Counted from the first letter of the stretch, positions 1 through 64,000 are shown. The stretch: 64,000 bases of DNA from Candidatus Saccharimonadales bacterium (GCA_038231155.1 JBBRLY010000012.1:192645-256644); one strand, 5' to 3'. The notes: a model not told the origin generated them from the letters alone. Translations and numbers: made by a program.

Positions 1-33
1 ACTTAGTTCTTATAAGAAAGGAGTGAACGTCTC

Positions 34-519
34 ATGGCACGCAGTCTCAATCAAGTCAATTTAATGGGGAACCTAACTCGGGACCCGGAACTTAGGCAAA
101 CACCTAACGGTCAGAATGTTTGTAGCTTTAGCTTGGCCCTTAACCGCAGTTATAAAGATAGTAGCGGTGAATGGCAAGAGGTTACCGACTTTATAGATAT
201 TGTAGCCTGGGGACCGTTAGCTGAGCGAATTGCCCAATACTTAAGCAAAGGCCGGCGTTGTCTAGTTGTTGGTCGGTTGCAAAGCCGTAGCTGGGAGCAA
301 GACGGCCTAAAACGCTCTAAGGTAGAAGTTTTGGCAAACGATGTAACGTTCTTAGATAGCCGCGGACCAGGTGGCGGTGATGGCAGTCTTGATCAAACCC
401 CACCGACTGAAAAAGCCCCAGCCGATAAACCCAAACCGTCTAAGAAAACTAAAGAAGAAGATGTACAGATTGAAGATATTGGTGATGAACCGATTAATTT
501 AGATGACATTCCATTTTAA
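34..519 (+). CDS. ssb: single-stranded DNA-binding protein
   Basis: OB-fold SSB sequence (NLMGNLTRDPELRQTPNG), Gly/Pro-rich linker, acidic C-terminal tail ending DDIPF; SD aaaggag upstream. Confidence 0.95.
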   Translation: MARSLNQVNLMGNLTRDPELRQTPNGQNVCSFSLALNRSYKDSSGEWQEVTDFIDIVAWGPLAERIAQYLSKGRRCLVVGRLQSRSWEQDGLKRSKVEVLANDVTFLDSRGPGGGDGSLDQTPPTEKAPADKPKPSKKTKEEDVQIEDIGDEPINLDDIPF

Positions 520-528
520 GGAGATTTT

Positions 529-732
529 ATGGCAAAAATATTTAAGCAAAGAACCGATGTACCATTTTTTGATTACAAAGATTTCAAAACCCTACAGCGT
601 TATGTTAACGTCTATGGGCAAATTGAAACCCGTAAGAAAACCGGTTTAACTGAATCTCAGCAGCGGCGACTAGCTAAGGCTATCAAACGGGCCAGACACA
701 TCGCTCTACTGCCGTTTGTCGCCAATAATTAA
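529..732 (+). CDS. rpsR: 30S ribosomal protein S18
   Basis: 67 aa with conserved S18 core (YKDFKTLQRYV...RRLAKAIKRARHIALLPF); follows ssb as in rpsF-ssb-rpsR operons. Confidence 0.95.
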   Translation: MAKIFKQRTDVPFFDYKDFKTLQRYVNVYGQIETRKKTGLTESQQRRLAKAIKRARHIALLPFVANN

Positions 733-804
733 GAGTATTTTACATATGTTAAACGAAGTGAACGGTGATGCTGAAGGTTTATGTGACGAAGAACGGAAAA
801 ACTA

Positions 805-1368
805 ATGGCATTTGGTGTAACCGATCTTAAAAAAGGCACTGTTTTTCAACTGGACGATGAACCGTACCGGGTGGTTGATTATGCCCAAAAAGTTATGGGC
901 CGGGGAGGAAGCATTGTAAATGTTAAGATTAAAAGTTTAATAGACGGAAAAGTATTATCTAAAACATTTAAAGGCAATGAGCATTTAGAACCGGCAGATG
1001 TCACAAATAAGAATGTTCAATATTTATATAATGATGCTAATAAATTCTACTTTATGGATAGTGATAGCTATGAGCAGTTTGAACTGGATAGCGACGCGAT
1101 TGCTAACCAAGCCGGCTATCTGAAAGAAGGCGATAATGTGGCTGCCCAACTATTTAACGACCAAGTCATAACTATTGAACTTCCCAAAAACGTACCATTA
1201 AAAGTAAGTTATACAGAAGCAGCAGTTAAAGGTGATACTAGTTCGTCAATAACTAAGAACGCCCAATTGGAAACCGGTATAACCGTTAAAGTACCGGCCT
1301 TTATTAATCGTGGTGACGTAATTAGCGTTGATACTAATAGTGGTGCTTATCGTGAACGCCTCAAGTAA
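805..1368 (+). CDS. efp: elongation factor P
   Basis: 187 aa; EF-P N-terminal motif GTVFQLDDEPYRVVDYAQKVMGRGGSIVNVKIK and three-domain length. Confidence 0.95.
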   Translation: MAFGVTDLKKGTVFQLDDEPYRVVDYAQKVMGRGGSIVNVKIKSLIDGKVLSKTFKGNEHLEPADVTNKNVQYLYNDANKFYFMDSDSYEQFELDSDAIANQAGYLKEGDNVAAQLFNDQVITIELPKNVPLKVSYTEAAVKGDTSSSITKNAQLETGITVKVPAFINRGDVISVDTNSGAYRERLK

Positions 1369-1429
1369 AAATATAGTTGACGTACAACTTGCAACTGAGC
1401 AGCAAATATATCCTCGCAAAACCGAATAT

Positions 1430-1888
1430 ATGGTAGCTTTTTTGCTTGACTCTAAACTGCCTAATGGTAGCTTTATGCGCTGGCCGCTACATATAACCAT
1501 CGTTCCTTGGTTTGAAATAGATGACCCAAGTAATGCTATAGAAGTTTTTAATAAAGTCTGCATAGCTCATAAACCTTTTTCAGTTTTAGTAGGGGAACCT
1601 ACCTACCTCGGACCAAGACAAACTATAGACGTAAACATTATCGAGAAATCTCATCCGCTAGACAGTTTACATCGCGATCTAATTGATGATCTAGAGACGG
1701 CTCAAGTACGTTTTAAAAGTAGTAAATATATTGGCGATAACTACCAGCCGCATATTACCAAAAAGAGTTATGCTAGGGTGCAGCCAGGATACCATTTAAA
1801 AATAAAAAGTCTATATTTTTTAGAAGCTCCGGTTGCCAATAAACTTTCGCGTTTAAAAAAAGTAATATCGGTCGGACATTTAAATTGA
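1430..1888 (+). CDS. 2H phosphoesterase superfamily protein (LigT-like)
   Basis: Two HxTx motifs (HITI, HITK) spaced as in 2H phosphoesterases. Started at ATG 1430 because the 1328 ORF extension overlaps efp. Confidence 0.55.
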   Translation: MVAFLLDSKLPNGSFMRWPLHITIVPWFEIDDPSNAIEVFNKVCIAHKPFSVLVGEPTYLGPRQTIDVNIIEKSHPLDSLHRDLIDDLETAQVRFKSSKYIGDNYQPHITKKSYARVQPGYHLKIKSLYFLEAPVANKLSRLKKVISVGHLN

Positions 1889-2607
1889 AGCTTAGGCTAG
1901 ATCGGGCCCTGGTGACACGAGCCCTAGCGACTACACGCAGCCAAGCCGAAAGCCTGGTAAAACTGGGGCAGGTTAAAGTTAATGGCCAGGTGCTTAAAAA
2001 CCCCGAGCAGTTGGTTAAACCAACCGATAAGCTTGAACTATTGATTAAAGAACAGTACGTATCAAGAGCGGCTTTAAAACTGGCTTCTGTAGCTCAACAA
2101 TTTAAGCTGGATTTTAAAAATACGGTTGTACTTGACGTCGGCTCTTCGACTGGTGGATTTACGGACTTTGCCCTGCGTGGTGGAGCTAAACAAGTAATTG
2201 CCGTAGACGTTGGAAGCCATCAAATGCATCCCAAACTGCGAACTGATCCGCGCCTGCAACTGCACGAGCAAACTGACATCCGAAATTTCAAAAAAGAGGG
2301 GAGTTATCAACTTGATATAGTGCTAGTAGATGTTTCATTTATTTCGCTAACTAAGATTTTAATCCATATTAAGCAGCTCTTAGAACCTCGTACTCAACTT
2401 GTTGCAATGACTAAACCGCAGTTTGAAACGCAGGTTAGCTCGCTTAAAAACCAAGGTGTTATTAAAAATGAACGAGTCCGACGGCAGATTATCAAACAGT
2501 TTGAAGGCTGGGTACAAAATTATTACAAAGTCATCGATAAGGCTGATTCAAAAGTTAGCGGTCAAAAAGGTAATCTAGAGCGATTTTATTTACTTAAAAA
2601 GCTTTGA
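1885..2607 (+). CDS. tlyA: TlyA-family rRNA 2'-O-methyltransferase (S4 domain + FtsJ-like MTase)
   Basis: S4-like N-terminus (LDRALVTRALATTRSQAESLVKLGQVKVNG) then SAM motif VLDVGSSTGGFTDFAL; TTG start overlapping the upstream stop. Confidence 0.85.
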   Translation: MKLRLDRALVTRALATTRSQAESLVKLGQVKVNGQVLKNPEQLVKPTDKLELLIKEQYVSRAALKLASVAQQFKLDFKNTVVLDVGSSTGGFTDFALRGGAKQVIAVDVGSHQMHPKLRTDPRLQLHEQTDIRNFKKEGSYQLDIVLVDVSFISLTKILIHIKQLLEPRTQLVAMTKPQFETQVSSLKNQGVIKNERVRRQIIKQFEGWVQNYYKVIDKADSKVSGQKGNLERFYLLKKL

Positions 2608-2609
2608 AG

Positions 2610-3257
2610 TTAAAGGTAAGTCCTTAACTTTTTAACATCCGGCAATATGATATATGGTGGTTCCAATTTAACTAGACCTTTACGTTCTAAATAAGCCAAT
2701 TCTCGGCTGGCAGTTTCTCGACTGGCGTTTATGGAGCTAGCGACATCTTGCTGCCTAAGCGGTACATTAATCAATAGACTTTCATCTCTTTTATCGCCAA
2801 AACGCGTTGACATGGTTAATAGGAATGAAATTAGTCTTTCGCGAACTGTTCTATATTGTAAATTTAATATTCGTTCAGAGTGTCGCCTGTACATTTCTAT
2901 AGACATATCGACTAGCGGTTTCAAGGCGTCGGCATGACTGCCTATGTATGTCATATAGTCATCGCGGCTGATACGCCAAACTGTGGTAGGGCAGAGGGTT
3001 TGATAAATAATACTGCGTTCCTGGCCGGTAATCGCCCATATCAGCGGAAATATTTCACTTTTTTGACGAATAATTAAAAGATTTTCTTCTCCGTACTTAC
3101 TTATATTAAAAGCTTTTACTAAACCTTTTTCTATAAAAAAGACACCCGAAGGTGCCTCACCTGGACGAAGAATGTATTCGCCCTTTTGATAGGTAAGTTT
3201 TGTTCCACGTTTAAATGCTGCCACTAGTGCTGCAACTTGTTTAGGGCTTGCCAGCAT
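2610..3257 (-). CDS. Crp/Fnr family transcriptional regulator
   Basis: N-terminal cNMP-binding-like barrel and C-terminal HTH (RETASRELAYLERKGLV). Confidence 0.8.
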   Translation of the reverse strand: MLASPKQVAALVAAFKRGTKLTYQKGEYILRPGEAPSGVFFIEKGLVKAFNISKYGEENLLIIRQKSEIFPLIWAITGQERSIIYQTLCPTTVWRISRDDYMTYIGSHADALKPLVDMSIEMYRRHSERILNLQYRTVRERLISFLLTMSTRFGDKRDESLLINVPLRQQDVASSINASRETASRELAYLERKGLVKLEPPYIILPDVKKLRTYL

Positions 3258-3369
3258 ATCAACAATATTGTCTCATAAAAAGTCCTTTTATCCAAAAACT
3301 GTGATATAAATCCCATCTATTGCGTGATCAATATAACTGTGCGTTTTAAAAAAGTAGCGCATCATATAG

Positions 3370-4086
3370 ATGTCAAAGAAAGATTGGGGGCAAAAAATGA
3401 AAGCCTTAGGTGAAATTGAACTTGAACTCAGTCGTTTAGGAGTCCACAACCGATTTTGGGGCAAGCCCGAGATCAATGAACTGGAGAATATTTTAAATCA
3501 CGAAGAAAAAATAGCTAAAGCTGTAAACGGTCGCTATAACGGAGGTTTTTGCTTAGTAGTCGCTACTGACAGACGGCTGCTATTAATTGACAAGAAAATG
3601 TGGTTTTTGAGCATTGAAGACGTTAGGTTTGATATGATCTCAGAGCTGGATTACTGTGCTCGATTACTTGACTCCACTCTATCTGTTAGAACTATCAACA
3701 AGATAATGAGAGTAACGTCCATAAGGCAAAAAATGCTACGCCAACTTACCGGATACTTGCAAGATCGAGTAATGGAACTGCGCCAGATGTCTATTCAAAC
3801 AGACGGCGGGCAGCACCTTCCACAAGTAGTTACCCAAAGCTTACCGTATATACCGGTGTTGTCATCACAGGCACCGCTTGTCACTGAAGCTCAGCCATTA
3901 GCCCAACAACAACAGCAGCCATTTCATATTGAACAGCCGGCTGCGCCGGCGGCATTACCTTCCAACCAGCAATTTTACACTACTACTCCTATTAGTTTAC
4001 CGCGTACCAGAAGCCTGCGTAGAATCGGATCTTATCCTACGTCCTCACTAACTATGCAACATATGCAGAGGCGTATTGCGCCGTAA
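3370..4086 (+). CDS. bacterial PH-domain (YokE/bPH-like) protein with Q/P-rich tail
   Basis: Segment GGFCLVVATDRRLLLIDKKMWFLSIEDVRFDMISELDY resembles bacterial PH domains; low-complexity C-terminus. Confidence 0.5.
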   Translation: MSKKDWGQKMKALGEIELELSRLGVHNRFWGKPEINELENILNHEEKIAKAVNGRYNGGFCLVVATDRRLLLIDKKMWFLSIEDVRFDMISELDYCARLLDSTLSVRTINKIMRVTSIRQKMLRQLTGYLQDRVMELRQMSIQTDGGQHLPQVVTQSLPYIPVLSSQAPLVTEAQPLAQQQQQPFHIEQPAAPAALPSNQQFYTTTPISLPRTRSLRRIGSYPTSSLTMQHMQRRIAP

Positions 4087-4211
4087 CTCATAAAACTAAC
4101 GAGAGTTTTAAATCATAAGATTACCTGACCAATTGTTAAACAATTAAGGCTTTATAGCTAATTGATACATTGGTTTAACGGGTGAGTCTAAATAGCCAGA
4201 TTTAACATGAT

Positions 4212-4883
4212 ATGCTGGTTGAGTATATGTATTTTAGTGATCGAGTCCAAGCTGGAAAAATGCTGGCCGACCAAATGGTCAAATTCAGCAATCAAAACTG
4301 CGCAATTATTGCCTTAACACGTGGGGCAGTATTAGTAGCCGAACAAATCGCTTTAAATATTCATGCTAGTTTAATGATTTTACTTAGCGAAAAGATCTAT
4401 CTTCCAGGGGAATCTGATGCCTTGGCTGGTATGACAGCTGATAATACTTTTACATATAATAATATGTTTTCGGCTGGTGAACTGGAGGAGATGGTTGGTG
4501 AATATTTTACATACATTGCCCAGCGTCGAATGGAGAATAATCACCGACTACATTCAATATTGACAGGGGAAGGTGAAATTAATAAAGATCTACTTAGAAA
4601 CCATATCGTTATTTTAGTATCGGATGGACTAGCTAACGGCTTTTCCCTTGATATCGCAGCTGACTATCTTAAGTCAATCAAGATTAAAAGACTAGTCATG
4701 GCGGTACCAATAGCTAGCCGTGATGCTGTAGATCGCATGCATCTAGTTAGTGATGAATTTTTCTGTCTAAGCATTCCTGGAGACTTCTTTACGGTTGATC
4801 ATTACTACGACGAGAATAAAATTCCAACCCCGGAAGAAATCGTGAGAATCATTAAAGATACACCGCTACATTGGGCAAAGTAA
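4212..4883 (+). CDS. predicted phosphoribosyltransferase-like protein
   Basis: MYFSDRVQAGKMLA N-terminus and ILVSDGLANG PRPP-loop-like motif; alternative start at ATG 4227. Confidence 0.6.
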   Translation: MLVEYMYFSDRVQAGKMLADQMVKFSNQNCAIIALTRGAVLVAEQIALNIHASLMILLSEKIYLPGESDALAGMTADNTFTYNNMFSAGELEEMVGEYFTYIAQRRMENNHRLHSILTGEGEINKDLLRNHIVILVSDGLANGFSLDIAADYLKSIKIKRLVMAVPIASRDAVDRMHLVSDEFFCLSIPGDFFTVDHYYDENKIPTPEEIVRIIKDTPLHWAK

Positions 4884-4900
4884 GCTAAATAGCTAAGTTT

Positions 4901-5986
4901 TTAAACGTTAAAGCGAAACTCGACAACATCATCGGGCTGCATAATATAATTTTTGCCTTCAGTGCGGACTTTACCAGCCTCTTTGGCAGCAGTCTTTGAT
5001 CCAGCACTAACTAGGTCTTTATAGCTTACAACTTCTGCCGCAATAAAACCTTTTTCAAAATCTGTATGAATTGCTGCGGCGGCTTGGGGTGCTGTACTAT
5101 TTTTAGCAATTGTCCAAGCCCGAACTTCTTTAGGCCCAGCTGTCAAATAACTTTGTAAGTTAAGTACATCATAAGCAGCGTGTATAAGTTGGACTAGACT
5201 GGATTGGTCTTGACCATAACTAAGTAACAACTCCTGCCGATCGTTTTCATCAAGTTCCAATAATTCACTCTCCAACTTGGCATTTACAAATAGGGCAATA
5301 CTGGGCGCAACTAGACCAGATAGGGCGTCTTTTTTAGATGTATTTGCCAAGGTTTCTTCATCAACATTAAACATATAAATTACCGGCTTAGCACTTAAAA
5401 GCTGTAATTTAGTCAAAATATTACTACCAGCTACCAACTGATCCTGGTTTTTTGATAGGAGTTCACCATTACCAAGTATTGTCTTAATTTTCTGCAAGGC
5501 TTCCAACTGGGGATTTAGCTTTGGATTAGACTTAGCTTCTTTTTGGAGCTTTGGCAAATGCCTTTCAATGGTATGTAAGTCGGCTAACACTAGCTCAGTG
5601 TTAACAATTTCTATATCGCGGCTTGGGCTATGTAGGTTATCTACATGGGTGACGTTGGCATCCGAAAAAGCTCTAACCACCTGACAAATTGCTTGGCAAG
5701 AGCGAATATGCGCCAAAAACTGATTACCTAAGCCTTCACCCTGGCTGGCACCAGCCACTAGTCCGGCAATATCGACAAACTTCATGGAGGCCGGAATAAT
5801 TTTCTCTGTGTTATAAATCTTAGCCAAATGCGACAATCTGTCATCAGGAATCGGAACTATTCCGGTATTGGGTTCAATGGTGGCAAAAGGATAGTTAGCT
5901 GCCAAGACGTGATCATTAGTCAAGCCATTAAAAAGTGTAGATTTACCTACATTTGGAAGTCCAACTATTCCAATCGATAAATTCAT
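4901..5986 (-). CDS. ychF: redox-regulated ATPase YchF
   Basis: P-loop GLPNVGKSTLFN, 361 aa, conserved YchF C-terminal (TGS-like) region ending VVEFRFNV. Confidence 0.95.
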   Translation of the reverse strand: MNLSIGIVGLPNVGKSTLFNGLTNDHVLAANYPFATIEPNTGIVPIPDDRLSHLAKIYNTEKIIPASMKFVDIAGLVAGASQGEGLGNQFLAHIRSCQAICQVVRAFSDANVTHVDNLHSPSRDIEIVNTELVLADLHTIERHLPKLQKEAKSNPKLNPQLEALQKIKTILGNGELLSKNQDQLVAGSNILTKLQLLSAKPVIYMFNVDEETLANTSKKDALSGLVAPSIALFVNAKLESELLELDENDRQELLLSYGQDQSSLVQLIHAAYDVLNLQSYLTAGPKEVRAWTIAKNSTAPQAAAAIHTDFEKGFIAAEVVSYKDLVSAGSKTAAKEAGKVRTEGKNYIMQPDDVVEFRFNV

Positions 5987-6070
5987 AGTTGTATTGTATA
6001 GGGAATTTAACCATATATTTTAATTTTACTAGAAGAATGCTTATGGTAATATGGAACCAAGACAAAGGCT

Positions 6071-6664
6071 ATGAATAAAGACAATTCTGTTATCGGTGAC
6101 CTTAATGTTGGTGGGTTTAGAAGACTTAGTAACTATTTTAAGTCTCATAAAAACGCAGCCTCACTTTTAGGTATGCTGTTAATAGTAATTGTTTTAGTAG
6201 GTGGCATCATCATACGGAATCAGTATCGTTCAAGACAAGATTCCATTGTGAATCAAGCTATGGCATTTCAAGATATGATCAAACATGAAACAGCTATTAG
6301 AAACCTTCATCAGGAAGTTGCTGCTAGAAAAATATTAACTGATTTTCTTGCCCAGTATCCTAATAACAATAATAAATTACAGTTAAACCAAATATATACT
6401 GAACTAGCTGCTAGTTTTGAATCGAGCGGTGATACCAAATCGGCTGAACAGTGGCAAACAAAAGCTTTTGCTAACGCTTCCAACTTAACTTATGCTGATT
6501 ATTATAACTTGGCCGGTATCTGTCAGCAAAATGGCGATAAAGCTTGCGCAATTACTAACTTTAATAAGGCACTTGACCTTTTAAAACAGAACAAAAATAC
6601 TCCGCCGACTAATCAAGCCCTTCAGGTATATATTAATGGCCAGCTAATGGTACTCAAACAATGA
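6071..6664 (+). CDS. membrane-anchored helical-repeat (TPR-like) protein
   Basis: One N-terminal TM helix then a helical region; stop overlaps the next start by 4 nt. Confidence 0.4.
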   Translation: MNKDNSVIGDLNVGGFRRLSNYFKSHKNAASLLGMLLIVIVLVGGIIIRNQYRSRQDSIVNQAMAFQDMIKHETAIRNLHQEVAARKILTDFLAQYPNNNNKLQLNQIYTELAASFESSGDTKSAEQWQTKAFANASNLTYADYYNLAGICQQNGDKACAITNFNKALDLLKQNKNTPPTNQALQVYINGQLMVLKQ

Positions 6665-9027
6665 GGAATAGAAATTTGAAAAAATTTTGGATATTCGGCT
6701 TTGCTATCGTACTTAGCTTTAGCTTAATTTTAATGACTCAAAAAACTGCTCATGCCGAGTATGAAAACGATGCTTCTAATTGTAATAGCACCAGAATATT
6801 TTTTAATCGAGCAATGTGCCAAACTTACTTTGACAATTATGATCCGTGCAGTGCCTTAAATCCTGCAGGTGACGATGATTATGTTGCGGGTTGCCCAAGT
6901 GCAGTTGTATCTTTCACCTGGCCAACTGGCTATCCCAGCATTGGTTGGGACACGGCTGCCCAATTTGAGCGATTTGTAACTGGTGGAATAAACGGCTGTG
7001 ATTTCCCCAGGTATGCTCTACCTCCAGCTAATCCAATGTCATGTAATCTTACTCAGCTTTTGAGTGCAGTTGGTAATGCCATGATAGTTGAGACTATGCT
7101 TGGGAACAATTTATCAGGTTGTACGGGTGCGGCTTCGGGTTGCGCGCAAGCCGGTATTATTAAAGCCAGAGCAGATTTAGTTGCCTGGAGCTCAATTGTA
7201 AACAGTTATGAAACTGCATCTCGGATAACATGGAAACAATCTATAGCTTGGAATAGTCCCAGCTTAGTTAACTGTAATGCTGGAGCTGGGATGCTAGGGG
7301 CAAATCCGGGACGTTCAGATACTTTAGGTATAGCACAGGGTTTTACAATTGATACGGACACTTATTGTAATACAAGCCCTAGCCTTGCTGACTACATAGT
7401 TTTCAATAATCCAGATGGCAGTTTTTTTAGAATAAGCCGTACTTGCGGAAATATAACCGGAACTGCCTCACCATTAACCTTAATATCTCCAGATCGATTC
7501 TTAATTACGCCGGACTCCTTTGCCAAATTAACAAATAATATTGATGCGGCTGAAAATGAGATTCCTACCAAAGTGCACTTTTTCGCTACAGCAACAGCAT
7601 CTCCACCATCACCTCGTTCCGTAAATAACATAACTTTGACGATAAAATATACTCTCGAAAAATACGGAGTTCCTATAACGCCTTTCGGCCCAGGTACTGT
7701 AACGGTACATGTTCCGAATGTACCTAAGAGTTCAGCATTTTTTTCGACTCCCGATGTTAATTATGCATTACCGCCAGGCTTAGTGGCTGGAGACAAATTG
7801 TGCGAGACAACAATAGCTGATCCTGGTAGTGGAACACTTGATCGTGCCGGAAATGTAATAACTAGTGCTGGACCGTCTCCACCCGTAAAAAAATGCGACA
7901 CGGTAGTTAACAAACCATATCTTAGGACTTACGGCGGAGACGTGATTGCCGGACGACGAAATTGTCCGGCTTGGGGAGTTGATACTAGTCCAAATATTAA
8001 AGCTTACACCAGAGGTATAAATGGTAGTGGAAGTCAACTGGGCGTTTTAGCACTTGGGGGTGTTACTGGCGGTAGTGGAAGCCTTGGTAATGACCCGTCT
8101 AATCCTTTCAATAGCGCTCAACTGAGTTCTAATTTTCCGAACCCACCATTCCCTAAATTTGCTGGTCTGAGTTTTGCAAATGATAAAGGTACGGGTGGCG
8201 AACCAAATCCCCAAGTTCCGCCAGGGACATTTAACGAAGATCACTGCCCAGCAGATTTCTTCGGTTTCTATACTCAACAAGGAGCTTTACCACCTTTAGT
8301 GACCCCTCCAAGCAATAATATCGATTTACAATCCGTTACTACTGGTATTTACTACTATAAACCAAGCACTAGTCCATTTTCGCTAGGTAAAGTGCTATCA
8401 AATGCCGTGGGATTAGGTGATGTTCCAGCAAATCCATGGACGAAAATAGTAGTAATAGTTAACGGGAAAGATGTATATATTGATAAAAACATTCAGTATT
8501 TCCAATCTTCAAATGGAAGAAAAAACTGGCAGATTGTCAACGGTAAATCGCTTGATTACCATATGGAATCATTTATGTTGATTGTCAATGGTGGAAACAT
8601 CTATATAGATAAATCAGTAACTAATCTAGCTGGTACTTATGTAGCCCAACCAGTCGCTCCATTTCCTACTGGAGGAGCTATTTATACTTGTTCGGACAAT
8701 AGAAAAGCGGAGCCAGCCAATGTTTACAAACCACCCGGGGGAGATCTCAATTTAATTAGCGATTGTGGCACTCAACTTACTGTCGACGGAGCATTGGTTG
8801 CCAATAATGTTATATGGCAGCGCACTTACGGCAGCTTGCGTGATAGTAAAGGTGCTAGTGAATACCCAGCTGGTGCTATACAAACTTGCTATAACGCAAT
8901 GAGTCCAACTTGTGCTGCCGAAGTCACTGACTTTACACCTGCAACCTATATGACAGTACCAGCATTACCAAGTACGACAGTAGATACACCTCTAGACTAC
9001 CTAAACACATTGGAACCAATATTTTAG
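6661..9027 (+). CDS. large secreted protein of unknown function
   Basis: 788 aa uninterrupted ORF, N-terminal signal/TM (FWIFGFAIVLSFSLILMTQKTAHA), Cys-rich N-domain; directly upstream of the pil operon. Confidence 0.6.
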   Translation: MRNRNLKKFWIFGFAIVLSFSLILMTQKTAHAEYENDASNCNSTRIFFNRAMCQTYFDNYDPCSALNPAGDDDYVAGCPSAVVSFTWPTGYPSIGWDTAAQFERFVTGGINGCDFPRYALPPANPMSCNLTQLLSAVGNAMIVETMLGNNLSGCTGAASGCAQAGIIKARADLVAWSSIVNSYETASRITWKQSIAWNSPSLVNCNAGAGMLGANPGRSDTLGIAQGFTIDTDTYCNTSPSLADYIVFNNPDGSFFRISRTCGNITGTASPLTLISPDRFLITPDSFAKLTNNIDAAENEIPTKVHFFATATASPPSPRSVNNITLTIKYTLEKYGVPITPFGPGTVTVHVPNVPKSSAFFSTPDVNYALPPGLVAGDKLCETTIADPGSGTLDRAGNVITSAGPSPPVKKCDTVVNKPYLRTYGGDVIAGRRNCPAWGVDTSPNIKAYTRGINGSGSQLGVLALGGVTGGSGSLGNDPSNPFNSAQLSSNFPNPPFPKFAGLSFANDKGTGGEPNPQVPPGTFNEDHCPADFFGFYTQQGALPPLVTPPSNNIDLQSVTTGIYYYKPSTSPFSLGKVLSNAVGLGDVPANPWTKIVVIVNGKDVYIDKNIQYFQSSNGRKNWQIVNGKSLDYHMESFMLIVNGGNIYIDKSVTNLAGTYVAQPVAPFPTGGAIYTCSDNRKAEPANVYKPPGGDLNLISDCGTQLTVDGALVANNVIWQRTYGSLRDSKGASEYPAGAIQTCYNAMSPTCAAEVTDFTPATYMTVPALPSTTVDTPLDYLNTLEPIF

Positions 9028-9064
9028 CTGTAAAAGGCGATAAAGGTTTGGTTTTTTCAAATGA

Positions 9065-9078
9065 GCTTATGCTATAAT
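9065..9078 (+). promoter_or_regulatory. extended -10 promoter GCTTATGCTATAAT (pil operon)
   Basis: TGcTATAAT extended -10; the same 13-14 nt motif recurs at 17655 and 33312. Confidence 0.5.
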
Positions 9079-9239
9079 CATGTCAAACCCATGATACCTG
9101 TTAAAGCTCTTGGTGGGCATTACCAAACAAAAATCAATGCGCTTGGGGTTAATTCAGTTCTACAGGCTGAAAACCAACGGCAGTCTTTTTGCTTTCCATT
9201 AGCGTCTAAATCAGACCCTTATTCCGAGGGAGCTATGTA

Positions 9240-10280
9240 ATGAGTTTACTGAGTGGGATATCTGAATTTTTTGGACTGGATATCGGAACTACTGCCCTTC
9301 GAATTGTGGAACTAAGAGGTTCAGGCAAGGTCAAAGCTTTAACCAAATACGCTTTTCTACCAGTTGACAGTAAGATTGCCTTAAGTGATGCCAAATCCGA
9401 CCACCAAAAGCTTATGCAGTCGCTACAGAATTTACTTTCACAAGCTCATGTCACAACACGTAATGTTGCCGTAGGGTTACCTTCCAGCCGAGTGTTTACT
9501 ACAGTGGTAGATATTGATCGACTCAGTGAAAATGAAATAGCCCAATCCATTCAGTATCAGGCCGACTCATTAATTCCTACACCGGTGGCTGATTCCAAAA
9601 TTGACTGGGCCTTACTCGGTGATTCACCAAAAGATAAAACCAAAATAGAAATACTGTTAACCAGTATTACTAATCAATTTATTGAAGACCGTCTAGACAT
9701 GTTGGAATCAATTGGTCTTAACGTTGTAGCTTTTGAACCCGATAATATGGCAATTACCAGGGCCTTAATTGCCGCTAACGCTACTGGACCGCAAATGGTG
9801 CTAGATATTGGTAGCCGATCTACGGATTTGGTTATAAGTATGAATGGAGCACCCCGCTTATCCCGCTCGATACCGGCCGGTACCGATTCTATTCTGAAAG
9901 CCGCCGCCCAAAATCTAAGCATTGACGATAATCAAGCACAACAGTTTGTATTTAAATTTGGCTTAAGTCAAGACAAGCTTGAGGGACAGATCTACCACGC
10001 CATTATTGGGACAGTTGATTTACTAGTCATTGAAATAGAAAAATCTATTAAGTTCTTCCAAGCCCGTTATCCGGCAACAAACATTGAACGGATAATTCTA
10101 GCCGGTGGAGCAGCTACTTTACCAGAATTTCCAGTTTATGTGGCTAATAAGTTTGGTATTAATGTCGAAATAGGTAATGCTTGGCGTAACGTATCTTTCC
10201 CAGCCAGCCGTCAGAATGAACTGCTAGCTGTATCTAACAATTTTGCGGTGGCTGCCGGTCTAGCGGAGAGAGAATCATGA
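9240..10280 (+). CDS. pilM: type IV pilus assembly protein PilM
   Basis: Actin-like ATPase N-terminus FFGLDIGTTALRIVEL, about 346 aa, first gene of the pilMNO block. Confidence 0.85.
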   Translation: MSLLSGISEFFGLDIGTTALRIVELRGSGKVKALTKYAFLPVDSKIALSDAKSDHQKLMQSLQNLLSQAHVTTRNVAVGLPSSRVFTTVVDIDRLSENEIAQSIQYQADSLIPTPVADSKIDWALLGDSPKDKTKIEILLTSITNQFIEDRLDMLESIGLNVVAFEPDNMAITRALIAANATGPQMVLDIGSRSTDLVISMNGAPRLSRSIPAGTDSILKAAAQNLSIDDNQAQQFVFKFGLSQDKLEGQIYHAIIGTVDLLVIEIEKSIKFFQARYPATNIERIILAGGAATLPEFPVYVANKFGINVEIGNAWRNVSFPASRQNELLAVSNNFAVAAGLAERES

Positions 10281-10302
10281 TAAAAAGTGGAGTACATGTC
10301 TG

Positions 10303-10983
10303 ATGGTACAATTCAATCTACTGCCAGATGTAAAAATGCAATACGTCAAAACCAAGCGTATGCAGCAGTTAATAATTCTAGTATCCGGTTTAGTGATAAC
10401 CGGAAGTTTAGTAATCTTAATTTTAATGTTTATGGTTGTTAAAGTTTTCCAAACCAAACACCTAAGTGATGTAAACAAGGATATTAAAAAATATTCCAAT
10501 CAGATAAAAGGCAAGACTGACATTACTAAAATATTAACTATTCAAAATCAGTTGAATAGTTTGACTGGTCTGCATAACCAAAAACCGGTAGCCTCACGTT
10601 TGTATGGTTATATTGGTCAAGTTACTCCAACCCAGATAACGATTTCTGGTTATAATATAGACTTTGATGCTCATACAATCCAAATTACAGGGGGAGCCGA
10701 TACCATAATTAGTATTAATACCTTTGTTGACACACTCAAATTTACGACATATAACAATGGCGATAGTACTAACTCCGCTCCAGCTTTTTCTAGCGTGGTT
10801 TTAAGCAGTTTTAGCAAAACCGACAAGGGTGCCCAGTATACGATTAATATGAATTTTGATTCTAAAATTTTTGATGGTAACTCGACACCAACGTTAGTTG
10901 TTCCTCCTGGTAAAATAACCACCCGTTCAACAACTGAAAAACCACAAGATTTATTTAAACAATCAACAACAGGGACACCATAG
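10303..10983 (+). CDS. pilN: PilN-like pilus assembly protein
   Basis: FNLLP motif near the N-terminus followed by a single TM helix; position after pilM. Confidence 0.65.
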   Translation: MVQFNLLPDVKMQYVKTKRMQQLIILVSGLVITGSLVILILMFMVVKVFQTKHLSDVNKDIKKYSNQIKGKTDITKILTIQNQLNSLTGLHNQKPVASRLYGYIGQVTPTQITISGYNIDFDAHTIQITGGADTIISINTFVDTLKFTTYNNGDSTNSAPAFSSVVLSSFSKTDKGAQYTINMNFDSKIFDGNSTPTLVVPPGKITTRSTTEKPQDLFKQSTTGTP

Positions 10984-10991
10984 GTTTATAT

Positions 10992-11669
10992 ATGAACGTT
11001 AAAGATGCCCTATCATCCAAGCATGTACAAATAGATAAAGCCAATGCCACAATGGTTGCAGCTATCGCTACAGCCAGCTTCTTAGCTATCTTTTCATTAT
11101 TTGCATCAAAAGCTTTATGGAGTCAAAGCGCCTATCAAAACCGAGTTATTGTTAAAAAAGAAAAAGCTCGTGACCAGTTAAAGAAAAATGTCGACACTGC
11201 TACCCAATTAACTACTCGCTATCAAGCCTTTGTTAGCTCTACGCAAAACGTCCTTGGCGGTAATCCTACTGGCCAAGGTGCCAACGACGGTGATAACGCC
11301 AAGATAATACTAGATGCTTTACCTAGTAAGTATGATTTTCCGGCAGTAGCAACCAGCTTAGAAAATCTTCTAACCCAAAATGGACTAAAAACAAATTCAA
11401 TTACTGGTACGGACGATGAAGTGGCTCAAGGAGGTAATAAATCTAGCCCAGATCCTCAAGTAGTCGAGATGCCATTTCAGGTAAGTGTAACTGGTGCCTA
11501 TACTACGATACAGAATCTAACCAACATTTTTGAACATTCAATCCGACCGATTCATATTAAAACAATTCAATTTACCGGTAGCGATAGTATTTTAACAATG
11601 AACGTTGATGCCATTACTTATTACCAGCCGGAGAAAAATCTAGATAATACATTTGAGGTAGTAAAATGA
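10992..11669 (+). CDS. pilO: PilO-like pilus assembly protein
   Basis: Single N-terminal TM, coiled region, position after pilN. Assigned mainly by context. Confidence 0.45.
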   Translation: MNVKDALSSKHVQIDKANATMVAAIATASFLAIFSLFASKALWSQSAYQNRVIVKKEKARDQLKKNVDTATQLTTRYQAFVSSTQNVLGGNPTGQGANDGDNAKIILDALPSKYDFPAVATSLENLLTQNGLKTNSITGTDDEVAQGGNKSSPDPQVVEMPFQVSVTGAYTTIQNLTNIFEHSIRPIHIKTIQFTGSDSILTMNVDAITYYQPEKNLDNTFEVVK

Positions 11670-11917
11670 AACAAAAAGACATAACATTAATAATCGTAAT
11701 AGCCTTTATAAGCGGAGTATTTTCGATTATCGCTTCCAAAACTATAATTACACCTAGCAAAAACCGTCAAACTAAGGTTGAAGTAGTCAAAGCCATAAGT
11801 GCAGACTTTAATGATCCGGACCCTAAATATTTTAATTCTAATTCGATAGATCCGACGCGTCTGATTACCATCGGTAATAATAGCAATCCACTACCTTTTA
11901 ACGACCAAAGTCAGTAG
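11666..11917 (+). CDS. small single-TM protein in the pil operon
   Basis: 83 aa, one TM helix, overlaps the upstream stop by 4 nt. Confidence 0.45.
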   Translation: MKQKDITLIIVIAFISGVFSIIASKTIITPSKNRQTKVEVVKAISADFNDPDPKYFNSNSIDPTRLITIGNNSNPLPFNDQSQ

Positions 11918-11931
11918 GGTAGAAAGCTAAA

Positions 11932-13716
11932 ATGGCTGTGCTATCGGCTAACATTCAAAAACTGGTTGAAGACAACTTACTTAAAGATGGCCTTTTAACT
12001 GAAGAAAAACTAAAAGAACTAAAAGATAAGGCCGAGAATAATAACACGCCACTTTTTAGTTTATTAGTTAACGACGGCATAGTAACTAACGAAACTCTAA
12101 CCCATGCCATAGCTAAAACTACCAGGGTGCCGTACGTTAATTTGAGCAAAGCCACTATTAATCCTGAAGTCTTAGCCCTATTACCGCGCGATCTGGCCGA
12201 ACGCTACATGGCAGTACCGCTCGGCGAAATGCAGCATCACTTAGTTGTAGCAATGCTAGATGCTGATAATGTCCAGGCAGTAGATTTTTTGGCTAATAAA
12301 ATTGGCCGACCACTGAAAGTCTACTCCGCTTCTGAAGAGGGAATTCGCAATATACTGGGGCAATACAAGGGAGAATTTAATTCAAACGTTACTAATGCTC
12401 TAATAGATCAAAAAGATATTGAAGACGTGGTAATCGATGATAGCGAAAAAGAAGACATCGAAACTATTTCTCAAGACTCGCCAATTAGCAAGATAATCAC
12501 CGCGATTATGGAATATGCCGTTGGCCATAGAGCTAGTGATATTCACATTGAACCTCAAAAAGGTAGTCTTAAGATTCGTTGTCGGGTTGACGGGCTGTTA
12601 CGAGAGGTTATGAAATTACCTAAAAGCACCGAACCTCCGATAATCTCTCGAATAAAAATTTTATCCAATTTAAAGATTGATGAACACCGTATTCCGCAAG
12701 ATGGACAGTTCACTATAAAGGTATTGAACCATAACGTTGACTTAAGAGTAGCAATTTCTCCGGTGGTTTGGGGAGAGCAAGTTGTTATTCGTTTATTGGA
12801 TAAATCCGGTACTAGCCTTAAATTAGAAAATTTAGGTTACTATGGCCGCTCACTCAGGACCATTCGGGAAGGTTTAAAACATCCTAACGGAATGATTTTA
12901 ACCAGTGGTCCTACGGGTTCTGGAAAAACTACTTCCATGTATGCTCTTATTCAGGAGATAAAAAACGATACTGTCAATATCGTTACACTCGAAGACCCAG
13001 TTGAGTATAAAATGGACGGCGTTAATCAGATTCAGATTAATGCAGATGTTGGTCTAACTTTTGCCACTGGCTTACGATCGATTTTGCGACAAGACCCCAA
13101 TATAGTGATGGTCGGTGAGATACGTGATAAAGAAACGGCACAACTTGCAGTACAGTCAGCTTTAACTGGACACCTAGTGCTATCTACCTTACACACTAAT
13201 TCGGCAGCTGGAATTCTACCCCGGCTACTTGACATGGGCATTGAGCCATTTTTAATAGCTTCTACCGTACATACTGTTATTGGACAACGCTTAGTGCGCA
13301 GCATTCCCGAAGAAATTAGTGAATCTTATCAAAGTGATATTGCCGAAACAGAGGCCATCAAGCAAACAATTGGAAATTTATTACCGACTAGTGAAAAAGA
13401 GCAAAAATCGGTTGGCGAAGATTTAGGCTTTGAAAACTTGCCACTCAAAAGCCAAAACGCTTATACTTTATATAAGGGCCAGAACAGTCCCGATAATCCT
13501 GGGGGTTACAAAGGGCGAGTAGGATTATATGAGGCATTTAATGTGTCAGAAAAGATTCAAGATCTTATTCTAAAACAAGCAACTAGCGGTGAAATCCAAA
13601 AAGCCGCCCAATCACAAGGTATGATTACAATGCGTCAAGACGGTTATCTTAAAGCCTTATCGGGGATGTCTTCACTAATTGAAATTAACCGTGTGGCAGT
13701 AGCGGAAACCACTTAA
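11932..13716 (+). CDS. pilB: type IV pilus assembly ATPase PilB (GspE family)
   Basis: N-terminal T2SSE_N-like region, Walker A GPTGSGKTT, Asp box, Walker B, His box (LSTLHTNSAAG). Confidence 0.95.
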   Translation: MAVLSANIQKLVEDNLLKDGLLTEEKLKELKDKAENNNTPLFSLLVNDGIVTNETLTHAIAKTTRVPYVNLSKATINPEVLALLPRDLAERYMAVPLGEMQHHLVVAMLDADNVQAVDFLANKIGRPLKVYSASEEGIRNILGQYKGEFNSNVTNALIDQKDIEDVVIDDSEKEDIETISQDSPISKIITAIMEYAVGHRASDIHIEPQKGSLKIRCRVDGLLREVMKLPKSTEPPIISRIKILSNLKIDEHRIPQDGQFTIKVLNHNVDLRVAISPVVWGEQVVIRLLDKSGTSLKLENLGYYGRSLRTIREGLKHPNGMILTSGPTGSGKTTSMYALIQEIKNDTVNIVTLEDPVEYKMDGVNQIQINADVGLTFATGLRSILRQDPNIVMVGEIRDKETAQLAVQSALTGHLVLSTLHTNSAAGILPRLLDMGIEPFLIASTVHTVIGQRLVRSIPEEISESYQSDIAETEAIKQTIGNLLPTSEKEQKSVGEDLGFENLPLKSQNAYTLYKGQNSPDNPGGYKGRVGLYEAFNVSEKIQDLILKQATSGEIQKAAQSQGMITMRQDGYLKALSGMSSLIEINRVAVAETT

Positions 13717-13725
13717 GGGGGAATT

Positions 13726-14796
13726 ATGGCAGGACAAGGTGTACGAATTGAACTTTTGTTAGAAGAAGTCGTCAAAAAGAAAGGTTCTGATCTTCACTTG
13801 CAAGTAGGCTTGCCGCCAATGATTAGAGTTGACGGTGCATTGTTGCCAGTTACGGCAGCCGAACCATTGGATGAAGAAACTCTGGAAACCTTAATTTTCA
13901 GTATATTAGATGAAGATCAAAAACAAATTCTATTAAAAGATAAAGAATTTGATTTTAGTTTTGCATTTGGTGACCTGGGAAGGTTTAGAGTTAATGCCTT
14001 TCATGAACGCGGTAATTTAGCGGCAGCTCTACGCTTAATACCTAATGAAATACGTGGTATTGAGGAATTGGGACTACCAGCTGTAGTCAATAAATTTGCT
14101 GATTACCCTCGAGGCTTAGTACTAGTTACCGGGCCAACTGGCTCCGGAAAGTCAACCACTCTGGCGGGCCTTATTAGCCGAATAAATAATGAGCGAGCAT
14201 CGCATATTATTACTATCGAAGATCCAATAGAATACACTCATAAATCCAAAAAATCGATTATTGTACAACGCGAAGTTCATTACGATACTTATTCATTCAG
14301 TGCGGCTTTGAGGTCCAGTTTGCGTGAGGACCCAGATGTTGTATTGATTGGAGAGATGCGAGATCTTGAAACCATATCTTCAGCTATTACGATCGCTGAA
14401 ACTGGCCATTTAGTTTTGGCGACTCTACATACCAACTCTGCAAGTCAAAGTATTGACCGAATGGTAGACGTTTTCCCACCACACCAACAGCCTCAAATTA
14501 AAGCCCAACTTGCCAATATTTTGATGGCAATTTGTGCGCAGCGACTTATCCCCGCCATTGGAGGTGGTCGAATTGCAGCTGCTGAAATATTAGTTGCTAC
14601 ACCGGCTGTACGCAACATTATTCGAGAAGGTAAAACTCATCAGTTGGAAGCAGTAATTCAAACTGGTTCTGAGCATGGTATGCAGTCGATGGATAAAACT
14701 TTAGTTACCATGGTCCACAGCGGCACCATTAGCTATGATGAAGCCCGTATGGTAGCAGTTGATCTAGAAGAGTTCGAACGATTGATGAGAGGTTAG
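13726..14796 (+). CDS. pilT: twitching motility ATPase PilT
   Basis: 356 aa, GPTGSGKSTT, AIRNIIREGK motif characteristic of PilT. Confidence 0.95.
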   Translation: MAGQGVRIELLLEEVVKKKGSDLHLQVGLPPMIRVDGALLPVTAAEPLDEETLETLIFSILDEDQKQILLKDKEFDFSFAFGDLGRFRVNAFHERGNLAAALRLIPNEIRGIEELGLPAVVNKFADYPRGLVLVTGPTGSGKSTTLAGLISRINNERASHIITIEDPIEYTHKSKKSIIVQREVHYDTYSFSAALRSSLREDPDVVLIGEMRDLETISSAITIAETGHLVLATLHTNSASQSIDRMVDVFPPHQQPQIKAQLANILMAICAQRLIPAIGGGRIAAAEILVATPAVRNIIREGKTHQLEAVIQTGSEHGMQSMDKTLVTMVHSGTISYDEARMVAVDLEEFERLMRG

Positions 14797-14861
14797 AATG
14801 ACCGGACAAAGTCCAGACCTAAAATGTGATTGCTTAGTCCAAAACAAAATGGAGAAGTACG

Positions 14862-16079
14862 ATGTTGACCTATAAATATACCGCCCGAGAAGCCACAAGC
14901 GGTAAAAAGGTGCAATCAGTAGTTCAAGCTGACAGTGAACAAAGTGCTGCAAAGATTCTTAGGGGCCAAGGTCTATCGGTTATTAATATCAAAGTATATA
15001 AAAATACTGGTGGTGTCTTTAGTAAAATAAAAAATCGTATTACAACCAAAGATAAAATACTTTTTTCAAGGCAATTATCTACTTTAATAAATGCTGGCTT
15101 ACCTTTAGTCCAAAGTTTACGTAGTGTCTCAAACCAAATTACTAATAAATCTTTTAAAGTCGTAATTAACCAAGTAATTAATGACATCGAGGGTGGATCA
15201 GCCTTTTCAATTGCGCTTTCCAAACATCCGAATGTTTTTAATGAGATTTTCGTTGGACTGATTGGAGCTGGGGAAGTTTCCGGTACATTGGATAAAGCCT
15301 TGGCCCGCTTAGCAGATCAACAGGAAAAAGACGCTGAAATACTTAGTAAAGTCCGTGGAGCTTTAATCTATCCAGCAGTTGTTATTTTTGTAATGGTGGC
15401 AGTTGTACTATTTATGGTTTTAAAAGTCTTACCTCAAGTAGAAAACCTATATAAGGGTATCCCTGGAGTAAGTCTGCCGCTTTTGACTCGAGTGTTATTA
15501 GTATTTTCACATTTAATTAGTAAGTATTGGTGGATAATAATAATAGGTATTGGTGTACTTGGTTTCTTTACCTCCCGCTGGGCTCGTACGCTTGGTGGCA
15601 AGCAAGTAGTTGATAAGATTAAGATGAAAGCTTGGCCAATCGGACCACTATTTATGAAAATGTATATGGCAAGATTTGCTCGCACGGCCAATACTTTAAT
15701 TGCCAGCGGTGTGCCATTACTTCAAGTACTGGATATTACATCCAAAGCAATAAATAATGTCCATATAGAGGCATCAATTAAAAAAGCTTCCGAAAAAGTA
15801 AAGGGCGGTGTGGCCTTATCTGACGCAATCACCCATGACAAAAATTTCTTGGAGTTAGTCCCCAGCATGCTAAAAATAGGCGAGCAATCCGGCGCCATGG
15901 AAGACATGTTAGCTAAAGTAGCCGACTATTATGAAAAAGAGGTAGATAATCAGATAAAAGCTGTCCAAACAATCATTGAACCTGTACTAATGATCGTACT
16001 AGGAATTGTGGCTTTGATCATTGTTGCGGCAATATTATTACCAATCTATGGACTGGCTGGTAAAGATTTTATCCACTAG
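14862..16079 (+). CDS. pilC: type IV pilus platform protein PilC (GspF family)
   Basis: Two T2SSF repeats, three TM segments, 405 aa. Confidence 0.9.
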   Translation: MLTYKYTAREATSGKKVQSVVQADSEQSAAKILRGQGLSVINIKVYKNTGGVFSKIKNRITTKDKILFSRQLSTLINAGLPLVQSLRSVSNQITNKSFKVVINQVINDIEGGSAFSIALSKHPNVFNEIFVGLIGAGEVSGTLDKALARLADQQEKDAEILSKVRGALIYPAVVIFVMVAVVLFMVLKVLPQVENLYKGIPGVSLPLLTRVLLVFSHLISKYWWIIIIGIGVLGFFTSRWARTLGGKQVVDKIKMKAWPIGPLFMKMYMARFARTANTLIASGVPLLQVLDITSKAINNVHIEASIKKASEKVKGGVALSDAITHDKNFLELVPSMLKIGEQSGAMEDMLAKVADYYEKEVDNQIKAVQTIIEPVLMIVLGIVALIIVAAILLPIYGLAGKDFIH

Positions 16080-16169
16080 GGGCCATTAAAAGACTTGCAA
16101 TTTAAACACAAGCATAATAATATCCTTAGTATGATGAAAAATAACAACTTACAAGGGGGGCATAGTTAA

Positions 16170-16673
16170 ATGCTATCTAAATTAAGAAAATCTAATAAAG
16201 GCTTCACGATTATCGAAGTACTGATCGTGTTGGCAATTGCCGGACTGATCCTTTTGATCGTCTTCTTGGCAGTGCCTGCCTTACAGCGCAACCAGCGTAA
16301 TACATCGCGTAAACAAGATGTATCACGAGTTGGTGGCGTGGCAACCGAATGGGTCAGCAATCATAACGGTGCATTACCAGCGAATGCTGCCGCGCGTGAT
16401 ACAATCGCAGATTCTGCGGGTCATCTTGCTCAGCTAGACTTAAACAGTGTTGCGGCTAAGCATGCCAATTTGGTACTTGCTGCGGCTGGAGCAGGAGTCA
16501 CAGCTAATTTAAATGATATAACCAAAGTCAAACTTGTAACAGGTGGAAAATGTGTTGATCCAATAGACGGTACTGCGACACAGGGTACTGATCGACAGAT
16601 GGCACTTCTATATACGAACGAACAAGCTGGCATAGCCACTCCTGGCGGCGCTAAATTGTGTGTCGATATTTAA
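16170..16673 (+). CDS. pilA: type IV major pilin
   Basis: Prepilin leader ending KG then FTIIEVLIVLAIAGLIL (Glu5); C-terminal Cys pair; followed by a strong terminator. Confidence 0.85.
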   Translation: MLSKLRKSNKGFTIIEVLIVLAIAGLILLIVFLAVPALQRNQRNTSRKQDVSRVGGVATEWVSNHNGALPANAAARDTIADSAGHLAQLDLNSVAAKHANLVLAAAGAGVTANLNDITKVKLVTGGKCVDPIDGTATQGTDRQMALLYTNEQAGIATPGGAKLCVDI

Positions 16674-16692
16674 AGGTTAAGATAATCTAAAA

Positions 16693-16726
16693 AAAGATAG
16701 AGCCTTTGGGCTCTATCTTTTATTTT
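16693..16726 (+). terminator. rho-independent terminator after the pilin gene
   Basis: 11-bp perfect stem AAGATAGAGCC/GGCTCTATCTT, TTTG loop, then a T-rich tail. Confidence 0.75.
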
Positions 16727-16750
16727 GGCAGTAACTGGTATTATATATAA

Positions 16751-17584
16751 ATGCTATTGGTAATTATTATTGTTGGTTTAGTGTTTGGCAGCTTTGCCAA
16801 TGCGGTTATATATCGGTTGCATCAGCAAGCAGAGAATAGATCAAAAAATACAACTAAAATTAAACACGGTAGACTATCGATTTTAAAAGGTCGCTCCATG
16901 TGCCCAAATTGTCAACATACGCTTGTATGGTATGATTTAATACCATTGGTTAGCTGGATTAGCCTCGGTCGTAAATGTCGATACTGTTATAAACCAATTT
17001 CAGCCCAATACCCAATAGTAGAATTAGCTACAGCCGGTCTGTTTACGGTTTCTTATTTAACTTGGTCCAGTTTAAGTGGGTCAATTGATTGGTTTGAGTT
17101 GATTATTTGGCTAATTCTGTTGCTTGGATTAGTGATTCTGCTAGTGTATGACTTACGCTGGATGTTATTACCAAATAAAATTGTTTATCTGCTTATAATT
17201 GTGGCAATAGCTCAAATCTTAATCAGTGGGATTGCGCGACATGATATCGCTCGTATATACAATCCATTACTAGGTGGACTTATAATTAGCGGTATATTTT
17301 ATGCAATATTTGCGATATCCAAAGGCATGTGGATTGGCGGTGGAGATGTTAAACTTGGGTTTTTACTGGGAATAATCGGCGGTGGATCTTTGCAAGCTAT
17401 AGCAATAATTTTTATTGCCTCAGTGCTTGGCAGTATTATTACTATCCCAATGGTGATGAATAAAAAGATTAAAGTTCAATCTAAAGTTCCGTTTGGGCCA
17501 TTCCTAATAATAGCGGGCATTATCATTAAACTGGTGGGCAGTAGCTTAATAGCTTGGTACAAGCGCAAGCTACTTATTTCTTAA
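16751..17584 (+). CDS. pilD: prepilin peptidase / N-methyltransferase PilD (A24 family)
   Basis: Cys-rich CPNC...CRYC region, multi-TM, GGGDVKL active-site motif. Confidence 0.9.
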   Translation: MLLVIIIVGLVFGSFANAVIYRLHQQAENRSKNTTKIKHGRLSILKGRSMCPNCQHTLVWYDLIPLVSWISLGRKCRYCYKPISAQYPIVELATAGLFTVSYLTWSSLSGSIDWFELIIWLILLLGLVILLVYDLRWMLLPNKIVYLLIIVAIAQILISGIARHDIARIYNPLLGGLIISGIFYAIFAISKGMWIGGGDVKLGFLLGIIGGGSLQAIAIIFIASVLGSIITIPMVMNKKIKVQSKVPFGPFLIIAGIIIKLVGSSLIAWYKRKLLIS

Positions 17585-17654
17585 TGCAAGATAAAGCTGT
17601 AATTATTTTTCTTGACAGATCAAATCATCGCAAATTCAGTACTTTATCAAACGT

Positions 17655-17668
17655 GCTTATGCTATACT
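17655..17668 (+). promoter_or_regulatory. extended -10 promoter GCTTATGCTATACT
   Basis: Same motif as at 9065; the -10 ends 7 nt before ATG 17676 and there is no SD, so the mRNA is probably leaderless. Confidence 0.5.
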
Positions 17669-17675
17669 TAAGCCC

Positions 17676-18584
17676 ATGAGCGGGGTAAAAGTACCCGGTG
17701 GTTTTACTATCGTGGAAACTATGATTTTTCTAGCTGTTAGTGGGGTGCTACTTGTTGTTGCGCTTAATATTACTAATGGTAAACAGGCCCAAGTTGAATT
17801 AACTCAAGATGCCCGTGATCTAGAGACTAGTATTAACAGTGTTATCGGAGATGTTTCCAAAAGTTATTTTCCCAGTAAAAATAATCTTATATGTAAAATA
17901 AATGCTTTTGGTGATCCACAACCTCAACCTGGCAGCAATACTCAAGGCACCAATCAAGACTGTATTTTTTTAGGTAAAGTAATTCAGTTTAGTGCAAATA
18001 GAAATTCTATGAGAGTTATCACAGTTGTTGGCCTGAGGCAAAATTCGATGAATCAAGATGTCACTAATTTTACCGATGCCAAACCCGTAGCTGTTCCGCT
18101 ACTAGACCAAACAATTAGCTTAAATACTATGAAACCGATATATATGGGGTGGCAACCACATCAGCTCTGCCACCCTTTTCCTAATCAGTGTAACGTAGCA
18201 AATACTTATCCCACTAATTCACTCGGAATATTCTTATCTTTTCCGGGATCAGTTACCGGAAATGTAGTAGGTTCTGGTTTTGTTTATCTTATGCCGCTAC
18301 GTATACCCGGTGGCCCTGCACCTGATATATCAACCGGAACTGATAGTGATACTAACAATGCGATTAAAACTCAATTAAAGCTCACAAGCCCATATATCAA
18401 TCAAGGCTATTTCGGGGTATGTTTTAAAACTAATAATGACACTCCGGTCGGTATGTTATTGACTGGAAGCGGTAATAACGGTGGTCTAGCTGAGGCCCAT
18501 GTTGTCATTGCTCAATCTCCACAATTTATTAGCGATGCCTTAACAGGCGATCGCTCTTCCACTATAAAGGCATCTTGCTCATGA
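17676..18584 (+). CDS. minor pilin-like protein
   Basis: Prepilin motif GG/FTIVETMIFLAVSGVLL with Glu5. Confidence 0.7.
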   Translation: MSGVKVPGGFTIVETMIFLAVSGVLLVVALNITNGKQAQVELTQDARDLETSINSVIGDVSKSYFPSKNNLICKINAFGDPQPQPGSNTQGTNQDCIFLGKVIQFSANRNSMRVITVVGLRQNSMNQDVTNFTDAKPVAVPLLDQTISLNTMKPIYMGWQPHQLCHPFPNQCNVANTYPTNSLGIFLSFPGSVTGNVVGSGFVYLMPLRIPGGPAPDISTGTDSDTNNAIKTQLKLTSPYINQGYFGVCFKTNNDTPVGMLLTGSGNNGGLAEAHVVIAQSPQFISDALTGDRSSTIKASCS

Positions 18585-19138
18585 AAAATATATATCATGC
18601 ACTAAATCAAATAGGTGATACGATCGTAGAAGTACTAATCTGTTTAGCTATTGCTAGCTTAGCTCTAGGTCTTAGTTACGGAATTGCCAGACGTAACTTA
18701 ATTCAAGTACGTGATGCCGAAGAACGCCAGGAGTTATTAAAACTAGTTGAAGAACAATTAGAACGTCTCCAAGCAGTCGCACCTACTAAAGCAAAATCAG
18801 TAGGAGATTCCGATTGTACTTCAAACGGATGGGTGGCAAACCGTTGTTTCAAATTTAATAACACTGCAGGTAATGTCTTAGCCTTTTGTATCCAATCTGA
18901 TCTGTCAATATCTGTTTACAATAATGCTACTCTAAATACTCAACTATCTTCTTCATCGGATGCTCAATGTCGATCTTCAAATCCTCTCTACCGAGCGTTA
19001 CTTTATTATGACCCTGATCACGGCCATAACCCAGATAACGAATTTTATGCTATTGGCATCAACAGTAGTTTACTTGGACCTGAAGCCAATGCCAGGGGCT
19101 ACGGGGTTATCACTGATATGTATAGGCTACACCCATGA
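18575..19138 (+). CDS. minor pilin-like protein
   Basis: G/DTIVEVLICLAIASLALG N-terminal hydrophobic helix with Glu5; overlaps the upstream gene. Confidence 0.6.
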   Translation: MLMKNIYHALNQIGDTIVEVLICLAIASLALGLSYGIARRNLIQVRDAEERQELLKLVEEQLERLQAVAPTKAKSVGDSDCTSNGWVANRCFKFNNTAGNVLAFCIQSDLSISVYNNATLNTQLSSSSDAQCRSSNPLYRALLYYDPDHGHNPDNEFYAIGINSSLLGPEANARGYGVITDMYRLHP

Positions 19139-19947
19139 GTAAACTGGAGAAACCAACTACCATTAGCTCAAACCTGCCAGAAAAAAATTATCAAGCTGGA
19201 TTTACAATTATTGAACTGATGATTGCCAGTACAATTTGCACATTTTTAATTTTTTTTATAGGCGCAACAGCTATATATATTAGCCAGTATTTAAATAAAG
19301 CAGTCTGGAGTAGTGAAGTACAATCCGATGCTAGATTATTTATTGATCAAATTACACTGCCAATCCAACTTAGTGGAGAAAAAATAGTGTTAGGTAACGG
19401 TGGAAATCCATGGCCAAGTCCTGGTGCTCATGGTTTACAACCCACTTTAATTCTTAAAACGCTTTGTATTGGAAGTACTCGTTTTACCTGGACAGAGGGT
19501 TTAACCGATAATATAGTCGGACCTCCTTATGATCATACAAACCATACAATACGTCACGTGCTATGGAAGGATGTTTTAACCGATGATCCTACTGGCCTAT
19601 GCCCACCTGCTAATTTAACTGCTCCCATAGGAGGAAATCCGGACTTCGATGGTACAACCTTCTATCCATCACCCTACGAACCTAGCACATTCTCTAGGGA
19701 CGTTAACTCCTACTCTGATTTAATAAAAAGAGCCCATGGTATTAAATCACTAAGTATAAGCCAAAGTCCGACAAATAATAGACTATATATCGTTAACCTA
19801 GAACTATTCTTTGGTAACGAAAAATTTATAATTCGCAGCTCTAGTATGGCAGATAATAATATTGATAGTTGCCAGTTAATTACGCTTGGGGGGGAATTTT
19901 GTGGTATATCCAAGTTTGATACATCAATTTACAGGAGGTTATTGTAA
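19135..19947 (+). CDS. minor pilin-like protein
   Basis: AG/FTIIELMIASTICTF prepilin motif; 4-nt overlap with the upstream gene. Confidence 0.7.
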   Translation: MSKLEKPTTISSNLPEKNYQAGFTIIELMIASTICTFLIFFIGATAIYISQYLNKAVWSSEVQSDARLFIDQITLPIQLSGEKIVLGNGGNPWPSPGAHGLQPTLILKTLCIGSTRFTWTEGLTDNIVGPPYDHTNHTIRHVLWKDVLTDDPTGLCPPANLTAPIGGNPDFDGTTFYPSPYEPSTFSRDVNSYSDLIKRAHGIKSLSISQSPTNNRLYIVNLELFFGNEKFIIRSSSMADNNIDSCQLITLGGEFCGISKFDTSIYRRLL

Positions 19948-19949
19948 AT

Positions 19950-21104
19950 ATGAAATCAAAAATTCATAATCTGAACCGAAATCAATCTGGCATTGTGGCG
20001 TTTACTGTTACTTTAATTATGATTATCGTTATTGCAATGATTACCATTGCCATGGCCCAAATTTCTCGGCGTGAACAACGTCAAGTACTAGATAAGGAAC
20101 TCAGTAGCCAAGCCTATTACGCTGCAGAATCTGGTATTAACGATACAAAAAACGCCATTATTAATCATGGTTTCAATGTTTCTAATGATCAATGTTCAGG
20201 TTATCATCCTGGTCTAATAGGCCCCACACATATTAGTACCAGCTCAGATTTGAGTTTTCTGTTATCTTCCAACGCTCTATCTGCAGCATTACGCGATGAT
20301 TTGGGCGGAATCTCGGCTAGCAGTGGTTACAGCTGTATATTAATTGACCAGAGACCGACTTCCTTGCAATATGGTTCAATTGATTTAGATCATGTAGCTT
20401 TCGCTGATCTTAAGACTTTTGACCCCGTAACTAAACTTTCTACACCACTATCTAAGTTAAATATTAGCTGGCAAAACACCCAAAATGGGTTATTCCGTAG
20501 TATCACTGATCCACTGATATTTCCCCCAGTAGATAAATGGCTTGATACAACAGGTGTAAACACTGCAACCGGGGTACTTAGAGTCGACATAACAGCTTTT
20601 GATGGAAACCCGGCTAGCAATTATGGGTTACCGGCAAATTTTAATTATCAGGATTTAAATAAACAAACCATGACGCTGTATTTGTACCCTCGGGAAGGAT
20701 CTGGAGTAGCCAATATAGTAGATTTTGACCCCAGTGCTTCTAATACCGGACAAGTAATTAGTGGAAAATGTAATGTCGCAGATTTTCCGCGTTTCTGCAA
20801 CGTTTTAGTATCATTTACGGCAAGGCCTGGTCTGGCCCCCGCCCATATCTTTGTACGATTGTCTTCAATTTACCGTTCATCATCTGTGACTGTCCAAGCT
20901 CTAAGCGGCGGCACCTTATTAAGCATAGACGGAGGACAAGAAAAGGTTGATGTTACTGGTAAATCGGCAGATGTTGTTAGACGTTTACAAGCTCGCATTT
21001 CCACCCAACCGAGTTTCGCTTTGAGCAACAATGCAGTTGATGAAAGTAGTAGTATATGCAAGCTCTATGAAGTGGCACCAGGTTCTACCCAATCACATTG
21101 TTAA
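19950..21104 (+). CDS. PilX-N-like pilus-associated protein
   Basis: QSGIVAFTVTLIMIIVIAMITIAMAQISRREQR followed by YYAAESG, resembling the PilX N-terminal domain. Confidence 0.6.
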   Translation: MKSKIHNLNRNQSGIVAFTVTLIMIIVIAMITIAMAQISRREQRQVLDKELSSQAYYAAESGINDTKNAIINHGFNVSNDQCSGYHPGLIGPTHISTSSDLSFLLSSNALSAALRDDLGGISASSGYSCILIDQRPTSLQYGSIDLDHVAFADLKTFDPVTKLSTPLSKLNISWQNTQNGLFRSITDPLIFPPVDKWLDTTGVNTATGVLRVDITAFDGNPASNYGLPANFNYQDLNKQTMTLYLYPREGSGVANIVDFDPSASNTGQVISGKCNVADFPRFCNVLVSFTARPGLAPAHIFVRLSSIYRSSSVTVQALSGGTLLSIDGGQEKVDVTGKSADVVRRLQARISTQPSFALSNNAVDESSSICKLYEVAPGSTQSHC

Positions 21105-21112
21105 AATATTAA

Positions 21113-22027
21113 TTAATAATTAGTTCTATGAAACTTTTGATGCACAGCTTTTAAGTGCGGATCAGTAACATGAGTATAGATTTGAGTGGTTGAAATATTA
21201 CTATGGCCAAGTAAGGCTTGGACTGATCTCAAATCGGCTCCATTCATTAATAAATCTGTTGCGTAGGAATGGCGTAAGGTATGGGGTGAGACGTGTTTAG
21301 TAATTCCAGCAAGTAGGGCATATCGTTTAACCATGCGCTGAACACTGCGGGCGGTAAGCCGATGAAAATTACCACTTAAGTCTACTTGCTTAGAGCCACT
21401 ATAGCGTACAAATAATGGACGAGTGTTATCCTTTCGGCTAGCTAAATATTTTTGCAACCAATCAACGGCCGCCTCACTGATAAATATTGGCCGATCTTTT
21501 TGCCCCTTACCGCGAACCGTAAACTCACGACGTTTTAAATTAATATGGTCACGGTCCAAACCCACCAGTTCCGAAACCCTTAACCCACTGCTAAAGAGCA
21601 GTTCTAAAATAGCCCGATCACGTAGACCTGAGGGTTTATTTATATCAGCTTGCGCAAACAAACGTTCTAGTTCTTCAGGTGTTAAAAAAGTCACTTGTTT
21701 ACGTACGGTACGAGCTAGCTCAATTTTATTGGGCGCCAAAGCCGGTAAATCCAATTTGGAGCAGTATTTTAAAAAACTGCGAAGGGCAATCAAGTGATAA
21801 TTTTGAGTTGATTTCTGAAGTTCATCACTAACATTAGTGCCTAAACGGTTTAACCAAAGCCGCCACTTACGAATTAGCTCCGAGTCAATGTCTTTAACTT
21901 CTATATTACCGGCAAAATCAATTAACCGAGTTAGGTAATGATCATAATTAGCAATAGTTTTTTGGGAGCGGTTTTGCTCTATTTCCAAATATTCTAAAAA
22001 TTCAGTTTTAGCTTTTTCAAGTAACAT
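21113..22027 (-). CDS. tyrosine recombinase, XerC/XerD family
   Basis: C-terminal catalytic motifs HTLRHSYATDLL...LLGHSNISTTQIYTHV, SAM-like N-domain; likely start at ATG 22027 (M16 of the ORF). Confidence 0.88.
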   Translation of the reverse strand: MLLEKAKTEFLEYLEIEQNRSQKTIANYDHYLTRLIDFAGNIEVKDIDSELIRKWRLWLNRLGTNVSDELQKSTQNYHLIALRSFLKYCSKLDLPALAPNKIELARTVRKQVTFLTPEELERLFAQADINKPSGLRDRAILELLFSSGLRVSELVGLDRDHINLKRREFTVRGKGQKDRPIFISEAAVDWLQKYLASRKDNTRPLFVRYSGSKQVDLSGNFHRLTARSVQRMVKRYALLAGITKHVSPHTLRHSYATDLLMNGADLRSVQALLGHSNISTTQIYTHVTDPHLKAVHQKFHRTNY

Positions 22028-22172
22028 AACTATATTGTACGACACTGCAACTAAAGTCCCCAGTGAATACAAACTTAAGCCATAAGTAATTACTTTAGCT
22101 CTGGGTCTAATGTAAGACTAGGGACTGACCCTTGTATCTGTTAAAATAGATGTTAATAATAGAAGGATATAC

Positions 22173-22637
22173 ATGGAACGTACACTAATTATTGCTAAAC
22201 CAGATGCATTGCAACGTGGTTTAGTTGGTGAAATTATTAGACGCTTAGAAAGTAAAGGCCTAAAACTGGTAGGTATCAAAATGATGGGACTAGATAGTCC
22301 TCTATTGCAAGCACATTATGCCGAACATATTGAAAAACCTTTTTATTCTGATTTAGAAGATTTTATGAAAAGTTCACCGGTTGTGGTTATGGCCTGGGAA
22401 GGTTATGAGTGCGTCGAATCTGTCCGTTTAATTGTCGGTGCCACCAATCCACGGCAGGCTAGAGCCGGAACTATAAGGGGTGATTTTGCGATCGGTACAG
22501 GTAGAAATCTAATCCATGCTTCCGATAGCCCAGCCAACGGGCAAACGGAAGTAGCTCGCTTCTTCAAGGATAACGAACTATTTGAATACGATAAATCAGA
22601 ATATATTCATATTTACGAAGCTTACGAAAGAAACTAG
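22173..22637 (+). CDS. ndk: nucleoside diphosphate kinase
   Basis: MERTLIIAKPDALQRGLVGEII and NLIHASDS active-site His motif. Confidence 0.95.
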   Translation: MERTLIIAKPDALQRGLVGEIIRRLESKGLKLVGIKMMGLDSPLLQAHYAEHIEKPFYSDLEDFMKSSPVVVMAWEGYECVESVRLIVGATNPRQARAGTIRGDFAIGTGRNLIHASDSPANGQTEVARFFKDNELFEYDKSEYIHIYEAYERN

Positions 22638-22654
22638 CAAAATAATTCGTTAAA

Positions 22655-22888
22655 TCAACGACCGCATTGCACTGACAAATCAGGGTTAGTCGTACAGGAC
22701 TGTTTATAAACTTTATTACCAATATTTTGAGTTTGAGTAGTTTGCTCGGTTTGGTTTTGAGTAGATGTAGTGGTCGATTTATTAACCATTAGTTGATAAA
22801 TATAGTAAACTCCGAAAGCAGTTGCCCCAATGATAAGAATAAAGATTATTCCACTGGGCAAACTAGCACCTTTTTGATTTCTAAGCAT
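22655..22888 (-). CDS. small membrane-anchored T/Q-rich protein
   Basis: 77 aa, one TM helix, low-complexity region, two Cys near the C-terminus. Confidence 0.4.
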   Translation of the reverse strand: MLRNQKGASLPSGIIFILIIGATAFGVYYIYQLMVNKSTTTSTQNQTEQTTQTQNIGNKVYKQSCTTNPDLSVQCGR

Positions 22889-22967
22889 TTATTATCCTAA
22901 TGTTAATGAATTAAACCAGAATAAGTTAGGGAATACTAGATCGCTTAGAATAATTCTCTAAAATTCT

Positions 22968-23043
22968 TGGTGACCCGGGAGGGAGTCGAACCCCCAACAC
23001 CCACCTTAGGACGGTGGTGTTCTATCCATTGAACTACCGGGCC
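22968..23043 (-). tRNA. tRNA-Arg (anticodon CCT)
   Basis: Hand-folded cloverleaf: acceptor GGCCCGG/CCGGGTC, anticodon stem CCACC/GGTGG, loop GTCCTAA, T-loop TTCGACT, encoded CCA. Confidence 0.85.
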
Positions 23044-23101
23044 CCTTGAGTTGTTATTCTAACACCTGGAACCTTACACCTAAAACCATTACAATAATCT
23101 C

Positions 23102-23659
23102 ATGCCTAAAAAAACTCAAACAAATAAATACTTTGATGATCAGTTTGAAGATGAGGAAGTTCTGTTTGTATTCCGCAAACACCCGATTGTTATGCGCAAG
23201 GGGTTAGTAATTGGAGCCTTTGCTCCATTACTAGGCGTATTACCAGCTGCTATTCATCCAGATTTTGGTTTAGGTTGGTTTTTTGCTGGCTTGGCAATTG
23301 GCGTTACACTTTGGGGGCTAATATTATTCCCGTTTTGGATTAGTTGGTTTTATAGCGTATTTATTGTTACTGATCAGCGATTAATTCAAATTACTCAAAA
23401 AGGCTTGTTTCATAAAACCGTAGTTGATCTGACACTTAGCCAAATTCAAATGGTAAATTATCAGGTATCTGGAGTACAAGAAACGCTGCTAGGGTTTGGT
23501 ACAATAATGATACAAACTTATGTAGGCGATTTGGTGATACACGAAGTTCATCACCCATCCCGTATTCAAAAGAAGATATTAAATATTTTGCGTGATCAAG
23601 GCATAACCGCCAGTAATTTACCATCTGGCAAGGAAGTTAATGAAGAAACCGAAAATTAG
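23102..23659 (+). CDS. membrane protein with bacterial PH domain (YdbT/bPH_2-like)
   Basis: Two TM helices then DQRLIQITQKGLFHKTVVDLTLSQIQMV..FGTIMIQT, typical of bPH_2. Confidence 0.65.
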   Translation: MPKKTQTNKYFDDQFEDEEVLFVFRKHPIVMRKGLVIGAFAPLLGVLPAAIHPDFGLGWFFAGLAIGVTLWGLILFPFWISWFYSVFIVTDQRLIQITQKGLFHKTVVDLTLSQIQMVNYQVSGVQETLLGFGTIMIQTYVGDLVIHEVHHPSRIQKKILNILRDQGITASNLPSGKEVNEETEN

Positions 23660-24713
23660 GAATTTAATTGGCAAGAGTAAAGAGCGGCTTAAACCGATTA
23701 TACCGGCTGAACCTACCCTAGATGATAGTGAGACTCCGCGTATCACTAATGAGACAGTAGCAGAGCACCGTGACAAAGTATTATCTCGAGCCCGTAAGTA
23801 TATTTACCCACTGCAACACTCCAAACACAAGATTGTTCTGATTACCACTGGTCTGTTTTTAGCAGCTGTAATTAGTTTTTTCACCTACTGTACTTTAGCT
23901 CTTTATCATTTCAAGACTAACTCCGGATTTTTATACGGTGTTACCAAAGTTATTCCTTTCCCATTTGCAAAAGTTGGCGGTAATTTTGTAGCTTATGAGA
24001 ATTATTTATTTGAACTTAGGCACTACGTTCACTACTACGAAACCCAACAAAAAGTAGATTTTAGCAGTGTAGTAGGCAAGCAGCAACTTGCAGATTACGA
24101 GCGACGGGCATTACAAAAGGTAGTTAACGATGCTTATGTTAAACAATTAGCTGCCAAGAATAATGTATCTATAAGTGACCGCGAACTTAATGATGAAATA
24201 ACCTTAGTGCGTAGCCAAAACCGGCTGGGATCTAATGAGAAAGGCTTTGAAGACGTTTTAAAAGAGAATTTTGGCTGGAGCTTAAATGATTTTAAACGTA
24301 GCCTCAAGCAAGAAATGCTGGCTCAGAAACTAGTAGCTACACTGGATAAAACTACTTTAGCTAAGGCTCAGGCGGCCAGCGCTGAACTAGTTGCTGGAGC
24401 AAAATTTGAGGACATGGCCAAAAAATACTCTGAAGACAAAGCTAGTGCCGCTACCGGCGGTGAATACGGCTTTTTAATCGATAAAACTAATAGGGATTTA
24501 GCCGCTCAGGTAACTCAAACTCTATTTCAGTTAAAACCGGGACAGGTATCGGACATTATTAACACCGGCTTTACCTTGGAAATTGTTAAAACAATAGAAT
24601 TCCAAGATCAAAAGGTTAGGGCGGCACATATAACCTTTAGTCTTAAAGACATTAACTACTACCTAAACCCAGTTAAAGATAAAGAAAAAACTCGACTGTT
24701 TATAGGGTTATGA
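23640..24713 (+). CDS. membrane-anchored PpiC/parvulin-type peptidyl-prolyl isomerase (PrsA/SurA-like)
   Basis: N-terminal TM, SurA_N-like helical region, parvulin segment FEDMAKKYSEDKASAATGGEYGFL. Confidence 0.75.
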   Translation: MKKPKIRNLIGKSKERLKPIIPAEPTLDDSETPRITNETVAEHRDKVLSRARKYIYPLQHSKHKIVLITTGLFLAAVISFFTYCTLALYHFKTNSGFLYGVTKVIPFPFAKVGGNFVAYENYLFELRHYVHYYETQQKVDFSSVVGKQQLADYERRALQKVVNDAYVKQLAAKNNVSISDRELNDEITLVRSQNRLGSNEKGFEDVLKENFGWSLNDFKRSLKQEMLAQKLVATLDKTTLAKAQAASAELVAGAKFEDMAKKYSEDKASAATGGEYGFLIDKTNRDLAAQVTQTLFQLKPGQVSDIINTGFTLEIVKTIEFQDQKVRAAHITFSLKDINYYLNPVKDKEKTRLFIGL

Positions 24714-24767
24714 CGTTTGCCTAGAATTAGACTCACTTACAGCAATTCTTATAAACTAACGACAAAT

Positions 24768-25052
24768 CTAGTAAAGCTTGTCAGCTTTATATACACAAAG
24801 CTGGTTTTTGACTGCATCTTGTATAAAAGCCTTTTGGCCAGACCTTAAGACGTTCAACGATTTCATTTTTTTAAGTCCATTTGAATGTAAGCTAATATTA
24901 CCTTTGTTCCAGCGACAAACATTGTTGACGTCTACCGAATAACTGGCATATAACAGGTGAAACAGTAATATTCCACTCAATATCGATAATGTGAATACTA
25001 GTATCATTTTCTTAATAAGTTTTTTCTGGTCTTTGCTTAAATTTGATTTCAT
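24768..25052 (-). CDS. hypothetical membrane-anchored protein
   Basis: 94 aa ORF with one TM helix; no recognisable domain. Confidence 0.35.
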   Translation of the reverse strand: MKSNLSKDQKKLIKKMILVFTLSILSGILLFHLLYASYSVDVNNVCRWNKGNISLHSNGLKKMKSLNVLRSGQKAFIQDAVKNQLCVYKADKLY

Positions 25053-25457
25053 ACAACAAATACTACACTATAATATTTTTATAACCATAAGCTTACTACT
25101 GCTTATAGCTTTTATTTCTAGTGTTTTAGAACCAACCGCAAAGAGAGTTTAAGGCAATTACTAGTCAGCTAAGCTGTTTTAATAAGTACGCTGATCGTTA
25201 CTACTTTTAGTTGCCATTATTACTTTTGGCTTTATAAGACCAATATATAAACTAAAGTTTAAACCTAAGCTTTCAACTAGCTGCAGCCATTTTATAAATT
25301 TCTGGGAATCTATTCTATTTGTCATTTTTGTTTATTATCCTGCCGATAAATTTAAGCACAAAGGCTATAGTCGGTCAATAATTTATTATTCTTGGATAGG
25401 CAAGTACGTTAATTTATAGTAGATCTATAATAAAGTAGTTTTCACTATCGCAAACTA

Positions 25458-25823
25458 TTATTCCGAAGACGAATTATTTCTATTTCTGATTTGTTGAAGC
25501 CTTTCTATAGCTACTTCACTCAATTTTATATCAATTTGTCTCTTAACATCCTTAACTTCGGTTTTTTCTGGATCTAAATTACTATCGAGGAATAAACTAC
25601 GACCCCTATAAATCTCAATGCCAAGCTGAACTCCACATTCAGTCAAAATTTTACTGCCGATTTTACTGGACATTATGGTTGTGGCATAATCTGGCTCATA
25701 CCCATAACTTGGCAACATCTCACCCAAATCTGTCGAAACTAAAACAAAACCACGCCTAAGGATTTCAGCAGTATCGTGAAAAAAAGCTTCTCGTTCTGGT
25801 TTAACTTCAGCTAAACCCGACAT
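25458..25823 (-). CDS. hypothetical protein (island)
   Basis: 121 aa ORF; no recognisable motif. Confidence 0.4.
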   Translation of the reverse strand: MSGLAEVKPEREAFFHDTAEILRRGFVLVSTDLGEMLPSYGYEPDYATTIMSSKIGSKILTECGVQLGIEIYRGRSLFLDSNLDPEKTEVKDVKRQIDIKLSEVAIERLQQIRNRNNSSSE

Positions 25824-25873
25824 AAATTAACAATACATTAACATAAGAAGTTAGTCTACCTAAAGGATATAAA

Positions 25874-26182
25874 TTATTGCTTTTGCATTATCTCAAGTAA
25901 ACCGCGGGCTGCGTGTCGTGAGTCTTGTTCAGCAACAGGGTCTTCAGCAAGTAGTTCTAAGCTCATTTGAATATCTGCAACAACTGCTTCATCATTTAGT
26001 AAGTTTACTTCCAAGACAGGATATCCATCGGCCGAGTGCGGCATAGAATCATGTTTGTTGAGCACAGTTTCTAATTTCATTTCAACTTCTGGGTTCAACC
26101 CAGTTGAGGCCAAAGCCCGATAAGTTGTGTCTACTTGTAGTCTGCCATCAAGCTTTAGATATTTAGGATTTTCTTGAGCCAT
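25874..26182 (-). CDS. small acidic protein, paralog family member 1
   Basis: 102 aa; C-terminus ADIQMSLELLAEDPVAEQDSRHAARGLLE aligns with the C-termini of the 27215..27451 and 28893..29189 products. Confidence 0.5.
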   Translation of the reverse strand: MAQENPKYLKLDGRLQVDTTYRALASTGLNPEVEMKLETVLNKHDSMPHSADGYPVLEVNLLNDEAVVADIQMSLELLAEDPVAEQDSRHAARGLLEIMQKQ

Positions 26183-26266
26183 AATAACTTAATTATATAA
26201 TTTAAATTAAAAAAAGTCAAGTTTATTGACTTAGTTTGATTTAATTAACAATGGCCAAATAAGTGA

Positions 26267-26929
26267 TTACAGGTTGTTTATATGTTCCGCGAAACTTTTA
26301 CCAGACTCTAAACTGTACGGATCTAGCTGGACTATGGTAAATCTAAACCTAAAATCAGATTGACTAGTTAAAGTTGCATAGCTACCTAACTTTTCTGAGA
26401 TAGATACTTCAAGACTCGACTCATCCACGTCATTTAGGAAACTGACAGTTTGCTCCCAGCTGTGTTCATGATTAACCACGCCTAGTGATAGCTTATGATT
26501 TCCATTTGATTTGTCTGATTCTCTTAGTAACGCACCTAACAGGGCAGGACCAATACGATGTGGTTTATCGTCAATTATTCCGATATTTACATCTCGGCTT
26601 TGTTTAACAACATGATCGGCTTTGCCTTGTTCGCTACCGGTTAATACAATTTGTTCAGGATGCCGGAAAAAATCTCCCAGACCAAGTTCAGCAATTGAGC
26701 GGGCTGTGGCATTTCTACGAATTGCAATATCTGGGCGTCGAGAAACAATACCAGCTACTTCTACGCCTTGGTGTTGGATTCCTTGTAAAAACTCAACGTA
26801 ACCAGCCAATCCCTTTAGCCTAGTTTTTAGTACATTTCTTCGCCAATGCAAAGGATTCTTGTTATTGAGATCTTCAACAGCAGTACCATCAAAGTCACTC
26901 CAAAACTGGGATTTTGTAGCCTCACTCAT
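26267..26929 (-). CDS. HAD-like hydrolase (tentative)
   Basis: DFDGT (DxDxT-like motif I) near the N-terminus and IIDDKP late motif. Confidence 0.45.
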   Translation of the reverse strand: MSEATKSQFWSDFDGTAVEDLNNKNPLHWRRNVLKTRLKGLAGYVEFLQGIQHQGVEVAGIVSRRPDIAIRRNATARSIAELGLGDFFRHPEQIVLTGSEQGKADHVVKQSRDVNIGIIDDKPHRIGPALLGALLRESDKSNGNHKLSLGVVNHEHSWEQTVSFLNDVDESSLEVSISEKLGSYATLTSQSDFRFRFTIVQLDPYSLESGKSFAEHINNL

Positions 26930-27161
26930 TTAGAGCAAACAATACACGTTATAAAAACTAAGATCAAGCTCAAATGTAATGATTATGTATAAAATTATTT
27001 TCTAGCTATACGGCAAGTGCGCCAGGAGCAGTCCTGGTATATATTGTCTGGGCTACCTGTCGGGTTTCACCTAGAAGCAGCATTTGCTCAACAGCTTGTT
27101 CAGGACTATCTGCTTGAAATAAAAAATCCTGTTCCATGGCTACATCATAGCAAATGATTAC

Positions 27162-27200
27162 GCTTATGCTTGAGATACTCTAGCAAGGTAGGTATGTAAC
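27162..27200 (-). repeat. tRNA-Asp-3'-end-derived repeat, degenerate class B (B0)
   Basis: gcttatgcttgagatactctagcaaggtaggtatgtaac; shares the left arm and the terminal GTAAC; 15 nt from the stop of 27215..27451. Confidence 0.55.
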
Positions 27201-27214
27201 TAGCTTTGTCTAAG

Positions 27215-27451
27215 TTAGTCTAGTAATCCACGCGTTGCCACAACATTATCACACTGAATAGCGGGATCAAGTTCGACTAGCTCTAAGTTCATTAGTATAT
27301 CTGCCTTTATAGCTTCCGTTTCACCACCCTGTATATACATAGCAATATCTTTCTGATCTCCAGTTTCCGAAAGTTGAGAGTGCATATCAATAAAAGTAGT
27401 TAGTCGTTTTTCAGCATCAGGTTCGTATCGACTAGGGTTAAGCTCTTTCAT
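27215..27451 (-). CDS. small acidic protein, paralog family member 2
   Basis: 78 aa from ATG 27451; C-terminus ADILMNLELVELDPAIQCDNVVATRGLLD homologous to 25874..26182. The longer 27215..27748 ORF overlaps the upstream gene. Confidence 0.5.
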   Translation of the reverse strand: MKELNPSRYEPDAEKRLTTFIDMHSQLSETGDQKDIAMYIQGGETEAIKADILMNLELVELDPAIQCDNVVATRGLLD

Positions 27452-27494
27452 AAAGTCAATAGTTATGGACCTTAACAGAGCAGCTGTGGAACTA

Positions 27495-28160
27495 TTACTT
27501 CGATGGGCCGGCGGTAGTAGAGTCAGTAGGTAGACTAGAGTGAGCTTCGGGCTGTAACTCAGCAATCGGAGGTGTTGGTTGAACAGTGGGTATCTGATTT
27601 TGAGTTTGAAGGTTTTCAATTTGGGGCTGTTGAGGTGCCTGAGCACTTTCGCTAGAAGGTAGTATTTGTATAGCCTGCTTGTCACTAGGATTAAGGTTGT
27701 GGCCCTGAACGTCAACCGAACCGTGCACGGTATATGTGTAGTTAACATGTTCGAAGGTTTGGGCCATTGAAACTACTGATTGCAATACTCCGCCCAAGTT
27801 AGGCATTTGACCAAATGGCGTACCGCCAGCTACGCCCCCATTTAGATATAGCTGCAAGTTAATAGTTTTAGTTTCTCCAGGACTAATTGTAAATTGTTCT
27901 CGGCTCTCGGCTTGGGCTACGGTTTGGGCCATAGTACGATTTTCTTGCACCCCAACTCCTGAGCCTCTACCCATTGCCAAACCTTGTTCTCGTGCTACTG
28001 CTTTAATTTCTGCTTTGACGCTATTAATTGTTTGAGTACTTTCAGAAGTTATATTGACCGCAACTGGGATAGCTTGGTTCGATAGAACTGAGCTTGGCGC
28101 CTGAACATGAACCTGAACACCCCCATTGATACTACTCTTCAACTTGCTGAATAAACCCAT
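27495..28160 (-). CDS. Spo0M-like (arrestin-fold sporulation-control family) protein
   Basis: N-terminus MGLFSKLKSSINGGVQVHV and beta-rich repeats resemble the Spo0M family; Q/P-rich tail. Confidence 0.55.
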   Translation of the reverse strand: MGLFSKLKSSINGGVQVHVQAPSSVLSNQAIPVAVNITSESTQTINSVKAEIKAVAREQGLAMGRGSGVGVQENRTMAQTVAQAESREQFTISPGETKTINLQLYLNGGVAGGTPFGQMPNLGGVLQSVVSMAQTFEHVNYTYTVHGSVDVQGHNLNPSDKQAIQILPSSESAQAPQQPQIENLQTQNQIPTVQPTPPIAELQPEAHSSLPTDSTTAGPSK

Positions 28161-28254
28161 GCTCTAACCCTTATTTATATACCGATTATACCCGAATACA
28201 CATGGAACTTATACAGACAAACAAGAACAATATAAGAAACAATTTTCGCTAAGT

Positions 28255-28292
28255 GCTTATGCTTGGCGAGGCATAGAGTCGGATTTCCGAAC
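28255..28292 (-). repeat. tRNA-Asp-3'-end-derived repeat, class A (A1)
   Basis: gcttatgcttggcgaggcatagagtcggatttccgaac. Confidence 0.8.
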
Positions 28293-28332
28293 CGCTTAAG
28301 TTATACTAAAGATGCTATAAATCCAAAATTTC

Positions 28333-28827
28333 ATGAGTAATAAATTTCACAATATATCAAATAAAATCTCGGAACTTTCAGGTTCGACAATGGCTTTTCT
28401 TCTGGCCGTTATTGGTATCATGGTGTGGCTAATTAGCGGTCCGTACTTTCATTTCTCAAATACTTGGCTGATAGCTATAGCAACTATCACCGATGTGGTT
28501 ATATTCCTGATGGTATTTTCCATTCAAAATACTCAAAATCGAGACAGTAGAGCCGTTCAATTAAAGCTTAATGAGCTGATTATAGCTGATAAGAAAGCTA
28601 GGGATACATTTATTGGCCTCGAGGAACTAACCGACGATGAACTATCTGACCTTGACGAAGAGTTTAAGCAGTTGTTAGGCAGGCTCGAAGTTCATCCTGC
28701 GATGCACAAGTTACACAAAACCATCAAGCAAGAAAAGTCCAAAAGACCTGGGTTATACGATCGCGCCGAACATTTTGTTGACAACTTATTAAACCCAACA
28801 ACCAGTAATCACGACAAGAATAGTTAA
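28333..28827 (+). CDS. low-affinity iron permease family protein
   Basis: FSNTWLIAIATITDVVIFLMVFSIQNTQNRDSRAVQLKLNELI matches the conserved core of the bacterial low-affinity iron permease (Fet4-like) family. Confidence 0.7.
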   Translation: MSNKFHNISNKISELSGSTMAFLLAVIGIMVWLISGPYFHFSNTWLIAIATITDVVIFLMVFSIQNTQNRDSRAVQLKLNELIIADKKARDTFIGLEELTDDELSDLDEEFKQLLGRLEVHPAMHKLHKTIKQEKSKRPGLYDRAEHFVDNLLNPTTSNHDKNS

Positions 28828-28835
28828 TTCAAAAT

Positions 28836-28874
28836 GCTTATGCTTGGCGGACCATAACAGAAGAGGTCTGGAAC
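28836..28874 (-). repeat. tRNA-Asp-3'-end-derived repeat, class B (B1)
   Basis: gcttatgcttggcggaccataacagaagaggtctggaac. Confidence 0.75.
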
Positions 28875-28892
28875 TTTTATAGAGGCCTAAGC

Positions 28893-29189
28893 TTAACTTG
28901 GCGAATCACTTCTAGTTTCTATAAGTGAGTCTGCTAGTTCTCTCGCCACATCTTTTGTGTCGGCATCCGCTTCAGAGCCAGCCAGCAGCCATAGTTTATC
29001 AACCAATAAGGTTAGGCAAAAATCATCCTCTAAGATTATTCGCACGCCCTCTGGTATATTATCCATGTCTTCAGAATCTGGCCGAAACTCACCATCTTCT
29101 AAAAGAGAACGTTGAGCAAGACAAGCCTTAAAATATTGACAGACTTCACCTGTTGTAGGGCATCTTAAAACATCAGACGGACTGTCCAT
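28893..29189 (-). CDS. small acidic protein, probable distant paralog family member 3
   Basis: 98 aa, very acidic; LVDKLWLLAGSEADADTKDVARELADSLIE follows the L.LLA...D...AR.L pattern of the other two. Confidence 0.45.
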   Translation of the reverse strand: MDSPSDVLRCPTTGEVCQYFKACLAQRSLLEDGEFRPDSEDMDNIPEGVRIILEDDFCLTLLVDKLWLLAGSEADADTKDVARELADSLIETRSDSPS

Positions 29190-29227
29190 AAGTCTTATAT
29201 AACAATAACAAGACTAATTAGTCAACT

Positions 29228-29257
29228 TTGGCGGGGCATAGAGTCGGATTTCCGAAC
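29228..29257 (-). repeat. tRNA-Asp-3'-end-derived repeat, class A (A2, left arm disrupted)
   Basis: tttggcggggcatagagtcggatttccgaac; abuts the stop of 29260..29499. Confidence 0.75.
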
Positions 29258-29259
29258 GG

Positions 29260-29499
29260 TTAAGTACTAAGTTTTACGCCTGTTGCCTCAGCAACTTTCA
29301 AAATCCATTGTTCCAGTCTGTCGACTTTGTGACCTAAAGATAACATTTCTTGCATATAGGTTTCAGTTTGCTTAGCATAAGCATCTACAGACTTATGTAG
29401 GTTACTAATTTGCCGATGGACTTTTCTAAAACCATCATCCACATTATCAAAGCGCTTATTCATATGTTTGAATAATTTAGTAAACTCGTCCTCGCTCAT
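29260..29499 (-). CDS. hypothetical coiled-coil protein
   Basis: 79 aa helical ORF; TATACT sits 6 nt upstream of the ATG. Confidence 0.45.
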   Translation of the reverse strand: MSEDEFTKLFKHMNKRFDNVDDGFRKVHRQISNLHKSVDAYAKQTETYMQEMLSLGHKVDRLEQWILKVAEATGVKLST

Positions 29500-29554
29500 G
29501 GCTAAAGTATAACATTATGTATCAGCAGTTATTGCAAGTTTAATAATATAAAAA

Positions 29555-29593
29555 GCTTATGCTTGGCGGACCTTATCGGAGTGGATGTGGAAC
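29555..29593 (-). repeat. tRNA-Asp-3'-end-derived repeat, class B (B2)
   Basis: gcttatgcttggcggaccttatcggagtggatgtggaac. Confidence 0.8.
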
Positions 29594-29595
29594 TA

Positions 29596-30024
29596 TTACT
29601 CAGGAAGGATTTCAAATCTACCATCTTCATAAGATGGTTCACAAATTTCGTAGAAGACAAGTCCAGTTGTTTCGTCTGCTGACCACTGCATGGTCTGGCC
29701 GACAGATACATCGACTTCTTTACCTTTGTCTTCTTCTGACTCAAATGTATACTTTTGCGAGCGGCCGTCTTTTGAGACTACAGTAAGAGCGGCTTTACCA
29801 TCTAGAAACCCCTCTATGGTTTTGTCGCCTTTTAGGACCCGCTGAAGTGGTGTCTTGAAGCCGCCAGCTACTCGAACAATAGCCAGGTCGCGAGTGTTAT
29901 CATCCTCAAAGGTATAAACATCACACTCAACTCCATCTTTGACTTGTTGGGTCTCAACATACTTAACAGAATTTGGCTGTTCACCTATTGAAAAGCTGGA
30001 TAGTTTCTCAGGATTGTTGAGCAT
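29596..30024 (-). CDS. hypothetical protein, possibly cupin-like beta-barrel
   Basis: 142 aa, beta-rich; the fold assignment is tentative. Confidence 0.4.
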   Translation of the reverse strand: MLNNPEKLSSFSIGEQPNSVKYVETQQVKDGVECDVYTFEDDNTRDLAIVRVAGGFKTPLQRVLKGDKTIEGFLDGKAALTVVSKDGRSQKYTFESEEDKGKEVDVSVGQTMQWSADETTGLVFYEICEPSYEDGRFEILPE

Positions 30025-30070
30025 GACTTTATCATAACAAAAAGAGACATTTCTGCCTCGTTTATATAGT

Positions 30071-30108
30071 GCTTATACTTGGCGGGGTATAGAGTCGGAT
30101 TTCCGAAC
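30071..30108 (-). repeat. tRNA-Asp-3'-end-derived repeat, class A (A3)
   Basis: gcttatacttggcggggtatagagtcggatttccgaac; its last base is shared with the stop codon of 30108..30290. Confidence 0.8.
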
Positions 30109-30290
30109 TATTTACGTTGGCGACTTTTAAATAGTCCCACCACTCCGACTATAAATAGAACAAGACCCACTAAGTATCCTGTCACAACCAAAGCCATAAT
30201 AAAATTATTGTTACGACTTTGATAAAAATGTGTACCTATGATCAGTACTACTCCGACAAGTAAGATAGCTTGGTTTGAATTTTTATTCAT
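30108..30290 (-). CDS. tiny two-TM membrane protein
   Basis: 60 aa, two hydrophobic helices, basic C-terminus. Confidence 0.4.
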   Translation of the reverse strand: MNKNSNQAILLVGVVLIIGTHFYQSRNNNFIMALVVTGYLVGLVLFIVGVVGLFKSRQRK

Positions 30291-30326
30291 GAATAAAAAT
30301 ATGATAGCAAATTTGAAGTATAACCA

Positions 30327-30359
30327 ATATGGCGGATCTTAACTGAGCAGGTGTGGAAG
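30327..30359 (-). repeat. tRNA-Asp-3'-end-derived repeat, class B (B3, left arm degenerate)
   Basis: atatggcggatcttaactgagcaggtgtggaag. Confidence 0.65.
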
Positions 30360-30363
30360 TATT

Positions 30364-31599
30364 TTATATATCCCTTACACTCCCAAATGGCACACGTTTA
30401 ATAATTACATCTTCCATATTAGCCATTGTTGCAGGTATAACAGTGAATTCTCCGTACTTATCGTTTATTTTGTCTGCTGCATAAGCAAGTGACCTGGAAT
30501 CTAGTCTAGTACCATCAAATAAACCTACTTGTATAGGTGTAGCAGGTACTAGGTCATACACTGCAATATTTATATGAGTTACCCGTGCTGGTATAGCTAC
30601 CAACCTAAACAAGCGCATCATGTGTAAGTATATTTCTTGAGTTGAATAGAGCATTCCTTTAGTCCTCTGACCTTTACCCCACCAGGTATGATTCTCAAAA
30701 CCTAATCCTAAAAAGGCACCTTGAGCTTGGTAATCGTGCATACGTAATCGTCTTCCCGTCTTTTCGCACAGCTTCATGATAAGCCGTGATATTTCTTCAC
30801 GGTTATCTGTTTTGTTGCCGACAGCATAGTCGTTTCCAAAGCTCTTAGTTGCAAACTTTACTGAATCAACTTCATAGCCTCTTAGACGTAAGTACCAATA
30901 ATAACCTACAATACTTTTAAAGACGGCTTTCTTTAGTTTAAACATGGGGGCTTCTAAGAATTCTAGTGGAGTAAATATGTTCTGCAGATTCAGACGAGCC
31001 TTATATCGGTAGTTAATACCAGGTAGGTCTATAAGGTCCAACTGTCCATAGAGATTGTAGATATCTTTAGCTGTAATTACATCCAGACCATCTGGTTTGT
31101 CCATTCCAGCTGCTATTTTAGCTAAGAATCTATTAGGACCTATACCTATATTTACAGTGACATATTCACCCAACGACTCTTTAATATCCTTTTTTATCTG
31201 ATAACCCACCTCAACCAAGCTTTGTCCTCTTTGTACAGCTTGGGAGCCTTTAAAATCGACCACAAACTCGTCAATCGACTTAGGTGTTACTTCGTTGGTA
31301 TATCTCTCTAAAACGGCTCTAAATCGTCTATGGGCATCAAAGTATTTATCTGGGTCTGGAGTAAGTATTATAATGTCTGGACAAATTTCTCTAGCCTCAC
31401 GAACTCGCATAAGTTTTATACCCAAACGTCTTGCTTCGTATGAACTAGCAATAATAAAACCACCAGGTGAGTCGTAAGCTGCTACACCCACTGGCTTGTT
31501 GCGTATCAAACGATTAGCCTGTTGTTCAATAATAGCGTAACAACTATTTAAGTCGATATGCATTATTAATGGCTCACTATTGTTTAGTAACAGTTCCAT
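30364..31599 (-). CDS. Y-family DNA polymerase, UmuC/ImpB-like
   Basis: MHIDLNSCYAIIEQ...KPVGVAAYDSPGGFIIASSYEARRLGIK matches the UmuC-type N-terminus; 411 aa; SD AGGAG upstream. Confidence 0.85.
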   Translation of the reverse strand: MELLLNNSEPLIMHIDLNSCYAIIEQQANRLIRNKPVGVAAYDSPGGFIIASSYEARRLGIKLMRVREAREICPDIIILTPDPDKYFDAHRRFRAVLERYTNEVTPKSIDEFVVDFKGSQAVQRGQSLVEVGYQIKKDIKESLGEYVTVNIGIGPNRFLAKIAAGMDKPDGLDVITAKDIYNLYGQLDLIDLPGINYRYKARLNLQNIFTPLEFLEAPMFKLKKAVFKSIVGYYWYLRLRGYEVDSVKFATKSFGNDYAVGNKTDNREEISRLIMKLCEKTGRRLRMHDYQAQGAFLGLGFENHTWWGKGQRTKGMLYSTQEIYLHMMRLFRLVAIPARVTHINIAVYDLVPATPIQVGLFDGTRLDSRSLAYAADKINDKYGEFTVIPATMANMEDVIIKRVPFGSVRDI

Positions 31600-31628
31600 T
31601 TTTATACTCCTAGAATTAAACTATTAAT

Positions 31629-32294
31629 ATGTGCGGACGCTATACCCTAGACAAACAAGCCGATGATATTGCTAAGCGTTACAACGCGGCCACAAAGGTT
31701 AAAGACTCACGGCCAAACTATAACGTTGCTCCATCACAAGTCATGCCAGTTATTACTGAAGACGAAACTGGCAAACGTCACATTGAATTGATGCGTTGGG
31801 GGATTCCTCGGATGCTGGGTAAAGATTTAGTTAAAGAACTAATTAACACTAGGGCGGAAAAAGCATTTGGAGGCTTCTGGAAACGTACAGTGTTAAATCA
31901 ACGGTGTCTAATACCTGCCACTGGTTTTTATGAATGGAAGACTATTACGACTGGTAAAGTACCATTCTTTATTCATCCTAAACATATAGACTTATATTCC
32001 TTTGCTGGTATTTGGGACACCTGGAAAGGTAAAGATGGTCAGGTAATTAAAACTTACTCAATAATGACCACTGAACCAAACAAAGAAATGAGTTCAATAC
32101 ACAATCGTGAACCAGTTATCTTACACCCAGAAGATGAAGAAGACTGGATTAAGCCATCAAACGATACTGAAGAAAGTCTAGAGAACCTTCTGTTTCCGCT
32201 CGAAGACAATAGTCTTGATATATATGAGGTAAGCAGGGACGTAAACAACCCCAGGAATAACGATAAATCGTTGCTAGTACCTGTAGCTGATTAG
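31629..32294 (+). CDS. SOS response-associated peptidase (SRAP/YedK family)
   Basis: Begins MCGRY (catalytic Cys2), FYEW motif, about 220 aa. Confidence 0.9.
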   Translation: MCGRYTLDKQADDIAKRYNAATKVKDSRPNYNVAPSQVMPVITEDETGKRHIELMRWGIPRMLGKDLVKELINTRAEKAFGGFWKRTVLNQRCLIPATGFYEWKTITTGKVPFFIHPKHIDLYSFAGIWDTWKGKDGQVIKTYSIMTTEPNKEMSSIHNREPVILHPEDEEDWIKPSNDTEESLENLLFPLEDNSLDIYEVSRDVNNPRNNDKSLLVPVAD

Positions 32295-32420
32295 TGAGTA
32301 TGCCACCTTGTTAATAAGCCTGTATGTAGAAAGGCAATCGCCAGTACATGCATGACTAATTCAGATTATAGCACTTGCTAAAATCATCAACCTCTAAAGA
32401 TAGAGATATATGAGTAAATC

Positions 32421-32458
32421 GCTTATGCTTGGCGGGGTATAGAGTCGGATTTCCGAAC
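32421..32458 (-). repeat. tRNA-Asp-3'-end-derived repeat, class A (A4)
   Basis: gcttatgcttggcggggtatagagtcggatttccgaac. Confidence 0.8.
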
Positions 32459-32473
32459 TTTAAAATAGTAACT

Positions 32474-32779
32474 TTAAAATTGAGTACAGAAAGTGAACCC
32501 AAAAAGGATTAGAGGTGCTAGAAGTAAACAAATTATTAATACGAGTGAAGATTTGATAATATATTTTTTTGATTTTTGTTTTATAGAGATAATTAAGCTG
32601 ATTATTGGTAGTATTATGCTTAATGCAAGTAGTATAAATAGTAACGGGTAAAAAAAAGTAGTTTGACCACAACTTCCAGGAACACGTACTCTGTTGCCAA
32701 TTGGCCAAGTTAATAATTCAGAAATAATCGTAAAAACTAATAGTTTGGGTATCAAGCGTTGATTATTAGTAATATCCAT
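32474..32779 (-). CDS. small multi-TM membrane protein
   Basis: 101 aa, three hydrophobic segments; TATACT sits 6 nt upstream of the ATG. Confidence 0.4.
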   Translation of the reverse strand: MDITNNQRLIPKLLVFTIISELLTWPIGNRVRVPGSCGQTTFFYPLLFILLALSIILPIISLIISIKQKSKKYIIKSSLVLIICLLLAPLILFGFTFCTQF

Positions 32780-32804
32780 TGAGAAAGTATATCAAATAGT
32801 AACC

Positions 32805-32843
32805 ACTTATGCTTGGCGGGCCTTAACGGAGCAGGTGTGGAAT
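32805..32843 (-). repeat. tRNA-Asp-3'-end-derived repeat, class B (B4)
   Basis: acttatgcttggcgggccttaacggagcaggtgtggaat. Confidence 0.8.
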
Positions 32844-32847
32844 TATT

Positions 32848-33123
32848 TCACTTTGAAGAACGAGGATTTGATTTTGACTTAGGTATGCAGGCAAGTATTA
32901 ATGCAGGTAATCCAAGAACGATTGGTGAAATAGAACCAACAATACCCATATCCAGACCACAATATTCACCTGTATAACATGAATTTCCTGAGTGAGTAGT
33001 GTAGACAGAAACTATTACCGTTATGATTGCCAAGCCTACAGCATATTTCCAAAATATTCCTCTCAAAACCATTGAGACAATCAAAGCAATAACTGGAATA
33101 AGCAGATATATGTTATAACTCAT
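32848..33123 (-). CDS. small multi-TM membrane protein
   Basis: 91 aa, three hydrophobic segments, basic tail. Confidence 0.45.
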   Translation of the reverse strand: MSYNIYLLIPVIALIVSMVLRGIFWKYAVGLAIITVIVSVYTTHSGNSCYTGEYCGLDMGIVGSISPIVLGLPALILACIPKSKSNPRSSK

Positions 33124-33171
33124 TGGAACAATAATATATGGATTTCAATAATTAATTAAAACGCTAATGCT

Positions 33172-33248
33172 TGGCGGGCTCGACCGGATTTGAACCGGCG
33201 ATCTCCTCCGTGACAGGGAGGCGTGTTAGACCACTACACTACGAGCCC
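33172..33248 (-). tRNA. tRNA-Asp (anticodon GTC)
   Basis: Cloverleaf: acceptor GGGCTCG/CGAGCCC, anticodon stem CCTCC/GGAGG, loop CTGTCAC, T-arm GCCGG-TTCAAAT-CCGGT, discriminator G, CCA. Confidence 0.9.
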
Positions 33249-33311
33249 ACTTAGTTACATTAGTAAATGTAACAGATGTGATGATAGCAATTTACCCCTT
33301 AAAAAGCAAAC

Positions 33312-33326
33312 CTTATCTGCTATAAT
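33312..33326 (+). promoter_or_regulatory. extended -10 promoter CTTATCTGCTATAAT for the tRNA-Thr/tRNA-Gly unit
   Basis: TGcTATAAT lies 20 nt before the first tRNA base; same motif family as 9065 and 17655. Confidence 0.5.
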
Positions 33327-33345
33327 TACCTCTGTTAATAGATAT

Positions 33346-33422
33346 GCCATCTTAGCTCAGTTGGCTAGAGCACCACTTTCGTAAAGTGGGAGTCCGGGGT
33401 TCGAATCCCCGAGATGGCTCCA
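33346..33422 (+). tRNA. tRNA-Thr (anticodon CGT)
   Basis: Acceptor GCCATCT/AGATGGC, anticodon stem CCACT/AGTGG, loop TTCGTAA, T-arm CGGGG-TTCGAAT-CCCCG, discriminator T, CCA. Confidence 0.9.
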
Positions 33423-33435
33423 TTTAAGAAGACAA

Positions 33436-33509
33436 GCGGGATTAGTATAATGATAGTACGTGTGCTTCCCAAGCACGAAGCATGAGTTTGATTCTCGTAT
33501 CCCGCACCA
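33436..33509 (+). tRNA. tRNA-Gly (anticodon CCC)
   Basis: Acceptor GCGGGAT/ATCCCGC, anticodon stem TGTGC/GCACG, loop TTCCCAA, T-loop TTTGATT, CCA. Confidence 0.85.
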
Positions 33510-33542
33510 GCTTTTAATAAAACAGTGTAAAATTAATACTAA

Positions 33543-33908
33543 ATGTCACTACCAAAAGAATATTTACGTGACCGCTTGGTCTTGTTATTACTGACAGTTA
33601 GCGCTTTTTTGACGGTATTAGGTACCGTTTTGATTCTTCTCAGGTTCCAACCGGGTAGAAATGAAGGTTATATCGTTCAGTGCCGTAACTGCTCTGATAC
33701 TTTGGATGTAAGTAGGTTCACCAATGGTCGTGCTTCGGACCTCCTGGCTTTTATTGTCTTTATGGTACTTGTTCTAGCTATTAATACTGTCATAAGTACT
33801 AGGGTTTACCGTATTCACCGTCAATTTGCCGTTGCCATTCTTGGTATGGGTATACTACTCATAGTTTTAGCCATAATCGTTAGTAATGCACTGTTAGTGC
33901 TGAAGTAA
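33543..33908 (+). CDS. small membrane protein coupled to the GT2 synthase
   Basis: 121 aa, three TM segments; TAATG overlap with the next gene. Confidence 0.5.
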   Translation: MSLPKEYLRDRLVLLLLTVSAFLTVLGTVLILLRFQPGRNEGYIVQCRNCSDTLDVSRFTNGRASDLLAFIVFMVLVLAINTVISTRVYRIHRQFAVAILGMGILLIVLAIIVSNALLVLK

Positions 33909-35524
33909 TGAAAGCTCAAGATATTGAAATACCGCTGGTAAAAGAGCGAAGCAAAAGATATCGTTTATTTGAGATTCTACCTGGTGCTATTACTTGGACA
34001 ATACTATTATTACCATTTTGGCTCAGTCTTATTAATCCACGTCTGACCATCGTATTAATAATTGCATATCTGTTACTTTGGTTCGTCAAATCGATTGGTC
34101 TAGATATTAGAGCCTTACAAGGTTACAGCATCATGCAAAAACAGAAAAAGATGGATTGGCACCGAATGCTTAAAGATATTGAGACCGGTAAATCAGAAGC
34201 GCATCAGTCTAGCCTACCAAAGTGGCACTATGCCAATATGGAAAGATTAAAGGATCAACCGCATTTATATAAACCAAGCGACATTATTCAAGTGGCTATG
34301 ATCGCCACTTATAACGAGAGCCGGGAAATACTGGAACCGACTATTCAATCTGTTTTGGATTCGCATTTTGATATGCAAAAGGTGATTTTAGTACTAGCTT
34401 ACGAAGAACGGGGCGGTCCTCAAGTAGAAACCCAAGCTGAGCAGTTAATCGATAAATACTCCTCTAAATTTTTGCATGCCATGGCCGTTAAACATCCTAA
34501 AGATCTGCCTAATGAAATCATTGGTAAGGGCGGGAATATCACATTCGCGGGGCGTAAATTACAGAGCTATTTAGAATCTCAGAAAATCGAGCCATTAAGG
34601 GTGGTAGTTACGACACTTGATGCAGATAATCACCCTCACCCCAGTTATTTTGCCGCCTTAACTTACATGTATGTAATTTGTCCGGATCCGGTACATATAT
34701 CTTTTCAACCAATTCCGATGTATACCAATAACATTTGGGATGCTCCGGCGCCGATGCGGGTAATTGCCACAGGTAATTCGTTTTGGAACGTAGTCTTGAG
34801 TCTGCGGCCACATATGCTTCGCAATTTTTCGTCTCATGCTCAAAGCATGCAGACTATAATTGACACTAATTTTTGGAGTGTTCGCACTATAGTTGAAGAT
34901 GGCCATCAGTTTTGGAGAACATACTTTCGATACGACGGTAATCACGAAGTTTACCCTATATATTTACCGATATATCAGGATGCTGTTTTTGCTGACGGTT
35001 ATTTAAAAACTCTAAAAGCTCAATTTATTCAACTGCGACGCTGGGCTTGGGGTGCTTCAGATATAGCTTACGTGGCAGAAAAAGGTTTCTTTTCAGATAA
35101 CAAAGTACCAAAATTGGATATGTTTCTTAAGTTTTGCAGATTATTAGAAGGACACATAACCTGGGCAGTAGCACCGCTAGTTATTGCTTTCTCGGCGTTT
35201 ATTCCAGTATTGTTTAATCCTAAAGACTACGGTGCAGTACAGTTACCAGTATTAGCAAGTCAGATTGAAACTATCGCTTTAGTTGGTATCTTAGCGACAC
35301 TTTTTATTAGTCTTAAAACTCTACCACCCAAACCAGCTCGCTATAAAGCTCACCGTAACGTTTTTATGTTAATTCAATGGGTATATTTACCAATTACCAC
35401 CGTAATGTATAACTCATTGTCAGCTGTTTATTCCCAGACTAGATTAATGTTTGGTTGGTATATCGGCAAGTTTGATGTAACTGAAAAAGCTGTAAAAACA
35501 GAAGATAACAAGACTATTACATAG
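33908..35524 (+). CDS. membrane-embedded family 2 glycosyltransferase (processive synthase-like)
   Basis: TLDADNHP (DxD) and QLRRWAWG (QxxRW) motifs between N- and C-terminal TM bundles; 538 aa. Confidence 0.8.
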   Translation: MKAQDIEIPLVKERSKRYRLFEILPGAITWTILLLPFWLSLINPRLTIVLIIAYLLLWFVKSIGLDIRALQGYSIMQKQKKMDWHRMLKDIETGKSEAHQSSLPKWHYANMERLKDQPHLYKPSDIIQVAMIATYNESREILEPTIQSVLDSHFDMQKVILVLAYEERGGPQVETQAEQLIDKYSSKFLHAMAVKHPKDLPNEIIGKGGNITFAGRKLQSYLESQKIEPLRVVVTTLDADNHPHPSYFAALTYMYVICPDPVHISFQPIPMYTNNIWDAPAPMRVIATGNSFWNVVLSLRPHMLRNFSSHAQSMQTIIDTNFWSVRTIVEDGHQFWRTYFRYDGNHEVYPIYLPIYQDAVFADGYLKTLKAQFIQLRRWAWGASDIAYVAEKGFFSDNKVPKLDMFLKFCRLLEGHITWAVAPLVIAFSAFIPVLFNPKDYGAVQLPVLASQIETIALVGILATLFISLKTLPPKPARYKAHRNVFMLIQWVYLPITTVMYNSLSAVYSQTRLMFGWYIGKFDVTEKAVKTEDNKTIT

Positions 35525-35533
35525 TTGAAAGAT

Positions 35534-35938
35534 CTAGATATGATGGTAGGCGGCAAATTGTACCGCTGCAGCTTTATCAAAATGGTTCAATACCTTAAGC
35601 GAGGTTCCAATTATTTGTTCTCTTGTTATCGAAGCATTGGTGATGCCTGGCATAGCTTTACTCAAAATAGTGGATGTTAAAGCCGTAGCGGCTGCCTGAG
35701 CATCATTACGGTGTTTAAGTGATTCATAGATGCTTATAAGTAACTTATCGCGTTCAAACGGTTTAGAATGGCCTGATTTATCTAAATATAAAATTGAAGA
35801 TCGCAAATCAGCTAACTCAACAGAGGTAAAGATAGCACCACAACTTAAACATTTACGCCGCCGCCAGGTTTGATTAGTTTTCTTTTGAGAGCGCGAGTTT
35901 ACAACTGATGTTTTATGACCACAATATAGGCATACCAT
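35534..35938 (-). CDS. nrdR: transcriptional repressor NrdR
   Basis: N-terminal zinc ribbon CLYCGHKTSVVNSR...RRRKCLSCGAIFTS then an ATP-cone-like region. Confidence 0.85.
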   Translation of the reverse strand: MVCLYCGHKTSVVNSRSQKKTNQTWRRRKCLSCGAIFTSVELADLRSSILYLDKSGHSKPFERDKLLISIYESLKHRNDAQAAATALTSTILSKAMPGITNASITREQIIGTSLKVLNHFDKAAAVQFAAYHHI

Positions 35939-36325
35939 GTCAATATATTGACATACGGCAATGAGAATGTGAAGTGGAAAAACTCTATAAAATAGTGGAT
36001 AGATGACTATTTAACAGCATCAATAAAAACAAATAGCCCCAAGTTACCTTGGGGCCCCATCCGTTGGGCTAGACAAGTTAGCTATTTGCTAGTTGCGCTA
36101 ACTGGTCGGATGCGTCGTAAACGACTGGTTGGTTTGGTTGAAGTGAGCTCTTCATAAAAGAGCTTAAAACTGCCAAGCGATCCGTTGGTACTCAAAAAGA
36201 GCGCCTCCCGTTTAACCTGCTTAAGCTAACATAAATAAGTATAATAGTCAATAGTAGTAACACCTTAAGCGCAATGAAAATTAATACAGCAAATAATTAA
36301 AAAAGCTCATGTCTGGTATATGATT

Positions 36326-36404
36326 TGGTGGGCGTGAAGGGACTCGAACCCCCGAAACCTCTTCCACGTCAAGGAAGCGCTCTAGCCAACTGAGCTACAC
36401 GCCC
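36326..36404 (-). tRNA. tRNA-Val (anticodon GAC)
   Basis: Acceptor GGGCGTG/CACGCCC, anticodon stem CTTCC/GGAAG, loop TTGACGT, T-loop TTCGAGT, CCA. My hand fold gives a slightly long variable region, so the ends need tRNAscan confirmation. Confidence 0.8.
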
Positions 36405-36599
36405 GTAACGGATGTAAGAATAGCTAAGAAAATCAAAAAAGTAAAATTACCCACTATCATGAAGGCAAAAATATCATAAATGAGTTATTTTTTATACACA
36501 GGTCCATAGTGAAAATCACAATAGTTTATTACTAGCCATATAATACTAACACTGATATTATTATTTCTACGGTCTTGACCAGTTCAGGGCTAAAAGGTG

Positions 36600-36855
36600 A
36601 GGTTTTGCGATGTGTTACAGAGGGTACCTCTTGAAAGTAAACTTTCAATGGGGTAAAGTAATCACCGAGCGGTGAAGCGGATTAACCACCCGCAGAGCTT
36701 CGCGGGCAAGTTGGAGCGTGCGTAACGCGCCACAACAAGTGCCTTCCTTGGTCCCTACACTAAGGAAGGAAGTCCGGTGGAACCTCCGTCTGATGGCGGA
36801 CCGAGACGCTTAGTTTAAATACCTTGCGAGAGTATTTAATCGAGGCGTCTTTTTA
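36600..36855 (+). promoter_or_regulatory. T-box-like riboswitch leader of thrS
   Basis: Starts TTGCGATG...AGAGGG (Stem I/K-turn-like). T-box-like GGTGGAACC, whose UGGA would pair with the UCCA end of tRNA-Thr (discriminator U, as in the tRNA at 33346). Long terminator hairpin AGACGC...GCGTCT plus TTTT at 36803-36855. Confidence 0.6.
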
Positions 36856-36900
36856 AATGTAATTCAGTCATTAGCAAGTCAAGCGTACTAGGGAGCTTTT

Positions 36901-38745
36901 ATGGCAAAAGACGATCAGAACTTAAATGCCATGCGTCATTCTATGGCTCATATAATGGCCTCGGCAATCAGGCGGCTTTGGCCTGAGGCGAAATTTGGCG
37001 TTGGTCCAGTTGTCGAAAATGGCTTTTATTACGACATAGACCTCAGTAAAATTAAATTATCAGAGGAAGATTTTGGGCGCATAGAAACCGAAATGCATAA
37101 AATTATCGCCGAGGATCAGCCGTTTAAGTTAATTAGAATGTCCATAGCTGACTCTTTAAAATGGGCTAAAGATACAATTCAACCCTATAAAGCCGAACTG
37201 TTAAATGATCTTAAAAGAGCAGGTACGACCTTTGCTAAAGATTTAGACGCAGCTGAGATAGGTCTGAAGACCACTGGTGATAGTAAAGTCAAAACAGTCT
37301 CATTTTATAAAAACGGAGATTTTACCGATCTTTGCCGCGGACCGCACGTAGACAGCACCGGAAAAGTCGGGGCTTTTAAGCTGTTAAGGATATCTGGAGC
37401 TTATTGGCGAGGTAAAGAGACTAATCCGCAGATGCAGCGCATCTACGGTGCAGCCTTTAATACCAAAGAAGAACTCCAAAAGCATTTGGCAATGCTCGAA
37501 GAAGCTAAAAAGCGTGATCATCGTAAACTAGGGCAGGAACTGGACTTATTTGTTTTTTCAGACATGGTAGGCTCAGGTCTGCCAATGTTTACAACTAGAG
37601 GCACAGTCTTAAGAGAACAGCTGGCAGAGTTCTCCAATAACTTAAGACAAAAGTACGGTTTTGAAAAAGTCTGGACCCCTCATATTGCAAAAAAGGATCT
37701 CTACAAAACATCCGGTCACTGGGCAAAGTTTGGTGATGAGATGTTATTAGTTAAAAGCCAAGAGACTAGTGACGAGCTAGTCATGAAACCAATGAGTTGT
37801 CCTCACCACACTAGAATTTACGTCAATCAGGCTAGAAGCTACCGTGAATTACCTATCCGATACCTTGAAACTGCCACAGTTTACCGTGATGAAAAAACCG
37901 GCGAAATGTCTGGGCTAAGTCGGGTTAGGTCCATCACTCAAGATGACAGCCATGTTTTTTGTCGCCCAGATCAAATCGAACCCGAAATTCATAATATGTT
38001 ACTTGCTGCTAATGATTTATATAAAACCATTGGTATGGATCTAAGGGTAAGATTATCTTATAGGGACGAAAGTGACGCTTATTTAGGAGATAAAAGCCTT
38101 TGGGACAAAGCTCAAAAACAATTAAAAAACGCTGTAATGGCCAATAAACTTAAATATATTGAAGAAATTGGCGAAGCAGCCTTTTATGGTCCTAAAATTG
38201 ATTTTATGGCAACTGATGCCATCGGTCGTGAACACCAAGTAGCTACCGTTCAGCTTGATTTCATACAGCCAGAACGATTTGATTTAAGTTATGTAGCTGA
38301 GGATGGCTCTAAAAAACGCCCAGTAATGATTCATTGTGCGTTACTCGGCTCGATTGAAAGATTCCTAGCAGTCTATATTGAGCACACTGCCGGTCGATTT
38401 CCATTATGGCTAGCACCAGAACAGCTTCGTATCGCCACAATCAATCAAGAAAAACCAACAATTAAGTTTGCGGCTGAACTAGCACAGCAAGCCAATCAAC
38501 TTGGAATAAGAACTTCAATTGATGATTCCAACGAATCTGTTGGCAAGAAAATTCGACAGTCGGAGCTTATGAAAATACCTTATACTATTGTGATTGGTGA
38601 TAAAGAGATTAAGGACAAAAAACTTTTGCCGCGCATCCGTCAAGACCTGATAGTTCAAGAGAACAAGCTGCCAATAAGTATTGAACAGTTTCTAAAGTCT
38701 GTCGCTAATGAAGCTAAAAGTCGCACCTCCAAAAGTTCATTATAA
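36901..38745 (+). CDS. thrS: threonyl-tRNA synthetase (lacks the N-terminal TGS domain)
   Basis: Second-additional-domain HxxxH-like MRHSMAHIMA, class II core, C-terminal anticodon-binding domain; 614 aa. Confidence 0.95.
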   Translation: MAKDDQNLNAMRHSMAHIMASAIRRLWPEAKFGVGPVVENGFYYDIDLSKIKLSEEDFGRIETEMHKIIAEDQPFKLIRMSIADSLKWAKDTIQPYKAELLNDLKRAGTTFAKDLDAAEIGLKTTGDSKVKTVSFYKNGDFTDLCRGPHVDSTGKVGAFKLLRISGAYWRGKETNPQMQRIYGAAFNTKEELQKHLAMLEEAKKRDHRKLGQELDLFVFSDMVGSGLPMFTTRGTVLREQLAEFSNNLRQKYGFEKVWTPHIAKKDLYKTSGHWAKFGDEMLLVKSQETSDELVMKPMSCPHHTRIYVNQARSYRELPIRYLETATVYRDEKTGEMSGLSRVRSITQDDSHVFCRPDQIEPEIHNMLLAANDLYKTIGMDLRVRLSYRDESDAYLGDKSLWDKAQKQLKNAVMANKLKYIEEIGEAAFYGPKIDFMATDAIGREHQVATVQLDFIQPERFDLSYVAEDGSKKRPVMIHCALLGSIERFLAVYIEHTAGRFPLWLAPEQLRIATINQEKPTIKFAAELAQQANQLGIRTSIDDSNESVGKKIRQSELMKIPYTIVIGDKEIKDKKLLPRIRQDLIVQENKLPISIEQFLKSVANEAKSRTSKSSL

Positions 38746-38762
38746 GGTGTTAAACTGGTCAC

Positions 38763-39377
38763 ATGTCGAAACCAACTATTGCCTTTGATATTGATGATGT
38801 ACTAGCAGCTAACGCTGAAGGTTTTACTGAGTTTAGTAACAATCGGTGGGGCACTCATCTTAAACCTGACGACTACACGGAGCACTGGTCTGAAATGTGG
38901 GGTATAGATCATACCGAAACTGTAAAAAGACGAAACCTAATACTCAGCGAAAAATTATTTACCAGCTATCGTTTTTTTAATGAAGCCAAAGCAGTTTTAA
39001 ATAAGCTTAGCCAGAGCTATAAACTGGTGGTGGTAAGTTCGCGGTCTAATGAGATTCACAAGGAGACATTAGAATGGCTAAATTCTGAATTTAAAGCTAT
39101 TTTTTCAGAAATACACTTTGCTCAAATCTGGGACGATCCAAATCTCCATGTACTTAAAAAACTTAAAATGACCAAAACAGATGTATGCCAACAAATCGGT
39201 GCAGACTACTTAGTAGATGATCAACCTAAACACTGTATAGCAGCCGCAAAAGCAGGTATAACTGCAGTATTATTTGGAGAATATGGTTGGAATCGAAATG
39301 TTAAGTTAATAAAGAATTTGATTCGTGCATTGAATTGGGAAGAGGTCCAAAAATACTTTGATGAACAAGCTAGATAA
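38763..39377 (+). CDS. HAD-superfamily 5'(3')-nucleotidase-like protein
   Basis: AFDIDDVLA (DxDxV motif I) and VDDQP late motif. Confidence 0.6.
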   Translation: MSKPTIAFDIDDVLAANAEGFTEFSNNRWGTHLKPDDYTEHWSEMWGIDHTETVKRRNLILSEKLFTSYRFFNEAKAVLNKLSQSYKLVVVSSRSNEIHKETLEWLNSEFKAIFSEIHFAQIWDDPNLHVLKKLKMTKTDVCQQIGADYLVDDQPKHCIAAAKAGITAVLFGEYGWNRNVKLIKNLIRALNWEEVQKYFDEQAR

Positions 39378-39687
39378 ACAGTTTCACAACAGAGTTTATG
39401 CTTTGGTCAGTCAGATTCCTAGGGCTAGATTTATGACCTACGGACAAATTGCAGCATTATGTGGAAATCCGCGTTCAGCACGGATTGTGGGAGGAGTTGC
39501 TCATTTTGGTGATCCCGATTTACCCTGGCAACGAGTTGTCCATAAAGACGGTAGTTTAGCTGTAGGATTTCCAGGTGGCGTCGAAGGTCATAAGCAGATT
39601 TTAGAAACTGAAGGTGTTAAAATCTCAAAAGATTTTAAAGTCAATATTGATAAACTGTTATGGCATCCCGATCTACCCGAACAATAA
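39358..39687 (+). CDS. alkyltransferase-like (ATL) protein, MGMT DNA-binding domain without the catalytic Cys
   Basis: MTYGQIAALCGNPRSARIVGGV helix-turn-helix and LPWQRVV in place of the PCHRVV active site. Confidence 0.75.
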   Translation: MMNKLDKQFHNRVYALVSQIPRARFMTYGQIAALCGNPRSARIVGGVAHFGDPDLPWQRVVHKDGSLAVGFPGGVEGHKQILETEGVKISKDFKVNIDKLLWHPDLPEQ

Positions 39688-39742
39688 AATACTAGCATAA
39701 GAAAAACGTATTATAATACTAGTTACTATTCCGGTTATATTT

Positions 39743-40465
39743 ATGAATTTAAAAACCAAAACTCTAATTAAAAACTTAAGCCTGGTCTTTGCTGTGATAG
39801 GCTTACTTTTCACTGGACAGGTAGCTTTGGCCGCCAGTTCTACTAATTATCAAATCCAAGAAGACTTTGTGGGTGGAGGTGGTCTAATCCAAAGTAACTC
39901 AAATAATTATAAGAGTAATGAATCAATCGGTGATGTTGGGGTAGGCAACTCCTCTTCAAGCAGCTACCAAACTAACTCTGGTTATACTACTACTTCTGAC
40001 CCGGCGCTTACCTTTTTAGTTAATACTAGTTCCATTAACTTTGGTACGCTTTCCACTTCGGCAGCTACAACGGCCACATCAACTTTTAGCGTAATTGACT
40101 ACACTAGTTATGGTTACGTAGTGCAAATATATGGCAACCCCCCCTCTAACGGAAGTTATACGCTAGCAAATATGTCGAGTGCTACAACGTCATCGACGGG
40201 CACAGAACAATTTGGTATAAACTTAAAATCTAATTCTTCTCCGAGTAGTTTTGGAGCAGACCCAAGTGGCGGTCTAGGAATAGCATCGAGTGGTTACGAT
40301 GCGGCTAATAATTTTAAATATAATTCTGGTGACACCATTGCTTCGGCACCCAAAAGCTCGGCTCAAACAAACTTTACTATCTCATACCTAGTCAATGCCA
40401 GTATTGTCACTCGTGCTGGATCATATTCTGGTACCCAAACAATAATTTGTACCGGTACATATTAA
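39743..40465 (+). CDS. secreted S/T-rich protein with WxL-like C-terminal domain (small paralog)
   Basis: Signal peptide ...GQVALA. Its C-terminal domain is shared with the next gene (LTF, GY.V.I.G, QFGINLK.N, F.Y.SGDTIAS, GSY..T.TIICTGTY). Confidence 0.55.
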   Translation: MNLKTKTLIKNLSLVFAVIGLLFTGQVALAASSTNYQIQEDFVGGGGLIQSNSNNYKSNESIGDVGVGNSSSSSYQTNSGYTTTSDPALTFLVNTSSINFGTLSTSAATTATSTFSVIDYTSYGYVVQIYGNPPSNGSYTLANMSSATTSSTGTEQFGINLKSNSSPSSFGADPSGGLGIASSGYDAANNFKYNSGDTIASAPKSSAQTNFTISYLVNASIVTRAGSYSGTQTIICTGTY

Positions 40466-40513
40466 GCTTATTGATTGACCATCTGTTACTACTTATGCTA
40501 GCATCAGTGTAAG

Positions 40514-41590
40514 TTGACAATGAGGGCAAACTTTTATTTTAAAGTCATGAAATATATAAAAAATCTTTCAATAATTCTGATTGTATTACTACTGGCTGTA
40601 GTTTGGCTTTCACCCATTAAAGCGTTAGCCGCTCAACTAACAAGTCGTAGTGTTACCTTAAGTAGCAGCAGTGCCGCAGGTTCAAACGCTACCACAACTT
40701 ATACACTAGGCTTTACTACTGCCACCACAAATACATTTCAGTCATTCGAGGCAAAAGCTTGTACTGCTGCATCAGGTACCTGTACCACGCCTACCGGGTT
40801 TTCTATCTCTTCTTCGACATTCACGTCCTCAACTTTATCTGGTTCCTGGACGGTAAGTACTGGTACTGCAGGAAGTTTAAGAGCCTCAGCTTCGAGCGCT
40901 AGCAGCACCACAAGCGGCACTGCTAAAAACATAGTTTTTGGAAATGTCCAAAATCCAACTACCACAAATCAGACCTTTTTCCTGCGGATAACCTTGTTTT
41001 CAGACAACGCTTATACTACTTCAGTTGATACCGGAACAGTGGCTGCAAGCACAGCAAATCAAATAACAGTGACAGCTAGTGTTGACGAAACTTTGACATT
41101 TTGCACGGGAACATCTGGCATAACTAGTAACAGTTGTGGCGGAGCTACTGGTAGCTCGGTAGCTCTTGGTACTCAAAGTACCAGTACTACCGGCAGCGGA
41201 ACATCGCAAATAGGTGTTACGACAAACGCTGGTAGTGGTTATTCAATTACCATTAACGGGAACACACTTACAAGTGGTTCAAAAACAATTACCGCCCTAT
41301 CTTCCCAAACGGCCTCAACCCAAGGAAGTAGTCAATTCGGTGTTAATTTAAAAGCCAATGCAACTCCTTCTGTCGGATCAAACGTATCTGGAGCTGGAAC
41401 TGCCAATCCTACAGCTAACTATAATACTGCCGACCAATTTCGATTTGTGAGCGGGGATTCTATTGCCAGTGCCGGTACTCAAGACGATTTTCGGCTATTC
41501 ACAGTGTCATACATTTCCAACATTTCAAATGCTACACCTCCAGGTTCTTACACAACCACCTTGACCTATATTTGCACCGCTACGTTTTGA
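40514..41590 (+). CDS. secreted S/T-rich protein with WxL-like C-terminal domain (large paralog)
   Basis: Signal peptide ...PIKALA (likely real start ATG 40547); C-terminal domain paralogous to 39743..40465, ending GSYTTTLTYICTATF. Confidence 0.55.
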   Translation: MTMRANFYFKVMKYIKNLSIILIVLLLAVVWLSPIKALAAQLTSRSVTLSSSSAAGSNATTTYTLGFTTATTNTFQSFEAKACTAASGTCTTPTGFSISSSTFTSSTLSGSWTVSTGTAGSLRASASSASSTTSGTAKNIVFGNVQNPTTTNQTFFLRITLFSDNAYTTSVDTGTVAASTANQITVTASVDETLTFCTGTSGITSNSCGGATGSSVALGTQSTSTTGSGTSQIGVTTNAGSGYSITINGNTLTSGSKTITALSSQTASTQGSSQFGVNLKANATPSVGSNVSGAGTANPTANYNTADQFRFVSGDSIASAGTQDDFRLFTVSYISNISNATPPGSYTTTLTYICTATF

Positions 41591-41608
41591 TATGCTACTC
41601 TAACCTCA

Positions 41609-42601
41609 ATGTTCAAGTCTTTGTTTCATAGTAGGGTCATTGGGCTTGGGTTTATATGTCTTATAGTTGTACTAATTCTAGGGATGACTTCGACTTTTGC
41701 GGCCACCGCTAAAACGCCAGCGGTATTTGGCCAAGGGTTGGAGATATCACCACCGCTTATAGAATTAAATGCCGATCCCAGCCAAACTGTCAACACTCAA
41801 ATCAAGCTTAGAAACGTCACTAAAGTTAGCATTATAGCAACGACAAACATTGATGATTTTGTATCTCAAGGTGAAGAGGGTCAGCCGAAACTGCTATTAG
41901 ACCAAAATGAAATTAGTCCTTATTCATTAAAAAATTGGATTCAACCAATTGCAAACACATCAATTGGGCCACAACAACAAAAGACCATTCCAATAAAACT
42001 TAGCTTACCCAAAGACGCTTCACCCGGTGGTCATTATGGAGTGGTTCGTTTTACAGCTAAAGCAGCTGATCAAAACAATCCAGGAGTCAGTCTTACAGCC
42101 AGTTTAGGAAGCTTAATTTTAGTCAGGGTCAGCGGTAACATCAGCGAACAAGCATCTGTGGCTAGCTTCTTCACGAGTCATCCTGGCGGTAAACAATCCA
42201 AATTATTTGAATACGGTCCAGTCGGATTTACGGAACGAATTCAAAATTTCGGCAATGTCCATATCAAACCCATTGGTAGCTTGATAATCAAAAATATGTT
42301 TGGTGGAAAAGTAGCCGATTTACCGGTTAACGATCCTGCTCACAACGTTTTTCCCAAAAGTATTCGAAGATTTGATCAAACATTAAATAAAAAGCATTTA
42401 TTTGGGCATTATTCAGCGAATCTTGTACTTAGTTATGGAACTAATAAAAAAATAAGCGCCAAAATAGCCTTTTGGGTCATTCCTTATAAATTAATCGCTG
42501 TTATTCTGATCATTATTATACTGATTGTTTTCTTCGGGCGAATGCTCATGAAACGATACAAGAAGCGTATTTTAGCCCAAAGTCGTCGTAACTCCGATTA
42601 G
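41609..42601 (+). CDS. DUF916/DUF3324-like cell-surface protein with C-terminal TM anchor
   Basis: Signal peptide, Ig-like N-domain (LEISPPLIELNADPSQTVNTQIKLRNV), GHYGVVRF segment, C-terminal TM plus basic tail. This is the architecture of CscA-type partners of WxL proteins. Confidence 0.55.
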   Translation: MFKSLFHSRVIGLGFICLIVVLILGMTSTFAATAKTPAVFGQGLEISPPLIELNADPSQTVNTQIKLRNVTKVSIIATTNIDDFVSQGEEGQPKLLLDQNEISPYSLKNWIQPIANTSIGPQQQKTIPIKLSLPKDASPGGHYGVVRFTAKAADQNNPGVSLTASLGSLILVRVSGNISEQASVASFFTSHPGGKQSKLFEYGPVGFTERIQNFGNVHIKPIGSLIIKNMFGGKVADLPVNDPAHNVFPKSIRRFDQTLNKKHLFGHYSANLVLSYGTNKKISAKIAFWVIPYKLIAVILIIIILIVFFGRMLMKRYKKRILAQSRRNSD

Positions 42602-42618
42602 CATAAAAAAACTATCAG

Positions 42619-43614
42619 ATGAACGTTATTAACATATCTCGGTTAAGTCAAAAAAGTTGGCTAACCAAACTATATTACTTATGGTTTTTTCTTTTGGCTG
42701 TTTCAGTTTTTTTGATTATAAAGCCAACTATTGTAATGGCAGATACACTAACTGGTTCTGGGAATGTAACTGTATCAGGAAAAGTTCCCGGACCGCCGCC
42801 TACCCAAGCAGCTGTTATTCAAAACCCAGTTAATACTCAACATTTCACTTCAGCTAGTATTACGGTTAGTGGTACTTGTCCAACTACTAATCCTATAACC
42901 GTTGAAATTTATAAAAATAGTATTTTTGCTGGTTCAACTGATTGTCAATTAGATGGTAAATTTTCGTTACAAATTAGCCTATCTTCAGGCCAAAACGATT
43001 TAATTGCTAAAGTTCGGGATAGTTTAGATCAATACGGACCTGACTCACAAATGGTAAGAGTTTTTTTGGGTATCATTAAATCTACATCTCTAAGCTCAAA
43101 TAATCCAAGTTCAACTTCAAATACTGTAATTTACCAAACAGGCGGTAGCGGGAATAATCTTCAAATCATTGTTGATTCCGTTTTTAGAGGCACTTTTGCA
43201 GGTGATCCACTCACCTTAAATTTTGGTATCAAGGGTGGGGTACAACCTTTTGCAGTCAGTTTAAACTGGGGTGATGGTAGCAACCAAGATTTACTGGCCT
43301 TACCCGCTAGTGGGTTCAAAAAAGTAGCACATTTATATAAAAATGCTGGGATATATATGATCGTAATCACAGCCGTAGATAGCCAGGACAACAGTAACTT
43401 TATTCAAACTCTAACTATTATTAACCCAAAAGCACCAGTTACTGCAACTTCAACTAACCAGCCAAGAGTAGGACAGAGTGGGCTAGACCAAGCTTGGAGA
43501 TATCTCTTAATTGGCCTGACTATATTACTTTTGATAGTTAGCTTTTGGTTAGGCGAGAAGTATGAGCATCATGAACTAAAAACACACAATGAACTTAAAC
43601 CACCAGTTGAGTAG
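42619..43614 (+). CDS. membrane-anchored protein with Ig-like and PKD-like domains
   Basis: N-terminal TM/signal, PKD-like WGDGSNQD...HLYKNAGIYMIVITAVDSQDN, C-terminal TM. Confidence 0.55.
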   Translation: MNVINISRLSQKSWLTKLYYLWFFLLAVSVFLIIKPTIVMADTLTGSGNVTVSGKVPGPPPTQAAVIQNPVNTQHFTSASITVSGTCPTTNPITVEIYKNSIFAGSTDCQLDGKFSLQISLSSGQNDLIAKVRDSLDQYGPDSQMVRVFLGIIKSTSLSSNNPSSTSNTVIYQTGGSGNNLQIIVDSVFRGTFAGDPLTLNFGIKGGVQPFAVSLNWGDGSNQDLLALPASGFKKVAHLYKNAGIYMIVITAVDSQDNSNFIQTLTIINPKAPVTATSTNQPRVGQSGLDQAWRYLLIGLTILLLIVSFWLGEKYEHHELKTHNELKPPVE

Positions 43615-43784
43615 TAAGCAGTCTATCTAGTTGTATAAATATCTACAGATTTATCCATCCAAAAGATATAAAACAGAGGAGAAAATTTATTAATTTATTC
43701 AAATTTAATTAACAGGGGTAAATCGCTTGTGTTTTTAGCGTAAGAATGATAAGGTATGGCTGTAGGTAAACAAAAACAAAAACA

Positions 43785-46039
43785 GTGAATAAAAATAAGA
43801 ACCTACTAAGATTGCTTCTTAAAGGCCGCAAGTTATTTGCGGTATTGCTAGTTATTAGCTTTGTCTTTGTGATGTTTGGATTTGTGCGGCAATCGCCAAG
43901 AGTTCAAGCTGCGGCTGGCATCAACCAGCAAATTAATTATCAAGCTCGGCTGCTGAACAGCCAAGGTGCCACAGTGCCGGATGGCACTTACAATATGGAA
44001 TTTAAGATCTACCAAGATGGGAATGGTTGTGTTTCTGGTGGCTCTTCGCCATGTAGCGGTACACTCAAATGGACTGAAACCAGGCAAAATATTAGTAGCC
44101 AAGGTGTAACTGTTACCAATGGTTACTTTTCTGTGAACCTTGGTTCGGTTACCGCTTTTGCTGGCAACGTAGATTGGAATCAAGATACTTTATGGCTTTC
44201 AATAAATATTGGCGGTACGTCAGGTGGTGCCAGTCCGACTTATGATGGTGAAATGCTACCATTTAAACGTCTAGCTTCAACCCCATATGCACTTAACAGT
44301 AAATATTTAGGTGGATTAGCCTCTACCAGTTTTATACAGTTGGCTCAGGGCGTCCAGACTGATTCATCAACTACTAACCCCTCGATATTTATCAATAAAA
44401 CCGGATCTACAGCAGCCATTTTAGAACTGCAAAAGGCTGGCAGTGATGTACTTCTTGTAGATAATACTGGCTTGTTAACTTTATCGGGAAATCAGATCTT
44501 TACAACTGGTTCGGATCATACCATTAGCGTGACCACTGCAGCCAGTAATACAAACGGAAATGCTTTAACTGTGGCTGCCGCGGCTGGTAACGGCAGCGGC
44601 AATGGCGGACTTTTGACGCTTAGTGGTGGAGCAGCCGGTTCTACCGGAAATGGTGAAGGAGTTTCAATTCTGGGTACTACTAGTAGTTCAGCCAACGGAG
44701 CTAATGGAGGCAATATAAGCATCACAGCCGGCGACGGTACATTATTTGGTGGTGCTTCTTCTCATGCTGGCAATGTGACTATAACTAGCGGTGGGACTGT
44801 TTCTACAGCTGCTACCGGTAGCTCATTAACTCTGGCAGGGTCTGTCAGCGGTTTTGGCGTTTCATTTGGTGGACTTGCTACTTTACAAGGCGGTACAGGC
44901 GATAACCTCGGCCCTGGAGGCGCTGTCGCCGTCAAGGGAGGTACTGCCGTTCTACCGGTAGTGGCGGGGCGCTAACGCTTCAGGGAGGTACTGGTGGCTC
45001 AACTTCTGGAAATGCTGGTAGCGTGACTGTTCAAGGCGGTACCACTGCCGGAAGCGGAACAGCTGGTAGTATTAATCTAAAAGTTGCTGCCGGTGCCTCT
45101 ATTACGGTAGGTGACACGGCCTTATCATCAGGTACAGTTACAGTAAACGTTGGTTCCAACAATACTTCTGGTAGCACTACCAACGTAACTGTTGGCTCCG
45201 GATCAGCGGCTACAGCCGGGGACACAACCCTTCAGGCAAAAGGAGCAGTATCAATTACCTCAGGCACGGCCTCAACTTATCAGACTACTACTGGCAATAT
45301 TATTTTACAGGCGGCAGGTTCTAGTACTACAGCCAATGTCCAGATTGGCGCTGGTAATGGTGGATCTGGTACTAGTACACCTGACCTATTAGTGGTTGAT
45401 GATTCCAGTTCGTCAACTGACCCAACTGAAGTTGATGGAGCAATCTACTATAATGCCAGCACAAAAAACTTCCGCTGCGGTGAATCTGGTGCATGGGTTA
45501 ACTGTATAGGTGGATTAATTGATTCAAACACCGCTGCTTCAACTGCTGTTAATAGCTGCTCATCAGCTTGCGCCTCTTTTGATAATGCCCGTTCCTCAAT
45601 TCCAGCCAACTACTGTCAAGCTGGACGGGTTATCAGCCTTTGGGGAGTAGGACACTTTAGTGTTAATTCGGGTACGACGCAAACTTTAACAATGGGTGTA
45701 TATTATGGCACTAACACTACAACTAGAGGATCTGACGTATTAATTGGAGTGGTATCACCAGCGCCAGCGTCCGCCACCAGTGCTTCTAATAACTTTTTCA
45801 GGATTGAATTTAAAATTACCTGCTTTGATAGTACTCATATGTTGGGCGAAGGAGTCTATACTTTCCAAAACAATGCCACCACTACTACTTCAATGTTGAC
45901 GCTCAATATGCTGGCTACAGCCAGTACCTCCGTAACTACCACCAGCACCAAGAGTCTTTATCTATTCCCAACATGGCAAAATAACAACGCTAACAATACC
46001 GTTACACTTGACCAGTGGGTCGTATCAGCCGGCAACTAA
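43785..46039 (+). pseudogene. Gly/Thr/Ser-rich beta-helix-like surface fibre protein, split by a 1-nt frameshift near 44949
   Basis: ORFs 43785..44975 and 45023..46039 carry the same GG.LTL.GG/GS.G repeat. The frame of the second ORF is open from 44906, and reading ...GGTA|G|STGSGGALTLQGGTGGSTSGNAGSVTVQGG restores the repeat. Confidence 0.6.
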
Positions 46040-46605
46040 TTTTTTTTAAAACTTTGTAAAACGTTTTTAAGTTGATCTTGATTAGTATCTGCCGGAACAG
46101 AGATTATAAGCCAGGAGTTGGTTTTGGTAGGCAGACTAACAACGTTCTTTAAGTTTATGGCGCCAATCGTTGCCTTACCAATAGGAGTATTCACATCTAT
46201 ATGAAGCGGCATCGTGTGAGCATAAAAATCGCTTATATCTTTGTCTGAAGACTTTGCTTGTACAGTTACAACAAGTTTTTTATTACTCTCAAATTTAATA
46301 GTGTAGACAACTGCGTGTTTAGATGTGCTTAATGAATTCTTATCTAATACATAACCTTTCGGTAGTTTATTTTGGTCTGGATAGTAAATATCAAAGGGCA
46401 CAGATTGTTTTAATGATTGTGATATTTCGGGAACAGAAGATATCGTGACTTTAGGTCGAACTTTAATTTTACGGTATCCATAAATGTTTAGGCTAATTAT
46501 TATTATCAAACTTGCAATGAATATAAAAAACCATTTATTTTTAGAACTACGCCGAATTTTCCTCGGCGATCGATCTCTTATAGAATATGATATTTGTCTT
46601 ATCAC
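46036..46605 (-). CDS. hypothetical membrane-anchored protein
   Basis: 189 aa, basic N-terminus, one TM helix, extracytoplasmic domain. Confidence 0.45.
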   Translation of the reverse strand: MIRQISYSIRDRSPRKIRRSSKNKWFFIFIASLIIIISLNIYGYRKIKVRPKVTISSVPEISQSLKQSVPFDIYYPDQNKLPKGYVLDKNSLSTSKHAVVYTIKFESNKKLVVTVQAKSSDKDISDFYAHTMPLHIDVNTPIGKATIGAINLKNVVSLPTKTNSWLIISVPADTNQDQLKNVLQSFKKN

Positions 46606-46673
46606 TTATAATAGTCTAGTGAATTTTTAACTGCTTTGGCAAATAACATTTAACAAGAGTATATAGTAATGAT

Positions 46674-47534
46674 ATGTCTAAATTAGTAGTTATTGTTGGT
46701 GAAACGGCCAGCGGTAAGTCAGAGTTAGCAATGAAATTAGCTTTAAAGTTTAATGCTGAAATTGTGAGTGCCGATTCCTGGACGGTCTATAATGATTTTA
46801 ATATAGGTACAGCCAAACCGAGTACAAACGATCAGGCAAAAGTAACTCACCATTTACTGAATATCGTTGATCCTCAATCTGGTTTTAATGCAGCAAAATT
46901 TAAAAAGCTAGCTATAGATGCTATTAATGATATTAATAAACGGAGTAAAGTACCTATCTTAACAGGAGGTACGGGGCTTTATATTGATAGCCTAATTTAT
47001 GATTATGGTTTTTTACCACCCAGTAGTCTTGACGATCGTCAAAAACTAAACGCTTTATCTGTGGCAGAGCTTACAAATATCATAATCGAAAAAAACCTGA
47101 GTAACAGAGGCATTGATATGCGCAATAAACGTCGCTTAATTCGTTTAGTTGAAGCTAATGGCCAGCGACCGACTAAATCAAGTCTCAGACCAAACAGCCT
47201 AGTCATCGGTTTAAATCTTCCTTCTGACGGCCTAGAAAGCCGAATTAGGGCAAGGCTATCTAAAATGCTAGTTAGAGGCTTGGAAACCGAAGTGAGAGCT
47301 TTATCAGATCGATATGGCTGGCAGGTTGAACCAATGAAAGGCATTGGCTACCGTGAATGGGAGGATTACTTTATTGGCAGTCAAAGCTTAACCCAAACCT
47401 ATGAGCAAATTGTTAGGTCTACTATGCTGTTGGCTAAAAAACAGCGCACTTGGTTTAAGCGTAACAAAAGTATTCATTGGATCAATAACCCTGATACTGC
47501 AGAATCAATTGTATCTAGCTTTTTGAACAAATAA
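46674..47534 (+). CDS. miaA: tRNA dimethylallyltransferase
   Basis: VVIVGETASGKSELAMKLA P-loop, SADSWTVYNDFNIGTAKPS, 286 aa. Confidence 0.9.
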   Translation: MSKLVVIVGETASGKSELAMKLALKFNAEIVSADSWTVYNDFNIGTAKPSTNDQAKVTHHLLNIVDPQSGFNAAKFKKLAIDAINDINKRSKVPILTGGTGLYIDSLIYDYGFLPPSSLDDRQKLNALSVAELTNIIIEKNLSNRGIDMRNKRRLIRLVEANGQRPTKSSLRPNSLVIGLNLPSDGLESRIRARLSKMLVRGLETEVRALSDRYGWQVEPMKGIGYREWEDYFIGSQSLTQTYEQIVRSTMLLAKKQRTWFKRNKSIHWINNPDTAESIVSSFLNK

Positions 47535-47571
47535 GAAAGCTAGTAGTTCATCTATCTGGTACAATACCAAT

Positions 47572-48192
47572 ATGGTAGACCAGCTTTTTGGGAGCAAAAC
47601 CAGAGTTAAGCTATTGCAGCTATTTTATAGTAACCCTAACCGTTCGTTTTATGTTCGTGAAATTACTCGTAAAATTGACGAGCAGATTAATTCAGTGCGC
47701 CGTGAACTGGCTAATTTACTGAGTATTGGGATCATCTCATCAGATACTAATAATAACCGGTTATATTACGAAGTTAATCAAGAATTTGAATATTATCAAC
47801 CATTGTCGATTATTTTTGGAAATAGTCCAGTTAAAACCGAGACTAAAGATAAGAAAGCTAAACCAACAAAAGAGGATAATCAGACTCAAGAAGTTCAAGC
47901 TATTGGTAATGTCGAATTGGCGCTGCTTACTGGTCAGTTTACTCGGGATGAAAGCAGTGGTGTAGATTTATTTATTGTTGGTGATGTCAATCAATCTAAA
48001 CTAGCTAAATATATAGAAGAACTCGAAGCTAAGGAAAATAAAGAAGTTCGCTACACGGCAATGCCTAAAAATGAATTTGATTACCGTAAACAGGTTAATG
48101 ATAAGTTTTTATCAAACGTTATGACTTCCAAAAAACAAGTACTAGTTGATAAACATGAGCTACTAATAACAACTTTTAGTGAGGTTAAATAG
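47572..48192 (+). CDS. winged-helix DNA-binding protein
   Basis: N-terminal wHTH (KTRVKLLQLFYSNPNRSFYVREITRKIDEQINSVRRELANL). Confidence 0.55.
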   Translation: MVDQLFGSKTRVKLLQLFYSNPNRSFYVREITRKIDEQINSVRRELANLLSIGIISSDTNNNRLYYEVNQEFEYYQPLSIIFGNSPVKTETKDKKAKPTKEDNQTQEVQAIGNVELALLTGQFTRDESSGVDLFIVGDVNQSKLAKYIEELEAKENKEVRYTAMPKNEFDYRKQVNDKFLSNVMTSKKQVLVDKHELLITTFSEVK

Positions 48193-48822
48193 GTGGAAAT
48201 TGAATACTATGGTGCTAATTGTTTCAAAATTGTTCATAAAAAAGCTAATCTGATAATTGATGATAATTTGGCTGATTTAGGCGGTAAATCTATTACTAAA
48301 GATGGTGATATAGCAGTATTTACTGCTGAACATGGCTTACCTAAAGCTCAAGTCAAACTGCTAATCGATCAACCCGGCGAATATGAAGTTTCAAATATCT
48401 CTGTAATTGGGACTGGAGCCAGGTCACTGACAGAAGAAGAAGACCAAAAGTCAGCTACTATATATAAAATTGTTGCTGATGACATTAAAGTAGCAGTCCT
48501 AGGTCATATCTATCCTGAACTGACGGACACTCAACTAGAAACGTTGGGAACTATCGATATTTTACTGATTCCAGTAGGCGGAAATGGCTATACCATGGAT
48601 GCAGTGGGAGCTTTGAAAGTTATAAAAAAAATAGAACCCAAACTTGTCGTTCCATCGCATCATGCAGATAAACAACTTAAGTACCCAGTACCTCAACAAG
48701 AATTAAATGAGGCTATCAAAGGACTATCAATGGAGCCAAAGGAACGGATCAGTAAATTAAAACTAAAAGCTAATGAGTTAATGACCGATGGTACTCAACT
48801 TGTAATACTTGAGAAACAGTGA
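48193..48822 (+). CDS. MBL-fold metallo-hydrolase-like protein
   Basis: GTG start; IEYYGANCFKI and VPSHHAD segments typical of small MBL-fold proteins. Confidence 0.55.
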   Translation: MEIEYYGANCFKIVHKKANLIIDDNLADLGGKSITKDGDIAVFTAEHGLPKAQVKLLIDQPGEYEVSNISVIGTGARSLTEEEDQKSATIYKIVADDIKVAVLGHIYPELTDTQLETLGTIDILLIPVGGNGYTMDAVGALKVIKKIEPKLVVPSHHADKQLKYPVPQQELNEAIKGLSMEPKERISKLKLKANELMTDGTQLVILEKQ

Positions 48823-48823
48823 A

Positions 48824-49015
48824 TTACTTAATAACACCTTGTTTTTTAAGAGTCCGAATTGCTTGAGTACTGACTTTTAAGGTTACTTTTTTACCGTCAA
48901 TAACTAGAGTTTTAGTCTGGAGGTTTGGTTTCCAAACTCGCTTAGTATGGCGTTGGGAAAAACTTACGTTGTTGCCGAACTGCTTGCCCTTACCGGTAAT
49001 ATCGCACTTTTGCAT
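48824..49015 (-). CDS. rpmB: 50S ribosomal protein L28
   Basis: MQKCDITGKGKQFGNNVSFSQRHTKRVWKPNLQ is the L28 signature. Confidence 0.93.
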   Translation of the reverse strand: MQKCDITGKGKQFGNNVSFSQRHTKRVWKPNLQTKTLVIDGKKVTLKVSTQAIRTLKKQGVIK

Positions 49016-49174
49016 AGACTGTTAGTCTATCGTCTATCTCTGTTAAAGTCAATGCATTCTTTGAAGTAGCTTAGTCTCGCGCTAAGTGATTTTAGATGAA
49101 TGCAAAATATCAATTCACTAAGAATCAATCTGGTTAGTGCCAACTAACAGCTTGAGCTTGCTATACTTATTGAG

Positions 49175-49822
49175 ATGGTGTCTGTAGATATAAGTTCAAT
49201 AAACTTGGTGGTTTTTCTATTAAGTTTGCTTCTTTCGGTTGGCTTTCATGAAGCCATGCACGGCTTTGCCGCCTACTGGCTAGGCGATAGTACGGCTAAA
49301 GACTTAGGTCGACTAACCCTAAACCCAATTAAACATCTAGATATCTATACGTCCATTTTATTACCAGTAATATTAGTTTTATTCCATTTACCACCGTTCT
49401 TTATCGCCAAGCCTGTGCCATTTAACCCTACCAGAGTAAAATACGATGAATTTGGAGCGGCATTAATTGGATTAGCTGGTCCGCTAACAAATCTGTTATT
49501 AGCGACTATAGCCAGTTTATTACTACACGCCTTTGCCAATCAGTTAGGTCAAAACATTATTAATGGTTTTGGTATTTTTATATGGCTAAATGTAGCTTTG
49601 TTCGTATTTAATTTAATTCCGTTCCCGCCACTAGATGGCTCACGGGTATTATATGCTTTTGCACCAGAGCCATTGCAAAAGGTAATGTACACCATAGAAT
49701 CCGGTGGAATATTTATCATAATTGCCTTTATATTTTTACTGGTTCCAATACTCGGACCACTTATAATACATATTGACGGGTCTATTTTAAGGCTTTTGGG
49801 CATTAGGGCAATAGGTTTATAA
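49175..49822 (+). CDS. site-2 protease family (M50) membrane metalloprotease
   Basis: HEAMHGFAA zinc motif (HExxH), multiple TMs, NLIPFPPLDGSRVL second motif; TATACT ends 7 nt before the ATG. Confidence 0.8.
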   Translation: MVSVDISSINLVVFLLSLLLSVGFHEAMHGFAAYWLGDSTAKDLGRLTLNPIKHLDIYTSILLPVILVLFHLPPFFIAKPVPFNPTRVKYDEFGAALIGLAGPLTNLLLATIASLLLHAFANQLGQNIINGFGIFIWLNVALFVFNLIPFPPLDGSRVLYAFAPEPLQKVMYTIESGGIFIIIAFIFLLVPILGPLIIHIDGSILRLLGIRAIGL

Positions 49823-49963
49823 TAAGACTTGGCTGGAAGCCAATTAATGATAATCTGAATACTTATCATTAGGGAGCTCAAGATTTGTATCGGCCGTGGC
49901 TGATACGTGAGAGCACCACCCTGGCTTACAAATTCCAGGTTGTCACTTTGGATCCAGCTAAAA

Positions 49964-49991
49964 ACACCCAGCACTAGCAGGGTGTTTTTTT
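49964..49991 (+). terminator. rho-independent terminator
   Basis: ACACCC/GGGTGT stem followed by a T7 run; A-run on the 5' side, so possibly bidirectional. Confidence 0.6.
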
Positions 49992-49998
49992 ATCTAAT

Positions 49999-50074
49999 TG
50001 GTCGGGGTGATCCGACTTGAACGGACGACCTCAGCGTCCCGAACGCTGCGCGCTACCAACTGCGCCACACCCCG
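49999..50074 (-). tRNA. tRNA-Pro (anticodon CGG)
   Basis: Acceptor CGGGGTG/CACCCCG, anticodon stem CAGCG/CGCTG, loop TTCGGGA, T-loop TTCAAGT, CCA. Confidence 0.88.
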
Positions 50075-50276
50075 ATAACTAAAAACAATAGTCGCAACGA
50101 AGTTAAACTTCTTAAACAACCGCTAATCAGTATAGCCGAGTGGTTTATTGATAATCCAGCACCCTTTTGGCAGCAGCAATTCCATGAAATAGCAAATAGA
50201 CCTATTAACACTCAGATAGCTATTAAATGTGCCTAATGTGAAGCTTTTCGAACGGACTAATATTTATAAAATTAGC

Positions 50277-50684
50277 TTACAGATTTGAACTTGTATTTTC
50301 TCTCCCAAAGCTTTCCCTAATTGCCGTTACTTCATCAAAAAACTGGTCGCTAAAAGCACCTTTAGCAAACAAATCAGCTTGCACCCGGAAAACCTTGTAC
50401 ACTATGCCAGAGTAACCAGTAAATTCTCGAGGTAAAGGTTTACCAGTAAAACTATCTACTCCCTTTATACAGTCATAGACTAGTACCTCAGCAGCCATCA
50501 CAAATCCAGCGGGTACAACTCTATCATCAATACGCTCAGCTAGTTTTCTACCAAAGGCAACGGGAGAATCCATAACTTGACGACTCTGTTCGTCTAAACC
50601 AGCAAACCATTCATCAATGTAAGCCCTTAATTGTTCACTAGTTCCAGTTAGTTCTTCTTGACCACCAGCAAATTCACCTGACAT
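50277..50684 (-). CDS. hypothetical protein between the two tRNA-Pro genes
   Basis: 135 aa ORF; no recognisable motif. Confidence 0.45.
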   Translation of the reverse strand: MSGEFAGGQEELTGTSEQLRAYIDEWFAGLDEQSRQVMDSPVAFGRKLAERIDDRVVPAGFVMAAEVLVYDCIKGVDSFTGKPLPREFTGYSGIVYKVFRVQADLFAKGAFSDQFFDEVTAIRESFGRENTSSNL

Positions 50685-50759
50685 TTATAGACTCTTCTCC
50701 ATAATTTATTGATACATTAGCACCATTAGTGATATATGTCAAATTGTTGAATAATCCAA

Positions 50760-50835
50760 TGGTCGGGGTGACAGGACTTGAACCTGCGACCTCACGGCCC
50801 CCAGCCGTACGCGCTACCAACTGCGCCACACCCCG
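50760..50835 (-). tRNA. tRNA-Pro (anticodon GGG)
   Basis: Same acceptor and D arm as the CGG isoacceptor; anticodon stem TACGG/CCGTG, loop CTGGGGG, CCA. Confidence 0.88.
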
Positions 50836-50880
50836 ACAGATGCTGTCTTATTTTAGCTTATATCTGTTAAGATATTAAAC

Positions 50881-51114
50881 ATGTGGCAAGAGACAAAAGA
50901 TGGATTATATAAAAAGTTTATATTTGATGATTTTAAGCAGGCCTTTAGTTTTATGCAAAAAGTTGCCAGTCTAGCAGAGCAGCATCAGCACCATCCACGC
51001 TGGACTAATGAGTGGAATACCGTGGAGATTTGGCTAAGCAGTCATGATAAAGGTGGTAAAATAACCGATAAAGATAAAAACTTGGCAACTAAAATCGATG
51101 AATTAATGCAATGA
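50881..51114 (+). CDS. pterin-4a-carbinolamine dehydratase (PCD/DCoH)
   Basis: 77 aa, conserved HHPRW motif (EQHQHHPRWTNEWNTVEI). Confidence 0.85.
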   Translation: MWQETKDGLYKKFIFDDFKQAFSFMQKVASLAEQHQHHPRWTNEWNTVEIWLSSHDKGGKITDKDKNLATKIDELMQ

Positions 51115-51908
51115 AATTAGTTAAAGTAAGCCACAAAATTGCCCAACTAATAAGTAGCGGTCAAAAGAACTCAACTTGGCGTATAAATGACGAAAAGAAT
51201 ATTAGCATCGATGATAAAATTGGCATCGTTGATAAAGTTGACCCAGAGTCCACCAATACCTGGATGATTATTGGCTGGGGAAGAGTGAACCAGGTTTTAC
51301 AAAAACGATTGAGTGATATTAAGCCAGGTGATTTAGGTACGGGCGAAGACTTTAGTAGTCCAGAAAAGATGCTAAAAACCTTTCGAAAATACTATGGACA
51401 AGACATTAATGATAATACAAGCGTAAAAATAATCACTTTTGATTTCATACCTCAAAAACCAAAGCCACTGGACAATATTGAAGATAAAACAACAACAGAT
51501 ATAACAGAGGTAAAGTTGTATACGGATGGCGGTTCACGCGGCAATCCTGGCCCATCAGCCAGCGGCTATGTATTGATGACAATGACAAATGTTGTAGTGT
51601 TTCAGGGTGGTCAATACTTAGGCGTAACAACAAATAATCAAGCTGAGTACAATGCCTTAAAAATAGGGCTGCAAGAAGCTATTAGCCGAGGCTCGCGTTA
51701 CGTTCATGTTTATATGGATAGTCTGCTGGTCGTAAATCAAATGAAGGGAATATATAAAATAAAGAATCCAGATTTAGCACCTGTTTATCATTCGATAAAA
51801 GCTTTATTACGTCATTTTGAAAAAGTAAGTTTTACTCACGTACCACGTGAACTTAATAAACTAGCTGATGGTATGGTAAACGAAATTCTAGACACAAGCG
51901 TTATATAA
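51111..51908 (+). CDS. ASCH-like domain fused to a type 1 RNase H domain
   Basis: N-terminus ISSGQKNSTWRINDEK...DDKIGIVD (ASCH-like). C-terminus LYTDGGSRGNPGPSASGYVL...NNQAEYNALKIGL...DSLLVV...NKLADGM (RNase HI DEDD residues). Confidence 0.8.
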   Translation: MKLVKVSHKIAQLISSGQKNSTWRINDEKNISIDDKIGIVDKVDPESTNTWMIIGWGRVNQVLQKRLSDIKPGDLGTGEDFSSPEKMLKTFRKYYGQDINDNTSVKIITFDFIPQKPKPLDNIEDKTTTDITEVKLYTDGGSRGNPGPSASGYVLMTMTNVVVFQGGQYLGVTTNNQAEYNALKIGLQEAISRGSRYVHVYMDSLLVVNQMKGIYKIKNPDLAPVYHSIKALLRHFEKVSFTHVPRELNKLADGMVNEILDTSVI

Positions 51909-51922
51909 TGATATAGTACCTC

Positions 51923-52260
51923 GGCCAGATTATTGGCTGGTCGCGGTGCCCTAAAGGCATCGAGGAAAGTCCGGGCAGCTTAGGGATAAGACAGTTGCTA
52001 ACGGCAACCAGGGGTAACCCTAGGGAAAGTGCCACAGAAACTATACGGCCCTTCGGGGCAAAGGTGAAAAGAGTGGGGTAAGAGCCCACAGTTCCTGACG
52101 GTGACGTCGGGAAAAGGTAAACCCTGTCTGCTGCAAGGAGATATGCTCAATTATGGTATCCCGCCAGAGCCTATCATAAAAACCGCTTGATCCTGATGGC
52201 AACATCAGGACTAGATAGATGGCTAGCTACGACAAAACCCGGCTTATAGATAATCTGGCT
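51923..52260 (+). ncRNA. rnpB: RNase P RNA (bacterial)
   Basis: Universal P4 strand GAGGAAAGTCCGGGC, AGTGCCACAGAAA, GGTAAACCC, ACAAAACCCGGCTTA, and P1 pairing GCCAGATTAT/ATAATCTGGC. Confidence 0.9.
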
Positions 52261-52263
52261 TTA

Positions 52264-52288
52264 AAAGCCCTAATTTAGGGCTTTTATT
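52264..52288. terminator. hairpin terminator between rnpB and rplT (bidirectional)
   Basis: AAAGCCC/GGGCTTT stem with T-rich tails on both strands. Confidence 0.6.
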
Positions 52289-52338
52289 AATGAAAAGTAT
52301 TTGGCTTTCACTAACCCTAACTTTATTTATAAAAAAAA

Positions 52339-52683
52339 CTATTTTTTGGCGGCCTTGACTATGGCAACGAAGGTTTTCGGCTCACTAACAGCCAGTTCAG
52401 CTAGAATTTTACGGTCTAATGTAATATTAGCCTTTTTAAGCCCAGACATAAATCGGCTGTATGTTGTACCATTCAATCTGGCAGCAGCGTTAATACGAGC
52501 GTTCCAAATTTGTCTAAATGTTCGCTTACGATTCCGCCTATCTCGATATGCGTATTGTAAAGATTTAGTTACGGCTTGTTTACCGCGCTTATAACTAGAT
52601 CGATTACCCCTTGTCATGCCTTTAGTGGCTTTACGGATTTTGTGATGTTTTTTATGCGCAGCTACGCCGCCTTTGATACGCAT
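52339..52683 (-). CDS. rplT: 50S ribosomal protein L20
   Basis: MRIKGGVAAHKKHHKI...YAYRDRRNRKRTFRQIWNARINAAAR. Confidence 0.95.
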   Translation of the reverse strand: MRIKGGVAAHKKHHKIRKATKGMTRGNRSSYKRGKQAVTKSLQYAYRDRRNRKRTFRQIWNARINAAARLNGTTYSRFMSGLKKANITLDRKILAELAVSEPKTFVAIVKAAKK

Positions 52684-52685
52684 AT

Positions 52686-52880
52686 TTACAATCCTAACCT
52701 TCGCTTAATACTTTTAGCACTTGCACCTTCAATAGTCTCCATACCAGCCATAGTCCTTTTGCGTTTAGCAGTCTTTTTTTGTAAAAAATGGCTGCGCATA
52801 GATCTTCGGCGCAATAGTTTGCCGTTTTTAGTAACTTTTACGCGGTCTTTGGTGCCGCTATGCGTTTTTAACTTTGGCAT
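52686..52880 (-). CDS. rpmI: 50S ribosomal protein L35
   Basis: MPKLKTHSGTKDRVKVTKNGK, 64 aa. Confidence 0.95.
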   Translation of the reverse strand: MPKLKTHSGTKDRVKVTKNGKLLRRRSMRSHFLQKKTAKRKRTMAGMETIEGASAKSIKRRLGL

Positions 52881-53394
52881 GCTGATTACTGGTACTCCTT
52901 ATAACAAAATTTAACTGTTTACCAGCTAACTGGGGAGGTTGATCAACCGCTATTTTATCTTCTAATTTAGCGATAACCCTGTCTGCTAACTGAAAACCCA
53001 GATCTCTATGGGCCATTTCTCGACCTCTGTAGACTATGGTGATCTTAACCTTATGACCGATTTCCAAAAAATCCGTAATCTTGCGCAGTTTAACGTCTAG
53101 ATCGTGTTCTCCAATCTTGAGGCCAAAACGCATTTGTTTGACATCTAGATTTTTAGCACCGCGTCGATTTTTTTGTAGTTGTTTGGTACGTTGGTAATTA
53201 AATTTACCCCAGTCTACAATTTTGGCAACCGGTGGGTCGGCACTTGGTGATATCTCTACCAGATCCAAACCTGCCTCTTCGGCTAAACTGAGCGCCTCGG
53301 ATTTTGAAAGAATACCCAATTGGCGGCCATCTTGGCCAATAACTCGCAATTGAGCTGCCCGAATCTGATGATTCAGACGGGTCGGCTTAACGAT
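52858..53394 (-). CDS. infC: translation initiation factor IF-3
   Basis: IRAAQLRVIGQDGRQLGI and both IF3 domains. The conserved N-terminus extends upstream of the TTG at 53349. The proposed non-canonical ATC start at 53394 sits 9 nt after AAGGAG. Confidence 0.88.
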   Translation of the reverse strand: MVKPTRLNHQIRAAQLRVIGQDGRQLGILSKSEALSLAEEAGLDLVEISPSADPPVAKIVDWGKFNYQRTKQLQKNRRGAKNLDVKQMRFGLKIGEHDLDVKLRKITDFLEIGHKVKITIVYRGREMAHRDLGFQLADRVIAKLEDKIAVDQPPQLAGKQLNFVIRSTSNQHAKVKNA

Positions 53395-53764
53395 ACTCTG
53401 GTTCTCCTTACAGTCATTAGGTTTGCAGCTATTCTAGCAGAAGCGTAAACAGGGGTCAACTAGCTTTCATAAAAATATCAATACTTAGTTGATTCAATTG
53501 CCGGCCATTTATTAATTTCTACAAAATATATTGTTTTTTAATAGCTTGTTTTATTGACCATCAATATTAGTTTTGATAATGGTATGAAGAATTATATTTG
53601 ATTACTTTTAGCAATTGAATTTGCAGGCAACTGGTATTGAAACTTTGTTATAAAGTCCAATATTCATACCGCTAAAACGAACATTAATTGGTCTAATGTT
53701 TTTAGTACTAGCAACTAGACATTTTAGGTACAGATTCTATATAAACATAGCCACAGATCGAACT

Positions 53765-53801
53765 AAAAAACAGCCCTTTATTATTGCGGGGGCTGCTTTT
53801 T
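53765..53801. terminator. hairpin with flanking A and T runs (bidirectional terminator-like)
   Basis: AAAAAACAGCCC...GGGCTGCTTTTT. Confidence 0.5.
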
Positions 53802-54995
53802 AGTGAGATTTTGGTGTGTCTTTTGTTTGTTAATTTGGGCTTTGTTTTTCATGGAACAACGGCTTGCGAGAAGCCGTTGTTACAGATGCATTTTTGTTTT
53901 TGAGCACTTTTTTTGTTCAGTGCTAAACTCATCTTATAGGGACAGTTTTAAACTGTCAACACAATTATGGTTAGAATTCTCACAAAGCTGTGTATAACTT
54001 TATGAAAGTGGACAATATCTATGACCTATTTATGTTAATAATGATTCTTTTTGAGCTTAGTAATTTAGATTTTAGATGTCGTTTAGGTAGTTTCTTTTGA
54101 GAACTAGAATAATAGTTTTAAGTGGATCGAAAATATCGGTAGTTAACCTTAAATTATCCAAAGCTTAAACGCAATAGTCAAACTAAGCCCTATTAATTTC
54201 TGACAGACGGCTTTAGTAAAGTCATTGATGGTTTGTTGAGCATAGCTTATTTAGTTATGAGAGAATATCATTCGAAGCATTCGATAACCCTAAGGTTTAC
54301 CAGTCCTATATTAAAAGTGCCCTAAAAACCGTTACTAGGCCTCAATAAGCAGAATTTAGATAAAATAGCTAAGCTTTACTAAGAAAACATCCCAAGTGGT
54401 CATTATTAAGCTTCCATTTGCTATAAAGGGCGATTAATCTAGTTACCTTACTTAAAGCTATCAAATTTCAATAAATTGAATGATATTATGGCATTTCCAG
54501 TAAATAATAGTTCAAGATCTTAAAAAACTAGGGATAATAATTTAATATTTGTTAAAAAGATGTTCATATACGACTATAATTCTAGCTAATTTTAGGTCAT
54601 AAAAAGGTCTTATTGTTTAACGATCTTAACCTAGACTAACGCTTAACTTAGTCAAATAACAGTTCGTATTTTGTTTAGATATTTTTGAATTTTTCATTGT
54701 TTATTTAATAACGTTTTAGTCTTGTATTTAAACTATCACGATAAGAAGAACTAAGAGGTAAGTTGTTATTATAACAATGTATATGCGTTGACATAAGCAC
54801 TATAGTGTAGTAGGGTAGAACTGGTAAGTTCAAACAAAAACTTGCATAAAAAGCGGACTTCTCCACCGCTTCTCGTCGCTCTATCGTTGCCAAAAAAGCA
54901 GCTAGAGCGGTCAGTCAAAGGCTAAGGCGGTAAGCGCTATATAATTTAACCATAATGAGCGGATTTACCGCCCGCCTTCCAAAGCTTTTATATAT

Positions 54996-55023
54996 GCGCC
55001 ATAATGGATGTGGCGCTTTTTTT
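54996..55023 (+). terminator. rho-independent terminator closing a structured leader or sRNA
   Basis: GCGCCA/TGGCGC stem, 9-nt loop, T7 run; 40 nt upstream of ATG 55063. Confidence 0.7.
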
Positions 55024-55062
55024 GTTCAATACCTAAACAACAGTAAACTTAACAGATAGATT

Positions 55063-55416
55063 ATGAATAAAAGTACAATAAGAAAACTTATTTTTATCGC
55101 AGCAATGTATATTGGTTTCGTAGTCTTTTTATTCAGTACTAATCCTCAAAACATAGCTGTTGGTTGGTTAATTTTACCGTTTATATGGATGTTTATACTG
55201 TTATTTATATCTAGTTTATTTGTAATTAACTCCTTAAGTAGTGATAATATTGGCTCTAAAAAGCAATTTACAACCGCCATTGTTGTAGCTCTAGTTCCAA
55301 GCCTTATATTAATACTAGACTCAGTCAGTCAACTTACAGAGCGTGACATCTTATTAATATTAGTCTTTGGCTGTATAGCAACTTTTTATGCAATTAGGTT
55401 AAGATCTTATAAATAA
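55063..55416 (+). CDS. small four-TM membrane protein
   Basis: 117 aa, four hydrophobic segments; no family motif recognised. Confidence 0.5.
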   Translation: MNKSTIRKLIFIAAMYIGFVVFLFSTNPQNIAVGWLILPFIWMFILLFISSLFVINSLSSDNIGSKKQFTTAIVVALVPSLILILDSVSQLTERDILLILVFGCIATFYAIRLRSYK

Positions 55417-55467
55417 GCATTTAAACAGTTCATTTGTCAGATAAGCATCTGATATAATATTAAAGAT

Positions 55468-55917
55468 ATGGATGGACAGAATAATGCTTACCAACCTGGC
55501 TTAGATTTGCCGGTACCACCTCGTTCTGAAGAGGTTAAACCAGGTGGCTATCAGCCAGAAAATACCGATAAGCAATTGCCTCAAAAAGCCGAAATCGCAT
55601 CTAAGGATGCCGAGCTACCTCAAACTGGTCAATTGCCGCCGCCTATGACACCGCTACTTACTAATGTCCCAGATGAGCCAGTTAGGTCACCTATGAGCCA
55701 AGCTAGCTCAGATCCAGATATACAAGCTCCACCGATAGATACACCTTCGGTTGCTGAAGATAATGACTTAATTGAACAAGAGTGGGTCAACAAAGCTAAA
55801 GCTATTGTAGAGCGCACTAGAACCGATCCTCATGCTCAAAATAAAGAGATCAATAAAATTAAAGCTGACTATATAAGGAAGCGTTATAACAAAGAAATCA
55901 AAGTTACCGAAGGTTAA
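55468..55917 (+). CDS. Pro-rich protein with conserved helical C-terminus
   Basis: 149 aa; disordered P/Q-rich N-half, helical C-half (QEWVNKAKAIVERTRTDPHAQNKEINKIKADYIRKRY). Confidence 0.45.
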   Translation: MDGQNNAYQPGLDLPVPPRSEEVKPGGYQPENTDKQLPQKAEIASKDAELPQTGQLPPPMTPLLTNVPDEPVRSPMSQASSDPDIQAPPIDTPSVAEDNDLIEQEWVNKAKAIVERTRTDPHAQNKEINKIKADYIRKRYNKEIKVTEG

Positions 55918-55925
55918 GAACTAGC

Positions 55926-58900
55926 ATGATATTGATAATTATTACCATTTTGCTTGCGTTGATATGCGGAGTAGGAACCGTTTTATTTCTACACTCCCGA
56001 AAGCTACTCCGTGAGCAAAAGAACTTTGAGCGTGGACTCAAGATGGTACCTTTACTCATTCATTTACCTCCGCTTAGTGAAGATACTGAGGAAACTGGCC
56101 GTGACGTGCGCGATCTTATTGATGAAAATATATCTAAAGCCCAAATTTTATATAACATTATTGCTAGCACGCTTAAGAAAGGATTTAAGAGCAAGTTTTA
56201 TGGGCAACGTCACTTTGCATTCGAAATTGTAGGCTCAGCTGGTTTGGTGAAATTTTACGCCGCAGTACCTATTGCTCTAGCTGATGTAATTAAACAGGCC
56301 GTTATTAGCGCTTATCCATCAGCTCAGTTGGAAGAAGTTGAGGAGCATAATATCTTTAGTCCAGTTGGTCGCTTAAGCGGAACCGTAGGTGGTGAATTAA
56401 CACTTAAAGAACACTATGCATACCCTATTGCAACCTATCAGGAGCTTAAACGTGATGCAATGCAATCACTATTAAATGCCCTATCTACTTTAGACAAAGA
56501 TGATGGAGCTGGTATCCAAATATTAATTAGGCCGGCAGATCCAAGTTGGCGTAAAGGAGCACAGGCTATAGCGTCAAAAAAACGCAAAGGAGATGATAGC
56601 AAAAAAGGAATTGATGCTTTTATGTGGGGCCTTCGTCAGGCAGGCACGGCTTTAGTTAAGCCCCCTGAGTCTAAATCTGGTGACAAACCGCCGGAGAAAA
56701 AAGAATTGTCTGGTCTGGAACAGTCGGTACTAGATTCTATTGATGATAAAACTCGGCACCCGGCATACGAAGTATTGATAAGAGTCGTGGCTTCTTCTAG
56801 CACTTCACAAAAAGCCCAATCCATTTTAAGCAATGTGGTAGCTGCCTTTGCACTTTTTGATGCTCAGGGCAAAAATGGTTTCAAATACACAGCTTCAAGA
56901 GATATTGAGGAATTTGTGACCGCCTATATTATGCGGTTTTTCCCTCAAGAAAGTAATCAAAATATCTTAAATGCCATAGAACTAGCAACCTTGTTTCATT
57001 TTCCAGATCAAAAGAATATACCTACGTCACAACTGGAGCGGCAGGCTTCCAAACAGGTTGATGGTCCGCGTAATGTTTCGGATGAAGGTCTTTTGCTGGG
57101 CTATAACGTCTTCAGAGGCACCAAAAAGCCAATTAGACTTAATTTAAATGATCGCCGTCGTCATTTATATGCCGTCGGTCAAACTGGTGTTGGTAAATCA
57201 ATCTTTTTAGAAAACTTAGCACTACAGGACATGTTAGAAGGCCGTGGCTTTGCTTTTGTCGATCCTCACGGTGAAACTGTTGAGCGATTGGTATCGATGG
57301 TTCCCAAAGAACGTACTGAAGATGTAATTTATTTTTCACCTGCCGATATGGAATATCCTATGGGACTTAATTTGTTTGAGTTCCACTCCCCAGAGCAAAA
57401 AGACTTTTTAATTCAAGAAGCCATTAATATGCTCTATAAATTGTATGACCCTATGCATCAGGGAATTATAGGACCGCGCTACGAACACTGGTTCCGTAAC
57501 GCAGCTCTAACTGTTATGAGCAACCCAGAAGGTGGCACATTCATAGATATACCTAAGGTATTCACCGACAAGCAATATGAAAATCAACTCAAAAAACATG
57601 TTACTGACCGCACCGTATTGGACTTTTGGGATAGAGAAATGGCTTCTACAAGCGATTATCACAAGAGTGAAGTACTGGGTTGGTTTGTAAGCAAATTCGG
57701 GGCCTTTTTATCTAATGAAATGATGCGAAATATCATTGGTCAAAGTAAAAGTGCCTTTAATTTGCGCAATGTCATGGACGATAAGAAAATATTGCTAGTT
57801 AATCTTAGTAAAGGCCGTACTGGCGAGCTGAACTCCAATCTTCTAGGCATGATATTTATAATGAAGTTTCAAGCAGCAGCTATGAGCCGGGCCGATGTAC
57901 CGGAGGAGCAACGCGAGGATTTTTGTCTATATGTAGATGAGTTTCAGAACTTTTCTACAGATTCATTTGCCACCATACTTTCAGAAGCCCGAAAATATCG
58001 TCTAAATTTAATTGTAGCCAACCAGTTTACTACTCAGCTGACTGATGAAATCCGTGACGCGGTATTCGGTAATGTTGGATCAATTGTAGCCTTCAGGGTA
58101 GGTGCTGATGCTGATGCCGATGCTTTGAGCAAAAAATTTCATCCGATATTTGATAGGGAAGATGTATTAAGACTACCTAACTACAATACGATTACCCAGA
58201 TTTTAATTGGCGGTGTACCGACACAGCCTTTCAGCATGGCCACATTACCGCCCCTAGGTACTCCAAATTCCAAACTAGGCATAGCTTTGAGGCAATTATC
58301 TGCTGCCAAATTTGGCCGTCCGCAGTCAATTGTAGAAACCGAAATTTTTGATCGTATTACTACTAAAGCACCACCTACAAGACCAGCTTATCCCTCGCCT
58401 TATGGTCCAGCGCCGGCAATGGGAGCAGGCAGCGTACCGCCTGCAGCAGCTAGGCCGGCTGCACCAGCTGGCAGTGGATCTTCGTTCCTGGACGAGTGGT
58501 TAGCTAAACGCCGAACGGCACCTGGTCAACAACCGATATCCGGACAGCCTTTAGGAAACCCCGTATCATCGCCATCAAGAGCACCATCAGCGTTTGCCAC
58601 AATGCCGGCTAGTGGTTACAATTCTCCGGCTTTAACCTATGCACCAGCTCAAGCTACCCAGCCAGTACCTAACCGTTCAGCGGCCTCACCATTTACGACT
58701 CCGCCAACGCTAGCTCCAACGCCAGGCTACTCTCCTTTAACTGCCCAATCACTAGCAATACCTCAGCCAAATATGGCTAATATTGCTAGTGCTCCTACTG
58801 TCAAACAAGAACAAACTAATATTGCTGATGAATTGAAAGATATCCTTTCCAATAATGGACAGCCCCAACCCAATTCTGAATCATCAAACCAATATAGTGG

Positions 58901-58976
58901 TGAAATTGACCTCCGTAAAAATGTTTATAATCCAGGTGATACCCCGAGTGTTCCACCTGACCCTAATAATTCATAA
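55926..58976 (+). CDS. VirD4/TraG/TraD-like (type IV coupling protein family) P-loop ATPase with N-terminal TM and Pro-rich tail
   Basis: Walker A GQTGVGKS, FAFVDPHGE, Walker B LYVDEFQNF, ARKYRLNLIVANQ; 1016 aa; low-complexity P/A/S C-terminus. Confidence 0.75.
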   Translation: MILIIITILLALICGVGTVLFLHSRKLLREQKNFERGLKMVPLLIHLPPLSEDTEETGRDVRDLIDENISKAQILYNIIASTLKKGFKSKFYGQRHFAFEIVGSAGLVKFYAAVPIALADVIKQAVISAYPSAQLEEVEEHNIFSPVGRLSGTVGGELTLKEHYAYPIATYQELKRDAMQSLLNALSTLDKDDGAGIQILIRPADPSWRKGAQAIASKKRKGDDSKKGIDAFMWGLRQAGTALVKPPESKSGDKPPEKKELSGLEQSVLDSIDDKTRHPAYEVLIRVVASSSTSQKAQSILSNVVAAFALFDAQGKNGFKYTASRDIEEFVTAYIMRFFPQESNQNILNAIELATLFHFPDQKNIPTSQLERQASKQVDGPRNVSDEGLLLGYNVFRGTKKPIRLNLNDRRRHLYAVGQTGVGKSIFLENLALQDMLEGRGFAFVDPHGETVERLVSMVPKERTEDVIYFSPADMEYPMGLNLFEFHSPEQKDFLIQEAINMLYKLYDPMHQGIIGPRYEHWFRNAALTVMSNPEGGTFIDIPKVFTDKQYENQLKKHVTDRTVLDFWDREMASTSDYHKSEVLGWFVSKFGAFLSNEMMRNIIGQSKSAFNLRNVMDDKKILLVNLSKGRTGELNSNLLGMIFIMKFQAAAMSRADVPEEQREDFCLYVDEFQNFSTDSFATILSEARKYRLNLIVANQFTTQLTDEIRDAVFGNVGSIVAFRVGADADADALSKKFHPIFDREDVLRLPNYNTITQILIGGVPTQPFSMATLPPLGTPNSKLGIALRQLSAAKFGRPQSIVETEIFDRITTKAPPTRPAYPSPYGPAPAMGAGSVPPAAARPAAPAGSGSSFLDEWLAKRRTAPGQQPISGQPLGNPVSSPSRAPSAFATMPASGYNSPALTYAPAQATQPVPNRSAASPFTTPPTLAPTPGYSPLTAQSLAIPQPNMANIASAPTVKQEQTNIADELKDILSNNGQPQPNSESSNQYSGEIDLRKNVYNPGDTPSVPPDPNNS

Positions 58977-58985
58977 AACTAAATT

Positions 58986-59426
58986 TTAAAGATTCACAGG
59001 TTCAGTAGGAAAGCCATTTTTAATTGCCTTAACTATTGCAACTTGGAGTTGTGGTGTACGGAAGTTTAATCTAGCAAAGGCACCAAGCTCGGCCCATAGC
59101 GGCTTATGAACGTTAATATTAACTCTGTTCATAAAACCTTCTTCAGAAGTATCTTCAATAGCTACAGACTTATGAGGCGCTACTTTACATAGAAAAATAT
59201 ACTGCTCGTTATATGGACTTGGGTGTTTTTCGGTATAAACTTGCCGGGCATCTGTAACCTCTAAGCCAGTTTCTTCTTTAACTTCTCGGACTAGAGCTTG
59301 TTCGATAGTCTCTTTATCGTTTACTCGACCACCCACCAAAGTAAAATATTCACTGCCATACTTATTGCGATACATTACCAAAATTTTGCTACCTTCAATG
59401 ATAATTGCTCTGGCTGCTTTATTCAT
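58986..59426 (-). CDS. NUDIX hydrolase
   Basis: Nudix box GGRVNDKETIEQALVREVKEETGLEV. Confidence 0.85.
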   Translation of the reverse strand: MNKAARAIIIEGSKILVMYRNKYGSEYFTLVGGRVNDKETIEQALVREVKEETGLEVTDARQVYTEKHPSPYNEQYIFLCKVAPHKSVAIEDTSEEGFMNRVNINVHKPLWAELGAFARLNFRTPQLQVAIVKAIKNGFPTEPVNL

Positions 59427-59455
59427 GACCCCTAGTATACGATATTTAGAATCTA

Positions 59456-60022
59456 CTAATTGGATGAGCGTCGAATGGCGAACCAGACAAGTTCTAGGAT
59501 TAATCCGACAGCATAGCCGCCGACAAACAAGATAAGTACAATCCAGTAGTTATAAGAAAAACCATAATGCTTAGCACTATAAAGAACCCAACTACTACCT
59601 ATGAGAGCCACAATAGAGCCCGTCAGAATGCCTTTTGGACGGGCTATGGTTTTCTCACCAACTTTGCTAACAGCGTCGACTACAGGTGCGTGTACGATCT
59701 TACTCAAGCCCTTGTCAACTGGAGATAGATGTTTACGAACGCGTCTTAGTCCGCGCTGTAATGCTTCAGTTTTAAGTTCACTACTTACTAAATGATGATC
59801 GGTCGGCTTATTTTCAGTCTCATCAACTTGAGTTTCCTTCTTGCTCTTAGCTCGCTCTTGAGCTTCTCGTTCTAACTTTTCGATGTGATCAGGTTGATGC
59901 TCGACTTTATGTTGATGCTCGACGGATTCTGGTCGGTGCTCATGACGAGATTCTGATTCGGGACGTGGTAGCTGTTCGTGACGTTCATGATGCTCAGAAT
60001 GGTTTGAAAGTTTTTCGCTCAT
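59456..60022 (-). CDS. His/Glu-rich protein with C-terminal TM pair
   Basis: N-terminal HSEHHERHEQ...HEHRPESVEHQHKVEHQPDH low-complexity region, two C-terminal TMs; TAATG overlap with the upstream gene. Confidence 0.5.
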   Translation of the reverse strand: MSEKLSNHSEHHERHEQLPRPESESRHEHRPESVEHQHKVEHQPDHIEKLEREAQERAKSKKETQVDETENKPTDHHLVSSELKTEALQRGLRRVRKHLSPVDKGLSKIVHAPVVDAVSKVGEKTIARPKGILTGSIVALIGSSWVLYSAKHYGFSYNYWIVLILFVGGYAVGLILELVWFAIRRSSN

Positions 60023-61392
60023 TACATTCCTCCACTGGTACTGTAATCATGTCTGACAATAGCCAATTCCTTAGCCATCAGACGGCTTCTAGCTAAAAAG
60101 TAACCCACTATACTAGTCATCACAAAGCTAACAATCAAACCAGTTCCTGGACCGGTGTTAGGCAAACTAGTGGTGGTAACAATTTCGGTAGTTTTTATAA
60201 TTGTAGGTGGTAATTTTATATTTATAGTATTGCCGTAAACGTTAGTCATAATCATATCAAACGAACCACTGTTAGGGCACGGCGAAGCCAGGCTACCAGG
60301 AGGACAAGGCGATGGTGTTTGCGGAACAGGGTCCTTAACCTTAACGTTTATTTCGTGCGTAGTTACACCACCGGCTGGAATAGTCTCTTCCGGCCAAATT
60401 ACTACTTTTGCGCTGGTAAGAGTTGCGCCATGTAAGTTAGTGATGTCGGCGTACTCTAAAACATCTCCCATACTTTCAAAAACTGTAGTTTTAGCACTTA
60501 TTTTAGCGATATTTTGTAATTGCAAAGTATATACAATACTGTCACCGGCATTTGCCGTAGTATTGTTTGCATTCGATATATTCTGTGTAACGTTTTTGGC
60601 TTTTTTACTAGGCACTAAACAATCAGCAACATCATTATCATTTTTAGATTTGGAACAGGGTTTACACTGACTTTTATCAGTTTGTAGACCTGGCACTAAC
60701 GGGCAAACATCTACCGGTACTGGGACAGGCTTTGGTAGAGGTTTAGGTTTGGGTGCTGGCGGAGGTGGTACCGGTTTCGCTACTAATGTTGGCGGAGGGG
60801 TGGGTTTGCCTTTCTGTACTATGTTGCCACAACTAAACAAAATGAATGACTGTACGTCAAAACCGTTACCTACTGAAAGAGCAGTGTAGGTTGACGGAAC
60901 GCGAGCATCCCAACTCGACAAAAGACGCATGTAAAATGGCTGTTGAATACCACTTACATTAACTGTCACCTCATTGGTAGTTCTGTGAGTTGATAAATTG
61001 ACTGGTCCTTGAGGCTGACGACCCATAGAGTATAGTGTGTTACCGAAATCGTTGGAATGAAGCGTTACGACAGCACTGTTGTTAGCCAAGTTAGCACAAG
61101 TAATAGCAAAGTGCTTTAAGATAGTAGCATACTGAAAATCGTCGTGGTTACAATGATCTATTAGTTCAGCTTTGGATGTAACTCCGCCCGGAATAAGATC
61201 ATTTCCAGCGCGGGCTAAAGTCGGTTGAGCTGGCGAAAATACTGCAAATAACTGCAGGAATAAAGTTAATGACACTAGTAAAAACCCCATTCGACGAACA
61301 GAAGTCTCCTTTTTAAGTCTTTGTCCATAAAAAGATACCTGATTAATTAGGCTGGGGTTAAATGGCAGATTGCTAAGTAATTTATTAAACAT
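60022..61392 (-). CDS. LPXTG-type cell-surface protein with Pro-rich linker
   Basis: Signal/TM N-terminus, KPTPPPTLVAKPVPPPPAPKPKPLPKPVPVPV linker, DUF11-like repeat, C-terminal LPNTG plus hydrophobic segment plus basic residues. Confidence 0.7.
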   Translation of the reverse strand: MFNKLLSNLPFNPSLINQVSFYGQRLKKETSVRRMGFLLVSLTLFLQLFAVFSPAQPTLARAGNDLIPGGVTSKAELIDHCNHDDFQYATILKHFAITCANLANNSAVVTLHSNDFGNTLYSMGRQPQGPVNLSTHRTTNEVTVNVSGIQQPFYMRLLSSWDARVPSTYTALSVGNGFDVQSFILFSCGNIVQKGKPTPPPTLVAKPVPPPPAPKPKPLPKPVPVPVDVCPLVPGLQTDKSQCKPCSKSKNDNDVADCLVPSKKAKNVTQNISNANNTTANAGDSIVYTLQLQNIAKISAKTTVFESMGDVLEYADITNLHGATLTSAKVVIWPEETIPAGGVTTHEINVKVKDPVPQTPSPCPPGSLASPCPNSGSFDMIMTNVYGNTINIKLPPTIIKTTEIVTTTSLPNTGPGTGLIVSFVMTSIVGYFLARSRLMAKELAIVRHDYSTSGGM

Positions 61393-61405
61393 ATATATTT
61401 TTTAA

Positions 61406-63511
<2,106 letters not shown>

Positions 63512-63512
63512 T

Positions 63513-64000
63513 ATGGATGATGAAAACATAGATCAACCAGAATTAGAAAATCAGCCACCTGTAGAAATAGTCAAAACTGATCACTCTCGCACTGTTGAAC
63601 TTAAAAGCGTTGAGAATATTATGGAGGATAGCTACCTCCGTTATTCTATGAGTGTAATCGTGGCTCGGGCGCTACCCGATGTACGTGATGGACTTAAACC
63701 AGTTCATCGACGTATTTTGTATACAATGCTTGAAGAAGGTATTCGTCCAGGAGGTAAGTACCGTAAAAGCGCCAATGTTACTGGTACAGTTATGGCTCGC
63801 TATCATCCGCATGGAAATGTGGCCATCTACGACGCAATGGTCAGGTTAGCTCAGGACTGGTCAATGCGATACCCATTAGTTGATGGACAGGGTAACTTTG
63901 GATCCATGGACGGTGATCCGCCAGCTGCTGAGCGTTATACAGAAGCTCGCATGGCTAGAGCAGCCGAAGAACTGTTAGGCGATATTGAGAAAGAAACTGT
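63513..64000 (+). CDS. gyrA: DNA gyrase subunit A (5' fragment, runs off the window)
   Basis: ATG 63513; [31 protein letters not shown] and [24 protein letters not shown]. Confidence 0.95.

Follow-up and report, generated by a model that had tools for sequence, protein, structure and literature searches.

A 64-kb window, the whole stretch of DNA analysed here, comes from a Saccharibacteria (TM7) genome and carries about ten small exchangeable gene cassettes in a row, immediately downstream of a tRNA-Asp gene. The tRNA-Asp(GTC) on the minus strand at 33172-33248, called earlier from the sequence alone (the sequence-only reading), was recovered by both ARAGORN and Rfam (tRNA, 69.8 bits). Its 3' end, ...GAGCCCGCCA, is the anchor of the array, an attB/attI-like end, and the identity of relatives ends exactly at ...GCCA. 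The first bases of the tRNA-proximal cassette (33163-33171, minus strand) read A-GCATTAGC in the tRNA orientation, a variant of the GCATAAGC box described below. The variable region as a whole extends from about 24714 to 33171.

Cassettes are named here by the sites that bound them, moving away from the tRNA, and their genes lie on the minus strand unless stated otherwise. The interval between the tRNA and B4 encodes a predicted membrane protein of 91 aa (32848-33123) and that between B4 and A4 one of 101 aa (32474-32779). The A4-B3 cassette (30364-32294) holds a divergent gene pair, in which a Y-family DNA polymerase on the minus strand (30364-31599; Pfam IMS/IMS_C) lies beside a SRAP/YedK-like protein on the plus strand (31629-32294; Pfam SRAP). 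There follow a 60-aa membrane peptide (B3-A3, 30108-30290), a 142-aa protein without a Pfam match (A3-B2, 29596-30024), a 79-aa coiled-coil-like protein (B2-A2, 29260-29499) and a 98-aa protein (A2-B1, 28893-29189). The B1-A1 cassette encodes a Fet4-like low-affinity iron permease on the plus strand (28333-28827; Pfam PF04120, E=3.9e-40); this gene runs opposite to the tRNA, and the polarity of its flanking sites is unchanged. Next come a 221-aa protein (A1-B0R, 27495-28160) and a 78-aa protein (27215-27451, between B0R and a degenerate site), the latter also called as a gene in locus L017. Relatives of the 142-aa protein in other Saccharibacteria occupy ordinary chromosomal contexts. Five more co-oriented ORFs of 94, 121, 102, 220 and 43 aa (24768-27137, minus strand), which lack recognisable sites as well as homologues at syntenic loci, are probably old cassettes of a decayed distal end.

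When the window was searched with GCTTATGCTTGGCGG, matches with at most one mismatch were found at 28255, 28836, 29555, 30071, 32421 and 32805, as well as at the tRNA junction (33163); with up to three mismatches there were eight matches against 1.24 expected, a number reached in none of 100 shuffles. The class A core ATAGAGTCGGATTTCCGAAC occurs in four exact copies (28273, 29238, 30089 and 32439) against 0 expected, which bears out the four near-identical class A copies reported earlier. Class B cores were found only inside the array, profile searches of the 64-kb window returned no site outside it, and the 3' ends of the window's other tRNAs are not repeated. The repeats are real, limited to the array locus and far above chance.

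All sites lie on the minus strand. In the tRNA orientation B4 (32805-32848; profile score 44 bits) reads AATAATTCCACACCTGCTCCGTTAAGGC-CCGCCAA-GCATAAGT, and A4 (32421-32458; 46 bits) reads GTTCGGAAATCCGACTCTATAC-CCCGCCAA-GCATAAGC. Profile scores were 49 bits for A3 (30071-30108), 34 bits for B2 (29555-29598), 41 bits for B1 (28836-28879) and 44 bits for A1 (28255-28292), whose core is CTCGCCAA. The left arm said to be shared by all copies is present in most of them; A2 (29228-29257; 46 bits) and B3 (30329-30364; 37 bits) do not have the GCTTATGC flank, their cores being present without a subsequent GCATAAGC box. The earlier list of copies was incomplete, a good B-type arm with a damaged core (B0R, 27463-27497; GGTCCA-TAAC; 30 bits) having been missed. 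This arm accounts for one of the two two-gene intervals previously described, that with the 78-aa ORF, and it breaks the alternation of classes distally. The copy formerly listed as B0 (27162-27203), read from the sequence as GTTACATACCTACCTTGCTAGAGTATCTC then AAGCATAAGC, does have the flank and the canonical length, but its arm is only B-like and degenerate, and it scores under the profile threshold.

Each site, about 40 bp overall (35-50 bp), combines a sequence-conserved arm of about 22-30 nt, of class A, class B or one of the rarer classes, with a 7-bp core, CCGCCAA, and within one class the sites are near-identical. The core is identical to the terminal CC-G-CCA of the tRNA with one further base. 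The derivation of the repeats from the tRNA 3' end holds for CCCGCCA(A), the 7-8 nt to which identity with the live tRNA is limited, and for nothing beyond; the arm imitates the stretch from the T-loop to the acceptor end only loosely. The roughly 9 nt once taken for tRNA 3' flank are not derived from the tRNA; GCATAAGC is a 5'-terminal motif of many cassettes, present after the core at 35 of 97 junctions where the background is 0.5%. An inverted repeat flanks the core (TCTATGC-C-CCGCCAA-GCATAAG), and no attC-like fold was found in the sites. At tRNA-Arg(GCG) the core is ACACCAA and the A arm is the same as at tRNA-Asp; the core behaves like an overlap region, CCGCCAA at the one tRNA and ACACCAA at the other. 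Comparisons between arrays give identities of 71% for B sites and 76% for A sites not matching the search pattern, against 26-29% for the flanks (27-29% in the comparison with B sites). These figures strengthen the earlier argument against passive decay, and the sites are under constraint. Abutting 'empty' junctions, with an A arm 0-5 nt after a B core, occur in three lineages, and a further type has an A arm 1 nt past the tRNA. In copies of a cassette the homology starts 10-190 nt past the upstream core, so that a cassette has no sharp 5' boundary.

The same sites of about 40 nt occur, in one orientation and downstream of tRNA-Asp(GTC), at about 45 other loci in Saccharibacteria genomes and metagenomes, and wherever a locus includes the tRNA its sites are tied to tRNA-Asp or, rarely, to tRNA-Arg(GCG). 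No published description of such arrays was found in the literature. Cassettes measure 175-3250 bp (median about 590 bp, 111 intervals) and usually contain one ORF or a toxin-antitoxin pair. Of 110 ORFs, 93 run in the direction of the tRNA (p=7e-14); beside the 17 that run opposite, neighbouring sites keep their polarity. A stop codon lies within 60 nt upstream of the site in 73 of 78 cases, and 12 ORFs use the TAG or TAA of the site itself. Unknowns predominate in the cargo, which also includes PIN/MazE and YafQ toxin-antitoxin pairs, NUDIX and Fic/Doc proteins, and which resembles that of chromosomal integrons. The claim that each cassette has its own promoter did not survive in the window, where 17 promoter-like sites compare with 19 expected; in arrays outside the window, TTGACA/TATAAT promoters are clear by eye in three cassette alignments, and some cassettes have their own promoters and terminators. 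The window's array contains no integrase or transposase, as the sequence-only reading had stated, and about 110 cassette ORFs from about 28 independent arrays likewise included none; a recombinase was absent from these ORFs, including a set of 98 examined for cargo.

The perfect alternation of two classes described from the window was not seen elsewhere. Unlike neighbours made up 28 of 56 pairs in 27 other arrays, against 26.5 expected (p=0.33), and even in the window the distal order is B-like, B, A1 and so on, a B-B end. More than two site classes exist across arrays, and their relative frequencies are biased because the loci were found through class A. Homologous toxin-antitoxin cassettes differ in site class between arrays, with A in one and B in the other. 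Strict alternation does not characterise the system in general and is specific to this window, where it is most likely an accident of history; A and B are two families of one kind of site and not two halves of a mechanism.

The flanks of L001/L004 and L007 are 97% identical, and this identity stops at ...GCCA and returns at the last site. Six cassette intervals in L007 compare with ten in the L001/L004 genome, which were mapped on two parts of a single contig; the cassettes are unrelated except for one common to both (88% identical). In another comparison, two genomes have in common a segment at 97% identity, and a cassette comprising promoter, gene and A site (88% identical) lies to one side of it in the first genome and to the other side in the second. 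Behind its tRNA, L095 has a cassette that in L086 comes after an A site, identity beginning within CCCGCCAAG, and L053 and L075 have a distal A site and flank in common with different cassettes. The sequence-only reading had named identical content in relatives as grounds for its rejection; instead, cassettes are replaced between 97%-identical flanks, with breakpoints at the sites. The farther a site lies from the tRNA, the lower its score (rho=-0.36, p=0.016), and each of the three pairs of close relatives differs next to the tRNA. Neither an excised circle nor an empty site was seen, the strain's only other contigs having the same cassette order and ending at repeats.

The locus is probably an integron-like cassette array built at the 3' end of tRNA-Asp(GTC) through site-specific recombination, the recombinase being of the tyrosine type and supplied in trans. 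Each cassette is a small unit, generally a single ORF or toxin-antitoxin pair and in some cases with its own promoter, that ends, in the tRNA direction, in a site of about 40 bp. Strand exchange lies at or within the 7-bp core, which places insertion right behind the intact tRNA; fresh cassettes therefore enter there and displace older ones distally, where the sites decay. As the cassettes have no recombinase the enzyme must act in trans, and we infer that it is of the tyrosine family. The abutting junctions, in which an A arm follows a B core or the tRNA, do not fit simple excision. Also weighing against this reading are the differing site classes of homologous toxin-antitoxin cassettes, the blurred 5' cassette boundaries, the GCATAAGC box at only about one junction in three, and the failure to observe an excised circle or empty site. 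The nearest recombinase is an Xer-family tyrosine recombinase (21113-22072, minus strand), which is conserved (79% identical across species, syntenic with the array in six loci) and whose score with the integron-integrase model, 146, is below the cutoff of 265. It is a candidate only for the trans-acting enzyme.

An unlikely alternative is that integrase-bearing elements (phage, tycheposon-like or genomic-island-like) inserted serially in tRNA-Asp and later lost their integration modules by deletion, leaving attR scars, with classes A and B as the attP arms of two element families. The tRNA-seeded islands of Prochlorococcus, bounded by partial-tRNA repeats and most variable at the tRNA (10.1101/2020.12.28.424599), offer a precedent, the same pattern being general for tDNA islands (PMC4383910); true tRNA-Asp 3' fragments in some arrays resemble classic scars, and distal decay of sites fits as well. 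However, about 110 cassette ORFs in about 28 independent arrays included no integrase or transposase and no viral contig was found with the sites or the tRNA end, while random deletion does not predict uniform compact cassettes whose stops abut the site. The A and B arms are moreover kept across species next to flanks at random identity, and intact units of promoter, gene and site reappear at different positions. In the 'minimal mobile element' loci of Neisseria cassettes are swapped by transformation and RecA, and Saccharibacteria are reportedly naturally transformable; that the sites are relics now acting as short homology anchors for such swaps is quite improbable here. Sites of 35-50 bp, near-identical per class, would suit it, flank-mediated exchange yields whole-array replacement between conserved flanks, and class alternation would guard single cassettes against deletion between identical neighbours. 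It leaves unexplained, however, the origin of a site at each gene's 3' end, the fixed polarity, the link to a single tRNA, the change of the core to ACACCAA at tRNA-Arg(GCG), and breakpoints at the 7-bp core rather than anywhere along the 40-bp homology.

The sequence-only reading had also raised an RNA-level, t-element-like role. The repeats would then be tRNA-like signals for 3' processing or stabilisation on cassette mRNAs that are co-transcribed with the tRNA. Although most ORFs point the same way as the tRNA and stop at a site that finishes in ...GCCA like the mature tRNA, this is rejected as very unlikely: folding is no better than shuffles on both strands (z between -0.1 and -1.2), the sole hairpin has lost its pairing, with no compensatory change, in 13 of 74 copies, the acceptor 5' strand is absent, and there is no Rfam match even at E<=5. 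Site polarity is unaffected by adjacent genes on the opposite strand (17 of 110 ORFs, among them the iron permease), and the sequence of the core tracks the adjacent tRNA gene, a property of the DNA. Least credible of all is a generic intergenic repeat of the REP or MITE kind that is dense here by chance, named in the same reading as its possible refutation. The copies are indeed short, numerous and intergenic, but the rest of the 64 kb has none, they lie in a single orientation downstream of tRNA-Asp or tRNA-Arg(GCG) on contigs with a tRNA, and they have no terminal inverted repeats or stable hairpins; with no dispersed copies and a tRNA link, it is effectively refuted in the available data.

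The favoured integron-like array shares with chromosomal (sedentary) integrons and with CALINs, which are attC clusters without an integrase, many small co-oriented and mostly single-ORF cassettes, each with a terminal recombination site within or adjoining which the ORF stops. Cargo dominated by unknowns and toxin-antitoxin pairs, one fixed growth end and the replacement of content between close relatives are further likenesses. Unlike integrons, the array has no IntI, its sites are conserved in sequence and not in structure, with no attC-like hairpin, insertion is at the 3' end of a tRNA gene and not at an attI beside intI, and some cassettes have promoters and terminators of their own. With tRNA-seeded islands (Prochlorococcus tycheposons, 10.1101/2020.12.28.424599; tDNA/Islander, PMC4383910) it has in common an intact proximal tRNA, repeats with the tRNA 3' end, and peak variability at the tRNA with older material distal. 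Those islands span kilobases with their own integrases and replication modules, whereas the array units are of about 0.3-1 kb with none of the former, and their repeats are conserved non-tRNA arms rather than plain tRNA fragments. IMEX elements and Acinetobacter dif modules (PMC13141974, PMC6449649) are likewise small units of one to few genes, often toxin-antitoxin, that have no recombinase of their own and need a host enzyme. The dif modules are the one known system with obligatory strict alternation of two kinds of unit (PMC13141974, PMC6449649), which there results from inversely oriented asymmetric sites, whereas array sites are all direct repeats and alternation is not general; the target is also a tRNA end and not dif, and neither an 11-6-11 dif-like architecture nor a host dif was identifiable. 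Staphylococcal composite SCC at rlmH (cf. PMC11470126) resembles the array in that cassettes lie in tandem at a conserved gene's 3' end, that direct repeats containing the gene end separate them, and that some units have no recombinase and are mobilised in trans, but SCC units are much larger, are not single-ORF cassettes, and use serine (Ccr) recombinases at a protein-coding target. An integron-like platform using a tRNA-derived site and the serial integration of minimal elements, listed separately in the sequence-only reading, are two descriptions of the one supported picture.

The tRNA-Asp(GTC) gene at 33172-33248 on the minus strand, which anchors the array, was confirmed by both ARAGORN and Rfam, and the tRNA-linked copies described in the sequence-only reading proved to be real. 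With at most one mismatch, the 15-mer GCTTATGCTTGGCGG was found at 28255, 28836, 29555, 30071, 32421 and 32805 as well as at the tRNA junction; with at most three mismatches it gave 8 matches in the window against 1.24 expected, a number reached by 0 of 100 shuffles. The near-identity of the class A copies was likewise borne out, their core ATAGAGTCGGATTTCCGAAC occurring four times without mismatch against 0 expected. Class B cores were restricted to the array within the window (G+C 39.6%), site-profile HMMs built from the copies gave no further matches in the 64 kb, and a search for repeats of their own 3' ends at the other tRNAs of the window found none. The original list of nine copies required some amendment. 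Most were confirmed, but A2 and B3 lack the GCTTATGC flank; the copy at 27162 has the flank, but its arm, though of canonical length, is degenerate and only B-like; and a good B arm at 27463-27497, which bounds an additional cassette of 78 aa, had been overlooked. Since the copies are confined to the array in the 64 kb and are tied to the tRNA in related loci, a dispersed REP- or MITE-like repeat, against which the reading was to be checked, was rejected. Elsewhere in the window, two tRNA-Pro genes (49999-50074 and 50760-50835) lie 685 bp apart and have their last 12 nt in common, with the RNase P RNA (51925-52262) 1 kb beyond the pair; no cassette-type repeats were found in this region.

A search of 185,579 species genomes with the class A core returned 14 loci, 12 of them from Saccharibacteria/Saccharimonadales MAGs, and a metagenome scan added 79 more, about 45 of which were genuine. 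The window and its relatives have a flank gene order in common, comprising the Xer-family recombinase, NDK, tRNA-Arg(CCT), two conserved genes and then the variable region, beyond which tRNA-Asp, tRNA-Thr and tRNA-Gly follow in the same syntenic order. In all loci with a site-adjacent tRNA the sites lie downstream of tRNA-Asp(GTC) in one orientation, apart from a few exceptions at tRNA-Arg(GCG). These loci (L009/L081 and L057) have single class A cassettes downstream of the tRNA, with a core, ACACCAA, that is the tRNA's own end and precedes the GCATAAGC box found at the start of many cassettes elsewhere. Sites of this kind thus have tRNA-Arg(GCG) as a second target. The cassette proteins of the window did not recur in the syntenic loci, and none of its 16 array ORFs had a homologue among about 100 cassettes of other arrays. 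Exact-protein look-ups with two flanking genes and three cassettes gave no record or else only the same strain, sampled twice. Its contigs end at A repeats or at the tRNA cluster: one (L017) ends in A3, another (L100) begins at A3, a third (L101) consists of the B3-to-A4 cassette alone, and two (L015/L016) begin just before tRNA-Thr. Short-read assemblies of the strain thus break at class A repeats and at the tRNA cluster, and arrays of this kind are therefore expected to be systematically fragmented or absent in MAGs. Three scans of IMG/VR viral contigs, with the class A core, a degenerate class B pattern and the tRNA-Asp 3' end respectively, yielded nothing real, the three class B matches being without profile support or a tRNA and of 45-50% GC. 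Two rearranged loci were also observed. In L032, sites in opposite orientations (A- at 696 and 1397, A+ at 1636 and 2356; compared with L029) mark two array segments placed head-to-head as an inverted duplicate of 97% identity, to be explained either by inversion between sites or by an artefact of assembly. In L030/L091, tRNA-Gly and tRNA-Thr are followed by sites at 428-5965, so that an inverted array abuts tRNA-Thr/Gly with no intervening tRNA-Asp, which points to a rearranged tRNA cluster in that lineage.

Relatives were found to differ in cassette content at the site boundaries, where the sequence-only reading had proposed to look for variation. The cassette sets of L001/L004 (two stretches of one contig) and L007 are unrelated apart from one cassette, and yet their flanks are 97% identical; identity spans the whole tRNA, ends after ...GCCA and is back at the last distal site, with 6 cassette intervals between these flanks in L007 and 10 mapped on the two stretches of L001/L004. 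A flanking-sequence divergence of about 3% suffices for array turnover. The exception, a cassette made up of a promoter, a 234-aa gene and an A site, is 88% identical between L004 and L007, where it lies on opposite sides of a segment of 97% identity, and the sites of the distal copy are visibly decayed. Another cassette, 98% identical, stands behind the tRNA in L095 and behind an A site in L086, identity starting inside CCCGCCAAG; L053 and L075 have a distal A site and its flank in common and carry different cassettes; and homologous toxin-antitoxin cassettes occupy different ranks in four arrays. Sites score lower the farther they lie from the tRNA (Spearman rho -0.36, p=0.016; 45 sites in 10 arrays), all three pairs of close relatives (3/3) differ at the tRNA-proximal end, and the two most distal sites of the window are its weakest. 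The turnover and score data are consistent with insertion at the tRNA end, a crossover located at the core or inside it, and gradual decay towards the distal end. Beyond the distal sites of the window lie five co-oriented ORFs (24768-27137) without recognisable sites and without homologues in syntenic loci.

Sites may also abut, an A arm following a B core by 0-5 nt in three lineages and the tRNA itself by 1 nt in L039, and the site class of homologous gene pairs can change from A in one array to B in the next. Homology between cassette copies begins 10-190 nt past the upstream core, and thus the 5' edge of the cassette is not sharp. In a lake-metagenome lineage (L086 and L095), a unit of about 160 bp follows the core of the tRNA and of the mapped A sites (in tRNA-orientation coordinates, L086 89-250, 819-978 and 2030-2191; L095 4172-4333 and 5201-5362). 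This unit comprises a terminator hairpin, some 100 nt of other sequence and a genuine 3' fragment of tRNA-Asp whose end is the same CCCGCCAAG. Its behaviour is that of a mini-cassette or of an extended 5' module of the cassette.

In the direction of the tRNA, the class A consensus is TAGTTCGGAAATCCGACTCTATGyCCCGCCAA and that of class B is AAAATAGTTCCAsACCTsyTCCrCTAaGGyCCGCCAA; the two classes are of equal length and have both ends in common. Further classes comprise true tRNA-Asp 3' fragments, class D (GTTCCGACTTGGACTATAACGCCCCGCCAA) and others, and about 29-30 nt run from GTTC to CCGCCAA in all of them. Every site ends in the last 7-8 nt of the tRNA, identity with the live tRNA being limited to CCCGCCA(A), and the remainder of most sites is a diverged tRNA mimic rather than a true fragment. 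Comparison between arrays indicates that the conservation of the sites is real: class B sites, none of which served as a search pattern, show 71% identity between arrays, and class A sites not matched by the search pattern 76%; across species the sites are 71-79% identical, while the 36 nt flanking them on each side are at the random level of 26-29%. The core matches the partner tRNA (CCGCCAA versus ACACCAA behind the same A arm) instead of being fixed in sequence, and thus behaves like the overlap region in the site of a tyrosine recombinase, which we infer it to be. The flank next to the core had been ascribed to the 3' flank of the tRNA, an origin that we could not uphold: the GCATAAGC box is not tRNA flank, and of 97 non-redundant junctions 35 have it behind the core, against a background of 0.5%, its inverted form lying within 4 nt of the core at 14 more. 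The box is quasi-palindromic (GCwTAwGC); joined to the A arm it gives the imperfect inverted repeat TCTATGC-C-CCGCCAA-GCATAAG, which has a centre of 7-8 bp, matches at 5 of 7 bases and is present in about a third of the junctions. An arrangement in which the site belongs to the downstream cassette, with crossover at its GTTC edge, was rejected on two grounds, namely that the switch falls at the CCGCCA core in the L086/L095 and L001/L007 junctions, and that A and B arms could not restore a functional tRNA.

The cassette intervals (n=111) span 175-3251 bp (median about 590 bp), and 8 more are "empty" intervals of 0-5 nt. ORFs are co-oriented with the tRNA in 93 of 110 cases (p=7e-14), co-oriented frames end at most 60 nt upstream of the site in 73 of 78, and the commonest single stop position is the site's own TAG/TAA (12 cases). 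As in an integron, the cassettes of the locus are compact and co-oriented, stand in an array and carry a site at the 3' end. The absence of integrase and transposase genes from the array, as originally noted, held throughout, with none among the array ORFs, no recombinase or integrase in the window's own 10 scanned cassette ORFs and, by Pfam, no integrase or transposase in 98 cassette ORFs of other arrays. The latter matched PIN (4), YafQ (4), MazE, NUDIX, Fic/Doc, SET, Mrr, LRR, SDR and PEP-utilising enzyme families, and roughly 70%, as estimated from family counts, had no Pfam match. Cargo in the window comprises a Fet4-like iron permease, small membrane proteins, unknowns, and a Y-family (DinB-like) polymerase gene divergent from and 29 bp apart from a gene for an SRAP/YedK-type abasic-site protein (30364-32294), a cassette that is a DNA-damage-tolerance module carried as accessory cargo. 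The earlier proposal of a separate promoter for each cassette was not supported in the window, where 17 promoter-like sites compare with 19 expected in shuffles; TTGACA/TATAAT promoters are clear by eye in three cassette alignments from other arrays, and terminator hairpins lie just after the site in some other-array alignments and at the L086/L095 junction.

The 142-aa cassette protein of the window has 110 relatives of 44-66% identity in ordinary chromosomal neighbourhoods without sites, which suggests that cassettes are recruited from a general accessory pool. Relatives of this protein were seen in a variable stretch between ProRS and peptide deformylase (L102 5500-14400, L104 2400-8800, L106 5400-14200), dense in small co-oriented accessory genes (HIT, NUDIX, HAD, cupin, NYN, PIF1, KwaB), in which no repeats, sites or tRNA were found. 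On another contig (L107), which also bears a relative of the window's cassette protein, a 557-aa large serine recombinase with a Resolvase domain adjoins a TraG/TrwB-like gene (10935-14417), a region that may represent an element of conjugative or integrative type.

No tyrosine recombinase other than an Xer orthologue (window 21113-22072) lies near any array, and this Xer-family protein is only a candidate for the enzyme acting on the array. It scores below the cutoffs of the XerD and XerC models and above that of a XerA-type model, and falls far short of the integron integrase models (TIGR02249, 146 bits against a cutoff of 265; PRK15417, 95 bits against 435). Its gene lies 2.6 kb past the distal end of the array with four genes and a tRNA between, and within a few kb of the array in 6/6 loci of sufficient extent; the protein is 78-80% identical across three aligned species, compared with 26-71% for neighbouring genes. 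A phmmer search with it matched only Xer orthologues, none of them in cassettes, an alignment around six orthologues contained no conserved dif-like motif, and GC skew gave no terminus signal. The A arm has what we take to be a resemblance to published dif half-sites, which was not counted as evidence. Recombinase-free cassettes that rely on host Xer have precedents in IMEX elements and dif modules.

The perfect alternation of A and B sites, as first described, stood only in part. The nine profile-scored sites of the window do alternate, with 8 of 8 neighbouring pairs unlike (permutation p=0.007), but once the missed copy is added to the original list the distal end reads B-like, B, A1. As a property of the system alternation was not sustained: in 27 other arrays 28 of 56 pairs were unlike against 26.5 expected (p=0.33), so that it does not belong to the mechanism. 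L004 nearly alternates, and runs of AAAA and pairs of BB are common in other arrays. Alternation in the window may be a coincidence seen in hindsight, or a weak effect of selection, in that deletion between like neighbours would be disfavoured. An interpretation of A and B as the opposite (left and right) ends of a single unit was rejected, since like neighbours (AA and BB) are frequent and genes lie in both kinds of interval. In Acinetobacter dif modules, neighbouring sites are inversely oriented, which forces alternation of C and D modules (PMC13141974), a mechanism inapplicable here because all array sites are direct repeats.

In comparison with known systems, the array is not an integron in the strict sense, as it has no IntI and its sites are not attC-like. 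Integrons carry beside the array an IntI with its specific insertion, whereas the enzyme neighbouring this array is a generic Xer; attC is an imperfect palindrome that is read as a folded single strand and conserved in structure, whereas the present sites are conserved in sequence without such a fold. On DNA folding, both strands of four sites did no better than shuffles (z between -0.1 and -1.2), the sole hairpin, TCGGA..TCCGA, is disrupted in 13 of 74 copies with no compensating change, and no match at the sites came from Rfam even at a permissive threshold. With no excess fold, no compensatory change and no Rfam match, the suggestion of an RNA-level element was abandoned; site polarity, which is kept beside opposite-strand genes, also speaks against a tRNA-like RNA element (t-element or TLS). 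Xer-dependent modules have a dif-like site of two arms of about 11 bp and a 6-bp spacer; the present sites form, at about a third of the junctions, an imperfect inverted repeat with a 7-8-bp core. With tRNA-targeting islands and tycheposons the locus has in common an intact tRNA and a displaced copy of its 3' end, but it differs from them in the absence of an element-borne integrase.

Taken on functional grounds, the array works most like a chromosomal integron, and its growth pattern resembles that of tRNA-seeded additive islands such as tycheposon islands. With no IntI, attC structure or element-borne integrase, it lacks defining features of integrons and of tycheposon-type islands, and it does not show the site orientation of dif modules. 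We consider it probable that the locus is a set of recombination cassettes, and, of the readings first offered, that of an integron-like platform on a tRNA-derived site is supported by cassettes that turn over at sites between 97%-identical flanks. The largest rival, in which the array would be left by the decay of complete elements, we hold to be rather unlikely; a set of complete integrative elements was rejected, with no recombinase among roughly 110 ORFs. Our partial coverage of the literature on Saccharibacteria and Patescibacteria found no account of such an architecture, which is hence no proof of novelty.

We tentatively propose, at somewhat less than even confidence, that Saccharibacteria, and perhaps other Patescibacteria, possess an undescribed integron-like gene-capture platform. 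Its insertion site would be the CCA end of the tRNA gene; its cassette sites would be defined by sequence and fall into several families (A, B, D and others) with only the 7-bp overlap with the tRNA in common; and its recombinase would lie outside the element, being either the conserved housekeeping Xer-family enzyme a few kb away or another host enzyme. Such a platform would be a second, independent solution to the integron problem of combining an insertion point that is fixed, single-gene cassettes that are mobile and a recombinase that they share, resting here on a tRNA end and sequence-defined sites. In practical terms, the A/B repeats account for the assembly breaks at the locus, their consensus sequences could be used to mine cassette pools in metagenomes, and genetic tools for Saccharibacteria might use the sites as landing pads. 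The genomes of Patescibacteria are very small and are commonly held to contain few classical mobile elements, and the exchange of accessory genes among these bacteria is poorly understood. The array carries toxin-antitoxin, DNA-damage-tolerance and surface or membrane genes, and would provide a concrete and experimentally tractable route of gene flux in this group. If the proposal is true, these reduced, host-dependent genomes would have a dedicated locus with which to sample a large pool of accessory genes.
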